Assembly: GCA_049472335.1 (NCBI GenBank)
Contig: JBLIRO010000004.1
Span: forward strand, 14,368 to 78,367
Direction of reading: 5' to 3'
Length of the DNA stretch: 64,000 bases
Origin: a bacterium
Lineage (GTDB): Bacteria; SZUA-182; DTGQ01; JAFGSM01
Shown: positions 1 through 64,000 of the stretch, one piece after another
Numbering within the stretch: position 1 is the stretch's first letter
Layout: each line of letters opens with the position of its first letter
Made by a program: the position numbers and the translations under genes
Notes under the pieces: generated by a model
The model's input: only the letters and a program-made list of their open reading frames with translations
The model's database searches: none
What the model was told of the DNA's origin: nothing

Positions 1-212
1 TCACCGTTTTGAGCACGGATCTCAAGGCCCGATATACTCTTATCACATTCCCACTTCAATTTCACAATGCTTCCTACAACAGCAATAGAAGGGGAAGCCC
101 GAAATTTTCGTATTTCAGGACCGTCTGTTGAAGGACTTGAAGATTTTGTAAATTCTTCATAATCGTTATTTATTCGAATGTTTTCTTTAAGTAATTCTTC
201 ATTTGAGCTCAT
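1..212 (-). CDS. Hypothetical protein, first 70 codons only (runs off the window start). Sixth gene of the large-protein operon.
   Basis: My own translation. The ATG at 212-210 overlaps the TGA at 211-209 of the upstream 1244-aa ORF (ATGA coupling). The frame stays open to position 1: MSSNEELLKENIRINNDYEEFTKSSSPSTDGPEIRKFRASPSIAVVGSIVKLKWECDKSISGLEIRAQNG. The tail looks like the start of a beta-sandwich/Ig-like repeat. Confidence 0.5.
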   Translation of the reverse strand, partial: MSSNEELLKENIRINNDYEEFTKSSSPSTDGPEIRKFRASPSIAVVGSIVKLKWECDKSISGLEIRAQNG

Positions 213-3200
213 TTGTCCCCTCCAATAATTTCTTGATCGAGCCTTTCTGGCTCATCCTTTTTTTGCTGGGACCGGTTGGATTCCTCATTTTTATCTCCCA
301 ATGCATTATGCAATGTAAGCCATCCCTCATAAATTTGGGCGGGCTTAATTGAAACACCCGGCCTATTTTCCTTTTTGCCCACTTCGTCATTTGTTGTCCA
401 TCTCTCAACATCTTGGAAATAGTCCCAGGACCAATCTCCTTTGATATCTTCAGGTAACGGTATCCGCAAGGCATCAGGATCACCGATAAAAGGGCCCACC
501 ATGAAGTAGAGTTCCATGTTCTCCAATGCTTCGGATAAGACATATGGCGGCAATTGGAGAAACTGAGTGGGGAGAATTCCTGAACTGACATGAATGCCCG
601 CGCGTGGATCCATGAGCAGGGTGACTTTCACAGGCCCTTCTTGTTCAATGCCCACCTCTATGGTGCGGCTGAAATCTAAATAATCGGAAGGAACAGCATC
701 TTCTAGTGAAGCACCAAAAACAGGACGGAAATGTCCAAAATCATTATCGTTGAAGTAGCCAACGAGACCATCCTTTCCTTTACGAATATCTCCTATGTAT
801 ACCGGAAACTTCACCTTCATAAAATCTCCGGAATCAACAGTGGTGGAATTTTTACCCGGGTTTGTAACAGGATGACCTTCCAGCTCTATTTTAAGTGAAG
901 CACGAACAAGCGCAAGGGGCTGACCGACCAGGACGCTCAGGCCCTGGACCTGCTGGATAACGGCTGACGTAATGCAGAGGGATATTCTATCAATGAGATT
1001 CAGCAGGTCGGTAAAAGCCTCTGGACCGGCTGTTTTTAAGTTTTTTACAAAATCCAGAAGATAAGGATCCTTCAGATCTATATTGTTATCCTGATCAGGG
1101 GAACCCGGCTTCCACCAGACCGGCCCGGTCTTGTTATAGATATCTATTGTCTGCAATTGTCCCTGCATCTTTCCAGCGCAATCAAATACCATAAGACTTT
1201 TATCAAAATGGTTGGGCACAATCCAGCCGCAAACAGGACTGGTACTTGGATCCGAACTGGTTTCTTTATCCTGGACTGGCGAGAGCCATTGGAAAGATAA
1301 CCGGGCAGGCTGCATTATCCTGGGAGGCAGGGGAATCCATCCGTTCCGGGACTGTACAAGACCTCTAAAGGATTCGGATACGGTAATGGGAGCGGTTTCA
1401 TTTCCATCGACCACCTTTCGTGCCTGACCGTATGCATCAACGATCCATAAATTTTTAATCCGCAGAAAACCAGACCGAACAGGAAAAAACGGACTAAAAC
1501 CCTTATCGTCCGGAGCGTTTAACATCGGAGAGCAATCCTTTGCGCCTCCAATCAGATCAAATACATTATTATCTATCGTTTGATCATCCTTAAGTGGAGG
1601 CATTTGCAGGGTTTGCTCGCGCATGATCAGGCTGCTGCAGAGACCGCTCAAAGATTGTGATGATAGGTTCCATTCTCCAAATCGTTTTGCGAGTTCCGGT
1701 ACCTTTTTCAACCGTTCCTCTAATCTTCCGGGCAGGGAGGGGTCCAGGGGCACCCACCCTTTATAAATCTGAAAAGGAGCTTCTTCCTCGTCCTCTTCCT
1801 CGTCCTTCTTTTCCCTGTTGAGCTTATAATCAATAGTATTGACAAACTTCCAGTGTTCAGCAAGATTAAATTGATCGGGATTTGAATATGTGGAAGACCA
1901 CTCTGCCTCCCATACCATAAACAGAGGACTCCATGCCTGTTTCCATGTACGGAATTCAAAACGGGAATTTTTCAGATTATTTTGAACTTCTATAATACCT
2001 TCAGCTAATTGTTCTATCCAAGATGAAACTATATCCTGTTCATTTACTCCTGCTTGCAGGTAAGCTTGTTGGGCAATTGCTTTTGCCATCTCAGGATCAA
2101 GCAAAAGGGTCTCATAAAACAGCGCCTGTACTTCATCAGCAGGAAAGGTTGGCCCAAGCTCCTGTTTTTGGGGGAAAGGTAATACCTCCCTGATGACTTT
2201 ACTGTCCACAATGGAATCGGCATCCTCGTCTACAATGTTGCCATCCTCCTTTGGTATTAAATAACCATTTGAGTAGTAAAAACCCATTTCCGAAAGCACC
2301 TGATCGAGGGCTCGGCAATTTAAGACATCAGGATTTTCTGCCTGGCTATACTTATCTGAGGGTTCAACGCCTGGACCAGCGAGGAGGATAACCGGATCAT
2401 TAGGAAGCCAGAACCATGGCTTTTCAGTTTCAATAAGCTCATAGCAGGGATTATTGCCTTTGAACAGGTTTGATTGTTCGATCTTTTCCTTTAGGCTTTC
2501 GATTTTCTCTTTAGCAGTATTAAAATTTTTAATAGCATCTCCAATCTGTTTTTCCAGTAAGTTCAACTCATTATCAATTTTTCCTTCCGGTAAGTTCAAC
2601 TCTTCAACTGAATCCGATTTTATTGGAAATTCTGGCGATTTGAATTTGCCCTTAAACCATTTGCTCTTAAACCACGTTGAATAGTATTCCCATTGGAGAG
2701 ATGCCAATTCCCGGGTCAAACTATCAAAATCTCTTTGATTCTTATTTAACTCTTCGAATGCCTCTGCCACTCCTTCGGAATCGGGGAAGGTTCTAATATG
2801 GCCTTCCCTTGATTGGTAATAAGGCCGATGAGTATCGGCTTTTTGTATAACCCAGAGCGTACCTCCCTTAACCGGGTTAAAACCCCTCCGGTGTATTTCC
2901 GCATCAATCTCAACAACGCCTGGAAATTCATTAGAATCAGAGAGCACGCCGTACTGAAAGGCGGACAGGAGTGTCTCGGCTTTCCTGCCGTTTTTCAAGC
3001 GAGCACTGATGAGTGCACTCAGTGCCTCGGTTGCAGTATTACCAAGGGCTATATTGATATAAGCGTCAGAGACCCCTGACTGGTATTCACTATCCCTGCC
3101 TTTCCATTCAACATTGAAGATTGTACTGTGACAAATTGTAGATGTCGGATAATCCTCATTTGAATCGGCTTTCTGATTTAACTGCCATTTGCTTTTCAAG

Positions 3201-3943
3201 TCCTGCAGGCGTTCGCTTTTTAACTCGGCATCGAGAGGATCATCCTCATGCCTGCCATACCAGTTCCCTTCCGGATTAAGCGGGTCATATTCTGGTTGTG
3301 AATACCAGCCGGCTACCAGGTAGGTAAAAATTCCCGAATCAATATTTTCAAGATCATCAAGAGGATCATGAAAACCAAAGACATTTTGACAGGCAGGGTA
3401 AAATGCGGCAAAAGCCGGATTTCCGGGACCCACTGCAGTAAGCTTGGATTCTCTGTGGTGTCCGCACTCTTGCCATGTCCCAAACTCAAAGGCCTTGCCA
3501 AGTTTAGAGCGGAAGAATTTGCCCTTTGCGTCTTGGGTTAGCCAGCTATTGGCACCACCATTTTCGTCGAGATAATCACTTTCCAGTATCCAGGCTCTGG
3601 CGAATTTTTGGTTTGCGTTCTCACCAGAAGGTATACGCATGACAAACCAACGATTGGGAGCTCGATAAAACTCAATTTCCAGATTTTTGTCGAGATTATC
3701 AATCTCACTGTCATCGCTTTCCTGTCTCTGAGCGCCATGTGTCAGCTCGGCCGGTAGTGACCAATGAAGATGAACACCGGGCTCGAGTTGAATCTTGTGA
3801 CTCAGGGGGTCCGGCGCGAACGATGTTCCTAATATCTCTTTCGGGAACTGACTAAAATCTGGTCTCAAATCGGCCATCTCACTGGTTTCAGTCACAATCA
3901 GGGCTTCCATATGGATAGGGACCAGCAATTTTCCATTTCCCAT
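209..3943 (-). CDS. Large uncharacterised protein (1244 aa), operon gene 5
   Basis: Uninterrupted 3.7-kb ORF. AAGGAG lies 6 nt upstream of the ATG. No signal peptide, TM segment, Walker A or other motif I recognise. Contains a coiled-coil-like stretch (NELNLLEKQIGDAIKNFNTAKEKIESLKEKIEQ) and an acidic patch (KKDEEEDEEEAP). Rich in W/Y/P. Confidence 0.85.
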   Translation of the reverse strand: MGNGKLLVPIHMEALIVTETSEMADLRPDFSQFPKEILGTSFAPDPLSHKIQLEPGVHLHWSLPAELTHGAQRQESDDSEIDNLDKNLEIEFYRAPNRWFVMRIPSGENANQKFARAWILESDYLDENGGANSWLTQDAKGKFFRSKLGKAFEFGTWQECGHHRESKLTAVGPGNPAFAAFYPACQNVFGFHDPLDDLENIDSGIFTYLVAGWYSQPEYDPLNPEGNWYGRHEDDPLDAELKSERLQDLKSKWQLNQKADSNEDYPTSTICHSTIFNVEWKGRDSEYQSGVSDAYINIALGNTATEALSALISARLKNGRKAETLLSAFQYGVLSDSNEFPGVVEIDAEIHRRGFNPVKGGTLWVIQKADTHRPYYQSREGHIRTFPDSEGVAEAFEELNKNQRDFDSLTRELASLQWEYYSTWFKSKWFKGKFKSPEFPIKSDSVEELNLPEGKIDNELNLLEKQIGDAIKNFNTAKEKIESLKEKIEQSNLFKGNNPCYELIETEKPWFWLPNDPVILLAGPGVEPSDKYSQAENPDVLNCRALDQVLSEMGFYYSNGYLIPKEDGNIVDEDADSIVDSKVIREVLPFPQKQELGPTFPADEVQALFYETLLLDPEMAKAIAQQAYLQAGVNEQDIVSSWIEQLAEGIIEVQNNLKNSRFEFRTWKQAWSPLFMVWEAEWSSTYSNPDQFNLAEHWKFVNTIDYKLNREKKDEEEDEEEAPFQIYKGWVPLDPSLPGRLEERLKKVPELAKRFGEWNLSSQSLSGLCSSLIMREQTLQMPPLKDDQTIDNNVFDLIGGAKDCSPMLNAPDDKGFSPFFPVRSGFLRIKNLWIVDAYGQARKVVDGNETAPITVSESFRGLVQSRNGWIPLPPRIMQPARLSFQWLSPVQDKETSSDPSTSPVCGWIVPNHFDKSLMVFDCAGKMQGQLQTIDIYNKTGPVWWKPGSPDQDNNIDLKDPYLLDFVKNLKTAGPEAFTDLLNLIDRISLCITSAVIQQVQGLSVLVGQPLALVRASLKIELEGHPVTNPGKNSTTVDSGDFMKVKFPVYIGDIRKGKDGLVGYFNDNDFGHFRPVFGASLEDAVPSDYLDFSRTIEVGIEQEGPVKVTLLMDPRAGIHVSSGILPTQFLQLPPYVLSEALENMELYFMVGPFIGDPDALRIPLPEDIKGDWSWDYFQDVERWTTNDEVGKKENRPGVSIKPAQIYEGWLTLHNALGDKNEESNRSQQKKDEPERLDQEIIGGDK

Positions 3944-3970
3944 ATTTACTCCTTATCTATGGATGAAATA

Positions 3971-4062
3971 TATAACATCAATCGTACATTTCACGGGTTT
4001 ATCGATCATCGTTTTTTATAACATCAATCGTACATTTCACGGGTTTATCGATCATCGTTTTT
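3971..4062. repeat. Perfect 46-bp tandem duplication (3971-4016 and 4017-4062) spanning the 3' end of the 701-aa gene
   Basis: TATAACATCAATCGTACATTTCACGGGTTTATCGATCATCGTTTTT occurs twice, head to tail, with no mismatch. Confidence 0.95.
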
Positions 4063-6104
4063 GCAAACTCAGCTCGATTTTCTGCAAAGCCCAAATTTTC
4101 AGCTAGTTGTTTTATGCTCACAACACGAGGTGTCTCACGCATAGGCACTTTTATCTCTTCACTTTTATTATTATCTATTATTTTCTTGAATTCATTTTCA
4201 TTTTCTGTTACTCCGAAGTGCAGGGTATGGGGAGGCTGGGCAATGACCACTTTTTTGACTTGACCGTTATAGATGCAGAGCATCGTATCCCTGGCAATTC
4301 GTTCCATTCTCAAGGCCCTAAGCTTTTTTTCGTCCCCGTCTTCGGCGACGACTTCCAATCCCCTCCACCCTGAGACCAATGCCGATCTAAGCAAAAAACC
4401 GGTAATGAGAACAATAGTGTTTTGTTCCGTCTGATTATTTAAACAGACCTTATAGTCATCGAGAACGAACTCAAAAAAATTGCCTGCCATTGCCTTATCC
4501 AGAAACAATCTGGATTCCGATGAACGCCCGATACTTAAGGCGCCATCCATAAGCGCCCCAATCCAGCACGTGTCAACATAGAAAAACCGAATTGACTCAT
4601 CCTTAAGAATACAGGGATGTGGTATAAGGTAATTGATGGGGACACCCTGCAAAACAAATAAACGCCCGAGCCATTCCCTGATCTCCTGCGGAATTTCATC
4701 CCTGTCAATTCCATTTTTTAGTTCGTCTTTAAGGTTTTCTGAGTAATTGGTGATATCATTCTCTTGCTTCGTGGTATGAGATATCCCGTCATCCAGCAGA
4801 GTTCCGTTAAGAGGCTGGTTTTCAACCCCTTTCAGGAACTCATGCACCAATTTCTCCATGCTACCATTTTCCTGTGATCCGAATCTTTCTTGTATATTTT
4901 TCCAGGCAAGCTCATTTGCAGCTTTCTGTACCCGCCGGGTAATAAATGTATATAAGGATCGGGCAAAATGTTGGTTTTTGATGCCAAGCAGACGACCCAG
5001 TTGCCATGCAGCAGCATAGGACACATCAAACAGACCCATATTAGGATCATAACGGAGCGCTTCGTCCGTATGTGAATATACAGCGTTGTTAGGATCAGTG
5101 GGCAGAAAATGCGGTGTAAAGGGACCACGATACCATGACATTGTTTTGTAACCCTGGCGGGTAGAATGATTCAGTGGGGCATATCCAAAATCAAGGGCAG
5201 TTGTAATCTCCTTTTCGATATTCGGGTATTCAATCTTGAATGGGGCGGGAGCTAAAGAATTAACCAGATCGCGAAATCCTTTCCCTTCTGTCTTGTCTAC
5301 AAAACTCCAACTTGTAAGAACAACCAGTCTGATATTTTTCGGGGGGCCTGCGTTTTGATCTTCTTCTGTCTTTTTTTGTATAAAGTCCTCTAATCCTTCC
5401 AGAGACACGAGATAGACCCTGTTTTCCTTATTAGGGGTGGGGAGCCTATTTCCGATAATAACAGAAAACCAGCCTTCATCTTTGATGCCGTCGGATTCCA
5501 TATCGCCTGTGCTTACCTTTCGAGCATGGGCGAGATAAGGAAGATCCTCCATTGACGGAACAATCGCTTTGAATAAGTCTAAGGGGATCTCTATGGTATT
5601 ACAGATATCTTCTTCTTTTTCCCATTTATTTAGTTTGCTTTTGAACTGTTCAATTTCTTTAAGCGAAATGCTTTTCAACTCCCTTAGCTCCTGCTTGTTG
5701 TTATCCAGACGAAGGTCATCCTCGTCAAGCAAGAGCAAGGCCATCCAGGGAATTGTCTTTCCGTTGTTTATAGATCCATTCAGAGATCTCTCCCATGGCA
5801 ATGTTCGCCGGCTCAGAACGATGTGAGGGAATGACTCTGAAAACCTTCCGACAGAGCCAGCAGGCGGATATACTGAATAAATATCAAATGAATCCAGGCT
5901 GAAGCGCGGGGCGGAAACCTGGAAAGATTGTTCTTTGGAAAAGGTTGCCCCGTCTTTACTGCCGAATATCTCTTTGTCATCCTCTCCCTTCTTGATTGTC
6001 TGCTCAACTTTGACGGTATATTCTCCTGCTTTTAGGGGAGGAATGCATGCCTCCACGATGGTCATGGTTTTTGATTCCAATGATTCATTGTTTGAATCAG
6101 TCAT
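3999..6104 (-). CDS. Uncharacterised protein (701 aa), operon gene 4
   Basis: Long ORF. AGAGGA RBS upstream of the ATG at 6104. Only a 22-nt gap from the stop of the upstream gene. No recognisable motifs. The C-terminal 5 residues are rewritten by the 46-bp duplication. Confidence 0.85.
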   Translation of the reverse strand: MTDSNNESLESKTMTIVEACIPPLKAGEYTVKVEQTIKKGEDDKEIFGSKDGATFSKEQSFQVSAPRFSLDSFDIYSVYPPAGSVGRFSESFPHIVLSRRTLPWERSLNGSINNGKTIPWMALLLLDEDDLRLDNNKQELRELKSISLKEIEQFKSKLNKWEKEEDICNTIEIPLDLFKAIVPSMEDLPYLAHARKVSTGDMESDGIKDEGWFSVIIGNRLPTPNKENRVYLVSLEGLEDFIQKKTEEDQNAGPPKNIRLVVLTSWSFVDKTEGKGFRDLVNSLAPAPFKIEYPNIEKEITTALDFGYAPLNHSTRQGYKTMSWYRGPFTPHFLPTDPNNAVYSHTDEALRYDPNMGLFDVSYAAAWQLGRLLGIKNQHFARSLYTFITRRVQKAANELAWKNIQERFGSQENGSMEKLVHEFLKGVENQPLNGTLLDDGISHTTKQENDITNYSENLKDELKNGIDRDEIPQEIREWLGRLFVLQGVPINYLIPHPCILKDESIRFFYVDTCWIGALMDGALSIGRSSESRLFLDKAMAGNFFEFVLDDYKVCLNNQTEQNTIVLITGFLLRSALVSGWRGLEVVAEDGDEKKLRALRMERIARDTMLCIYNGQVKKVVIAQPPHTLHFGVTENENEFKKIIDNNKSEEIKVPMRETPRVVSIKQLAENLGFAENRAEFAKTMIDKPVKCTIDVIKNDDR

Positions 6105-6126
6105 CGTTTCCTCTTTTTTTTATCTT

Positions 6127-9078
6127 TTACTTGTTTGGTTCTTGGGGCAACATACCTAAACCACATTCCACAGGAATGGCCTGAAAAACCATATTGGCAA
6201 AAGTGTCAGGGATTTTTTTCATATCAAGGTTTGCCTGTGGCTCAAAAATACCGCTTTCTATAAGTTTCCACAGTATTTTTTTGCGGGTATCATTGATCTC
6301 AGGCTTTCTTATTTCCGGTATAACATTTTCTGGTTCATAGGCACCTGCATTCTTGGCAGACGGATACTTCCAATCAAATTCCAGGGATATGGGGGTATAT
6401 AGATCATTGAGATCAGGGATCGTTACCTCATTCATATCTTTCAGTTCCGGTTCCTTTGCAGAAAGCTGGATACCACATAATACATTCTTGATCAGATCAG
6501 CTTTTGGCTCGTCTTTCCCGGGATCAAACGTATGCGGGCTCCATAAAGCATCGGGAACGTTTTGTCTTATCTCCTCAGACTTTAAAGCGACAATATCATT
6601 TCCGTTGCTGTTAATTTTGCTAAGCGTGATAATCTTCTCTGAAGATATCGACTCTAATCCCATCGGACGAATGCCAAATTTCGGTTCTGGTCTATCGTCC
6701 ATACCATCTGTTCCATAATAATTTTCATCAATATCCTTAATATTAGTATCAATTCTCGTTGATGGTATGGCTGATTTGACAATTACCACCAAATGGTGGG
6801 GATTGACAATAGTATAGTCATAATCCTCACCGTCTTTGACCTCACTGATAATGCCGTCAGCAATCATAATTGTAATGGGATCGGCTTTATCCTCATGATT
6901 CTCTCGCGGCAGAAAGGAATTACAGAACTCATCCCATAAAATAGGCTGATTCGCGAATTCTCTCCTGCCTTTGCCGAAATATATGGTGAATGAGATGATA
7001 TGCCAATTGATGTGTGCCTTACCATCAAAGGGAGGTCCCCAGATATGCACCTGTGCACCCAATTCTGTTTTCAAGGTTTTAGAAATCCCAAAGGTACTCA
7101 ACCGGTAAGAGACACCAATATTGATCCCTATAGTTATATCGTAATATAGAGGTTTCCAGGAAATGAGAAGGTCTGCGTATGCCGTGAACCAGGCTCGAAT
7201 GCTTCCGGCTTGATAGACTGCATTGAGCTTTCCGCCAGCCATTATGCAGGCCGGGGTTAGGGCGAAATAAAGTTCGCCAGTGATCTTCAAATTGGAAGAT
7301 ACCTGCCATTTAATGGCCAATCTTGGCACTATCGGATAATGCTTTGGCGGATTAAATCTTGGATGATAACCGCCCAAAGTGATCACGAAGTCATCAGCGT
7401 GTTCCCCTGCAAACCAGGCATAATAAGCAAATCCGCCGGTCAATTTGCAATCCTTGGAAAGGATATAAGAGTTGTCTTTGAGCCTGCCTTCAGCTTTAAA
7501 TATGCCGCTTTCAGGTTTAAATGTCGCCTTTATCACCAACTCGGCGTATGCGATCGGTGTGCCAGATCCTTGGCCATTCTTGGGCGGCTTTGGAATGGTG
7601 ATTTTCGACATCCCCAGGACGGATATGACAGTATCGGTGCCAAAAGCTACTAAAAGCAGGGCAAAGGACTCAATCATTTCGAAGGAAGTAAATCGGACAC
7701 CGGCTGCCAGCCAATATTCGCCCTGGGCAGGTGAGATCCAGTCCTGCAGTTTCTCCAGGGCTGATTCTTGCAGTTTTATCATCCCTGCACCGGCTTTTGA
7801 GCCGTTCTCTTTCTCATTACCGCCTTCACCGGATCCGGCTTTAAAATAGTCCGGGTCCATGACCGCCTTGATCAGGGGAAAATCCTGTACCTGTTCAATT
7901 TCGGGCAGCTTGAGTGTCCGGTTAAACCCAAATCCTGCCGCCAGACCGGTGACATGGAAAAAGGTCGGGCCGCCCAGGTCTTTATTGAGCAGGGCAAAGA
8001 TAAACAACGAGGGGGTCTCCCCATCGGTCATTGCGAAGGAACCTATGCCAGAAATAGTGAACGCCTTGGCCTTGATCTGCGCCATGCCTGTATACTCGGT
8101 ATCTTCACCCTCACTGGTTTTCAACAGATCGGCACTGATTTCCACGGGACCACCGGAAAAAGATATATCCAGCCCGTCCAAACCGATCTCAAAACATCCC
8201 AGTTTCGGCTCATTAATGAATTCAAAAAGCTGTAAACTTATGCGAAACCCATTCAGACCAACTGTCAGTCCCATGAGATCAACATCGGTGTCTAAAAGGA
8301 AGCCTAATTTGTTCTCTCGCCATTCACAACCGATTCTGCCAATATGTATGGGACCAAATGTTTTGTTCACCGGAAACCATTTTCTGAAAGGCTTCGAAAT
8401 TTCAGAGCCATTTGTTTCTTCGCTGTACGACTGTAATTTTTGAGGCCTCTCTTCCTCGCTCTCCTTCTCAACTTTTTCTGCTTTTTCGGCTTCTTTCTCA
8501 GGGAGTTGTAATATTATGTCATCATAAAGTTTGATGGTGGCAGTTGGCGAAAATCCTTTATTTATCTTACTGATCTTATTGAAACCAAAAAATCCGTCAT
8601 CATCATCAATGTCGCTGTTCGAGTAAAGAAAGCCTATCTGATTTAGTGAGATATCAGCAAGATCTTGCAATAGGGGAAACTTATCCAGCGCCAATGTGGA
8701 GAGATCTATCTGTGAGCAGTTCAGCCCCAACACAAAGGGATTTTTTTCGTTCTCCGGGCCTCCCTCCTTTTTCTCTTTTACAAGTAATTTGAAGTTAAGG
8801 GAAATATCATCACAGGATACTGTAATAGTAATGCGGTAATCTTTGGACTTTTGACTGTACTTAAAATTTAATCTTTCAATGCTGATCTCAGGTATTTCGA
8901 TTCCTTCAGGCAATCCACCAAGGTTCAATTCTTGTACAAATTTCGATAATTTATTATTGTCTATTTTATTATCACTTGAGCCGACCTCTCCTTCTAAGTC
9001 CCCGTTTTTATAATTTAATCTTATAGGAATATCGGCAACGACCACTTCTAATCCGAATATCAAACCTGGGTTTACCAT
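6127..9078 (-). CDS. Uncharacterised protein (983 aa), operon gene 3. Possibly DUF6603-like (unverified recollection).
   Basis: Long ORF. N-terminal region of about 190 aa, then a Lys/Glu-rich linker (EKEAEKAEKVEKESEEERPQK), then a beta-rich C-terminal region of about 750 aa with strand-like alternating hydrophobic/aromatic residues and the motif ITLGGYHPRFNPPKHYP. No signal peptide. Confidence 0.8.
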   Translation of the reverse strand: MVNPGLIFGLEVVVADIPIRLNYKNGDLEGEVGSSDNKIDNNKLSKFVQELNLGGLPEGIEIPEISIERLNFKYSQKSKDYRITITVSCDDISLNFKLLVKEKKEGGPENEKNPFVLGLNCSQIDLSTLALDKFPLLQDLADISLNQIGFLYSNSDIDDDDGFFGFNKISKINKGFSPTATIKLYDDIILQLPEKEAEKAEKVEKESEEERPQKLQSYSEETNGSEISKPFRKWFPVNKTFGPIHIGRIGCEWRENKLGFLLDTDVDLMGLTVGLNGFRISLQLFEFINEPKLGCFEIGLDGLDISFSGGPVEISADLLKTSEGEDTEYTGMAQIKAKAFTISGIGSFAMTDGETPSLFIFALLNKDLGGPTFFHVTGLAAGFGFNRTLKLPEIEQVQDFPLIKAVMDPDYFKAGSGEGGNEKENGSKAGAGMIKLQESALEKLQDWISPAQGEYWLAAGVRFTSFEMIESFALLLVAFGTDTVISVLGMSKITIPKPPKNGQGSGTPIAYAELVIKATFKPESGIFKAEGRLKDNSYILSKDCKLTGGFAYYAWFAGEHADDFVITLGGYHPRFNPPKHYPIVPRLAIKWQVSSNLKITGELYFALTPACIMAGGKLNAVYQAGSIRAWFTAYADLLISWKPLYYDITIGINIGVSYRLSTFGISKTLKTELGAQVHIWGPPFDGKAHINWHIISFTIYFGKGRREFANQPILWDEFCNSFLPRENHEDKADPITIMIADGIISEVKDGEDYDYTIVNPHHLVVIVKSAIPSTRIDTNIKDIDENYYGTDGMDDRPEPKFGIRPMGLESISSEKIITLSKINSNGNDIVALKSEEIRQNVPDALWSPHTFDPGKDEPKADLIKNVLCGIQLSAKEPELKDMNEVTIPDLNDLYTPISLEFDWKYPSAKNAGAYEPENVIPEIRKPEINDTRKKILWKLIESGIFEPQANLDMKKIPDTFANMVFQAIPVECGLGMLPQEPNK

Positions 9079-9366
9079 AATTTTAATCTTTATATTTTTA
9101 AATAAATACTGATGCCTTTATTGTTGTGTTAACGTCAACGTTAATAACTAATAATTTCTGCTCATTCCCTGAAATGATGTAGATTATAAAGAAAAAATAT
9201 CATTAAAAACCTCTATACGACTGAATAAATGGTCATTCAAACCCTGAAAAATCTCTTTTAACCCTTTCTTTTTAGAAGGAGAAAAATGAAGATGAATTTA
9301 CCCCAATACCCGACTTATATTTTTCAAGGTTATTTTTTTCAGATTTCTAATGGCTGTAACTTTTTG

Positions 9367-9900
9367 TTATTGGGATTCGTCGGGTTGTTCAGGCAGAGCT
9401 GGTGTTTCCTCCTCGTTAGTAACCCCGAAGGCAATACCCTTAATAGCCACGGGAAGGGGTGTCTCTGGTTCATTTCCAGGGGCCCATGCAGCGCGCATAC
9501 GTAATGTATAACGACTGTCATTATTCTGAGGATCACTATCAGAGCCCGGTATTTTATTCTGAAGCTCACTACCAGAGCCCGGTATTTTAATGTGAAACTC
9601 ATCTACCCAGATTTCTAAACTTACCAATGCCTTAAAAACATTTTTGAGCCAATCTATTTGAATATCATCTGCGTTCGGTAATCCTTGATCAACGCCAAAT
9701 TTTGTCAAAATACTATTTATGCCATCTATCCCTTCCTCTAAAGTACCCAGTTTTACCTGTTCAGGTAACGTAAATTCAATACCATTTTGCTTAATATTTG
9801 AGAAATCAATATTTGCCGATGTAATGGTCACAGGTTTATCGTTGATTTCAACTAGAAGGCCGAATATCATTTTTTTTTCTGCTTCTGTATTATCTGGCAT
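9367..9900 (-). CDS. Uncharacterised protein (177 aa), operon gene 2, with an internal 11-aa tandem repeat and an acidic/Pro-rich tail
   Basis: The ATG at 9900 is preceded by AAGGAG (8-nt spacer). The track ORF start at 9963 is a TTG with no RBS. Repeat: KIPGSGSELQN/KIPGSDSDPQN. Confidence 0.7.
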   Translation of the reverse strand: MPDNTEAEKKMIFGLLVEINDKPVTITSANIDFSNIKQNGIEFTLPEQVKLGTLEEGIDGINSILTKFGVDQGLPNADDIQIDWLKNVFKALVSLEIWVDEFHIKIPGSGSELQNKIPGSDSDPQNNDSRYTLRMRAAWAPGNEPETPLPVAIKGIAFGVTNEEETPALPEQPDESQ

Positions 9901-9968
9901 GTTACTTTTCTCCTTTAAAAAAATATAATTTTTATTACTGTTATTAAGTAAAAAATCATTCAACTAAA

Positions 9969-18339: not shown

Positions 18340-19761
18340 ATGCAGGTTTGGAATGGTGTAAGATATCCCATGTTTAATATTTGTAAAATAAAATCTTATT
18401 GTTTTATAAATCTGGACAGGATTCAATATCATCTTAGAAAAAGAATTTTTTGCTCTAATGTTTCCATATTTTTAATAGCTTTCACTTTTTCGTCCTTTAT
18501 GCAAGTGACAGATATTTATGGACAGGTAAATTTAACATTTCAGCCAAAAGTTTCTTATAATGCTGCTGCTTTAATTTCATATGGGCCTTCATTTATCAAT
18601 TTTTTTCCCATTGGAAATACAGCACAAATATCTTATTATCCCAACCCTTCAAATTATCTATCTCAAAATGTTTTTTTCAATAGTCGTTCTATGACCGGAA
18701 GTCTCAACAATCAGTATTATACCCCCGGAGGAGGCTTCATGATATCCTCTCCAAATCTAAGATCGATACGATTTGATATGCAGAATGGATTCTCTTCTCC
18801 AGAGGTATATTTTTCAGCCCCGGGTAATATCAATAATGCACTGAGCCCTTTGTTGATTAATAGAGATTTCAGGACATTTCCTTATTATTCTCCTAAGTTA
18901 AATATGTTTCCTTCTGGTAATACGGGAAATTTTCAATTTAACCCCTCTTTTAATCCATTTAATCAATTTATCAACGGGGCCGGGGCCCTTAATTTTTATG
19001 GATCTATTAATAATAATCCAGCAAATTGGATCATTCCTGAGATCTTAACCCCGCCAGCTTCTGTGCCTGTTTATTATACATACAAGGTTCTCAATGTATA
19101 TCCACATGATCGCACTGCTTTTACACAGGGGCTTGTTTATGAAGATGGTTTTTTATATGAAGGGACAGGGATCTCCGGTCGTTCTACTTTGCGCAGGGTG
19201 GATTTGAAAACCGGTAATGTCCTGCAAAGCATAGATCTCCCGTCTCAATATTTCGGTGAGGGTATAACAATTTTAGGAGACAGGATAATACAATTGACAT
19301 GGCTCCACAATGTTGGATTTGTTTACGATAAATCAAGTTTTGAATTACTCCGGGAATTTTATTATCCCACTGAGGGCTGGGGAATTACATATGATGGTAA
19401 AAGCCTTATTATGAGTGATGGGTCCTCTAAATTGTATTTTCTGAATCCGGTAACGTTTGATGAAACTAAAACTATTCAAGTCTATGATAAATATGGCCCA
19501 GTGTCTTCCTTGAATGAGCTGGAATATATTAAAGGCGAAATTTATGCAAATGTTTTTAAGACTGACCGTATAGCAAGGATTTCACCTGCAACGGGTAAAG
19601 TGCTTGGATGGATAGATTTAAAAGGATTGCTTGGTCATGAGGAAGTTGCTTCTTCGGTTGATGTTCTAAATGGCATAGCTTATGATTCCGGGTCGGACCG
19701 ATTGTTTGTAACCGGAAAACTCTGGCCGAAACTTTTTGAGATTGAGTTAATCAATCTATGA
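18340..19761 (+). CDS. Glutaminyl-peptide cyclotransferase (beta-propeller type) with a low-complexity N-terminal extension of about 230 aa
   Basis: The C-terminal 240 aa (YKVLNVYPHDRTAFTQGLVYEDGFLYEGTGISGRSTLRRVDLKTGNV … NGIAYDSGSDRLFVTGKLWPKLFEI) match the plant/bacterial glutamine cyclotransferase family. The N-terminus has a signal-like segment, then N/S/P/F/Y-rich sequence. Start codon uncertain. Confidence 0.8.
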   Translation: MQVWNGVRYPMFNICKIKSYCFINLDRIQYHLRKRIFCSNVSIFLIAFTFSSFMQVTDIYGQVNLTFQPKVSYNAAALISYGPSFINFFPIGNTAQISYYPNPSNYLSQNVFFNSRSMTGSLNNQYYTPGGGFMISSPNLRSIRFDMQNGFSSPEVYFSAPGNINNALSPLLINRDFRTFPYYSPKLNMFPSGNTGNFQFNPSFNPFNQFINGAGALNFYGSINNNPANWIIPEILTPPASVPVYYTYKVLNVYPHDRTAFTQGLVYEDGFLYEGTGISGRSTLRRVDLKTGNVLQSIDLPSQYFGEGITILGDRIIQLTWLHNVGFVYDKSSFELLREFYYPTEGWGITYDGKSLIMSDGSSKLYFLNPVTFDETKTIQVYDKYGPVSSLNELEYIKGEIYANVFKTDRIARISPATGKVLGWIDLKGLLGHEEVASSVDVLNGIAYDSGSDRLFVTGKLWPKLFEIELINL

Positions 19762-19850
19762 TTAAATCAAACACGCTGTATCCTCAAGGTTTTTATATAT
19801 GCTTACCAGGAAGGACGGTCTTTTTAAAAGACCGGAAGATGATAATGAAA

Positions 19851-19903
19851 CAAACACAAAAAGACTCAGAAAGTATAATGCTGTCCGAGTCTTTTTGTGT
19901 TTG
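19851..19903. terminator. Bidirectional hairpin terminator between convergent genes
   Basis: Perfect 17-bp stem, CAAACACAAAAAGACTC (19851-19867) pairing with GAGTCTTTTTGTGTTTG (19887-19903), with a 19-nt loop. A second small palindrome, CGGTCTTTT/AAAAGACCG, lies at 19816-19834. Confidence 0.6.
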
Positions 19904-19913
19904 AACTGATTTA

Positions 19914-20285
19914 TCACCACCATCCCGGCCCGTAAAGACCGCCATAGATACCCCGTCCAGGATACGCACTGGCGTAAAGGCCTCCATAGAGTCCATAACC
20001 TCCGTAAAGGCCTCCATACAGACCCCATGCACCACCATATAGCCCCGACCAGGGATATGCGCCTCCATACAGACCCCATGAACCTCCATAGAGCCCATAA
20101 GGTCCATATTGTCCGGAAAATCCATAGGTGTTTTGAATTCCTAAAGGGTAATTATAAAGGGTCCAGTATGGACGGGTATATGCCGGTATATTGCTAAGAT
20201 AGGCATTTGCCTGAATAACAAAGCAAAGGCTGAAGACGAAGAAAAGAACAAAGATGAAATACAGAGAAATTCCGTTTCTCCTCAT
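19914..20285 (-). CDS. Secreted Gly/Tyr/Trp-rich repeat protein (123 aa, GLYGG repeats)
   Basis: AAGGAGG RBS. Signal peptide ending VIQANA. The mature part is dominated by GLYGG/WGLYGG units. The two other ORFs on this stretch are repeat shadows. Confidence 0.75.
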   Translation of the reverse strand: MRRNGISLYFIFVLFFVFSLCFVIQANAYLSNIPAYTRPYWTLYNYPLGIQNTYGFSGQYGPYGLYGGSWGLYGGAYPWSGLYGGAWGLYGGLYGGYGLYGGLYASAYPGRGIYGGLYGPGWW

Positions 20286-20909
20286 TAGGTTAACCTCCTT
20301 TAGCTCCTTTTATAATGATATGTTAAGATAAATATTAAAAAAATGAGATAAAAAAGTTCTCCTAATATTTATCTTATTCATCACCCCCTTTCAAATCCCC
20401 CTATTTCGTTCATTTGATTTATTATTTGAGTTTATTTTTTATAGAGAAAAAGCAAAAACCCATATTTATATTATAGCATAAATTTTTAAGTGGATTCATA
20501 AAAACATAATAAATCATTGAAATTAAGAACCTAATCAAACAATTTTATTATATTTTACATCATAATAAAAATTTAAATTAATGGTTGGCTCATTGTTTGC
20601 TTAAACAATCGTGGTATATATTTTTATAAAGGTAATGCAGTATTCGATTATCTTCTATTATTCAATATGTTATAATTCAGTATTATATATGAAATGTGTA
20701 AAATCAATTGTTGATGAAAATACCTGTTTCAGCCAGTACCCAAAAAAAGGGAGAGTCTGAAAACAGGTATATCGATTAATCATTTGAATATTAAAAATTA
20801 AAAAATGGAAAAATGCTTGATAAAGGGCAGCACCTATGGCAAACTGTACGGCGTCTCCTCACAAAAGAAAATCTATCATGATATTCAAGTTGTTAAATAA
20901 GGCATTGTT

Positions 20910-23900
20910 ATGTTAATAGATGATAAGGCATTACATGCATTTCATCCTTTGATAGTTAAATGGTTCACTAAAAGATACGGTTCACCAACAGATATTCAGG
21001 CAATGGCATGGGAGAAAATCCGCAGAGGAGAGCATATCCTTTTGAGTGCCCCTACCGGAAGCGGAAAGACCCTGGCTGCCTTTCTTTGGGCTATTAATCA
21101 GCTTGTCACGGGTGCCTGGCCTCTTCATCAGACAAGTGTACTCTATATTTCTCCGTTAAAGGCATTGAATAATGATATCAGTGAGAACCTCCTGCTTCCC
21201 TTAAAAGAGCTTCAAGCATATTTTGATTTTCACGGTAAAAATTTCCCCTCTATTAATGTAAAAACACGCAGCGGGGATACTCCTCAGGCTGAAAGGCAAA
21301 GGATGATTCGCAGGGCCCCTGAAATCCTCATTACCACCCCTGAGAGCCTTAATCTGATAATTAGTTCAAAGAGGTCACGGCTAATATTAACATCTATAAC
21401 AACTATTATATTGGACGAGATCCATGCCATAGCAGATAATAAAAGGGGAACGCATCTTATAAGCGCGGTAGACAGGATTGTTCCATTATCAGGTGAATTT
21501 CAGCGCATAGGTCTGTCCGCCACTATCAGACCATTACAGAGGGTAGCCGATTTTATTGCAGGATTTATTATAAAAGAGGAGAACGGAGAAACGGTCCATA
21601 ATAAAAGGGAAGTAAAGATCATTCACTCTAACGTTCAAAAACGGTTTGATGTTGAAGTCTTATTTCCTCATGATATAGTGGAGTATGATAAAGAAAATAA
21701 CTGGTGGCCCGCGCTGATATCCGAGTTTATCAGCATAATCAAAAAAAATCGTTCAACCCTTTTTTTTGCCAATAATAGAAAGCTCACGGAAAAGATCAGC
21801 AGGTTGATCAATGATGCTTATGGTGAGCTTATAGCCTATTCCCACCATGGCTCACTTTCAAAAGAGATAAGGCACCATGTGGAACAGAAACTCAAAAAGG
21901 GGGAATTAAAGGCAATCGTAGCTACAAGCTCACTCGAGCTTGGGATTGATATTGGCACCCTGGATGAAGTAATACTCATTCAGGCCCCTTTTTCCATAGC
22001 AGCCGGGGTTCAGAGGGTGGGTCGCTCCGGGCATTCAGTTGGGGATACCAGCAGGGCAAGGATTTATCCCCTTTTTGGGAGGGATCTCATCAACTGTTCG
22101 GTTATGGCTAAAGGGATTATGGAAAAGGATATTGAAGAGATACATATTCCGGAATGCCCCCTCGATGTGCTTGCCCAGGTCATTCTCTCCATGGTTGGTG
22201 TGGAGCAATGGGACAGGGATCGGCTGTTTTGTTTTTTAAGATCCAGCTATTCCTTTAATAAATTAACCAGACGCCAATATGACATGGTTTTGGAGATGCT
22301 TGCCGGCCGTTACTCTGATTCCAGGATCCGTGAGCTCAGGCCGAGGATTTCCATAGATAATCTTGATAATACCGTTAAAGGAAAAGCAGGTGTGTTGCAG
22401 ATATTGTACCTTTCGGGAGGGACAATCCCGGACCGCGGATATTATAACCTGCGCCTTTCTGACACAAGGGCAAAGCTAGGTGAGCTGGATGAGGAGTTTG
22501 TCTGGGAAAGGCATATTGGGGATACCTTTACTTTAGGGACACAATCCTGGAAGATTACAAGGATTGACCATCAGGATGTACATGTAGTTCCTCATAAAAG
22601 GACCGGCAGCATGGCACCCTTCTGGAGAGCGGAAACCTTCAGCCGCAGTTTTTATCTTTCAGAAAAGATCGCCCTTTTTTTAAAGGAATGGAACAAAAGG
22701 ATAGAAGATAAAAATGCCGTTCTATCTTTAAAAACGGAATACTATTTGAATGATGAAGCTGCCGCCGCAATCATAGAATTCTTAAAAAGACAGAAAAACT
22801 CTACAGGATCGGATTTGCCTCACCGTAATTTACTTGTCATCGAACATTTTGCCGATCCCCTTATCAGGGATAATAGCAAACAAATTATTCTGCATACCCT
22901 ATGGGGCGGCCAGGTAAACCTGCCTTTTTTCGTTGCTCTTTTACAAGCATTTGAAGAAAGGTATCATTTCCATCTTCATGGATTTCAGGATAATGATTGT
23001 GTCCTGCTCAATCTGCCTGATAATTTTGCTGTTCAGGAGATCTTCGATTTAGTGAACCCTGAAAATATTTATATTTTATTGAGAAGGAGACTGGAAAAAA
23101 CAGGTTTCTTTGGCGCCAGGTTCAGGGAAAACGCCGCCCGGGCCCTTTTACTCCCCAGGCAGGGATTTCACAAGAGGATGCCCAGATGGCTAAACAGACT
23201 AAGGTCCAAAAAACTGTTCGATGCAGTTATAAAATATGAGGATTTTCCCATTCTGGCTGAAACCTGGAGGGAATGCCTTCAGGATGAATTTGATCTGCCG
23301 AATCTTGTCAAGCTTCTGGATGAAATCCGGGATGGCAGGATTGAGATAAAAGAGGTTGTAACCAGAATCCCTTCCCCCTTTACAGCCAATATTATATGGC
23401 AGCAGACCAATAAATTTATTTATGAAGACGATACGCCATCAGAGGCCGCTGCCTCTCATCTCAAAAGAGATATTATTGAAGAGATCGTTTTTACTCCTGA
23501 ATTGAGGCCTCATATTACCCCGGCCGTTCTTCAGGAATTTACTCATAAAATCCAGAGGACCTTTCCGGGTTATGCCCCTGCCACCCCAGCTGAGCTGCTG
23601 GACTGTCTTAAAGAAAGGATTGTGATACCGGAAACGGAATGGCAGAATCTGCTTAAGGCTTCCGGGATCGATAGCACCATTTTGCAAAAAATGATTATTC
23701 AGAGACGTCTTCCCGGTGCATCGATATCCGTAATGGTGGCAAATGAAAACAATCCCGGATTGGAAAAGGCCCTTGCGGGAGATGAAGAAACACTATCAGG
23801 ACTATTTGCAGAGTGGATTCAGTTTTACGGCCCCATCACCAGAAACCTGATCAGGGATGTCTGGGGATTAACTGATGAGAGGATCAATAATCTTCTAGAA

Positions 23901-25247
23901 GGGCTTGTCGATCAAAAAGCTGTCATCACCGGCAATATATCGGAAAAAGGGGAGGGGAGGGAATGGTGCGACGCGCAAAATCTGGAGATCCTCCTCCGGA
24001 TGGCAAGGAAAAAGGGAAGGGCAGAATTTGAGCCCCTGGATATCTCCCTTTTGCCGCTTTTCATTGCCCATTACCAGGGATTGACGGATCCCGGGAATTC
24101 CATGGAAGACCTGAAGGGGATCCTGGAAAGCCTCTGGGGGTATCCTGCCCAGGCCATCCTGTGGGAGACTGAAATACTTCCTGCCAGGATGGAGCCTTAT
24201 TATCCGTCATGGTTGGATACTCTATTCCTCGAGAGTGAAATGATGTGGTTCGGATGCGGCAAAGAAAGGGTCGGATTTTGTTTTGAAGGTGACCTCGAGC
24301 TTTTTAAATCCCCTAACTCCATGAAAAAGCTACAAAAAGAACCTGATTTTTTCCCTGATATGGATGGGAGGTACAGTTTCTGGGATTTAGCCGGGATAAG
24401 CGGGATGCATTCAGAGACCCTCACCAAAAAGCTTTGGGATATGACCTGGAAAGGACTTATCTCAAATGACAGAATACAGGTTTTGCGAAAGGGAATAGAA
24501 AACAGATTTCAACCGTTCTCTCTCCCTGCACCTTCTTCGGGAAGGAGGTTCAGGGGGACTCGTTACCATTTTAACCGCTGGCAATCCTCAAGACCCGCTT
24601 CCGGAAACTGGTATATGATGAAACCTCCTGAAGAACCGGAAGATATGGTGGAAAAGGAAGAGATCATAAGAGACAGGATCCGCATCCTTTTTCAAAGATA
24701 CGGCGTCCTCTTTAGAGAAATACTCGATCATGAGCTGAAAGATCTGCAATGGTCGTCTGTTTTTAGAAGCCTCAGGATAATGGAACTCTCAGGAGAGATT
24801 ATGGCAGGCCATTTTTTCAAGGGTATATCAGGTATGCAGTTTGTCTCAAAGAATGCTTATGGAAAAATAAGGAAAAAGCTCCCTCAGGATGCCATATACT
24901 GGATGAATGCGGCTGATCCTGCATCACTTTGCGGTATAAAAATCGATTCTCTAAAGACACGTCTTCCCTCCCGTATTCCCTCGAATCATCTTGTTTTCCA
25001 TGGAAAAAGACTGGTTTTGATTTCAATGCAAAAAGGGAAAAAACTGGTGTTTTTTGTACCTCCGGATGATCCGGAATTACCGAAATACCTAAAGGTCTTC
25101 AAGGTCCAGTTAATAAGAAGATTCAATCCCTTAAAGAAAATAAAAGTGGAAACGGTTAATGAAGAACCCTCGGTTGAAAGCCCTTATAAGGATGCCCTTA
25201 TGGCATTTGGTTTTACAAAAGATTATCTTAGCCTGGTTTTAAGATAA
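20910..25247 (+). CDS. lhr: Lhr-type large ATP-dependent DEAD/DEAH-box helicase (1445 aa)
   Basis: Motif I SAPTGSGKTLAAF, motif II DEIH, motif VI QRVGRSGH. The size and long C-terminal extension are typical of Lhr. Confidence 0.9.
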   Translation: MLIDDKALHAFHPLIVKWFTKRYGSPTDIQAMAWEKIRRGEHILLSAPTGSGKTLAAFLWAINQLVTGAWPLHQTSVLYISPLKALNNDISENLLLPLKELQAYFDFHGKNFPSINVKTRSGDTPQAERQRMIRRAPEILITTPESLNLIISSKRSRLILTSITTIILDEIHAIADNKRGTHLISAVDRIVPLSGEFQRIGLSATIRPLQRVADFIAGFIIKEENGETVHNKREVKIIHSNVQKRFDVEVLFPHDIVEYDKENNWWPALISEFISIIKKNRSTLFFANNRKLTEKISRLINDAYGELIAYSHHGSLSKEIRHHVEQKLKKGELKAIVATSSLELGIDIGTLDEVILIQAPFSIAAGVQRVGRSGHSVGDTSRARIYPLFGRDLINCSVMAKGIMEKDIEEIHIPECPLDVLAQVILSMVGVEQWDRDRLFCFLRSSYSFNKLTRRQYDMVLEMLAGRYSDSRIRELRPRISIDNLDNTVKGKAGVLQILYLSGGTIPDRGYYNLRLSDTRAKLGELDEEFVWERHIGDTFTLGTQSWKITRIDHQDVHVVPHKRTGSMAPFWRAETFSRSFYLSEKIALFLKEWNKRIEDKNAVLSLKTEYYLNDEAAAAIIEFLKRQKNSTGSDLPHRNLLVIEHFADPLIRDNSKQIILHTLWGGQVNLPFFVALLQAFEERYHFHLHGFQDNDCVLLNLPDNFAVQEIFDLVNPENIYILLRRRLEKTGFFGARFRENAARALLLPRQGFHKRMPRWLNRLRSKKLFDAVIKYEDFPILAETWRECLQDEFDLPNLVKLLDEIRDGRIEIKEVVTRIPSPFTANIIWQQTNKFIYEDDTPSEAAASHLKRDIIEEIVFTPELRPHITPAVLQEFTHKIQRTFPGYAPATPAELLDCLKERIVIPETEWQNLLKASGIDSTILQKMIIQRRLPGASISVMVANENNPGLEKALAGDEETLSGLFAEWIQFYGPITRNLIRDVWGLTDERINNLLEGLVDQKAVITGNISEKGEGREWCDAQNLEILLRMARKKGRAEFEPLDISLLPLFIAHYQGLTDPGNSMEDLKGILESLWGYPAQAILWETEILPARMEPYYPSWLDTLFLESEMMWFGCGKERVGFCFEGDLELFKSPNSMKKLQKEPDFFPDMDGRYSFWDLAGISGMHSETLTKKLWDMTWKGLISNDRIQVLRKGIENRFQPFSLPAPSSGRRFRGTRYHFNRWQSSRPASGNWYMMKPPEEPEDMVEKEEIIRDRIRILFQRYGVLFREILDHELKDLQWSSVFRSLRIMELSGEIMAGHFFKGISGMQFVSKNAYGKIRKKLPQDAIYWMNAADPASLCGIKIDSLKTRLPSRIPSNHLVFHGKRLVLISMQKGKKLVFFVPPDDPELPKYLKVFKVQLIRRFNPLKKIKVETVNEEPSVESPYKDALMAFGFTKDYLSLVLR

Positions 25248-25572
25248 TCTTTTTCTCTTTCCAGGATATATACGTCGATCATTGAGAAAAGAAGATTCTC
25301 CTCCCACTGGATATGTCATTGGTTTTTGCCATATCAAATAAGATGTTTTAAGAGGTATGTATCATAGTTTATAAGTCTATATACTTAATATTTATGACAA
25401 TATTATTTGATCTTAATGGTAATATTATTCGACCTTGTTTTGTCATTTACATATTAAAATATAAAAAATCAAACAGTTTATAGATAATCATGTTGTTTTA
25501 AGAAACATAAAAAAATGGAATATTTTATGCTAATTTAATTTTCAAAATGGCTTATAAAAGGAGTAAAACTTT

Positions 25573-25950
25573 ATGAAAGCCCCTTTTTGGGAAATTATTA
25601 AAAGAAATTTGTGGATTAAGACAGGAATAAAGATCCTGATGTTCCTTTTGGTAGCGCTTATGTATCTGGATGGTCTGCATTATCCGCAATGCATGTGTAT
25701 CTTCCCTGATGAGATACTGGACCTTTCGTTTTCATTTTTACCTTACCAGGTAGAAATCGAAAAAGGCATCTTGTGTGAAGAATCAAATGAGCAAACATTT
25801 AATCTTGTTAGGGAAATCCAAATATTTTCTGTGCAACAAACTCTTAAAATAAAAAATAATTCATTAAATACATCTTTGATATCGAATGAATTTTTAGTAT
25901 CTCAAGGTTTTAAGAAAAGATTATCCTCTCTCCAGCAGTATAATTGCTGA
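25573..25950 (+). CDS. Hypothetical membrane-anchored protein (125 aa)
   Basis: AAGGAG lies 9 nt upstream of the ATG. One predicted TM helix (IKILMFLLVALMYL). No homology recognised. Confidence 0.4.
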   Translation: MKAPFWEIIKRNLWIKTGIKILMFLLVALMYLDGLHYPQCMCIFPDEILDLSFSFLPYQVEIEKGILCEESNEQTFNLVREIQIFSVQQTLKIKNNSLNTSLISNEFLVSQGFKKRLSSLQQYNC

Positions 25951-26175
25951 AGTTTAATTTCACTGTTTCATGCCTTTTTCAGGCGCTTTTAATCCTTTTT
26001 ATTCCATTTAGTTAAAAATATCTATTTTTGGGGTAAAAAAGAATCTGATAGGGTTATCATGAATAATATAGACTGTACACAGTATTTAAACGGATTAGCT
26101 AAAAATACGGAAAGATTGGAGGTTAAAAAGATTTTTAAAAATTAAATAAGAAGTCTAGGTTTATGGAGGTTTGAG

Positions 26176-27198
26176 ATGTGTAGGTTCATGGATGATTTTA
26201 GTACAAAAATAAACTGTCCCAGGTGTGTAATCCTGTTATTTTTGCTGATATTATCCTTCATCTTTGTTTCAACGGGTAATGCTTATTATGGTCTTTCAGG
26301 TCTTGGGAGCTATAGCGGTCTGTATAGAGGGCTTGGATTATATGGCTTTGGCGGAGGCCTCTATGGCCTTGGACTTTACGGCCTTAGCGGCCTTGGGGGA
26401 TTAAGCGGATTATACGGACTGAGTGGTCTCTATGGTTTGAACAGACTGTATGGGATTGGCGGTATTTACGGTTTAAACGGCCTTTATGGCTTAAATAGCC
26501 TTTATAGTCTTTGTGGTCTATATGGCCTGGGTGGTCTTTATGGCTTTGGTAATCTGGGTTTCTATGGCGGTTCATTAGGTCTTGGCGGTCTTACCGGCCT
26601 GGGCGGTCTCGGAGGTCTTTTAGGAGGTTTGTACGGTCTCGGAGGTATAGGCTCTCTCTTGTCAAGTCTTATCTCACAACCACAGACAACTGTAGCATCT
26701 GCCATAACTACACCTACTACAGTAGCAGGTACAACAATATTGGTGATACCGCCGACAGCGACTGCCACCGTATCCGCCCTTTTGCCCCTGTTGCCTTTGC
26801 CTGTTGTTCCCCTGCCTGTGGCAGCTTTGCCTCTGGCACCTTTATTTATAGCTGAACAAGCAGGCACTTGGATGGGTATATGGACCAATGGTCTGCTCTC
26901 AGGACAGATGACACTAAATCTGGTTGATGCACTTGGTTTTATTACAGGTACAGCCCAGCTTCTTAGTAATCCAACATTGGGTTCACTGGTGGATGTAACA
27001 GGAACTGTTATCAATGCCCAGATTACCGTAAGTGGAACCGGAGTCGGCCTTGGAGGCATGAGCTTCGGGCTTGACCTTGTAGGGATCCTTACAGCTACAG
27101 ATACAATGACCGGTAATTATAGCATCATCAATCTGAGTGGTGGAACTGTTGTTGATCAGGGACGTTTCAACCTTGTCCTTATCGCACCGGTTATCTAA
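26176..27198 (+). CDS. Secreted Gly/Tyr-rich hexad-repeat protein (340 aa) with a Pro/Thr/Ala linker and a C-terminal AEQAGTW domain
   Basis: GGAGG RBS. Signal peptide ending STGNA. About 150 aa of LxxLYG-type repeats (LSGLYG LNRLYG IGGIYG LNGLYG LNSLYS LCGLYG LGGLYG). The C-terminal domain of about 110 aa is shared with the next gene. Confidence 0.8.
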   Translation: MCRFMDDFSTKINCPRCVILLFLLILSFIFVSTGNAYYGLSGLGSYSGLYRGLGLYGFGGGLYGLGLYGLSGLGGLSGLYGLSGLYGLNRLYGIGGIYGLNGLYGLNSLYSLCGLYGLGGLYGFGNLGFYGGSLGLGGLTGLGGLGGLLGGLYGLGGIGSLLSSLISQPQTTVASAITTPTTVAGTTILVIPPTATATVSALLPLLPLPVVPLPVAALPLAPLFIAEQAGTWMGIWTNGLLSGQMTLNLVDALGFITGTAQLLSNPTLGSLVDVTGTVINAQITVSGTGVGLGGMSFGLDLVGILTATDTMTGNYSIINLSGGTVVDQGRFNLVLIAPVI

Positions 27199-27261
27199 AG
27201 TGAGTGAAGAAATATCCTGAAAGGGATTTGATCAGGATTATTATGATCTTAAGGATTAGTT

Positions 27262-27315
27262 AAAACGGGGTTGACCTCCCCCTTTATTCTATAAGAATAA
27301 GGTCAGCCTCGTTTT
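27262..27315 (+). terminator. Rho-independent terminator after the 340-aa repeat-protein gene
   Basis: Long imperfect hairpin, AAAACGGGGTTGACCT … AGGTCAGCCTCGTTTT, followed by TTTTATTT. Confidence 0.6.
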
Positions 27316-27323
27316 ATTTAAAG

Positions 27324-27510
27324 AAATGCAAATTGCAAATTGTAAAATGCAAAATGAGGGAAAAAGGTCGTTTGGAAATGCAAATGGCAAATAGAAAATA
27401 CAAAAAAAGAAATGAGTAATATAAAAGCAAAATTTGTAACAACTACCAATAATGATTTGAGTAAGTTTTTAAAATTTGAATTTTACATTTTGCATTTTGA
27501 AATTTGCATT
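27324..27510. promoter_or_regulatory. Array of AAATGCAAA-type boxes in both orientations upstream of the 27537 gene
   Basis: Forward copies at about 27324, 27344 and 27376, with degenerate TTGCAAAT, GGCAAAT and AAATACAAA copies. Reverse copies (TTTGCATTT, ATTTGCATT) at 27488-27510, directly before the RBS. Confidence 0.35.
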
Positions 27511-27536
27511 ATTTGACAAAAAGGAGGTGTATGTTT

Positions 27537-28310
27537 ATGAACCTAAAAATACGAATGACATCCTTTAAACATATCCTGATAATCATTGGCATAATGATTT
27601 TTATGCTAGGGAGTGTGTCTGTTAATGAAATATATGGTTACTATAGTCTACCGGAAATATTTGCATTTTCGAGGATAGGATTTCCGTTAATGAGCTATGG
27701 ATTGTCAGGAATCCCTTTATATAATTATTTCTCAACCCCATATTTTATCGGAGGAAACCATAACCTCACTTTTGGATTAAGTAATGTATCTCTGCAGGGT
27801 CTTTTAAACCAACCATACTGCATGGGAAGCTTCTACGGACCAAACGGCGTGCCTGGTCTTTATGGTTTGTCAAGCCTGTATGGCCTCAATACACTTAATT
27901 CGCTAAGCCTTGGTTTGCATAACTCAGGATTTGCCGGAAATTTAATTACTATGAATCTGAATAGTCAACTTTTTGCAGCGGAGCAGGCAGGGACATGGAC
28001 CGGCACATGGAACCTTGGTTTTCTATTTGGAACAATGATAATGAATCTCCAGGAAGCCATAACAGGCTCCCTAAGTGGAACTGCTCAGTTAATTGGTAAT
28101 CTAACCTTTGGCGGGATCTTCAATGTCTATGGTTCATCAGATCCAACTTTTTTATACCTGACTGGTCAAGACCCAACCCTTACCTACGCTGTGACCATAC
28201 AGGGCATCCTCACAACTCCAGGTACTATGGAAGGATTCTATAGTATTTATAAAATCGGAGCAACAGTACCAAAAGAGACAGGTACGTTTAGTCTAGAACT
28301 TCTCATTTGA
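27537..28310 (+). CDS. Secreted Gly/Tyr-containing protein (about 258 aa), paralogue of the upstream gene, with the C-terminal AEQAGTW domain
   Basis: AAGGAGG at 27521-27527, then ATG at 27531 or 27537. Signal peptide ending NEIYG. Contains a GLYGLSSLYGLNTLNSL segment. The C-terminal block LFAAEQAGTWTGTWNLGF…GTAQL…GILTTPGTMEGFYSI…GTFSLELLI aligns with FIAEQAGTWMGIWTNGL…GTAQL…GILTATDTMTGNYSI…GRFNLVLI. Confidence 0.75.
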   Translation: MNLKIRMTSFKHILIIIGIMIFMLGSVSVNEIYGYYSLPEIFAFSRIGFPLMSYGLSGIPLYNYFSTPYFIGGNHNLTFGLSNVSLQGLLNQPYCMGSFYGPNGVPGLYGLSSLYGLNTLNSLSLGLHNSGFAGNLITMNLNSQLFAAEQAGTWTGTWNLGFLFGTMIMNLQEAITGSLSGTAQLIGNLTFGGIFNVYGSSDPTFLYLTGQDPTLTYAVTIQGILTTPGTMEGFYSIYKIGATVPKETGTFSLELLI

Positions 28311-28336
28311 ATTTAAAATGGAAGATCCGCCAAGAT

Positions 28337-28376
28337 AAAGGGCCTTCCGGAGGACATCGGCCTTCGGAAAGGCCCT
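28337..28376. terminator. Bidirectional hairpin terminator between convergent genes
   Basis: AAGGGCCTTCCG … CGGAAAGGCCCTT (one bulge), flanked by T-rich tracts on both strands. Confidence 0.55.
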
Positions 28377-28440
28377 TGTTTATTAATAAACAGAGTTGCA
28401 TTTTAACAATTCCATCTAGATTACGGACGAAAAATAATTA

Positions 28441-29757
28441 TTACCATTTTGAGATCAGTGAAATAAGAAATCGTGCATAATTTGGTATTTTTTCTTGATC
28501 AAAACTTGTTTTTTTGCTTGACATTTGGCCAGCTATATCTAATTGCAGCCACTCTAATCCGAAACCCAGGCCGGCTGTAAATATAGCACCTTCTTCACTA
28601 TCCCTTATATTACGCATTACTCCCGCTCTAAGGAATAACCATTTATTGGGATTGAAGTTTAATCCGCCCCCGATAAACTGGGATTCGTATCCGGGGATAA
28701 AGGTATTGTTTTTGGTCAGATCTGCATCAATAGCTAGCATAATTCGATCGTACCAGAAATTGTAGCTTATTCCTGTCCTTACCTGTGGTTTTAGTTCGAG
28801 TGTATTACCTGTCTTTGTCTTAAATTGCGGTGTATTTAAGTTTTTAATTACCAGCCCAAGCGCTAATTTTTCTATTTTGGGCGGCTTATATAAAGCACCT
28901 AAGTCAATCCCCCAACTGATGCTCGATTTTCCACAATCACTGAGTTCACTATCTATCTCCCCTGATTTTGTATCTATATTGATCTTCTCATCAAAGGCAT
29001 AACCAGGCATAATTTTAACAGATGCACCAAGATTTAACACTCCTGGTGCCGATTTAAATTTTCTGGCATGGGAAAAGAAGATTTCGGTATATGCCAGGCC
29101 TGTGAGTTTCATATAGGTAAGATCATTATCCAGGGCATATTCCATTGAGCGTAGGGCATATGCATTTGCATCACTCAAAGTATACATATCGGTTGTTTCG
29201 TTATATTCGAAATATTGACCGAATAACGGGTCCTGAATGATTAAATCCAATCTTTGATCGTCAATGACTGCATATGCGGAAGCCTCTGAAATACCATTAA
29301 TCCCGAACCCGAAATTGTACATTTGTATGCCTAATGTTGCCGAAGGCATTAATTGAAGGCCGTTTTTTGCGGATACAGATCTGAGAATGTTTTTGATTTC
29401 TGAGATATTGTTGCGATCTTCAATAGTATTCGAGCCGGGGAAAGTGAAGACATTGTTTTTTATATTTTGAATGGTTTCATCTATTCCTATTTCTGATAAC
29501 CGGTCGATATGCCGGGTAATATTTATTTCTCTAATACCTCCGCCGACGGGGAAATCAATATGCGTATCATATAAGTTTTCCAATAAAAGAGCTGAGTTAT
29601 AATAACTTGCTGTCCCCCCCCGGGCCGCAGCTACCCCGGCCCCGCCCATTGATAAAGGTTCAAAACCGATTGGCTGAAACTCAACGGCATAAACTGATGT
29701 TGACAGGAAAATAAAAGTTAAGAGACATAAAGAGGTCTTAAAAAATTGTTTAGCCAT
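28441..29757 (-). CDS. Outer-membrane beta-barrel protein (TraF_2/FadL-like family, tentative)
   Basis: Signal peptide ending VYA. N-terminal motif LSMGGAGVAAARGGTASYYNSALL is typical of this barrel family. Alternating beta pattern and C-terminal …LISLISKW. Confidence 0.6.
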   Translation of the reverse strand: MAKQFFKTSLCLLTFIFLSTSVYAVEFQPIGFEPLSMGGAGVAAARGGTASYYNSALLLENLYDTHIDFPVGGGIREINITRHIDRLSEIGIDETIQNIKNNVFTFPGSNTIEDRNNISEIKNILRSVSAKNGLQLMPSATLGIQMYNFGFGINGISEASAYAVIDDQRLDLIIQDPLFGQYFEYNETTDMYTLSDANAYALRSMEYALDNDLTYMKLTGLAYTEIFFSHARKFKSAPGVLNLGASVKIMPGYAFDEKINIDTKSGEIDSELSDCGKSSISWGIDLGALYKPPKIEKLALGLVIKNLNTPQFKTKTGNTLELKPQVRTGISYNFWYDRIMLAIDADLTKNNTFIPGYESQFIGGGLNFNPNKWLFLRAGVMRNIRDSEEGAIFTAGLGFGLEWLQLDIAGQMSSKKTSFDQEKIPNYARFLISLISKW

Positions 29758-30011
29758 TATTATACCCCCCTCTAAATTAATAATCGGTTAAGAAATAAAA
29801 AATACACAATCGTAAGATCTTTCTTGTCATAAAGACCCGATCTCCGCTTAATCTCTTTCAAACAACTAAAAGTCCATATATTTTTTTGGTTTTTGCCGAT
29901 TATAATTTATATAATATATTAAAAACATAGTTCATAAAAAGGAACTTATAAAGGGGCAAGAAATGTCAAAGTCAGTGCCCGTATTCATAAAACAGGAGGA
30001 GGGGAAAATCA

Positions 30012-30506
30012 ATGGAACTTGAAAAGGTTGAATCAAAAGAAATAACTCACGACCAGGAAAATAATGAAGAAGAATCATTAAGAATTCCATTGGTAAGAGA
30101 TCTCATGTCTACGGATCTTTTTACTCTAAGTACGGATGATAATTTAAAAACCCTTGAAGACATGATGAAATGGAGAGCGATAAGACATATACCCGTTGTG
30201 GATGAAGAAAAACGTGTGGTTGGACTTGTCACACACAGGGATCTGTTGAAATACTCTATTTCAGGATTTGCTAGTGTGGCTGAAGATGAAAAAGACGCCC
30301 TTAACAGAAGTATCCCTGTGTCTTCAATCATGAAAACGAATATACAGACTGTTCCTCCTGAGTTAACCCTGCAAGATGCAGCGAAACTGATGCTTAAATA
30401 CAAATTTGGATGCCTCCCGATTGTTGAAAATGAAAAGCTTGTTGGTATCATTACAGAGGCCGATTTCTTAAAATTTTTTGTTGAAAGAGATGTGTTTTCG
30501 GAATAA
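30012..30506 (+). CDS. CBS-domain pair protein
   Basis: Two CBS repeats (VRDLMSTDLFTL…IRHIPVVDEEKRVVGLVTHRDLL and SIMKTNIQTV…GCLPIVENEKLVGIITEADFL). GGAGG RBS. Confidence 0.85.
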   Translation: MELEKVESKEITHDQENNEEESLRIPLVRDLMSTDLFTLSTDDNLKTLEDMMKWRAIRHIPVVDEEKRVVGLVTHRDLLKYSISGFASVAEDEKDALNRSIPVSSIMKTNIQTVPPELTLQDAAKLMLKYKFGCLPIVENEKLVGIITEADFLKFFVERDVFSE

Positions 30507-30541
30507 TCCAGGGGACAATAATAGGCTTAAATAAAATTATT

Positions 30542-31612
30542 TTACTTGAAATCTTCGAAATACTCGATATCAGCATTATCGCGGAGTTTGAACAAATACT
30601 CGCGAATATATAAATCTCTTTTTTGCCTTTTTAGGAAAGAGACAATCTTATTCTGAACTTGTTCAAAAGGAACTGCTTGTGCGGGCTTATAATCAGTTAG
30701 CTTTATAAGATGATATCCATATATAGTTTCAACTATTTCACTTATTTCACCAACCTTTAAATTAAAGGCCGTATCTTCGAATGGTCTGACCATTTTACCC
30801 CTTTTGAAAAATCCCAGGTCGCCTCCCCTTGATTTACTCTCACAATCTGAGTGCTTGCGAGCCAGTTCCGAAAAATCCGCTCCCTTTTCGATCTCTTTCT
30901 TCAATCGGGAGAGCTTGTTTCGTTCTTCCTTTCTCTTATCCAAACTCTCTTTAGAAGAAACGGTGATTAAGATATGACTTGCTCTTACACGTTCCGGTAT
31001 CTGAAAATTTTCGGAATTAGTATGGTAAAATTCCTCAACCTCTTCATTGTTCACTTCTGAAACTGATGGTATGTGAAGATCTAAAAGCATCTTAATCTTC
31101 AAATCATATTCAATTTCCTGACGAAGTTTTTCTTCTGAAATCCCCAGGTGTGCAAGTTGTTGACGGAATTTTTTATGAGAGGAAAAATGCTTTTTGATCT
31201 CTGCTATACGCATATCTATAATTTCTTTCTCAGGACGAATATTCTCACGTTCTGCTTGTTGAAAAAGAATTGTCCTATTGATTACGTTTTCCAATGCCTG
31301 TCTCCATAATTTTGAATTAAATTCATTTGTTTTTTCCGGAAAAGCCATGTTTTGAAATTCTTGAAAAAGATTATCCATCTCTCTATCTACTTCTGTACGC
31401 GTGACAACTGTGTCATTTATTCTGGCAAGGACAGAATCCTTATCCTGAGAATTAATATAAGGGAAAGTAGAAAAATTATCAGATTCGGATAATTCTTCCA
31501 AGGATAAACCGGGAGAGAGAGTATCAGGCTTTTTTTGATTTAAGCTGTTGAAAATTAAATATCCAAATACAAAAATGAGCAGTAAATATTTTATATTCCT
31601 TTTCATCTTCAT
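30542..31612 (-). CDS. Parvulin-type peptidyl-prolyl cis-trans isomerase (SurA/PrsA-like)
   Basis: N-terminal anchor or signal, a SurA-like chaperone region, and a PpiC domain (RASHILI … SRGGDLGFFKRGKMVRPFEDTAF … GYHLIKL). Confidence 0.85.
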   Translation of the reverse strand: MKMKRNIKYLLLIFVFGYLIFNSLNQKKPDTLSPGLSLEELSESDNFSTFPYINSQDKDSVLARINDTVVTRTEVDREMDNLFQEFQNMAFPEKTNEFNSKLWRQALENVINRTILFQQAERENIRPEKEIIDMRIAEIKKHFSSHKKFRQQLAHLGISEEKLRQEIEYDLKIKMLLDLHIPSVSEVNNEEVEEFYHTNSENFQIPERVRASHILITVSSKESLDKRKEERNKLSRLKKEIEKGADFSELARKHSDCESKSRGGDLGFFKRGKMVRPFEDTAFNLKVGEISEIVETIYGYHLIKLTDYKPAQAVPFEQVQNKIVSFLKRQKRDLYIREYLFKLRDNADIEYFEDFK

Positions 31613-31857
31613 TCTGATATAAAGTTATTCCTTATTAGTTTATAAAATGTTATACAAAATTTCCACTCTCTTTTTTTTCGGCAGCATAAGGGGTATTTTA
31701 CTAAAGAGACCTTTAATGCGTCTACAGGGTAAATTTCTATATTATCTAAAAGTGATGTCATCTTTAAATTTTTCTGACCGAAGTAAACGCAACCCGATGC
31801 CGATAAACAGTTAGGCATGATAAATTTACCCTTTTTAAAGAAAAGGAGATTATAACC

Positions 31858-32079
31858 ATGCATAAGATGGAAGAATATCCCAGAACAATTTATACACATT
31901 CAGTAAAGAATGGATCTAAGATGAATAGTGTTAGGTTAAGTCCAAATGTGGATGAATGGGTTGGAATAGATCAATGGATTTCTTCTGCAATTGAGTGGAA
32001 AAGGCGAGAAATTATAAAACAACAAATGACTAGTCATATCAACAAGATGAAAACACTCCGATTTAAATATCAGGAATAA
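31858..32079 (+). CDS. Hypothetical small protein (73 aa)
   Basis: AAGGAG lies 9 nt upstream of the ATG. No homology recognised. Confidence 0.3.
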   Translation: MHKMEEYPRTIYTHSVKNGSKMNSVRLSPNVDEWVGIDQWISSAIEWKRREIIKQQMTSHINKMKTLRFKYQE

Positions 32080-32159
32080 ACCCTTTTTGAGCTCTAAAGT
32101 GAAAAGCTTTCAATACAAATGCTTTTTTTCATTTTATTTAGGATGGACATAGAGTTTGA

Positions 32160-33158
32160 ATGAAAGTTCAAGACCTACATATAGAAACGGGAATATATAA
32201 TAAAAGGGGTAAAATGAAACCAGAACCCCTGACCCTTCTTTATTCAATTCTCAAGGATGATATAGATAATGTTTCAGATCTTGAGAATTTCCTCCAGAAC
32301 GTAGTGCAAGTTGCTGCGGGCATTGTCTCTGCTCATAGTTCCAAACTGGTCTTATATAGAGCAAAGGAAATGGAAAAGACCTCATCCCTGATCGATCCGG
32401 ATAAAATCAGCAGAACGGATAATTCAATTAATATACCTCTTTTCTTAAGAGGACTCGATCATCCTATGGGATACATTGAGGTAAATGGTAAAAGGGATGG
32501 AAGTCCTTTTGATTTGAAAGATGAAGTTTTCTTATCCATGATGGGCCGTCAGGCGACACTTAAGATCGAGAACGACCTTTTTTACCGAGGTATCTATGAT
32601 AATATGATCGAGATGTTAAAGACTATGGTCAATATCATAGAATCAAGAGATCCCTACATAAGATGCCATTCTTCGAGAGTAACTCAATATGCGTTAAAGA
32701 TTGCCATAGACATTAATCTTTCGATTCAGGAATTGAACATATTAAGAATAGCCAGCTTACTACATGATATAGGAAAAATTGGAATACCGGATTCCATTTT
32801 GATTAAAGAAGGAAAATTGACTCGTGAGGAGTGGAGTAAAATAAAAACCCATTGTTTGATAGGGGAAAATATTGTAAAGCCTTTAGCATTCCTCTCTCAG
32901 GAGGGGAAAATCATTCGAAGTCATCATGAATGTTATGATGGAAGTGGGTATCCGGATGGATTAAAAGGTGATGAGATCCCTCTAAGTGCCAGGATAATCT
33001 CTGTTGCAGATTCCTATGATGCAATGACTTCACATAGGCCTTACAGGAGAGCTAAATCACCCAGGAAAAGTCTGGACGAGATTATTAAACTCAAAGGAAT
33101 CAAATACGATCCAAGGATTGTCCAATCCTTCAAAAAATGCCTTGAAAGACAAGAATGA
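32160..33158 (+). CDS. HD-GYP domain phosphodiesterase with an N-terminal GAF-like sensor
   Basis: HD motif LLHDIGKIGIPDSIL and HHECYDGSGYPDGLKG (GYP). Confidence 0.85.
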   Translation: MKVQDLHIETGIYNKRGKMKPEPLTLLYSILKDDIDNVSDLENFLQNVVQVAAGIVSAHSSKLVLYRAKEMEKTSSLIDPDKISRTDNSINIPLFLRGLDHPMGYIEVNGKRDGSPFDLKDEVFLSMMGRQATLKIENDLFYRGIYDNMIEMLKTMVNIIESRDPYIRCHSSRVTQYALKIAIDINLSIQELNILRIASLLHDIGKIGIPDSILIKEGKLTREEWSKIKTHCLIGENIVKPLAFLSQEGKIIRSHHECYDGSGYPDGLKGDEIPLSARIISVADSYDAMTSHRPYRRAKSPRKSLDEIIKLKGIKYDPRIVQSFKKCLERQE

Positions 33159-33222
33159 AAACCTCTGTATATCTTTATAATTTTTTCCCGATTTTTTGTT
33201 AGTAATTTTTTTACTTTCTCTC

Positions 33223-33251
33223 TTGACATTTTTATCGAAACGTAATATCCT
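33223..33251 (+). promoter_or_regulatory. Sigma70-type promoter of the cold-shock gene
   Basis: TTGACA (33223-33228), 17-nt spacer, TATCCT (33246-33251). This leaves a 5' UTR of about 70 nt, consistent with the long leaders of csp genes. Confidence 0.45.
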
Positions 33252-33326
33252 TGAATTATAGGGGGTGTCTAAGGTTAATCTTGGTGTTATGGGTTTCCTG
33301 TGTTAAGAGGGAAAAGGGGGGACATC

Positions 33327-33536
33327 ATGGCTAGTACAGGTAAGGTTAAGTGGTTTAATGACAACAAGGGTTATGGATTCATAGAGCAGGAGTCCGGACA
33401 GGATGTATTTGTCCACTATTCTGCCATTCAGGCTGAGGGATTCAAGTCTTTAAAAGAAGGCGAATCCGTTCAGTTTGAACTTATTAATGGCCCTAAGGGA
33501 CCTCAGGCACAAAATGTGATAAAGGTCCAATTATAG
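33327..33536 (+). CDS. Cold-shock protein (CspA family)
   Basis: [34 protein letters not shown] carries the RNP1 (KGYGFI) and RNP2 (VFVHY) motifs. A G-rich RBS precedes the ATG at 33327; the track start is an upstream GTG. Confidence 0.95.
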
Positions 33537-33840
33537 CCAAAGACACCTTTCCAAAAATTCTCAATTAAATAATTTTTTTAATAAGGGGGGCTTAATATAT
33601 ATTAGAATTAAGAGCTGCATAAAAGAGTGACTATTATAGATATTTAAGCTAGAGAGGCTGTTGGAAAACCATAGATCACTTTCCTAGTAAGTCAATTAAG
33701 TAAAAAATAGTTAAAGAGGCCAAGATTTTAAATTTGTGTTTTTCAACAGCCTCTTTAGCTTTTATTTAAATAAATTCAATTGAAAACGCGATAAGCTGAT
33801 TAAAAGGGATATTTGAGAAAATAGATTTTTTATTAAATAA

Positions 33841-34194
33841 TCAGCCCTCAATCGGACGGTTATTTTCATCCACACGAACAATTTTGGGCTTATGCCTTGA
33901 CAATTCTTTTTTGGTTAACTGAGCATAAGTGACTATTATGAGTTCATCTCCTAGATTTATCTTTCGGGCGGCGGCACCCAATATTTTAATTCTGCCAGAA
34001 CCTTTTTCTTCAGCAATAGCATAAGTTGATAGCCTTTCACCATTTGTTATATCATAAATATAAACCTTTTCTCCAGGCTGGATTCCTACGCATTCCATAA
34101 GAAGGGCATCTATCCCAAGGCTTCCCTCATAATCCAATTGGTGATCAGTTACCTTGGCCCTATGTATCTTACTATATAAAAAAGTGCGAAGCAT
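33841..34194 (-). CDS. panD: Aspartate 1-decarboxylase
   Basis: MLRTFLYSKIHRAKVTDHQLDYEGSLGID includes the G-S self-cleavage site. Located in a panDCB cluster. Confidence 0.95.
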   Translation of the reverse strand: MLRTFLYSKIHRAKVTDHQLDYEGSLGIDALLMECVGIQPGEKVYIYDITNGERLSTYAIAEEKGSGRIKILGAAARKINLGDELIIVTYAQLTKKELSRHKPKIVRVDENNRPIEG

Positions 34195-34266
34195 TCTATT
34201 ATTGTCCTTTCTTAGTATCATTTACAAAAAGAAAATATTCTAACCTTTTAAGATTAAATCAAAAGA

Positions 34267-35133
34267 TCAATCTATTTTCAAGATGGTATTATCGATCAGT
34301 CGGGTTTTACCGATTTTTACGGCAAGAGCCATAAGCGCCTTGTTCTCAATTTTCTCTAAAGGAGATAAATCCTCAATATGGCAGACTGCCAGATATTCTA
34401 ATGTTGTCAGAGGCTCCTCTTTTATAATGGCTTTGGCTTGATCCATAAGGATTTTTGATTCTCTTTCACCTTTATTAAACAGGATTTCCGCCCGTTGTAT
34501 TGCTTTATAAAGACATAAGGCGGCCTTACGCTCACTGCCGGAAAGATATATGTTGCGAGAGCTCATTGCCAGGCCGTCCTTTTCACGAACAATGGGCAAT
34601 ATTCTGATATTGATTTTAAAATTCAAGTCATCAACCATTTTTTTGATTATTATTGCTTGCTGGGCGTCCTTTTGTCCAAAATAGGCAAAATCAGGTGTAA
34701 TGATATTGAACAGTTTACACACAACTGTTGTTACCCCCTGGAAATGACCAGGTCTGCTTGCGCCACAAAGCTTTTCACCTAATTCCTCGACCTTTACACA
34801 GGTAAGAAATCCTGATGGATACATCTCCTCTGTTGTCGGGCAGAATATCATATCCACACCAGCATCTTTTGCCAGTTCCATATCCCTGTTCAGATCTCTG
34901 GGATATCTGTCGAAGTCCTCAGACGGACCGAACTGGGTCGGGTTTACGAAAAGGCTTACAACGACGTAATCAGTTTCTTCCTTGGCTGCCCTCATTAAAC
35001 TAAGATGTCCTTGATGAAAGTATCCCATAGTCGGAACAAGACTTATGGTCATGCCATCTTTATGTATTTCAGCGACTTTTTTTTGCATTTGCGCTGTTTT
35101 ATTTATCAGTTCAATCTCTCTTGGTTGAATCAT
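34267..35133 (-). CDS. panC: Pantoate--beta-alanine ligase
   Basis: VPTMGYFHQGHLSLMR (HIGH-type motif), FGQKDAQQ, and family length. Confidence 0.95.
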   Translation of the reverse strand: MIQPREIELINKTAQMQKKVAEIHKDGMTISLVPTMGYFHQGHLSLMRAAKEETDYVVVSLFVNPTQFGPSEDFDRYPRDLNRDMELAKDAGVDMIFCPTTEEMYPSGFLTCVKVEELGEKLCGASRPGHFQGVTTVVCKLFNIITPDFAYFGQKDAQQAIIIKKMVDDLNFKINIRILPIVREKDGLAMSSRNIYLSGSERKAALCLYKAIQRAEILFNKGERESKILMDQAKAIIKEEPLTTLEYLAVCHIEDLSPLEKIENKALMALAVKIGKTRLIDNTILKID

Positions 35134-35138
35134 GTTTT

Positions 35139-35939
35139 TTAATATGTATAATCTTCAGAAGGAAAAGCCCCGGATTGCACTTCTTTTTTAAATGATTCCA
35201 AGGATTTAGTTATGGTTTCATAAAGGTTTGCATATTGTTTAACGAATTTGGGCGGTTTTTTACCTGTAAATCCAAGAAGATCATGGATTACAAGCACCTG
35301 TCCGTCACAAAAAATCCCGGCGCCTATACCTATTGTGGGTATTGATAAGGAATTTGTAATCCTTAAAGCCAGGTCTTTAGGAATACCTTCCAGCACAATG
35401 GCAAAAACCCCTGCCTCTTCCAATTTTTTTGCTCCACCCACAAGAAGTTCCGCTTTGTCCTGATCCCTTCCCTGAACCCTAAATCCTCCCATCTGATGAA
35501 TAAGCTGCGGTGTCAACCCTATATGTCCCATAACGGCTATTCCTGCTTCCACAATGGACCTGGTAATGTCTATCATATACTGACCACATCCTTCGAGCTT
35601 AATAGCCGCTGCGCCACCTTCCTTTATAAACCGTCCGGCATTTTTTATCGCCTCAAAAGATCCCAGATTATAAGACATAAATGGCATATCTCCAATTACC
35701 AGCGCCTCGCTTGCACCCCGGCTTACGGCCTTTGTATGGTGAAGCATCTCGTCCATAGTTACGGACAAGGTGTTTGGATATCCAAGCATGACCATTCCGA
35801 GAGAGTCTCCCACCAGAAGTATATCTATCCCAGCTTGATCCAGAATCCGGGCAGTTGGGTAATCATAGGCCGTCAACATTGTTATTTTTTCACCTTTTGT
35901 CTTTTTCTCTTTTAATAATGGTATTGTCACCTTGGCCAT
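35139..35939 (-). CDS. panB: 3-methyl-2-oxobutanoate hydroxymethyltransferase
   Basis: MLTAYDYPTA, VGDSLGMV, IKLEG, HIGLTPQ. Confidence 0.95.
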   Translation of the reverse strand: MAKVTIPLLKEKKTKGEKITMLTAYDYPTARILDQAGIDILLVGDSLGMVMLGYPNTLSVTMDEMLHHTKAVSRGASEALVIGDMPFMSYNLGSFEAIKNAGRFIKEGGAAAIKLEGCGQYMIDITRSIVEAGIAVMGHIGLTPQLIHQMGGFRVQGRDQDKAELLVGGAKKLEEAGVFAIVLEGIPKDLALRITNSLSIPTIGIGAGIFCDGQVLVIHDLLGFTGKKPPKFVKQYANLYETITKSLESFKKEVQSGAFPSEDYTY

Positions 35940-35972
35940 ATTTTCTCCTTTCTTTTCTTTGGTTCCTTTATA

Positions 35973-36467
35973 TCATACCTTTTTTACCAGATCTACGGCT
36001 GAAGAGTCAATCAGAATTTTGCTAATACTTTCACCCAGGGAAGGGTGAATCAGAGATGGAGCGATTTCTGCCAGAGGGACAAGAACAAATCTGCGTTTTG
36101 TTAGATGGGGATGTGGAATTGTCAGGGAGGAATGGACTATGAGTAGATCAGCATATAATAGAATATCAATATCAATTGTCCTTGGTCCCCATTTTACGAC
36201 TCTTTTTCTTCCCATGTCATCTTCTATTTTTTGTATTGCCTTTAATAAATCCAGGGGGGAAAGGGATGTTTCTATCTGAATTACCTGATTGATAAACCAA
36301 CCCTGTTTTTTATATCCGACAGGCTCAGTTTCATAGAATGATGAGAATGAGTTAATCTTTATGTGAGGATGCCTGGAAAGGGCCGCGGCTGCAATTTCCA
36401 GATTTTTAATCCTGTTTCCAAGATTTGATCCTATCCCAAGATAGGAATTGACTTGTTGTGAATTCAA
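35973..36467 (-). CDS. folK: 2-amino-4-hydroxy-6-hydroxymethyldihydropteridine diphosphokinase
   Basis: YLGIGSNLG, YETEPVG, WGPRTIDIDILLY, PHP…RRFVL. Confidence 0.9.
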   Translation of the reverse strand: MNSQQVNSYLGIGSNLGNRIKNLEIAAAALSRHPHIKINSFSSFYETEPVGYKKQGWFINQVIQIETSLSPLDLLKAIQKIEDDMGRKRVVKWGPRTIDIDILLYADLLIVHSSLTIPHPHLTKRRFVLVPLAEIAPSLIHPSLGESISKILIDSSAVDLVKKV

Positions 36468-36470
36468 GGG

Positions 36471-37643
36471 TTATTCCCAGGGCTTTTTACTAAGGCGTTC
36501 AAGCGCCTTGCCAGTCTGTTCCAAATCGACAGTAAGGGCAATGCGAAAATATCCCTCCCCATGAGAACCGAAACCGATACCAGGGGTGGTAACAATACCG
36601 CATTTTTCTAACAATAAAAGTGAGAAGGAAGTAGAATTGAAGCCCTGGGGGACCTCAACCCAGACATAAAATGTAGCCATCGGTTTATCCAGCTTAAACC
36701 CTAAGTCCGTCAATCCGTTACATAAAAGGTCCCTTCTTTCCTGATAAATTGAAACAGCGCGCAGTATTTCAGTATGCGGACCTGTCAGTGCGGCTATACC
36801 AGCCAATTGAATTGGCTCAAAGATCCCTGAATCCAGGTTTGTTTTGACTCTCCCCAGTCCTTCCAGGATTTGGGGATTTCCCACGGCAAAACCAATCCTC
36901 CATCCTGTCATATTAAAGGTCTTCGAAAGAGAATGAAATTCTATGGCCACATCTTTGGCGCCATCAACCTGGAGGATACTGGGAGGACGAGATCCTTCAT
37001 AAGCAATCTCAGAATAAGCGGCGTCATGGCATATTATAAAATTGTGCTGATGCGCGAGATTGACAACCAGTTGGAAAAATTTATCATCCGCTATCGCAGA
37101 AGTAGGATTATTGGGATAGTTTAAAAACAGGAGCTTACACTGGTTTAATATCCCGGGGGCAAGCGCCTTGAAATCAGGAAGAAATCTATTGCCCTTAAGC
37201 AAGGGCAGAGGATAGGGAATACCTCCCGCAAGGATTACGGAGTTTTGATATACAGGATATCCGGGGTCCGGAACGAGCACCAAGTCTCCGGGATTAATAA
37301 ATGCAAAAGGGATATGACCTATACCTTCTTTTGAGCCTATAAGAGAAAGAACCTCGGTCGCCGGGTCGAGGCTTACCTCAAATCTGGCCTCATACCATTC
37401 ACTTACGGCCTCTCTGAATGAAAGCAGACCTGTATAAGATGGATAGCGATGGTGTTTAGGGTCCTGCGCCGCTGTTGTCAGTCGAGCTATGATATGGTTT
37501 GGTGTCGGCATGTCCGGGTCGCCTATACCCAGATCGATGATGTCCTGTCCTTTGCCAAACGCTTCTTTTTTTAATTTGTCAAGGTGGGCAAAGAGGTAAG
37601 GAGGAAGTTTAATGAGACGTTCAGCAAAGGTATATTCATTCAT
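36471..37643 (-). CDS. dapL: Class I PLP aminotransferase, most likely LL-diaminopimelate aminotransferase
   Basis: N-terminus LPPYLFAHLDKLK…IDLGIGDPDMPTP, NYPNNPT, and the PLP-Lys motif SLSKTFNMTGWRIG. The DapL assignment rests on family resemblance only. Confidence 0.6.
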   Translation of the reverse strand: MNEYTFAERLIKLPPYLFAHLDKLKKEAFGKGQDIIDLGIGDPDMPTPNHIIARLTTAAQDPKHHRYPSYTGLLSFREAVSEWYEARFEVSLDPATEVLSLIGSKEGIGHIPFAFINPGDLVLVPDPGYPVYQNSVILAGGIPYPLPLLKGNRFLPDFKALAPGILNQCKLLFLNYPNNPTSAIADDKFFQLVVNLAHQHNFIICHDAAYSEIAYEGSRPPSILQVDGAKDVAIEFHSLSKTFNMTGWRIGFAVGNPQILEGLGRVKTNLDSGIFEPIQLAGIAALTGPHTEILRAVSIYQERRDLLCNGLTDLGFKLDKPMATFYVWVEVPQGFNSTSFSLLLLEKCGIVTTPGIGFGSHGEGYFRIALTVDLEQTGKALERLSKKPWE

Positions 37644-37663
37644 TTACAATGAACCTTTCTTTT

Positions 37664-39604
37664 TTACGTATTAGTTTGTAAATTGTCTCTATTGATGTTA
37701 ATAGGTAAATTGATTGTAAAACAAGTCCCTTTATCAATTTCGCTTTCCACTTTTATCTCGCCATGATGATCCTCAATGATGGCATATGCAACATAGAGCC
37801 CCAGTCCGCTTCTTTCTTCATCGGATTTTGTTGTAAAAAATTGTTCGAATATATGAGGGATGTGTTCTTCAGGAATCCCTGTCCCTGTATCGCTGATTTT
37901 TATAGAAATTTTGTCCTGATCGTTCTTTAATCCTTCATTATCTATATCTATAGATTGGGTTCGGATGGAGATAATACCTCCTTCATGCATTGATTCCACG
38001 GCATTGGTGAAGATATTAACAAAGGCCTGGATCAACTCTCTGCTATTCCCCATTATCCGAGATTTTTTTGCAGAGTAATCGCCTTTTATATCTATATTAT
38101 CCATATTGACCTGATATCCGGTGAATAATAAAGACTTGTTGAGAATTTCATGAATATCGATCATGCCCATAGAGTGATCAGAAGGGATGGAATACCAAAG
38201 AAGGTCCTTAACCAATTGACCTATCCTGTCAGCATCCTCTTCAACCTTCGAGAGATTGCCTGTAAGCTCCGATATCCCTATCCTCTCTGTCCTGGTCATA
38301 AGAAGATGTGTATATGTAGACAGAGACGCCAATGGATTGTTGATATCATGGGCCATACTGGCAGCCATAGTTCCAAGGGAAATCATCTTTTGCGATTGGA
38401 TAAACTGTTTTTTAAGTTTTTTGGTCTTGGAAAGCTCCTTGGCAATACCGGAGACTCCGTAAACATTCCCATTAATATCCTTTATTAAGGAAATAGTTAA
38501 ACTGATTGGAATAGGTTCTCCGGACATGCTTATGATTTGCGTCTCGTAATTGCTGATTGATTCACATTTTTTTACCCATTGAAAAAGATTTTGCATCTTC
38601 TTCCTATCCTTTTCCGCAAACAGGAAATCCCATGGCCGGCCGATCGACTCCTGGGAGCTAAATCCGAACATCATCTCCGCGCCTTTATTCCATGTGACGA
38701 CAACACCGTCCAGGTCGCACCCTATGATTGCATCTGTAGAGTTTTCAACCAAATAACTAATATATCCCTGGGCTCGGTTCAGCTCGTCCTTTAAACGGAT
38801 TTTTTGAGTGATGTTTTCCGCGATAATGACAGCTCCAACAGTCTCTTCTTCCTTTTTAATGGGTGAGAATTTATAATTGGCATATATTTCATCACCATCC
38901 GGTTTTTTTGTTTTAAGATGACCTAATTCTGTAACCTCACCATTATGAATCACTGATTTGATCCGTCCCGATACCTTTTCCCATCCCAGGGCAGGTATAA
39001 TATCAAAAAGGTTTGAACCGATCGCTACAGATCCGTCTATGCTCAAAATATTGCTTATCCCGGGATTCCAACTGGTAATTATAAATCCTTTATCTATGGT
39101 AATTATGCCCAATGTGATGCTTTGAAGTATTTTTTCATGAAAGGAGATTAGTTCATGAAATTCTTTGGTTCTATTGGAAAGATTCTTGTTGGCCTCCAAA
39201 AGCTCGTTCTGCATTTGGTTGAATCTTTCTTTAAGTTGTTTATGTTTTATTACCTGATCCACCATCACAAGGATTTCCTTCCCTGTTACAGGCTGAAGAA
39301 GCCTCCCTCCCTCTTCTCCGTTCGAAAAAATACTATCGAATTTGTCTTGATCATTATTGGGTACAAGATGAATAATAGAGGTTTCTGAATAATTTTTGCC
39401 AAGACTTGGAATAAGATCAGGACGATCCTCAATCCATATTCTGCTATCCAAAAGAACCACGTCCTGGGGATTCGAATGCAGTTGTGATTCCATTTCAGAA
39501 AGATTGGAGACCTTTGTTACAAGATAATCATGTTTATAAAGAGCAGTGGCTGACTCTTCAAGCAGTCCTTCATCTTTTATTACTACCAAAATCCTCTCTT
39601 TCAC
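37664..39604 (-). CDS. Sensor histidine kinase with an N-terminal receiver-like domain and two PAS domains
   Basis: H-box MAHDINNPL, N-box FTNAVESM, G-boxes DTGTGIP and GLGLYV. PAS-like repeats in the middle. The N-terminal 120 aa are REC-like. Confidence 0.9.
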   Translation of the reverse strand: MKERILVVIKDEGLLEESATALYKHDYLVTKVSNLSEMESQLHSNPQDVVLLDSRIWIEDRPDLIPSLGKNYSETSIIHLVPNNDQDKFDSIFSNGEEGGRLLQPVTGKEILVMVDQVIKHKQLKERFNQMQNELLEANKNLSNRTKEFHELISFHEKILQSITLGIITIDKGFIITSWNPGISNILSIDGSVAIGSNLFDIIPALGWEKVSGRIKSVIHNGEVTELGHLKTKKPDGDEIYANYKFSPIKKEEETVGAVIIAENITQKIRLKDELNRAQGYISYLVENSTDAIIGCDLDGVVVTWNKGAEMMFGFSSQESIGRPWDFLFAEKDRKKMQNLFQWVKKCESISNYETQIISMSGEPIPISLTISLIKDINGNVYGVSGIAKELSKTKKLKKQFIQSQKMISLGTMAASMAHDINNPLASLSTYTHLLMTRTERIGISELTGNLSKVEEDADRIGQLVKDLLWYSIPSDHSMGMIDIHEILNKSLLFTGYQVNMDNIDIKGDYSAKKSRIMGNSRELIQAFVNIFTNAVESMHEGGIISIRTQSIDIDNEGLKNDQDKISIKISDTGTGIPEEHIPHIFEQFFTTKSDEERSGLGLYVAYAIIEDHHGEIKVESEIDKGTCFTINLPININRDNLQTNT

Positions 39605-39694
39605 TGCCGCCTCCTACACAGATTTATTAATAAAATCATCTTTTTTCTTTGAAATAATGATGGATTCGTTTCATTCGTAAATATACCATTATTA

Positions 39695-40564
39695 TCAAGG
39701 AATAACCTTACTTAAAGGATATTCTACAATCCCTGTCGCACCTGCCCTTTTAAGGGTAGGGATAAGGTCTCTCACTGTCTTTTCATCCATAATTACCTCA
39801 ACATCAAGCCAGTCCGGATCGGTCAGATGCGATATGGTAGGAGTATGCATTGCTGGTAGAATGGATACAATATGGTCCAGGTCTGTTTTTTTTACATTCA
39901 TCTTTAGCCCCACCTTCTGTTCAGCCAATAGAGCGCTTTCCAGCAGACATGCCAAATTCTCCATTTTCCTTCTTTTCCATTCATCCTTCCATGCAACCTT
40001 ATTGGCAATCAGTCTTGTGGTGGATTCCATTATTGTTTCTATGACCCTGAGTTTATTGGCTCTTAAAGAGCTTCCCGTTTCAGTAAGTTCCACTATCGCG
40101 TCGGCAAGATCAGGCGCTTTAACCTCTGTAGCTCCCCATGAAAAGAAGACCTCCGCATTTATTCCTCTTTCCTGCAAATGCTTTTTCGTAACATGGACCA
40201 ATTCAGTCGAGATCCTTTTTCCTTCTAAATCACCGATAACATTTATGGGCGATGTTTCGGGGACAGCCAAAACCCATCTCACCGGTGTTCGGCCGGCCTT
40301 GGCATAACTTAGATTTGCCACTTCCACAACATCGGCTCCCTGTTCCATGACCCAGTCCCAACCGGTTAATCCCACATCAAGGACTCCATTGCCTACATAA
40401 ACTGCCATCTCCTGTGCTCTGATAAGCAATCCTTCCATTTCAGGATCATCAATCACCGGATAATATGATCTTGAATGGACAGTTATATGATAGCCTGCCT
40501 TACGAAACAGATTCAGGGTTGATTCCTGAAGGCTTCCTTTTGGGATACCGATTTTTAATTTCAT
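39695..40564 (-). CDS. hisG: ATP phosphoribosyltransferase (long form)
   Basis: [25 protein letters not shown], the conserved [14 protein letters not shown] block, and a C-terminal regulatory domain. Confidence 0.9.
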
Positions 40565-41577
40565 AGATTGCGTGTCCTCCGTTTCTGATATTTTAATACG
40601 GCTCTGTTATGCTGCCGTAATGTCTCGGAAAATTCGTGTGAGCCATCGTTCCTTGATACGAAATATTTGTAGTTTACATTTGCAGGATAGAGAGCGGCCT
40701 CCAGACAACCAAGACCCGGATTAGCTATCGGACCAATAGGCAGCCCCCTTATTTTATAAGTATTATATGGTGTCAATTTAACAAGGTCCTTTTTGGTAAG
40801 GTTCCCGTCAAAATTTTTAAGACCGTATATCACGCTCGGATCACACTGTAGCCGGATTCTTTCTTTTAAACGTTTGTGAAACACAGCTGAGATCAGAGGC
40901 CTCTCTTCCGGCAGCGCCGTCTCTTTCTCAATAAGAGATGCCAATATAACAATTTCATGCACAGTAAAATCCAGTTCCTTTGCCCTTTCAACGAATTCGG
41001 GCTTGAATATCTTCCAGAAATTCCTGATCATAGTATCGAGGATTCGTTTTTCCGAAATCCCTTTACTAAAGAAGTAGGTCTCCGGAAATAAATAACCTTC
41101 TACTGTAGACCCTTCGATCTTCCAATATTCCAGAATATTTGGGTCTGAACACAGGGTAAGAAAGACCTCTTTATCAGACAAATCCTTTTCCCCAAATAAA
41201 TTGGCTATCTGATAGATATTGAAACCTTCCGGGACAGTTATCTTGTGTTGAACGACACGGCCCTGTTCAAGAATATCAAGTATCTCAAAAGGGGTCATGC
41301 CTGGATTAAGATTATACTCACCTGCCTTAAGAGAGCTTTTTCCCTGGACCATACTCAGAAGATAAAATGCTGTGGCATTACGAATGAGCCCTGCAGATTT
41401 CAAAGATCTGGAAATCGTTTTAATTCCTGAGCCTTCAGGTATATTTACAATCTTTTCAGGTGTATTCAGAGAGACAGGAGTAAAAATCTTATGATAAATT
41501 ATAGTAGCAGATAATAGAAAAAGTGTCAATAAAATAATCAGGGTTAAATCTATTTTCCATATCTTATTTCCTTTCAT
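40561..41577 (-). CDS. mltG: Endolytic murein transglycosylase (YceG family)
   Basis: N-terminal TM helix. YceG motifs [27 protein letters not shown], and YFVS…GSHEFS. Confidence 0.9.
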
Positions 41578-42035
41578 TGAACAGAGTCCAGATAGTTCTG
41601 TAAAATAAGGATTGCAGAAAGCATATCCACCTTCCCCGATCTTTTTTTCCTTGACATACCAGATTCCTTAAGGGCAATATGGGCACTACGGGACGACAAC
41701 CTTTCATCCCATGGGATAAAAGGGCAGTCTGTCCTTGATTTAAGATAATTAATGAATGCTTCGGTTTTTTCTGCCTGGCATCCCAGGCTCCCATCCATAT
41801 TCTTTGGAAGGCCGTAAATGATGCCAGTCACACCATATTTCAAAATAATATCTAAAATTACATTGGTGTCATGTTTTTTGCCCTGTCTTAAAAGGGTGGG
41901 TAATCCCTGGGCAGTTATTCCGAGAGGGTCGCTCATGGCCATCCCTATACGTTTATCTCCAATATCCAAGGCCAGTAGGCGCCCCTTTTTTGATTCCATC
42001 GTTTTTTGAAATAAAGGATCGAGAATCAGATTCAT
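41574..42035 (-). CDS. ruvX: Holliday-junction resolvase-like nuclease RuvX (YqgF)
   Basis: LLALDIGDKRIGMAMSD, GLPKNMDGS, DERLSS. 4-nt overlap with mltG. Confidence 0.9.
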   Translation of the reverse strand: MNLILDPLFQKTMESKKGRLLALDIGDKRIGMAMSDPLGITAQGLPTLLRQGKKHDTNVILDIILKYGVTGIIYGLPKNMDGSLGCQAEKTEAFINYLKSRTDCPFIPWDERLSSRSAHIALKESGMSRKKRSGKVDMLSAILILQNYLDSVQ

Positions 42036-42198
42036 TTATAGATAAATCAATTAACCGACAATATATTACTTCAGCAATGAATCAAAATCAAGAGACCTTT
42101 TACATGGTTTAAACAAATTAAATTTGACTGAGGCTCAATCCATGATATATTCTGTTTGTATCAACAAAGTATTTCGTTTTTTCCTTACACTTTACAAA
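42015..42198. repeat. Copy A (contiguous) of the ruvX 5' end plus the ruvX-ahb intergenic region
   Basis: 42015-42067 matches 50601-50653 (53 nt, 1 mismatch). 42100-42198 matches 51503-51600 (about 90% by eye, one indel). Confidence 0.9.
42124..42151 (+). promoter_or_regulatory. Sigma70-type promoter, orphaned duplicate of the ahb/hemL promoter
   Basis: TTGACT, 16-nt spacer, TATATT. Identical to the copy at 51527-51554. Confidence 0.45.
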
Positions 42199-42205
42199 TT
42201 TGGAA

Positions 42206-42365
42206 GTTTGTCTGGCAGGGTTGATAGTCAAATCGTTTCCTTCAATAGAAAGGGTGAGAATGGATTATCTCTTAACTCAAATAAAATACTTCAGGATCAC
42301 GGCTCTGGAAAAATTTCCATCAGGGAAAAGGGCAGGGCTTTATGATTTGACATTTCGTCCTGTAT
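42206..42365 (+). pseudogene. Relic fragments of hemL (58 nt) and the GT2 glycosyltransferase gene (100 nt), fused by deletions
   Basis: 42206-42263 matches hemL 52390-52447 (4 mismatches). 42266-42365 matches GT2 53922-54021 (about 10 mismatches). The track ORF 42124..42345 is a chimera of these pieces. Confidence 0.85.
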
Positions 42366-42797
42366 TAGTGTGAAAATTACAATTTTTTTTGAGTAAGCCC
42401 TTCAGCAAAAAATGTCAAGTCAGTCTTTTAATGAATTTATACGACTTTGTTAAGTTTAAAATTGACAAATTTATTTGGATTGTTAAAATTATAATTGAAA
42501 AAAATTTTTATTTACTCAAAAAGATTTGAAATATTAGAAAATTAATATTTCGGAATTTACTACTATCATTATATATATTATTATAATATAATAAAGCTAG
42601 TAAAATTTCTAAATAGAAAAAGTGATTTTAGGAAAACCGTGATTTCTTAATTCTATTCCTGCATATTTTTCATATTTCAAGCGAAAGCGAACATCAAGTT
42701 AAAAGCTTTCTAAAATAAGGTAAGTTCAATATTAAAGGTTTTAAGCAGAACATCTTTTATCTTTTTTATAATATAACATTCTTGCTGCCCTATATTT

Positions 42798-42847
42798 TCA
42801 AGTATTCTGTGTCAGATTATGTATATGATGAGACATAGGATACTTGA
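42798..42847. promoter_or_regulatory. Imperfect inverted repeat upstream of the multihaem cytochrome gene
   Basis: TCAAGTATTCTGTGTC … GACATAGGATACTTGA (14 of 16 paired, 18-nt spacer), 85-135 nt upstream of the ATG at 42932. Confidence 0.25.
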
Positions 42848-42931
42848 ACTAGAATAGAAAGGGGGTGCTTATTATGCTTTAAGATCTATATGAAAATATA
42901 CACTGTAGTTTTTTAAATAAGGAGGACTAAG

Positions 42932-45900
42932 ATGAAATATAAGTATGTTTTCATTATCTTAACTGTCCTAATATTCGCTTGCCTTTCCATATCTGTTTAT
43001 GCACGCACTATAGAGACGCCTATATTTATGCCTGGGACCCAGCCTATGGAAGTTATGAATATCACAGGTTCGACTGAATGCAGGGTGTGTCATGGAGGAT
43101 ATGACCGGAGCATAGAATCTACCTTTAACTGGGAAGGGATCATGATGGCCCAGGCATCAAAAGATCCTCTAATGTATGCTGCCCTTGCTATAGCCAATCA
43201 GGATATTCCCGATGCCGGGGATTTATGCCTCCGATGTCATGTCCCGAATGGATGGCTAAGAGGTAATTCTGTTCCAACAGATGGCTCCAAGTTTACCCCT
43301 CAGGAGTTGGAGGGCATACAGTGTGATTTTTGTCACAGGGTGGTTAATCCTCTTAGTGAGGAAGGAAAGGCCCTTGTAGAGCCCAATGTGGACAAACTCG
43401 AAAGTGGGAAATATGTTATCTCCCCAGAGAAGATTGTTAGAGGCCCCTATACAACCATTATTGCGGTCCATGATAGCACTGAGTCAGATTTTCACAAGAC
43501 AGGGGATTTCTGTGGTGTATGTCATGACGTTACCAACCCCATTTTTATAAATCCCGTTACAGGCCAGCCCGCCGCTGTTGAGCGGACCTATAGTGAATGG
43601 AAAAACAGTGATTTTGCCAAGATCGGTGCCAAAGGGAGCTGCCAGAATTGCCATATGCCTCCAAAATGGGGAACTGCAAGTGATCCTAAAAGATTTGATA
43701 CTTCTTTTCAGCAGGTCATTTTCAGGGATTATTTGAATATCCATGAATTTGTCGGAGGAAACACATTTGCCCAGCAGATTCTCCCTATGTTCTGGAATTA
43801 TGATAAAGAAGGGCTTGAGGCCTTGCAGAATACCAGGGACAAGGCCTATATCCAGCTCAGGAAGGCAGCTACAATCGACCTGGACTTTTATAATGAGCCC
43901 GCGGGGAAAAGGCTTAAGGTCACAGTTACAAACCATACCGGTCACAAACTACCAACAGGTTATCCTGAGGGGAGGCGGATGTGGATCAATGTAAAGGCAT
44001 TTGATGCTGCTGGTGATCAGATATTTGAGTCTGGCAAGTATGACTTTGACACCGGGGAGCTTATCAAGGACAAGCAAATAAAGGTATATGAGATCAAACC
44101 CGGAGTTTCTCCTAAACAGGCTGAACGCTTTGGCTTGACACCAGGGCCAACCTTTCATTTTATCTTGAATGATATGGTTTACAAAGACAACAGGATTCCC
44201 CCACGAGGTTTCACCAATGCAGCCTTCCAAGCCATAGGTGCTGAGGTTGTGGATTATCAGTATGAGGATGGTCAGTTCTGGGATGAGACTTACTACTCTA
44301 TTCCTGAGACAACAGCAAAGGTTGAGGTCGCACTGTACTATCAGACCTCTTCAAAGGAGTATATTGAGTTTCTGAGGGCTGAGAATAAGACCAATGATCT
44401 GGGTGAGGCCCTTTATATGGCCTGGGAAATGACCACAAAATCCATGCCTGTGGATACAATGGGAGATAATAAGGTTGCTGGAAATAGCTGTAGGGCATGT
44501 CATGGAGATCTCAAGAAGATGACAGATCTGGGATATCCACAGTTCTATTTCGACTGGACACAGGTCAACGCCGAGACCGGTATGTCAGCCAGTTGTGAGG
44601 ACTGCCATCTGGGTAGTCCCAAGGATTTTACACTTGAAGGCGCCCATAAGGGACTCCTGGGGCTTTTGGTGATGAAAGGGATATATAGGGATGTGGTGAG
44701 AAGAAAAGATGTTGCCGGTGATGATTATGGGAAGGTTAGATCCCTTAAATCTATCAGAGAAAGTAACAGCGATGACCCCCGATATCGGCTGAGGGTTCAA
44801 AGCCCTTTCCATATGTTGCTTTGGCATGATAAAAACCAGGAGACTTCTGCATGGAATCCGGAGATCGCAATGAAGACCTGTGGCCGGTGCCATGCCCGAC
44901 AGGTTGCAGAGTTCGTAACAACCGAGATGGGGCTGAATCTGACCATGTCCCAGTATGATCCATGGATTGTTCCTCCCCAGCCCGAAGAACCTGGCACCCA
45001 TTTAAAGATTGCCCCGCAAAGCTGCGGGCTCTGGACAGAACTTGCTGTCAAACCAGACAATGAAACATTCACAGAGACCAACCGGGAGCTCTATAACAGC
45101 ACAAGCACCAAGATTACCCCTCAATTTGAGGACCCCGTTTATCCGGAGACCTCAAATGATCCATTGACAAAGCTTCAGTCCTTGGCAAACACCAAGAACT
45201 GTATCAAATGCCACCCGGGCTGCCTTGACTGCCACTTTGTACCTTTTGCTGAAGATATCCCTGGAAGGATGGGGATCAAAAAACCTGCCGGGACACATAC
45301 ATTCACCCAGAGACCACTCCTATCAAACTGCATGGGTGGAGGAAGGGGTCAATTCTGCCATGGAGGCCCCATTGACCGCAGACGGGGAGATGGCTATCTC
45401 AAGGGGGGCTTTGCCCACGTACCACGTGTTGAAAACAGGACCGAGGATACAAAGGCATATCTGGATACACCAGACATACATTACAATGGGGATAAAAATC
45501 CGTCCAATGCAATATGTGTAGACTGCCATGGCCCCTTGCCCGGTAGAAAGGACTATGGATTAATAGGTGGAGACCCGGATGCTATCCATGGGAATATGGA
45601 TCGCAGTCCAGAACCGGAACGTTGTGCGGTTTGCCACCCAAAACAAGTAGCTGGCCATCATATAGGCAACCACAAAAACCTTACCTGTGGTGCATGCCAT
45701 ACAGTCAAGGTTGCAGGCTATGCATTCAACTTCTGGGCGCCAGGGACACGGTTTGGCATCACACCAAATCCCCTGGACCGTCATGAAAGGTATGCTGTAA
45801 ATGCCATGAATCCGGTACTTTTGAAGGATGAGGATGGCGTGTGGACACCATATCATGTAGTGCCTCATATCTCCACGCATATCGATCCAGACTATCTTGA

Positions 45901-46390
45901 TGTAAATGACTATCTCTCACCTCGCATCCTATGGAGGAATCAGCCCGATATCGGGGTATACCGTCAGCACAGGGCAAATGATTGCGTGGCTGTTACCGGA
46001 TCGTACTTTGGACCTGACTATGGAAGGGATGAGGGGCAGGTGATGGTCTGGCTGAACATCGACAAGATGGCCCATTCAATAACCCACAAGGAAAGTGATA
46101 TACCGCCCAGGACATGCAAAAACTGTCATGCTTCCGAAGGAAGCCAAAGAATCAAGGTCAGCTTTGCCTGGAATGCTGATCCTGCACTTGTATACGAGGG
46201 CCTCTATAAGGGGAGCTTCGAGATCGTTGCAGATGAGAATGGCCTCAGGATTGAGAATCTGGATGGCTATAAGCAGGATGGAACACCATCGAATGCCTTT
46301 GACCCAATGAAAGGAAAATGGTCGGTTCCTGGTAATTACATTATACCCCAGATATCCGGACCTGCAACGGGTCATCCGAGTAGTCAGTAA
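42932..46390 (+). CDS. Periplasmic multihaem c-type cytochrome (1152 aa, 14 CxxCH motifs)
   Basis: AAGGAGG RBS. Signal peptide ending SVYA. CxxCH motifs: CRVCH, CLRCH, CDFCH, CGVCH, CQNCH, CRACH, CEDCH, CGRCH, CIKCH, CLDCH, CVDCH, CAVCH, CGACH, CKNCH. Confidence 0.9.
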   Translation: MKYKYVFIILTVLIFACLSISVYARTIETPIFMPGTQPMEVMNITGSTECRVCHGGYDRSIESTFNWEGIMMAQASKDPLMYAALAIANQDIPDAGDLCLRCHVPNGWLRGNSVPTDGSKFTPQELEGIQCDFCHRVVNPLSEEGKALVEPNVDKLESGKYVISPEKIVRGPYTTIIAVHDSTESDFHKTGDFCGVCHDVTNPIFINPVTGQPAAVERTYSEWKNSDFAKIGAKGSCQNCHMPPKWGTASDPKRFDTSFQQVIFRDYLNIHEFVGGNTFAQQILPMFWNYDKEGLEALQNTRDKAYIQLRKAATIDLDFYNEPAGKRLKVTVTNHTGHKLPTGYPEGRRMWINVKAFDAAGDQIFESGKYDFDTGELIKDKQIKVYEIKPGVSPKQAERFGLTPGPTFHFILNDMVYKDNRIPPRGFTNAAFQAIGAEVVDYQYEDGQFWDETYYSIPETTAKVEVALYYQTSSKEYIEFLRAENKTNDLGEALYMAWEMTTKSMPVDTMGDNKVAGNSCRACHGDLKKMTDLGYPQFYFDWTQVNAETGMSASCEDCHLGSPKDFTLEGAHKGLLGLLVMKGIYRDVVRRKDVAGDDYGKVRSLKSIRESNSDDPRYRLRVQSPFHMLLWHDKNQETSAWNPEIAMKTCGRCHARQVAEFVTTEMGLNLTMSQYDPWIVPPQPEEPGTHLKIAPQSCGLWTELAVKPDNETFTETNRELYNSTSTKITPQFEDPVYPETSNDPLTKLQSLANTKNCIKCHPGCLDCHFVPFAEDIPGRMGIKKPAGTHTFTQRPLLSNCMGGGRGQFCHGGPIDRRRGDGYLKGGFAHVPRVENRTEDTKAYLDTPDIHYNGDKNPSNAICVDCHGPLPGRKDYGLIGGDPDAIHGNMDRSPEPERCAVCHPKQVAGHHIGNHKNLTCGACHTVKVAGYAFNFWAPGTRFGITPNPLDRHERYAVNAMNPVLLKDEDGVWTPYHVVPHISTHIDPDYLDVNDYLSPRILWRNQPDIGVYRQHRANDCVAVTGSYFGPDYGRDEGQVMVWLNIDKMAHSITHKESDIPPRTCKNCHASEGSQRIKVSFAWNADPALVYEGLYKGSFEIVADENGLRIENLDGYKQDGTPSNAFDPMKGKWSVPGNYIIPQISGPATGHPSSQ

Positions 46391-46529
46391 GATGAAGAGG
46401 GTTTCCTGGGACCTTGAAGGCCCAGGAAACCCTCTTTCTCCGTTATTGAATCATGAAAGATCATCTTTCTGTTTGTAATGAAAACCTCTTTGTATTTTTA
46501 TGATTTTTCCATGAGGAGGAGTTAGAAAA

Positions 46530-47085
46530 ATGAAAAAGATGTTTATCATTGGGATATATTTAACAGTAGTTATTGGCTTGATTCTTTTCATTTAAATCCC
46601 TTGCACAAAATGGAGAACCGTGTCCTGAAGGATTGGTGTCCGGGATGACAATCGATGAAGAGTTTGATCCGGGTTCACAAGAAATAACGCAATGTATTAC
46701 AAAGCGAAAGAAGGTTAAGGTGGTTTATCAGATTAATCAGTTATGCAGAGACAGTTCATGTACCAAACCATATGCAATTGGAAATATCAATAACGCAATT
46801 GATGATTATGAGATAACCCATGGTATGAAGCGCGGTAAAGACTATGAAATCGTTGCTATCGTGCACAGTGGTGGCGCATTGCTAGTGATAAACAATGATG
46901 CTGAAACACCCTATACGGAGAGCAATCCTTTCCAGGCAGATATGGAGGATTTAATCAGTAAGGGAGTTAAGGTCTTTTTTTATCAAAATACTGCAAGGGC
47001 AAAGGGTATGGTTACCGCACTTATAGGATCGTTATTGACCTTGCTATTGTTCTTCTTTAGAAATGGGATTATATGCAAGGAATAG
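46530..47085 (+). pseudogene. DsrE/DsrF-like (COG1416-type) small periplasmic protein gene with a frameshift after the signal peptide
   Basis: GGAGG plus ATG at 46530 encodes MKKMFIIGIYLTVVIGLILFI, then a stop at 46593. The rest (SFKSLAQNGEPCPEG…KVKVVYQIN…IVAIVHSGGALLV…GVKVFFYQNTARAKGM) continues in another frame. The family call is tentative. Confidence 0.4.
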
Positions 47086-47196
47086 AATAGCGTGGCCCGT
47101 TAATCAAATATTAAGAAGGAGGAGTCTGAATGAAAGGTTAATGATAGGCATTTCGGTTTAATGGATCAGAAAAAGATCATATAGAGGAGCAAAATC

Positions 47197-50076
47197 ATGG
47201 AAACATATTATACCCGCCAAACCTTCTGTTATTATACTAAGAAATATATGATTATAAGATTATTTTTGATCAGTATGTTGATTTTTTCCCTCTTATGCCT
47301 TTCAAAAATGTGTATCCCGGAAAAAGCCATGGCTGCATCCGAGGGATCCTATACACTTTTTGAATCAGGGCAAGTCCGGCCATTGGCCCTGTCTCCGGAT
47401 GGTAAAACACTCTTTGCAGTAAATACTCCGGATAATCGTTTAGAGGTCTTCAAGGTCACCAGGAATGGTTTATGTCGCCGTGGATCTGTACCTGTCGGGC
47501 TAGAACCTGTCGCAGTTGCAGCTCGCACCAATGATGAGATCTGGGTAGTCAACCACCTCTCAGACAGTGTAAGCATAGTGAATATAAGCAGGCTCGGATT
47601 TATGAGGGTAGTATGTACACTGCTCGTGGGTGACGAACCGAGAGACATTGTATTTGCGGGACCAAAAAGAAGCCGTGCCTTTATTACTTGTACACACCGT
47701 GGACAGAATGCCCCTTTTGATCCACAACTCACCACACCCGGCATTGGACGTGCAGATGTCTGGGTGTTTGATGTCAATGATCTTGGATCGGGTCTCGGCG
47801 GCAAGCCTCTTAGTATAATCAATCTGTTTACTGATACACCTCGCGCACTCGCTGTTTCACCTGACGGGAGCCGCGTGTATGCAGCAGGTTTTAAGACAGG
47901 CAACCAAACCACGACTATTGCTGAGGAAGTAGTTACCGCAAATGGAGGCCTACCCGAACCAACAACCAATTATGAAGGTATAGAGCAGCCCACAACGGGC
48001 CTTATTGTTAAATTTAATGGTAAGCACTGGGTTGATGAGCTCGGGAGAGAATGGGATGAATTCGTAAAATTTTCATTACCCGACAAGGATGTGTTTGTCA
48101 TTGATGCAATGGTGGATCCTCCAAAGCAAATTCCCGGAGAAGAAGGATTTTATGCAGGTGTAGGCACCGTTCTTTTTAACATGGTTGTGAATCCCTGCAA
48201 TGGGAATGTGTATGTTGCCAATACCGATGCACAGAATGAAAACCGCTTCGAAGGACCAGGTATTTTTGCTGGACACTCCGTGCGTGGACATCTTGCTGAA
48301 AGTCGCATCACTATATTGGGAAATGGCAAGGTTAAACCTAGTCACCTTAATAAACATATTGATTATGAAAGTTGTTGCGATCCTATTCCCAATGATGAAA
48401 ACCGAAAAAGTCTTGCCTTCCCAATGGGTATGGCAGTTTCTCGTAATGGAAAAACACTCTATGTTACAGCTTTTGGATCCAGTAAAGTGGGAATGTTTGA
48501 TACGGCGAAGCTAGAGGATGATACCTTTGAACCTGATGAATCCAATCAGATTGATGTATCAGGCGGTGGGCCGAGCGGTCTTGTCCTTGACGAGTGCCGC
48601 AGTCGTCTATATGTGCTCACGCGTTTTGATAATTCAATCTCTATAATTGATACAAGGTCAAATGAAGAAAAAGCCCATATATCAATGTATAATCCAGAGC
48701 CAGAAACCATTGTGCGTGGACGTCCTTTTCTTTACGACGCATCTCACACCTCGAGTCATGGAGACTCGGCATGTGCAAGTTGTCATGTTTTTGGTGATTT
48801 CGATGGCTTGGCATGGGATCTTGGTGATCCTGATGGTGATGAGATAAACAATCCTGGCCCTTTTGCTATTGTTCCATCAGAAGTGAACTACCCGGAGCCG
48901 TATAATATGAACTTTCGTCCTATGAAAGGCCCCATGACCACCCAGAGCCTGAGGGGACTGGCGAATCATGGACCGATGCATTGGCGTGGTGATCGAACCG
49001 GTGGCAATGATGCGCCGAGTGAGCAACCGGACAGCGGAACCTTTGATGAAGAAGCGGCGTTTAATAAGTTCAATATTGCATTTTTAAAACTAAATGGCAG
49101 ACATGCAGAGCTCCCAGAGGAGGAGATGCAAGCGTTTACCGACTTTGCTCTACAAATTACATATCCACCGAATCCTATTCGCAATCTCGATAACTCACTA
49201 ACTCCTATTCAGCAGGCAGGCCATGATATATTTTTTAATGGCCCGATTGTGGATACTAAATTTCGTTGTGGCGGGTGTCACATTGTTGATCCAGAAGCTA
49301 ATGCCGAGTATGGCGTCAAAAAACCGGGATTTTTTAGCACTAAGGGGCTTAATCTATTTATATTTTTGCCTCAGACCTTTAAGATCCCAAATTTGCGTAA
49401 TGTGTACCAGCAAATCGGAAAGTTTGGCATGCCAGAGACGAATACATTTCCTGCCTATTTCAGTGAGAGCGACAATAGATTTATGGGGGATCAGATCCGT
49501 GGTTTCGGGGTTCTCCATGACGGGAGCGTTGATACCGTTTTTCGCTTCTTGAATCTAGTCGTTTTTACACCAAGGGAGCCAGATACATTTTGGCCGGGTG
49601 ATCCTGGTAATCATCCGGGCCTTACCATTGAATACCCAGAGGGATTAGAAATGCGCAGGCAACTTGAACAGTTTATATTCGCCTTTCCCACTAACCTGGC
49701 ACCTATAGTAGGGCAGCAGGTAACACTTACCCGCAAGAATCAGAGGCAAGTTGCATCACGTATCGATCTGATGATAGAACGTGCCGAAGTCGGTGAGTGT
49801 GATCTTGTTGCTAAAAGGGGCCAATGGAGTGGCTACTTATATGTTGGAAATGGCAAATTTCGGGATAATCTAAACGGCTGCCTTATAAAGGATAAAACTC
49901 TACGCACACTTGCCCGTTCGTGTTTCGGTGAGGTTACATACACCTGTGTGCCACCTGGTTCAGGTGTAAGGATCGGGCTTGATCGTGACGAGGATGGTTG
50001 CTTTGATCGTCGCGAACTTCTCTGTGGCAGCGATCCGACGGACCCGATGAGTACATGTCATATGGGAAAGGATTAA
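47197..50076 (+). CDS. Secreted beta-propeller (YncE/YVTN-like) protein fused to a dihaem cytochrome c peroxidase-like domain
   Basis: GAGGAG RBS and a signal-like segment. Repeats of the type [23 protein letters not shown] and [14 protein letters not shown]. Two CxxCH motifs ([21 protein letters not shown]). C-terminal [22 protein letters not shown] is Ca-binding and TSP3-like. Confidence 0.8.
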
Positions 50077-50099
50077 TATAAGGGGAGAGGATATTTATT

Positions 50100-50190
50100 G
50101 GACTATCCACTTATGCTAATTTCTTGCGAAGCTCCAAACCGACAAGGTTGAAGACTGCTCTTCTGGCGGAGCTTCGCTAGTGGATAGTCC
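50100..50190. other. 91-nt compound hairpin element downstream of the propeller gene
   Basis: Outer stem GGACTATCCAC/GTGGATAGTCC (50100-50110 with 50180-50190). Inner stem GCGAAGCTCC/GGAGCTTCGC (50126-50135 with 50168-50177). No trailing T-tract. Confidence 0.5.
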
Positions 50191-50239
50191 AATTTCATAT
50201 CAAGGATTTAATGTACCTTTATACACCATAACCATAAAC

Positions 50240-50600
50240 TGGATATCCGCTATCCCATCCTGAATAAACATAGGATTTGTAAGCACCCCGGCCTACCTAT
50301 CTTGGCGTGTACAGGCTCAGGAAAAACAAGAGGTATAACCTATCGTATATGCTATTTAATTCATGAATGTGGTGTTTCTCAATATTTGATTTTAGCTGTT
50401 ACTTTTACAAATAAAGCAGCAAAAAGATGAAAAATCGAGTCAAAAACCTTGTAGGGAGTACTATTAAAAAAAATGGATCTGCACATTTTACTCTTCCTGT
50501 GTTCAAATATTGAGAAATGAAATCCGTCACTTAGATCTACCAAGGAGTTTTGTAATCTTTGATGAAGATAACCAATTGAGGTTTATGAAAAGATACCTAT
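50240..50600 (+). pseudogene. UvrD/Rep/PcrA-family helicase N-terminal fragment
   Basis: My own translation: …[57 protein letters not shown], then a stop. A shifted frame then reads WICTFYSSCVQILRNE…FVIFDEDNQLRFMKRYL. No start codon. Cut off at 50600 by the repeat copy. Confidence 0.8.
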
Positions 50601-50653
50601 AGGATCGAGAATCAGATTCATTTATAGATAAATCAACTAACCGACAATATATT
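50601..50653. repeat. Copy B, part 1: duplicate of the first 21 nt of ruvX plus 32 nt upstream
   Basis: 52 of 53 positions identical to 42015-42067. Confidence 0.9.
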
Positions 50654-51499
50654 CAGAACTCCTGATCTGCTGGATTTTGATTTGACACCAAATCGTAAAC
50701 CAGACGCAAACAGGTGCCTGGAAAAATCGTTTCGGATTCATTCAGAACTTCACATAATTTTTGAACATACCGGTTATTGCGGAAATTTGCCATATTGTGA
50801 ATCTTAACCTTTAATATCCCCTTTTCCTCATCCGGTTCTATATCTGCGTCTGTGAGAAAAATTTGGCGCACCAGTGCCCTTGCTTCATCCTTTTTGAGAA
50901 TATAATCTCTCAGAATATTTACTATTGCGGTTTCTGCTCGATAGGCTATCATTTTGATGGTGTCAATGAATTGTTTTTCGCTCCTTTTTAGATTCTTAAA
51001 CTATTCGGTTTCTGGTAATTCCGAAAAGGATATATGCTTTTGTGTTTTTTTCCTTATACTCTGCACGCTTTCGAGACAGCTTGGCATTTTTGGATCTGAT
51101 TTGCCTTTCAAACTCCCTGTATCTGGGATTGACGACCTTAATGGTTTCATCCATTGTCTCTATCTGATAATCAATAAGTCTATCAATTCCATAGTGTTCC
51201 ATCATATACTTAAAGAAGTTTTCTTGAGACCATCTGGAGAACATCTTGCCGGCGATGTAGGTAGCGTCTTCATGGGCATATTTTGGATAGGTGTATCAGA
51301 CAATACGCTTTTCCCACATTTGTTTGAAAAATATTGGGCTATAGCCTTCCCGGTCAAACACAATACCAAAACGAAACAGGTAGGGGTGCGCTCCCAGTTC
51401 CTCTTGCGTTGGTTGTTTCGGAACCTTCTCAAGCAGTTCTGGTATTATCTTCTCATGCAAAACCGCTAGAAGGCCCGTGTTCACCGTTTCGGTTATCAC
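50653..51499 (-). mobile_element. Decayed DDE transposase gene remnant (IS4-superfamily-like), lacking its N-terminus and IS ends
   Basis: The minus-strand pieces join into one reading: …GIVFDREGYSPIFFKQMWEKRIV, an in-frame TGA, YTYPKYAHEDATYIAGKMFSRWSQENFFKYMMEHYGIDRL (RW-x2-E-x6-K type motif), a frameshift, then …IKMIAYRAETAIVNILRDY…FPGTCLRLVYDLVS. No terminal inverted repeats are visible. Confidence 0.75.
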
Positions 51500-51502
51500 A
51501 AA

Positions 51503-51600
51503 TTACATGGTTTAAACAAATTAAATTTGACTGAGGCTCAATCCATGATATATTCTGTTTGTGCTAACAAAATATTTTGTTTTTCCTTACACTTTACAAA
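51503..51600. repeat. Copy B, part 2 of the ruvX-ahb intergenic region (functional leader of the ahb/hemL operon)
   Basis: Matches 42100-42198. Confidence 0.9.
51527..51554 (+). promoter_or_regulatory. Sigma70-type promoter of the ahb-hemL operon
   Basis: TTGACT (51527-51532), 16-nt spacer, TATATT (51549-51554), about 60 nt upstream of the ATG at 51614. Confidence 0.5.
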
Positions 51601-51613
51601 GGATTCTTCAAGA

Positions 51614-52084
51614 ATGCCAAAACTAACAAAAAAAGATAAAGAGTTGATTCGTTATATACAGAATGATTTACCCTATGATAACAGGCCTTTTTTGGTGATA
51701 GCAGAGAAGTTGGGCTGGAAAGAAGGCGAAGTTTTGCAAAGGATTAAGGAGTGGATCGATCAGGGAGTGATTAAAAGATTCGGTGCCCTGGTTAAGCACC
51801 AGAATCTGGGCTTCAGGGGAAATGCCATGGTGGCGTGGTCTGTTCCTCATTCAGATGTGGAGATAACAGGAAAACATATGGCAAATTATCTTTTTATAAG
51901 TCATTGTTATGAAAGACCTGCCGGGCCGGATTGGCCGTATAACATATACACCATGATTCATGCTTTGGATAAGAAAGAGCTGGAATCCTTTGTTCATAGA
52001 GTTGCCAGAGACACGGGTATTGAGGAGTATCGGATACTATATACGGTTAAGGAATGGAAAAAGAAAAGTATGGAATATATATGA
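51614..52084 (+). CDS. Siroheme decarboxylase subunit (AhbA/AhbB, NirD/L-like, Lrp/AsnC fold)
   Basis: MPKLTKKDKELIRYIQNDLPYDNRPFLVIAEKLGWKEGEVLQRIKEWIDQGVIKRFGALV…GNAMVAW is the typical family pattern. Adjacent to hemL. The track start at 51527 lies in the duplicated leader. Confidence 0.6.
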   Translation: MPKLTKKDKELIRYIQNDLPYDNRPFLVIAEKLGWKEGEVLQRIKEWIDQGVIKRFGALVKHQNLGFRGNAMVAWSVPHSDVEITGKHMANYLFISHCYERPAGPDWPYNIYTMIHALDKKELESFVHRVARDTGIEEYRILYTVKEWKKKSMEYI

Positions 52085-52110
52085 TGTCTCAATAATCAGG
52101 GAGGAGCGAG

Positions 52111-53397
52111 ATGTTTGAAAGGTCACAAGAGTTGTGGAAAGAAGCGAACAATTTTTTGATCGGAGGGGTAAACAGCCCTGTCAGGGCTTTTAAGGCGGTT
52201 GGCGGCTCACCGATCTTTATAAATAGCGCGAAAGGTCCTCTGATATATGATGTGGACGGACAAAAATATTATGATTATGTAGGTTCCTGGGGGCCGATGA
52301 TCCTTGGGCATGCCCATCCGGATATAATCAAGGCCATTCAGGAAACCATGTCACAAGGCACGAGTTTCGGTGCACCCACACAGTTGGAGGTTCGTCTGGC
52401 AGAGTTGATAGTGAAATCGGTTCCTTCAATAGAAAGGGTGAGAATGGTCAATTCCGGGACGGAAGCAACCATGAGTGCCATTCGTCTGGCCAGGGGATAT
52501 ACAGGGAGGGAAAAAATTGTAAAGTTTGCAGGCTGCTATCATGGACATGTCGATAGTCTTCTGGTAAAGGCCGGGTCCGGTGCCACTACCCTTGGAATGC
52601 CTGATAGCAAAGGTGTTCCTCTTGCATTGGCTCAGGAAACAATTACCCTTCCATTTAATGATATAGGTATTTTTAAAAAGGTACTGCAAAATTCTGCGAG
52701 ACAGATAGCAGCGGTTATCCTGGAGCCTGTTGTGGGTAATATGGGTGTGGTGCCACCTGAAAAAGGCTATCTGGAGGAAATAAGGGAGTTAACGGAACGT
52801 TTTGATATACTGCTGATCTTTGATGAAGTTATGACCGGATTCCGCCTTGCACTTGGAGGGGCTCAGCAGCTTTTTGGCATAGCTCCGGATCTTACATGCC
52901 TTGGTAAGATTATCGGTGGAGGCCTGCCGGTTGGCGCTTTTGGAGGTAAAAAGGAGATCATGGAATACCTCGCTCCGGTTGGCCCGGTTTATCAGGCTGG
53001 AACACTTTCCGGAAATCCCATTGCAATGGCGGCTGGAATAAAATCCCTGGAACTGTTACAAAAAAAGGATACATACAGGCAATTAGAGGCAAAAGGTATG
53101 AAACTAGAAACAGGTATCCGGGAGGCGGCAAAAGATGCAAAACAGGATATCCAGGTTCAACGAGTAGGTTCAATGCTTTGTCCATTCTTTACTTCACAAA
53201 GGGTAATAGATTATGAGACGGCAAAAAGAAGTGACACAAAACTTTATGCCCGTTTTTTCTGGGCACTTATTGAACTGGGTGTATATGTTCCTCCGTCTCA
53301 GTTTGAGGCACATTTTATATCGCTCGCCCATGATGATGAAGCCCTTGACAACACAATTTTGGCCATCAATAAGGCCCTGAAGTCAATTAAGATATGA
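52111..53397 (+). CDS. hemL: Glutamate-1-semialdehyde 2,1-aminomutase
   Basis: [54 protein letters not shown] (PLP-binding Lys). Confidence 0.95.
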
Positions 53398-54173
53398 TCC
53401 GAGACACACTGCCTATCTCTGTTTCAATAATAACACTTAATGAGGAGAGAAATATCGGGAATTGCCTGATGAGCGTCAATTTTTGCCGGGAAAAGATAGT
53501 GGTGGATTCCAATAGTAGTGACAGAACCAGAGAAATTGCCAAAGAGATGGGGGCACAGGTTTATGTAAGACCTTTTGAAGGCCACTGGCAGCAAAAACAG
53601 TGGGCCTTGGAAAGATGTACAAATGAATGGGTTTTATGTCTGGACGCAGATGAACGTGTAACATCTACATTTAAGGATTTCCTTTACAATCTGGACCTTC
53701 GCAAATCCTTGATTGATGGTTATGAAATAAGACGAAGGCATTTTTTCATGGGGCGCAAAATGGGTCATTCGTCGCTTTATCCGGATTATAAGTTAAGACT
53801 TGTAAGGAAGGAGAGGTCTCGATGGGGAGGAGTAAATCCCCATGACAAACTGATAGTTACAGGCAAAACCAGGAAACTGCCTTATGAGATAACCCATTAT
53901 GCCTGGCTGGATTTCCAGGACTATCTTTTGACCCAAATAAAATATTCCAGGATCACGGCTCAGGAAAAATTTCGATCAGGGAAAAGGGCAAGGCTTTACG
54001 ATTTGACATTTCGTCCTGTATACACCTTCCTTTATAGATATTTTATAAGGCTCGGAATACTTGACGGTTTTCCAGGTTTCATTATTTCTATGGGGGGGGC
54101 GTTTGCTTGTTTTGCAAAGTATACGTTTCTTAAGGAGTTGGAAAATAAAAATAAAGAAAATTTACTTAAATAA
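53394..54173 (+). CDS. Family 2 glycosyltransferase (LPS core, KdtX/WaaE-like)
   Basis: [34 protein letters not shown] overlap with hemL. Confidence 0.8.
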
Positions 54174-54323
54174 TAGTCGATCGACAAATATCAAGAAATG
54201 GTTTCATTAATTAGATGTCACCCTGATGGATTTCTTGATTTGATAGAAGGTTTATGATAATTTCTGGATTGTGATTAAGGTGCAAGAACTTAAATAGAAT
54301 AAACATATAATTATGGTGATAAT

Positions 54324-55430
54324 ATGCCTATACCTATGGTTGATTTAAAGGCTGAATATAACAGCCTGAAAAAGGAAATAGATAAAAAGATAAAGAAGGT
54401 CCTTAATTCGGGTTATTTTATTCTGGGGCCTGAAGTCGAGTCTCTGGAAAAGGATATAGCCAAATACTGCAATACAAAATTTTCAGTTGGGGTGGCTTCC
54501 GGAACGGAAGCCCTGCATTTGGCTCTGATTGCCTGCGGTGTAGGTAAGGGAGATGAAGTGATTACCACATCGTTTACATTCATTGCCACAGCAGAGGTTG
54601 TATCTCATCTGGGTGCTATGCCGGTTTTTGTTGATATAAATCAAAATAATTTCAATATTGACACTAAACTCATTGCTTCCAAAATAACCAAAAGAACAAA
54701 GGCCATTATTCCAGTTCATCTCTATGGACAGGCATCGGACATGGATGCGATTATTGATATCGCAAGAGAAAATGGATTAATGGTTATTGAGGATTGTGCC
54801 CAGGCCTTCGGGGCCGAATATAAAAACAGGAAAGTAGGCTCAATAGGAGATGTAGGATGCTTTAGTTTTTATCCTGCAAAAAATCTAGGTTGTTACGGGG
54901 ATGGAGGAATGGTTGTTACGTCTAACAAGGATATCTATCAAAAGGTCAAATTGTTGAGACAGCATGGAGCCGAAGAGCAATATAACCATAAGGTTTTGGG
55001 ATTCAATAGCCGGTTGGATGAATTACAGGCGGCCATATTGGGAGTCAAGCTTAAATACCTCGATGAATGGAATACTATCAGGCGCGAGAGGGCTGAGCTT
55101 TATAATAAGTATCTGTCTGATAAAGACATCATCCTTCCTGTTGAGGAGCCTTACAATCACCATGTATATAATCAATATACAATCCGTATGAAAAACCGGG
55201 ACAAGATAAGGGAAGGATTGCAAAGGAAAAAAATAGCCTCTGCGGTCCATTATCCTATCCCCCTTCATCAACAGCCTATTTATAAAAATCTAAATTGCGG
55301 GGAGGGCGGGCTGGCAGTCAGTGAACGTATCAGCAAAGAGGTACTTTCCCTTCCCATATCCCCTTATATCAATCCGGAACAGATCAAAGAGGTTTCTGAT
55401 TGTCTGATTGAATTAATTGAAATGAGCTGA
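54324..55430 (+). CDS. DegT/DnrJ/EryC1/StrS-family sugar aminotransferase
   Basis: FILGPEV, SGTEALHLAL, FSFYPAKNLG (PLP-binding Lys), GFNSRLDELQAAIL. Confidence 0.9.
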   Translation: MPIPMVDLKAEYNSLKKEIDKKIKKVLNSGYFILGPEVESLEKDIAKYCNTKFSVGVASGTEALHLALIACGVGKGDEVITTSFTFIATAEVVSHLGAMPVFVDINQNNFNIDTKLIASKITKRTKAIIPVHLYGQASDMDAIIDIARENGLMVIEDCAQAFGAEYKNRKVGSIGDVGCFSFYPAKNLGCYGDGGMVVTSNKDIYQKVKLLRQHGAEEQYNHKVLGFNSRLDELQAAILGVKLKYLDEWNTIRRERAELYNKYLSDKDIILPVEEPYNHHVYNQYTIRMKNRDKIREGLQRKKIASAVHYPIPLHQQPIYKNLNCGEGGLAVSERISKEVLSLPISPYINPEQIKEVSDCLIELIEMS

Positions 55431-55440
55431 ATTTCCATAT

Positions 55441-56586
55441 ATGAAGATATTGCTTGTAACAGGAGAAGCCTCGGGTGATCTGCATGGATCACGTTTGATT
55501 CATGAGATAAAAAAGAATAATCCGGATATAGAATTTTTTGCCGTGGGAGGTGAAAGTATAAGATCGGAAGGGGCAAACATACTTTTTGATTGTCAACGCC
55601 TTGGTGTTGTGGGATTGGTCGAAATCTTCGCTCATCTGACTACAATACTGGGTTGTTTCCGTCTTGTTAAAAATTTTCTAAAGTCGCAAAAACCCGATAT
55701 CCTCATATTGATAGATTATCCTGATTTTAATCTTAGACTCGCTAAGGTGGCGAAAAAGCTCGGTATAAAGGTTCTCTATTATATTAGCCCTCAGATTTGG
55801 GCATGGAGGAGGAATAGGATAAAATTTATCTCCAGGTGGGTGGATAAGATACTGGTAATTTTTCCGTTTGAGGTACCTTTTTATAAAAGCGGGGGGGTTG
55901 ATGCCGAGTTTGTGGGGCATCCACTTCTTGATTCAATCTCTCCGAAGATAAGTCAGGAATCTTTTAAGGTTAAGTTTGGTTTTAAAAGGGGCGAGAGAGT
56001 GATTGCCCTAATGCCTGGAAGCCGTAAAGGTGAGGTTTCGCGAATATTGCCGGTAATGCTTGAAGGGGCCAAAAAACTCATGGAAAACCACCACCAAAAC
56101 TGGCGTTTTGCCCTTATCCTAGCATCTACTATTGATCGATCGATAATCGATCCCATTATAAAAAACTATAAAGATCTTTTTTCGCTCTCAATTATTCAGG
56201 GCTTTACCTATGAAACACTAAAATCGGCAGAACTGGCCTTTGTGGCCTCCGGCACTGCGACATTAGAGGCCGCTGTTATCGGGACACCGATGGTAATTCT
56301 CTATAAATTGGCATGGCCGACTTATCTGATAGGGAAGTTATTGATAAAAATACCTGCTATTGGTTTAGTAAATATTGTTGCAGAGGAAAAGATTGCTCCT
56401 GAATTGATTCAGACTGATGCAAATAGTCAGAAGCTGGCAATTGAAGCCGAGAGAGTTTTGACTGATCCTGAATATAGAAAAATTATTGAGCAGGGATTGT
56501 ACAAGGTAAGGAAGACACTTGGAAAACCCGGCGCAACTGTCAGGGCCGCTACCGCGGTGATGGATTTTTTAAAAGAAAGTGCCTAA
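55441..56586 (+). CDS. lpxB: Lipid-A-disaccharide synthase
   Basis: ILLVTGEASGDLHGSRLI, IDYPDFNLRLAK, YISPQIWAWR, SGTATLEAA. Confidence 0.9.
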   Translation: MKILLVTGEASGDLHGSRLIHEIKKNNPDIEFFAVGGESIRSEGANILFDCQRLGVVGLVEIFAHLTTILGCFRLVKNFLKSQKPDILILIDYPDFNLRLAKVAKKLGIKVLYYISPQIWAWRRNRIKFISRWVDKILVIFPFEVPFYKSGGVDAEFVGHPLLDSISPKISQESFKVKFGFKRGERVIALMPGSRKGEVSRILPVMLEGAKKLMENHHQNWRFALILASTIDRSIIDPIIKNYKDLFSLSIIQGFTYETLKSAELAFVASGTATLEAAVIGTPMVILYKLAWPTYLIGKLLIKIPAIGLVNIVAEEKIAPELIQTDANSQKLAIEAERVLTDPEYRKIIEQGLYKVRKTLGKPGATVRAATAVMDFLKESA

Positions 56587-56613
56587 AATATAGGCACTTT
56601 GGGCACTTTGATA

Positions 56614-57275
56614 ATGTTAAATAAATATTTAACAAGATTGAAAATGGTATTAATAGGAATAACAGGTTATCTTCTTATAAGATTTCTGGCCGTTACCATA
56701 AAGATTAACTGGGTTCATAAGAAACGTCTGAAAGATATTTTGATTAGAAAAAGACAGCGTGTTATATATTGCTTCTGGCATGATCGATTGCTTATGATGC
56801 CTCTTATTGCACTGGGACAGAGGGCGAGTGTTTTAATAAGTCAGCACAGGGATGGAGAATATATAAGCCGTATAATATCATGGTTCGGATTCAGGACGAT
56901 TCGGGGTTCCAGTACAAGAGGAGGGAGCCTTGCCCTGCGGAAAATGGCAAGAGAAATAAATTCAGGGCGGCATGGCGCAATAACACCTGACGGACCCAGA
57001 GGCCCAAGACATGTGGCAAAGGAAGGGGCAATTTTACTTGCCAGTCTGACCGGATCTCCTTTGGTGCCAATTGCCTTCAGCAGTTCAAAAAAAAAACACT
57101 TTCAAGCTGGGATAAATTTTTGATCCCTTTCCCTTTTTCCAGGGGGGTATTTATAGTAGGTCCTCTCCTATGGGTCCCCAAACACCTTTCTCCGGATGAT
57201 ATGAATATATACACGAAGCGTCTTGAGCAACTTCTTTCGGATGTGACCCGGGAGGCGGATAGAATCACTGAATAA
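56614..57275 (+). pseudogene. DUF374-family (lysophospholipid acyltransferase-like) gene, interrupted by a frameshift in an A10 run
   Basis: FWHDRLLMMP, SQHRDGEYISRII, IRGSSTRGG and ITPDGPRGP lie in frame 1, which stops at 57123. After the A-run at 57087-57096, the conserved C-terminus SWDKFLIPFPFSRGVFIVGP…READRITE continues in another frame to 57275. Confidence 0.7.
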
Positions 57276-57278
57276 GCT

Positions 57279-58589
57279 ATGGCCATGGTTTTTTATTTAT
57301 TTTACAGTTTATTACTTTTTATTGTACTTTTGATTTACGGACCCTTTTATCTAAAAAGGATAAACAGGGGAGGAAAATATAGACCTGATTTATTAAAAAG
57401 GCTAGGATTTTCCTTACCAGAACCACGATCCAAAAAAGGTGTTCGCATCCTTATACATTCAGTATCAGTTGGTGAAACAAGGGCGGTTATACCCATTATA
57501 AATGAATTGAAAAGAAGGCGCCCGGGTTGTGAAATTTATTTGACTACAACTACCGGATCGGGTCAAAAGACCGCGGAACAAATAGGTGGCAATCTTGACA
57601 ATATACTCTATTTCCCAATCGATTTTAGATACATATGCTCCTCCTTTCTAAGACGGATAAGACCTGATTGCATCTGCCTGACGGAAACAGAGCTTTGGCC
57701 CAATTTTATACGGAGCGCATCGAGGTACAGGATGCCTCTTATCCTGATAAACGGAAGGATATCGGATAAGTCATTTCGAAACTATGGGTTTGTCAGGCCC
57801 TTTGTAAAATCTATCCTGGGAAAATTCAATACATTATGTATGCAATCGGTTTTGGATGCCAGAAGGATTGTTGCACTGGGTGCCGAATATGACAAGGTTA
57901 AGGTGACCGGTAATATTAAATTCGAGTTGGGACATCTGAAAATAAAAGAAAAAGAAGACGTCATGTTGAGAAATCAATTGGGATTACATGAAAACCAGCC
58001 GGTACTGGTGGCAGGGAGCACTCACCCCGGGGAGGAAAGGGCCATTTTTGCAAGCTTCAAAAGACTTCTTACCGAATATCCCGGTCTTGTGTTGATTCTA
58101 GCTCCAAGGCATGTAGAGAGATCAGAGGAGATTTCTAAAATTGTCAAGGAAGCCGGGCTTAAAAGTACCTTTTGGAGCAGGCTTTCCGGGAGCGACAGAA
58201 TAAAGGAGGGCGGGATTTTACAGATAGATGTGATCGGTTTGCTGGCAAAGATCTATAGCCTGGCAACCATTGTGATAATCGGCGGGAGCTTTGTCACTCA
58301 TGGTGGCCAAAACCCCCTTGAACCTGCATTTTTTGGAAAACCTGTCATCTTCGGCCCGCATATGGAAAATTTCAGATCCATCAGCTCAATGCTTATGGAT
58401 GCAAATGCAGCGGTTATGATACAAGAAAGCGATCTTTTTCGAATATTGTCTGAATTATTGAAAGATAAAGAACGAAGGGAAAAAATGGGCAAAGCCGCCA
58501 GGGGAGTGATAGATGCAAACAAGGGGGCTGTGAAAAGAACATGTGATGAGATCCTGGGAGTTATCAGGGGGATTAATGTCTGGGATTAA
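57279..58589 (+). CDS. waaA: 3-deoxy-D-manno-octulosonic acid (Kdo) transferase
   Basis: N-terminal TM helix. HSVSVGETRAV, LAPRH…R, GGSF…GGQNPLEPA. Confidence 0.9.
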   Translation: MAMVFYLFYSLLLFIVLLIYGPFYLKRINRGGKYRPDLLKRLGFSLPEPRSKKGVRILIHSVSVGETRAVIPIINELKRRRPGCEIYLTTTTGSGQKTAEQIGGNLDNILYFPIDFRYICSSFLRRIRPDCICLTETELWPNFIRSASRYRMPLILINGRISDKSFRNYGFVRPFVKSILGKFNTLCMQSVLDARRIVALGAEYDKVKVTGNIKFELGHLKIKEKEDVMLRNQLGLHENQPVLVAGSTHPGEERAIFASFKRLLTEYPGLVLILAPRHVERSEEISKIVKEAGLKSTFWSRLSGSDRIKEGGILQIDVIGLLAKIYSLATIVIIGGSFVTHGGQNPLEPAFFGKPVIFGPHMENFRSISSMLMDANAAVMIQESDLFRILSELLKDKERREKMGKAARGVIDANKGAVKRTCDEILGVIRGINVWD

Positions 58590-59517
58590 GGTCTCATATA
58601 ATCGGCCGGGAAGATATCAAGCTGAGTATATGGCTTATCTGGCTTTAAAGGTCCTCCTGCGTATTGCTCCTTTTGGCCTCATGATGAGAAATTCGGATTC
58701 AATAGGCAGGTGGATCTTTCATGGTCTTGGAATTCGGAATGATGTAGCCCTGGCCAATCTGAAATATGCCTTTGGGGACAGTTATAATGGCGAGCCTGTT
58801 GAGACAATTTCCAACAGATTTAGTGCACACCTTTTTAAAATAGTACTTGAGCTGGCCAATATTAGAAAATTCATCATGCATATGGATGATTATGTAAAGC
58901 TAAGAAATCTGGATAGATTAAAAAATGCACTTCAGAAGGGGAAGGGGGTTCTCTTGCCGTCAGGGCATTTCGGAAATTTTGAACTCGGGGCGCTGGCCCT
59001 TGCCTGGGCCGGTCTGCCGGTTAGCGTCCTTATTAAGCACATGAGGAATCCATTTATAGACCGGGACCTTACAGACATTCGTCAAAGTCTGGGTACAGAA
59101 GTCCTGGATATAGAGTATGCAGGAAGGGGAATCCTCAGCGCTCTTAAAAGGAACCGGATTGTTTGCATATTGGGTGATCAGGATGTCGGTTTGATGAGAG
59201 GCACAATAGTTGATTTTTTCGGTCACCCTACTTCCACACCTAACGGTACCGCAAGGATGGCAATCCAGACAGGGGCTCCTGTTTTACCCTGCTTTATATA
59301 CCGTAAAGAGAACGATACTCATGTGCTGGAGGTGGAGCCTGCCCTGGAAGTTGATTGTTCAAGGAATATGAGGGAAAAGGAGATCAGGCGGATAACCCAG
59401 GAGATTTCACTGATACTGGAAGGGTGGATTTATGCTCATCCCGAGCAGTACTTCTGGCTTCACAGGAGATGGAAGAGCACTTCCGACGGAAAATTGCTAT
59501 ATCAGAAAAAAATTTGA
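58576..59517 (+). CDS. Lipid A biosynthesis (LpxL/HtrB-family) late acyltransferase
   Basis: SGHFGNFE (H-x4-E active-site motif), ILGDQD, YFWLHRRWK. Start set at the ATG at 58576, overlapping the end of waaA. Confidence 0.8.
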   Translation: MSGIKVSYNRPGRYQAEYMAYLALKVLLRIAPFGLMMRNSDSIGRWIFHGLGIRNDVALANLKYAFGDSYNGEPVETISNRFSAHLFKIVLELANIRKFIMHMDDYVKLRNLDRLKNALQKGKGVLLPSGHFGNFELGALALAWAGLPVSVLIKHMRNPFIDRDLTDIRQSLGTEVLDIEYAGRGILSALKRNRIVCILGDQDVGLMRGTIVDFFGHPTSTPNGTARMAIQTGAPVLPCFIYRKENDTHVLEVEPALEVDCSRNMREKEIRRITQEISLILEGWIYAHPEQYFWLHRRWKSTSDGKLLYQKKI

Positions 59518-59575
59518 CGCAATAATGAATCTTCTGCTCAAAAAGCATAGCAAAAATTCACAATTGGAGTTTTAG

Positions 59576-60652
59576 ATGAAAAAAGATGGTCAGTCGAGGA
59601 TACTTGTCCTGCGATACCGTTTTATCGGTGATACAATACTAACAGTGCCTTTTTTGAGAAATCTCAGACAGGCCGAGCCGGGAGCAGTTATACATTTGGT
59701 CCTTGCACCTGTTTCGGGTGAGGTTTTAAAGGGCATACCCTATGTTGACCGTATCTTTTATTGGGATCCTCAAACGATCCACGGGGACTGTTTGGGAACC
59801 CACAGCACCATGAGAAGAAAGCTGGAATTCATAAGAAAATTGAGAAGCTTTCACTATACAAAGGTATATGTATTAAAAAGGAGTTTTTCATCGGCTCTTA
59901 TGGGCTACCTCACGGGCGCTTCTGAGAGGATAGGCTTTGATACGGAGAAGAGAGGTTTTCTTTTAACCAAACGTATCCCGTATGCCCATAACCTGCATGA
60001 GGTGCAAAATTTTTTGAACTGCCTGCGGTATGATGATATTAGGATTTCGGACGATCATCTGGATACCTGGATCTCAGAGAGTGAGAGGAAAGAAGCTTCA
60101 AATTTATTATTAAACCAGGGCTGGGAGGAGGGAGAGCCTGTTTTGGCAATACATCCGTTTTCGGCTGTTAGGGAAAGGAGCTGGCCTCTGAAACGATTCA
60201 TTCAACTTGCCAATTATGTGTCATCAAAATACGGATGGCCGGTGCTGTGGCTCGGAGGGAAAAACGATTTGATATATGAAGATGAAGTTTTGTCAGGATT
60301 CAAGGGAAAGGCAATTATGGCTATTGGCTGTACAGATATAAGACAGAGTATGGCCCTTATCTCCCTCACCAGACTTTTTGTCGGAAACGACAGTGGAATC
60401 ATGCACCTTGCCGCCGCTCTCAATGTGCCTCTTGTTGCCATTTTTGGTCCTCAATCGGAAATAAAATTCGGTCCCTGGGGGGCAAGAGACAGGTGCCGTA
60501 TAATATCCAGAAGATTCCCCTGTCATCCGTGCCGTCAGAAATTTTTTTCAGAATGCGAGCCCGGACCGGAAGGCAGGCCCCTGTGTCTGGAATCCATAAG
60601 CATCAAAGAGGTTATGGAAGAGATTGATCATTTGATACAAGATCTGGGTTAA
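59576..60652 (+). CDS. Family 9 glycosyltransferase (heptosyltransferase, WaaF-like)
   Basis: ILVLRYRFIGDTILTVPFLRNLR, LVGNDSGIMHLAAAL, FGP. Confidence 0.8.
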   Translation: MKKDGQSRILVLRYRFIGDTILTVPFLRNLRQAEPGAVIHLVLAPVSGEVLKGIPYVDRIFYWDPQTIHGDCLGTHSTMRRKLEFIRKLRSFHYTKVYVLKRSFSSALMGYLTGASERIGFDTEKRGFLLTKRIPYAHNLHEVQNFLNCLRYDDIRISDDHLDTWISESERKEASNLLLNQGWEEGEPVLAIHPFSAVRERSWPLKRFIQLANYVSSKYGWPVLWLGGKNDLIYEDEVLSGFKGKAIMAIGCTDIRQSMALISLTRLFVGNDSGIMHLAAALNVPLVAIFGPQSEIKFGPWGARDRCRIISRRFPCHPCRQKFFSECEPGPEGRPLCLESISIKEVMEEIDHLIQDLG

Positions 60653-60694
60653 AGCTTGATGGATTCGTAAAAAAGGTCATTTCGGAGTATTTGT

Positions 60695-61750
60695 ATGAGG
60701 ATATTGATTATAAAATTAAGCTCCCTTGGTGATATCATACATTGTCTTCCATGTCTGAATGCCATAAAGACCGGTTTTCATGATGTGAGAATAGATTGGC
60801 TGGTAGAGGAGCAAAATGCCGGAATTCTGGAGGGTCATCCCCATATTGATAATCTTATAATACTTAACAGAAAATCTTGGATGAAAAAACCCTGGCATAT
60901 AAAAAAAATATGTTCTGAAATAATGGCATTTATGAAAGAGCTTAGGTCAAGAGAATACGATATAATAATCGATTTTCAGGGACTCTTCAGGAGTGGGCTT
61001 ATGGTTGGTTTAAGTAAAGGGAACCGTAAGGTAGGTTTCAATAGAGTAAGGGAAATGGCACATCTTTTTTATAATGAAAAGGTCTGTCTTTCGACCATGG
61101 ACCAGCATGCTGTGACAAGATATCTTGAGATACCTTATTATCTCGGAGTAAAAAAACACATCCCTCAATTTTTTTTGCCTGTGAGTGAAAAGGACTCGGA
61201 TTATGTTAATAAATTACTTGAAGATATAAATAATAAAGCTATAAAAAACAATAAAATAATTGTTATAAATCCAAACGCAAGATGGCCATCAAAGATATGG
61301 CCCTGGGATAGATACAGAGAGCTTATTAAGGAATTGTGTTTTAGGAATTATGAGGTCATACTCATCGGAAGTGCCGGTGAAAAGGCCAGGATGGACTTGA
61401 CCTTTGGCGGTTTAGGGGACAGAGTCCATAATTTCGCTGGTAAGACAACAATAAAGAGTTTAGCGGCTCTGTTAAAAAAAGTGGATTGCATGATCACCAA
61501 CGATTCCGGACCAATGCATCTTGCCGTTGCCGTAGGCCTTCCTGTTATAGCCCTTTTTGGACCATCAAATCCATTAAGGACAGGGCCATTTGGCTGGCAA
61601 AAAGGAAATCAAAAAGACAGGGTGTTATCCAGCCAATTACATTGTGCCCCTTGTTATAAGAGAAAATGTATTGATATGTCATGCATGCTGGAGATTTCGG
61701 TTGCTCAGTTATTAAATGAACTTGAAGGATTGTTGAGTCAAGGATATTAG
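60695..61750 (+). CDS. Family 9 glycosyltransferase (heptosyltransferase, WaaC-like)
   Basis: MRILIIKLSSLGDIIHCLP, ITNDSGPMHLAVAVGLPVIALFGPSNP. Confidence 0.8.
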   Translation: MRILIIKLSSLGDIIHCLPCLNAIKTGFHDVRIDWLVEEQNAGILEGHPHIDNLIILNRKSWMKKPWHIKKICSEIMAFMKELRSREYDIIIDFQGLFRSGLMVGLSKGNRKVGFNRVREMAHLFYNEKVCLSTMDQHAVTRYLEIPYYLGVKKHIPQFFLPVSEKDSDYVNKLLEDINNKAIKNNKIIVINPNARWPSKIWPWDRYRELIKELCFRNYEVILIGSAGEKARMDLTFGGLGDRVHNFAGKTTIKSLAALLKKVDCMITNDSGPMHLAVAVGLPVIALFGPSNPLRTGPFGWQKGNQKDRVLSSQLHCAPCYKRKCIDMSCMLEISVAQLLNELEGLLSQGY

Positions 61751-61770
61751 TAATAAAGGAAATAACCGGT

Positions 61771-64000
61771 TTAATCAATTATCTTTTTGATGAGATCCCT
61801 GACAATTCTGGGAGAAAAATTGGCTTCGATAAATTGCCTGCCATTTATTGATATTGTACGCCATAAATTTTCATCATAATAAACATTGATAACCTTCCTG
61901 GCAAATTCTTCAGAAGTATCTGCTATCAATACATCTTTGCCATTAATCAATCCCATCCCTTCAGCACCGACTGAAGTTGTTACAACAGGAATGCCTGATG
62001 ACAAGGCTTCGCCAACTTTGCCTTTCATGCCGGCTCCAAATCGAATCGGGGCCACAAATACTTTGCATTTTTGTAAATATCTCTGTGTATCCCTGATTGG
62101 CCCTGTGAAGATTATATGGCTATTTGTTATTCTTTCCACAAAATGATCAGGGTACTCACCTATAATATAAAAATTAATATTATTTATTCTGCTTCTAATC
62201 AAAGGAAAAATCTCTTTTGAGAAATATTCAACAGCGTCTGGATTAGGATTATGTTTATATCCGCCTATAAATAAAAGATCCTCTCTTTTGTTGAAGTTTT
62301 TACAATTTTCAATTACTGGATGAATGTTTGGTATTATTTCAACCCTGTTATCCGGGCATTCTTCTTCAATGATTTTTCTTTCCTTTTCTGTAATGGTAAT
62401 AACAGTATCAGATTTTCGAAATACAGACAATTCTTTATTCTTGGTTTCTTTTGATTTTTTAAACTTTTTCCTATCATTTAGAATTTCTGCTTCTCTCTGT
62501 TCTCTTAAATAGTGCAGATCAACGCTATCAGTTATACATCTTGTTTCTTTCATTAATTTTTTACATAAATCCAAATACTTACAAGCCATATAATAATGAA
62601 CAAACCATACAATATCGAAAGAATCCGATGAAAGTAATTTTTTAATAAAAATCTTCCTTCTTAAACTTCTAGTTGATATGAATCTTCCTTTTTTTAAATG
62701 GGGAAAATACACAACCATTATCCCCATATCTTCCAGTTTGTCTTTGTATTTCCTTTGGGTTTCCAAAAATGAATGTGTAAAAAAAATTATCCGATGCCCT
62801 TCATTTAATAAAATTTTCAAAATATTAAACAGTCTAAATCCCCCGGAGTCCCTATCGAAAGCAGGTAATAGGGGGTAAAAAAATAGAATCTTTTTACCTT
62901 TCTTGCGGTCTGCTGCTTCCTTAATATTTTTTGAATCAGGACAGTATTGGTCTTTTAACTCCTTTTCCCACTTTTTTAAAAATTTAATCTTATTTATTTC
63001 CTGATACCTTTTAATGCCGGATGATAAATCTCTGCCACATGTTGCACCTTCAAAGTGAACAACGGAGCTTTTAGGTTGGTAAATTACCTTATACCCTAAT
63101 TTCCTTATGGAAAAACATAAATCAGTATCCTCATAATAGGCAGGTGAAAATCTTTCATCAAAACCCCCCGTTTTTTCAAATAAATCTCTTCTTACTAAAA
63201 GACAGGCACCGGAACAATAGTCAACCTCTCTGACATAATTATAATCTTGTTTGTAAGGATCGTCTCCCCTTCCAAAGTTATGACCCGAAGCATCATTAAA
63301 AATTATGCCTCCTGCTTCCTGTAATTTGCCATCTGGATAAATGAGTTTTGCTCCTACTGCGCCAATTTCTCTATTTTTTTCTAAAGTTTCTAACAAATTT
63401 TCAAAACAATTTTCCAGAGGAATAGTATCGTTGTTCAGAAACAAGAAATATTCGCCCTGTGCAAACTGCGCACCTTTATTACAGGATTTTAAAAAACCGA
63501 TGTTTTTTTCATTATGAATTATTTTAATTTTATTTTTCATAGATTCTAAATAGTTATAAATATTATTTTCCGTTGAAGCATCATTAATAACAATAATTTC
63601 CGTGTTATAATTCATCTGGGAAAGGATTGTTTTAATACATTGCTCAGTGTAAAATAAATTATTAAAGATAGGCATTATGACTGAAAGCTTTATTTTGGGA
63701 ATCTGAGGAAAATCATTATTGCGGCATAAGGCTATAAAAAAATTTGCATTCCCTATATCTTCTCTATTTATTACTATATCTTTAAGCGTTGGAATGTATT
63801 TATTGCCTTCAATGTTTTTATATAATTGATTACAGTTTTGTCCATATGTATCGATATTATAGAAATATTTTTTCAAAAGACTATTGAATTCATCCAAATA
63901 AAATTCCTTGAAATGAAAAGGATTTTTACCATCGGAACCAATCGCCTGATAATTGGATTTGTTCGGTGTAGATACGATAAAAATACCGGACTTTTTTAAA
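61771..64000 (-). CDS. Multidomain glycosyltransferase (GT2 domain plus GT1/GT4 domain). The ORF continues upstream past the window end into a methyltransferase-like segment.
   Basis: GT2 motifs LSVIMPIFNN, VINDAS, FLNNDT. The C-terminal GT4-like domain has the E-x7-E-like region GMKGKVGEAL. The track start at 63897 is a TTG. The frame stays open to 63999 and reads LKKSGIFIVSTPNKSNYQAIGSDGKNPFHFKEFYL, the C-terminal end of a class I SAM-methyltransferase-like domain. Confidence 0.8.
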   Translation of the reverse strand, partial: LKKSGIFIVSTPNKSNYQAIGSDGKNPFHFKEFYLDEFNSLLKKYFYNIDTYGQNCNQLYKNIEGNKYIPTLKDIVINREDIGNANFFIALCRNNDFPQIPKIKLSVIMPIFNNLFYTEQCIKTILSQMNYNTEIIVINDASTENNIYNYLESMKNKIKIIHNEKNIGFLKSCNKGAQFAQGEYFLFLNNDTIPLENCFENLLETLEKNREIGAVGAKLIYPDGKLQEAGGIIFNDASGHNFGRGDDPYKQDYNYVREVDYCSGACLLVRRDLFEKTGGFDERFSPAYYEDTDLCFSIRKLGYKVIYQPKSSVVHFEGATCGRDLSSGIKRYQEINKIKFLKKWEKELKDQYCPDSKNIKEAADRKKGKKILFFYPLLPAFDRDSGGFRLFNILKILLNEGHRIIFFTHSFLETQRKYKDKLEDMGIMVVYFPHLKKGRFISTRSLRRKIFIKKLLSSDSFDIVWFVHYYMACKYLDLCKKLMKETRCITDSVDLHYLREQREAEILNDRKKFKKSKETKNKELSVFRKSDTVITITEKERKIIEEECPDNRVEIIPNIHPVIENCKNFNKREDLLFIGGYKHNPNPDAVEYFSKEIFPLIRSRINNINFYIIGEYPDHFVERITNSHIIFTGPIRDTQRYLQKCKVFVAPIRFGAGMKGKVGEALSSGIPVVTTSVGAEGMGLINGKDVLIADTSEEFARKVINVYYDENLWRTISINGRQFIEANFSPRIVRDLIKKIID

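Follow-up and report, generated by a model that had tools for sequence, protein, structure and literature searches.

Homology-assisted integration as the favoured origin of a multihaem cytochrome island between two diverged copies of the ruvX–ahbB intergenic region

How did a gene for a 14-haem cytochrome and its neighbours come to lie between two diverged copies of one and the same intergenic region? The window, i.e. the whole stretch of 64,000 nt that was analysed, belongs to a MAG (G000) of 4.98 Mb, 88% complete and in 149 contigs. It was compared with four genomes of the same genus (G001, G002, G003 and G004), one of the same family (G005) and one of another family (G006). The nearest named homologues of its LpxB, about 49% identical, stem from Thermodesulfobacteriota MAGs. 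In the numbering of the window, the locus comprises the following features:

41574–41999, minus strand: ruvX, Holliday junction resolvase-like (Pfam RuvX, E 5e-39)
42012–42198, no strand: copy A of the intergenic region, unbroken and seamless with ruvX (self-comparison and G004)
42194–42263, plus strand: internal hemL fragment in copy A, 90% identical to 52378–52447, equivalent to hemL nt 268–337
42262–42365, plus strand: internal GT2 fragment in copy A, 90% identical to 53918–54021, equivalent to GT2 nt 525–628
42366–42931, no strand: AT-rich tract, 24% GC, no homologue found; from 42818 homologous to the upstream region of the G006 cytochrome
42932–46390, plus strand: cytochrome, 1152 aa, 14 CXXCH motifs, signal peptide (sequence and homologues)
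46395–46436, no strand: near-perfect hairpin directly after the cytochrome stop codon (inverted self-match, 93% over 43 nt)
46633–47085, plus strand: DsrE-like ORF (Pfam DsrE, E 4e-5)
47197–50076, plus strand: beta-propeller protein, 959 aa, two CXXCH motifs, 84% aa identical to a G006 protein
50100–50190, no strand: hairpin element (self-comparison and relatives)
50293–50597, plus strand: internal UvrD/PcrA fragment, equivalent to aa 44–147 of the host's 757-aa frame, with two stops and one frameshift
50598–50653, no strand: copy B of the intergenic region, ruvX-proximal part, 96% identical to 42012–42067
50654–51502, minus strand: dead transposase fragment (Pfam Transposase_29 positions ~184–562) with stops and frameshifts, no recognisable ends
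51503–51613, no strand: copy B, ahb-proximal part, the repeat ending at 51600 (self-comparison and G004)
51614–54173, plus strand: intact ahbB (siroheme decarboxylase beta), hemL and GT2, the ancestral right flank, followed by degT and lpxB

Self-comparison by BLAST revealed four collinear direct repeats of 56, 99, 70 and 104 nt that bracket the island of 8.2 kb at positions 42366–50597, with order and orientation conserved in all four pairs, far more than chance would give. Searched against the 4.98-Mb genome, the ruvX-proximal intergenic pair gave an E value of 6e-18, the ahb-proximal pair (42100–42198 and 51503–51600, 94% identity) 8e-35, the hemL pair 2e-18 and the GT2 pair 3e-33; no further copy of any of the four was found there. 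The bracketing repeats proposed in the initial annotation were thereby reproduced throughout, including a contiguous copy A that runs into fragments of hemL and GT2. These fragments measure 70 and 104 nt instead of the 58 and 100 nt first given, and the homology of the GT2 piece stops at 42365. Copy B leads into the intact ahb-hemL-GT2 genes as described, and its division, here into 50598–50653 and 51503–51600, by an 849-nt dead transposase that replaces 32 nt was borne out by self-comparison, Pfam and G004. The estimated divergence of 7–10% between the copies holds for the gene pieces (10%) and is too high for the intergenic parts, which differ by 4–6%. Within copy A, the joint from the intergenic region to the hemL piece shows a microhomology of 3–5 nt, ACA(A/C)A, and that from the hemL to the GT2 piece one of 2 nt, GG. 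Ordered pieces with such joints are what two deletions would leave, in agreement with the earlier proposal for the shape of copy A.

The duplicated region had also been assumed to include the first 21 nt of ruvX. The longest ruvX ORF reaches 42035, its RuvX domain begins at residue 19, and the RuvX proteins of the relatives align only from about residues 6–17 of this long ORF. In G004, a 174-nt MITE sits between two candidate ruvX starts and cuts the upstream ATG off from the rest of the gene. Because of the MITE position and the late onset of homology among the relatives, the repeat most likely stops short of the coding sequence of ruvX. The start is probably the ATG at 41999, 13 nt outside the repeat, which places the 21 nt upstream of the gene and leaves the duplication of the intergenic region standing. 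An updated annotation should shift the ruvX start accordingly and label the hemL, GT2, UvrD and transposase pieces as relics.

The longest exact repeat is a block of 60 nt (42100–42159 and 51503–51562) that is identical in copy A, copy B and G004. It bears a promoter-like site, TTGACT-16-TATATT, on the plus strand at 42124–42151 in copy A and at 51527–51554 in copy B. Copy A, its promoter-bearing block unchanged, still sits upstream of ruvX and is oriented towards the island; copy B, in which the block is likewise unchanged, would serve ahbB with this candidate promoter. In a three-way comparison over 174 nt, 13 sites were unique to copy A, 12 to G004 and 2 to copy B. By these site patterns the source of copy A was closer to G000 than G004 is, which places copy A on G000's own lineage after the split from G004. 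The differences between A and B fall on the three codon positions as 4/4/9, with 8 synonymous and 8 non-synonymous changed codons. Over these few sites, the pattern is explained neither by neutral decay alone nor by functional divergence alone.

Among the island genes, the N-terminal part of the cytochrome and its last 65 aa are 80–85% identical to G006:C26, and residues 515–1150 are 67–69% identical to paralogues in G000:C76 (two copies), G003 and G006. The preceding AT-rich tract contains a promoter-like site on the plus strand (42462–42489, 11/12 matches). For the DsrE-like product, gene callers on independent contigs give 146 aa with a start at 46645. The propeller protein belongs to a large and conserved family with more than 60% identity in Gammaproteobacteria and Myxococcota, and its gene adjoins an integrase fragment in G006. 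Cytochrome, DsrE and propeller genes were also considered as a conserved operon; this was rejected, since in two other lineages the propeller gene is found by itself, in neighbourhoods that are unrelated. The core of the hairpin element (~50123–50176) recurs at 80–86% identity in G000:C63, in G000:C64 and three times in G006.

At the nucleotide level the propeller gene (83%) and the cytochrome ends (80–86%) match G006 only, the genome from another family. Since the cargo reaches 80–86% (nt) and 84% (aa) identity to G006, compared to only 64% for HemL and 71% for HisG as core proteins, it is to be regarded as foreign. The comparison thus argues for horizontal acquisition of the cargo. The composition, proposed in the initial annotation as a further check, is mixed: the cytochrome gene ranks at the 95th genome percentile in GC and in tetranucleotide distance, the propeller gene at the 83rd, and the AT-rich tract is extreme, whereas the tetranucleotide distance of the whole island only reaches the 32nd percentile. 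The UvrD fragment is 74–75% nt identical to the uvrD genes of both G000 and G004. Its third-position divergence of 0.41–0.46, in comparison to 0.22 between host uvrD and G004, points to another lineage, further removed, as its source; given this divergence, the fragment was not copied recently from host uvrD.

The island is missing from this site in five of five relatives (G001–G005). In G001–G004, HK-hisG-mltG-ruvX faces ahb-hemL-GT2-degT-lpxB without it. The site in G004 is covered by two contigs that overlap by 77 nt and holds only the 174-nt MITE, of which no remnants were found within the island. G003 carries a nagB-like gene there and no island. In G005, hisG and hemL are about 2.3 kb apart on one contig, leaving no room for it.

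Logan contigs match positions 42484–50530 at 100% identity, and runs from two studies agree on the island, likewise at 100%. Run SRR29850981 contains both island and flanks. The junctions lie beyond the reach of these contigs: the longest falls short of the left island border by 118 nt and of the right one by 67 nt, and none spanning a junction is on record by RuvX (153 and 141 aa), AhbB (156 aa), HemL or the 99-aa transposase ORF. The UvrD/intergenic junction and the 60-nt promoter block had no exact match in metagenome contigs. Island contigs stem mainly from DRR runs and flank contigs from SRR runs only, and the runs with the best assembly of the island have no identical HisG and DegT products on record. 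Mismatches in the samples amounted to 1 in 21.7 kb of island versus 9–10 in 7.1 kb of flanks; as those in the flanks cluster at contig ends, this difference in diversity was not used as evidence.

These observations bear on the possibility of an assembly artefact, in which molecules were joined via the 60-nt exact repeat. The chromosome would then in truth lack the island, and the unit of about 9.4 kb would exist apart from it, as a circle or in another strain; alternatively, the contig would be a strain chimera. The repeat is longer than the largest k-mer that some assemblers use, the MAG is incomplete and fragmented, and the junctions uncrossed by independent contigs as well as the separation into DRR and SRR runs would fit. 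However, the 118-kb contig extends for more than 50 kb on each side of the island, the bin contains neither an empty-site contig nor a second copy, and the repeats differ by mismatches within read length. Collapse of repeats cannot create the deletion junctions of copy A, and it is implausible that 9.4 kb with no gene for replication or recombination could form a replicon. Together with the joint occurrence of island and flanks in SRR29850981, this makes an artefact very unlikely.

Judged by synteny, the outer junctions (ruvX/copy A and copy B/ahbB) are ancestral and the inner ones (42365/42366 and 50597/50598) new. This combination implies that, along with the insertion, about 2.6 kb of the target were duplicated in direct orientation, from the ruvX-proximal intergenic end to GT2 nt 628. 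On balance, we favour homology-assisted integration with this target duplication and later decay as the probable origin. The incoming DNA would already have borne a copy of the locus, gained when it earlier resided there in a very close relative. One route of entry would be a single homologous crossover of a circle (Campbell type). The other, homology-facilitated illegitimate recombination, would involve a linear piece anchored by homology at one end and joined through the putative microhomology TAAAG at the other. At the UvrD/intergenic junction, orthologous uvrD reads (T/C)AAAGAA and the intergenic region TAAAGG. Subsequently, the redundant upstream copy would have lost 0.78 kb and 1.47 kb at microhomologies of 3–5 and 2 nt and drifted to 90% identity. 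An IS would have landed later in copy B and then have been truncated itself. The model requires a hypothetical donor with the island already beside GT2. Homologues of ComEC and DprA are present in G000, as they are in 10–11 of 14 control genomes.

A rearrangement in place, without a homology-carrying donor, is conceivable but doubtful. Either a tandem duplication of about 2.6 kb would have captured foreign DNA at its joint, or serial template switching within one replication-based event would have led from the intergenic region via 70 nt of hemL and 104 nt of GT2 to a foreign template and back to the intergenic start, so that copy A was never a full gene copy. Consistent with this, copy A falls on G000's own lineage with just the two B-unique sites, half of the changed codons are non-synonymous, as expected if the copy was never functional after the event, and microhomology of 2–5 nt occurs at every examinable junction between short, ordered pieces of the same orientation. 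Such an event gives, however, no reason for foreign DNA that ends in a uvrD piece from another lineage of the same genus. It also leaves unexplained the identical island in a second study for which identical HisG and DegT are not on record, and it would be uncommon for serial switches to cover 2.4 kb and a further 8 kb of foreign template.

The transposase insert in copy B raises the question of whether a transposase-bearing element, as a composite transposon or by an IS-mediated cointegrate, delivered the island. For the 849-nt insert, the Pfam Transposase_29 match is spread over three frames with internal stops, and the insert replaces 32 nt corresponding to 42068–42099, which are retained in copy A and in G004. 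The N-terminal third and both ends of the element are missing. No intact relative or second copy exists in the G000 genome, none was found in the genus, and the protein had no match in PLSDB. Without an intact relative and without ends, nothing ties the transposase to the insertion of the island. Its presence in copy B and the MITE insertion site of G004, which coincides with the left border of copy B, could be taken as hints. But a composite transposon is not what was found: the one truncated fragment lies inside the repeat and not at the island border, and the duplications made by transposition measure a few nt, in contrast to the 190 nt and the gene pieces duplicated here. We regard such a delivery as very improbable.

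A further reading concerns the unit of about 9.4 kb at 42160–51562, which might be a recombination-mobilised cassette that moves among strains or species with the conserved ahb promoter region as homology anchor. The 60-nt block is unchanged in copy A next to a drift of 7–10% in the adjoining neutral sequence; at 7.5% divergence, the chance that 60 nt stay free of changes is about 0.01. The full identity in two studies and the HisG and DegT not on record in the best island runs are further hints. We consider this reading quite improbable; if it were true, the cassette would always land behind a haem-biosynthesis promoter and couple the expression of the 14-haem cytochrome to haem supply.

Returning to homology-assisted integration, the locus would be a natural case of foreign DNA that entered with a long target duplication and not via an integrase, and it shows multihaem cytochrome genes spreading between families of an uncultured lineage. 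It calls for no new mechanism and opens no long-standing question. An integrase domain was absent from every ORF tested, no att site was found, and the region 38000–56000 contains no tRNA. Rfam gave no match and no structured RNA was seen at the borders; the island DNA had no match in PLSDB.

Campbell-type single-crossover integration is known from integrated suicide plasmids, F-prime and specialised-transducing derivatives. As in these cases, direct chromosomal repeats flank the foreign DNA, the outer junctions are ancestral (here as in G004) and the inner ones, at the two breakpoints given above, are new. One inner junction at an arbitrary point in a gene (GT2 nt 628) resembles integration after aberrant excision. 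In contrast to Campbell cases, no circular form, replicon, integrase or att site was seen, one island repeat has decayed to 350 nt, and the donor is a postulated one. Similar to classical genomic islands, the cargo is missing from the syntenic site of the relatives, direct repeats and a mobile-element remnant are present, and the composition is partly atypical; unlike them, the locus has no tRNA, integrase or short att repeats, its repeats being a long target duplication. In natural transformation, homology-facilitated illegitimate recombination combines a homologous anchor on one side with a microhomology join of 3–10 nt on the other (de Vries and Wackernagel 2002; Meier and Wackernagel 2003, as cited in PMC6382021), a range into which the presumed TAAAG at the UvrD/intergenic junction would fall. 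The cases described there usually delete or replace recipient DNA, whereas 2.6 kb were duplicated here. Microhomology-mediated template switching would likewise leave short, ordered gene pieces of the same orientation with microhomologies of 2–5 nt, but it would need a foreign template of 8 kb, and two ordinary deletions in a full duplicate give the same pattern. Set beside these systems, the island is best read as a genuine yet unexceptional scar of gene acquisition with the help of homology.

The island (42366-50597) is real and well delimited, in a region more than 50 kb from both ends of the 118-kb contig. The window spans 14368-78367 of that contig, C84 of the source genome (G000). As the initial annotation had proposed, the ruvX-ahb intergenic region is present twice around it: a repeat search and BLASTN of 41401-54600 against the whole 4.98-Mb source genome gave the same four direct matches. 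By BLASTN these are collinear, in one orientation, and no further copies occur elsewhere in the genome. Flanking genes were assigned with Pfam and NCBIfam.

Left flank, minus strand: histidine kinase, HisG, YceG/MltG, RuvX
42012-42067 and 50598-50653: direct repeat, 96% identity, E 6e-18
42100-42198 and 51503-51600: direct repeat, 94%, E 8e-35
42194-42263 and 52378-52447: direct repeat, hemL piece, 90%, E 2e-18
42262-42365 and 53918-54021: direct repeat, family-2 glycosyltransferase (GT2) piece, 90%, E 3e-33
First join: intergenic region to hemL nt 268, inside ACA(A/C)A
Second join: hemL nt 337 to GT2 nt 525, at GG
Third join, 42365: end of the GT2 homology, at GT2 nt 628
Fourth join, 50597: end of a UvrD fragment; intergenic homology begins at TA(T/A)AGG
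Right flank, plus strand: AhbB (siroheme decarboxylase beta), HemL, family-2 glycosyltransferase, DegT, LpxB

The left copy (copy A) lacks stretches of about 0.78 and 1.47 kb, matching the two deletions of roughly 0.8 and 1.5 kb noted before, and the right copy (copy B) is indeed split by an 849-nt dead transposase (50654-51502) in the place of the 32 nt at 42068-42099. Taken from copy B with the transposase left out, the duplicated target is about 2.6 kb long. At the place matching the fourth join, the uvrD orthologues of the source genome and its closest relative (G004) read (C/T)AAAGAA, from which a microhomology of about 5 nt (TAAAG) can be inferred.

The repeat had been thought to include the first 21 nt of ruvX. 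The longest ruvX reading frame starts at 42035, with the RuvX Pfam domain beginning only at residue 19 and the alignment of relatives at residues 6-17; in G004, a 174-nt element lies between the ATG equivalent to 42035 and the next one (41999). Therefore the true start is most likely 41999, outside the repeat, and the repeat from 42012 would most likely be non-coding throughout. Within it, a stretch of 60 nt (42100-42159, 51503-51562) is the same in both copies and in G004, neighbouring sequence differing by 6-10%. Of the promoter-like sites in the intergenic region, the best (TTGACT-16-TATATT) lies in this block, and selection probably acts on the block in both copies.

A mis-join by the assembler across the 60-nt repeat is a possible but improbable source of this layout. 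Logan contigs from DRR851354, DRR851349, DRR851379, DRR851362 and SRR29850981 reproduce all or part of 42484-50530, a single mismatch occurring over 21.7 kb; that from DRR851354 (8047 nt, 42484-50530) is 100% identical to the island and stops 118 and 67 nt inside its borders. None of these independent contigs crosses a junction. For the flanking genes, hisG and degT, contigs are on record from SRR29850981 and SRR29850973 only (1.4-2.3 kb, 99.6-100% identical to the window). Since island and flanks co-occur in at least one run (SRR29850981), a chimera between studies is argued against. In the second-study runs (DRR8513xx) no HisG or DegT product matching the window's exactly is on record; there, either the host core is fragmented by strain variation or the island resides in another context.

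The same arrangement, HK-hisG-mltG-ruvX facing ahb-hemL-GT2-degT-lpxB, is found in four genomes of the genus (G001-G004), and the island is at the syntenic site in none of these nor in G005 from another genus, where hisG and hemL are 2.3 kb apart on a single contig. In G001 and G002 the ruvX-ahb spacing is about 0.5 kb. G003 carries a nagB-like (glucosamine-6-phosphate deaminase) gene there (G003:C181 8455-9234). In G004 (hemL 91.8% identical at the nucleotide level) the locus spans two contigs that share a 77-nt overlap, and a small inverted-repeat element is the sole extra DNA. Three genus members thus hold differing extra DNA at one intergenic site, evidently a junction that varies within the genus. 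The MITE-like element of G004 (174-178 nt; start of G004:C83, end of G004:C30; equivalent to 42012-42018) has inverted ends GGCTCGCCCAAAAATAA / TTATTTTTGAGCGAGCC of 15-17 nt and a target duplication CTAAA or CTAAAGG. It is inserted at the same pentanucleotide where homology of copy B begins, which may be a common fragile or preferred target site. Diverged kin (70-79% identity) occur on contigs C87, C37, C28, C122 and C86 of the source genome.

In the gene pieces (174 nt in total), 13 sites are unique to copy A, 12 to G004 and 2 to copy B, and 2 differ in all three. By this pattern copy A branches off the path from B to G004 after about 14% of its length, on the source genome's side of the split. 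Between A and B, codon positions 1/2/3 differ at 4/4/9 sites (8 synonymous and 8 non-synonymous codons), which for so few sites lies between neutral and constrained. Together these point to a source within this lineage or in a strain very near to it, much of the divergence apparently having accrued in a non-functional state. With such a near-self source, duplication in place or a template-switch patchwork is a possible origin of copy A; between it and copy B lies the foreign cargo.

A DNA search with 46400-50600 in G001-G004 gave no match beyond their own uvrD genes. The propeller gene was sought in 41 relatives, in 13 genomes of the order and by a pattern scan of 185,579 species representatives; the sole carrier in those sets is G006 ("MAG: bacterium isolate MF1_201910_bin_226"), a member of a different family (84% amino acid, 83% nucleotide identity), whose core proteins HemL and HisG share 64% and 71% identity with the window's. 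Directly 3' of this gene in G006, a 139-aa tyrosine-recombinase (phage integrase) fragment (G006:C101 3990-4409) suggests a mobile context there as well.

The cytochrome (42932-46390) contains 14 CXXCH motifs, the propeller protein two. A shorter cytochrome gene of G006 matches 42818-43383, 43828-44415 and 46196-46393 at 80-86% nucleotide identity, and the central 635 residues share 67-69% amino acid identity with paralogues in G000:C76 (two tandem copies), G003:C146 and G006:C62; with ends of one kind and a centre of the other, the gene reads as a mosaic. The G006 gene (G006:C26:21865-23092) has one in-frame TGA and is without 43384-43827 and 44416-46195. In G003 a DsrE-like gene (44% amino acid identity) adjoins the cytochrome paralogue (G003:C146 6442-6807 and 8773-10635), so this pairing recurs outside the island. 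The propeller family is conserved and widespread (>60% identity across many phyla) and its neighbourhoods in two other lineages are unrelated, so the island holds mixed cargo rather than a conserved operon. Its base composition is atypical in part only. The core of the hairpin element at 50100-50190 (about 55 nt) has copies of 80-86% identity in G006 (three) and on G000:C63 and C64, a small repeat family common to two families of the order.

The UvrD fragment, equivalent to residues 44-147 in the host's 757-aa frame, contains two stops and one frameshift. Compared with the uvrD genes of G000 and G004, it diverges by 0.18/0.16-0.20/0.41-0.46 at codon positions 1/2/3, those two genes differing from each other by 0.04/0.04/0.22; this indicates that it came from a working uvrD in a more distant genus member and decayed afterwards. 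The transposase fragment covers Pfam Transposase_29 positions of about 184-562 in three frames with stops; no intact relative was found in the source genome or the genus, and its kin are copies in another family of the order. An IS-driven event, for which this relic would be the candidate, is unlikely.

The outer junctions are ancestral, the inner ones novel and the target is directly duplicated, a combination that either of two processes would leave. A circular molecule carrying the target stretch could have entered by a single homologous crossover. Alternatively, a linear fragment could have been integrated by a homologous anchor and a microhomology join, a process called homology-facilitated illegitimate recombination, for which PMC6382021 gives a summary. 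That one end carries a foreign uvrD piece and the other hemL and GT2 pieces close to the host's own suggests that the DNA passed through more than one related host, picking up flanking sequence each time. Biologically, the island is ordinary, an integrase-less case of an already known kind.
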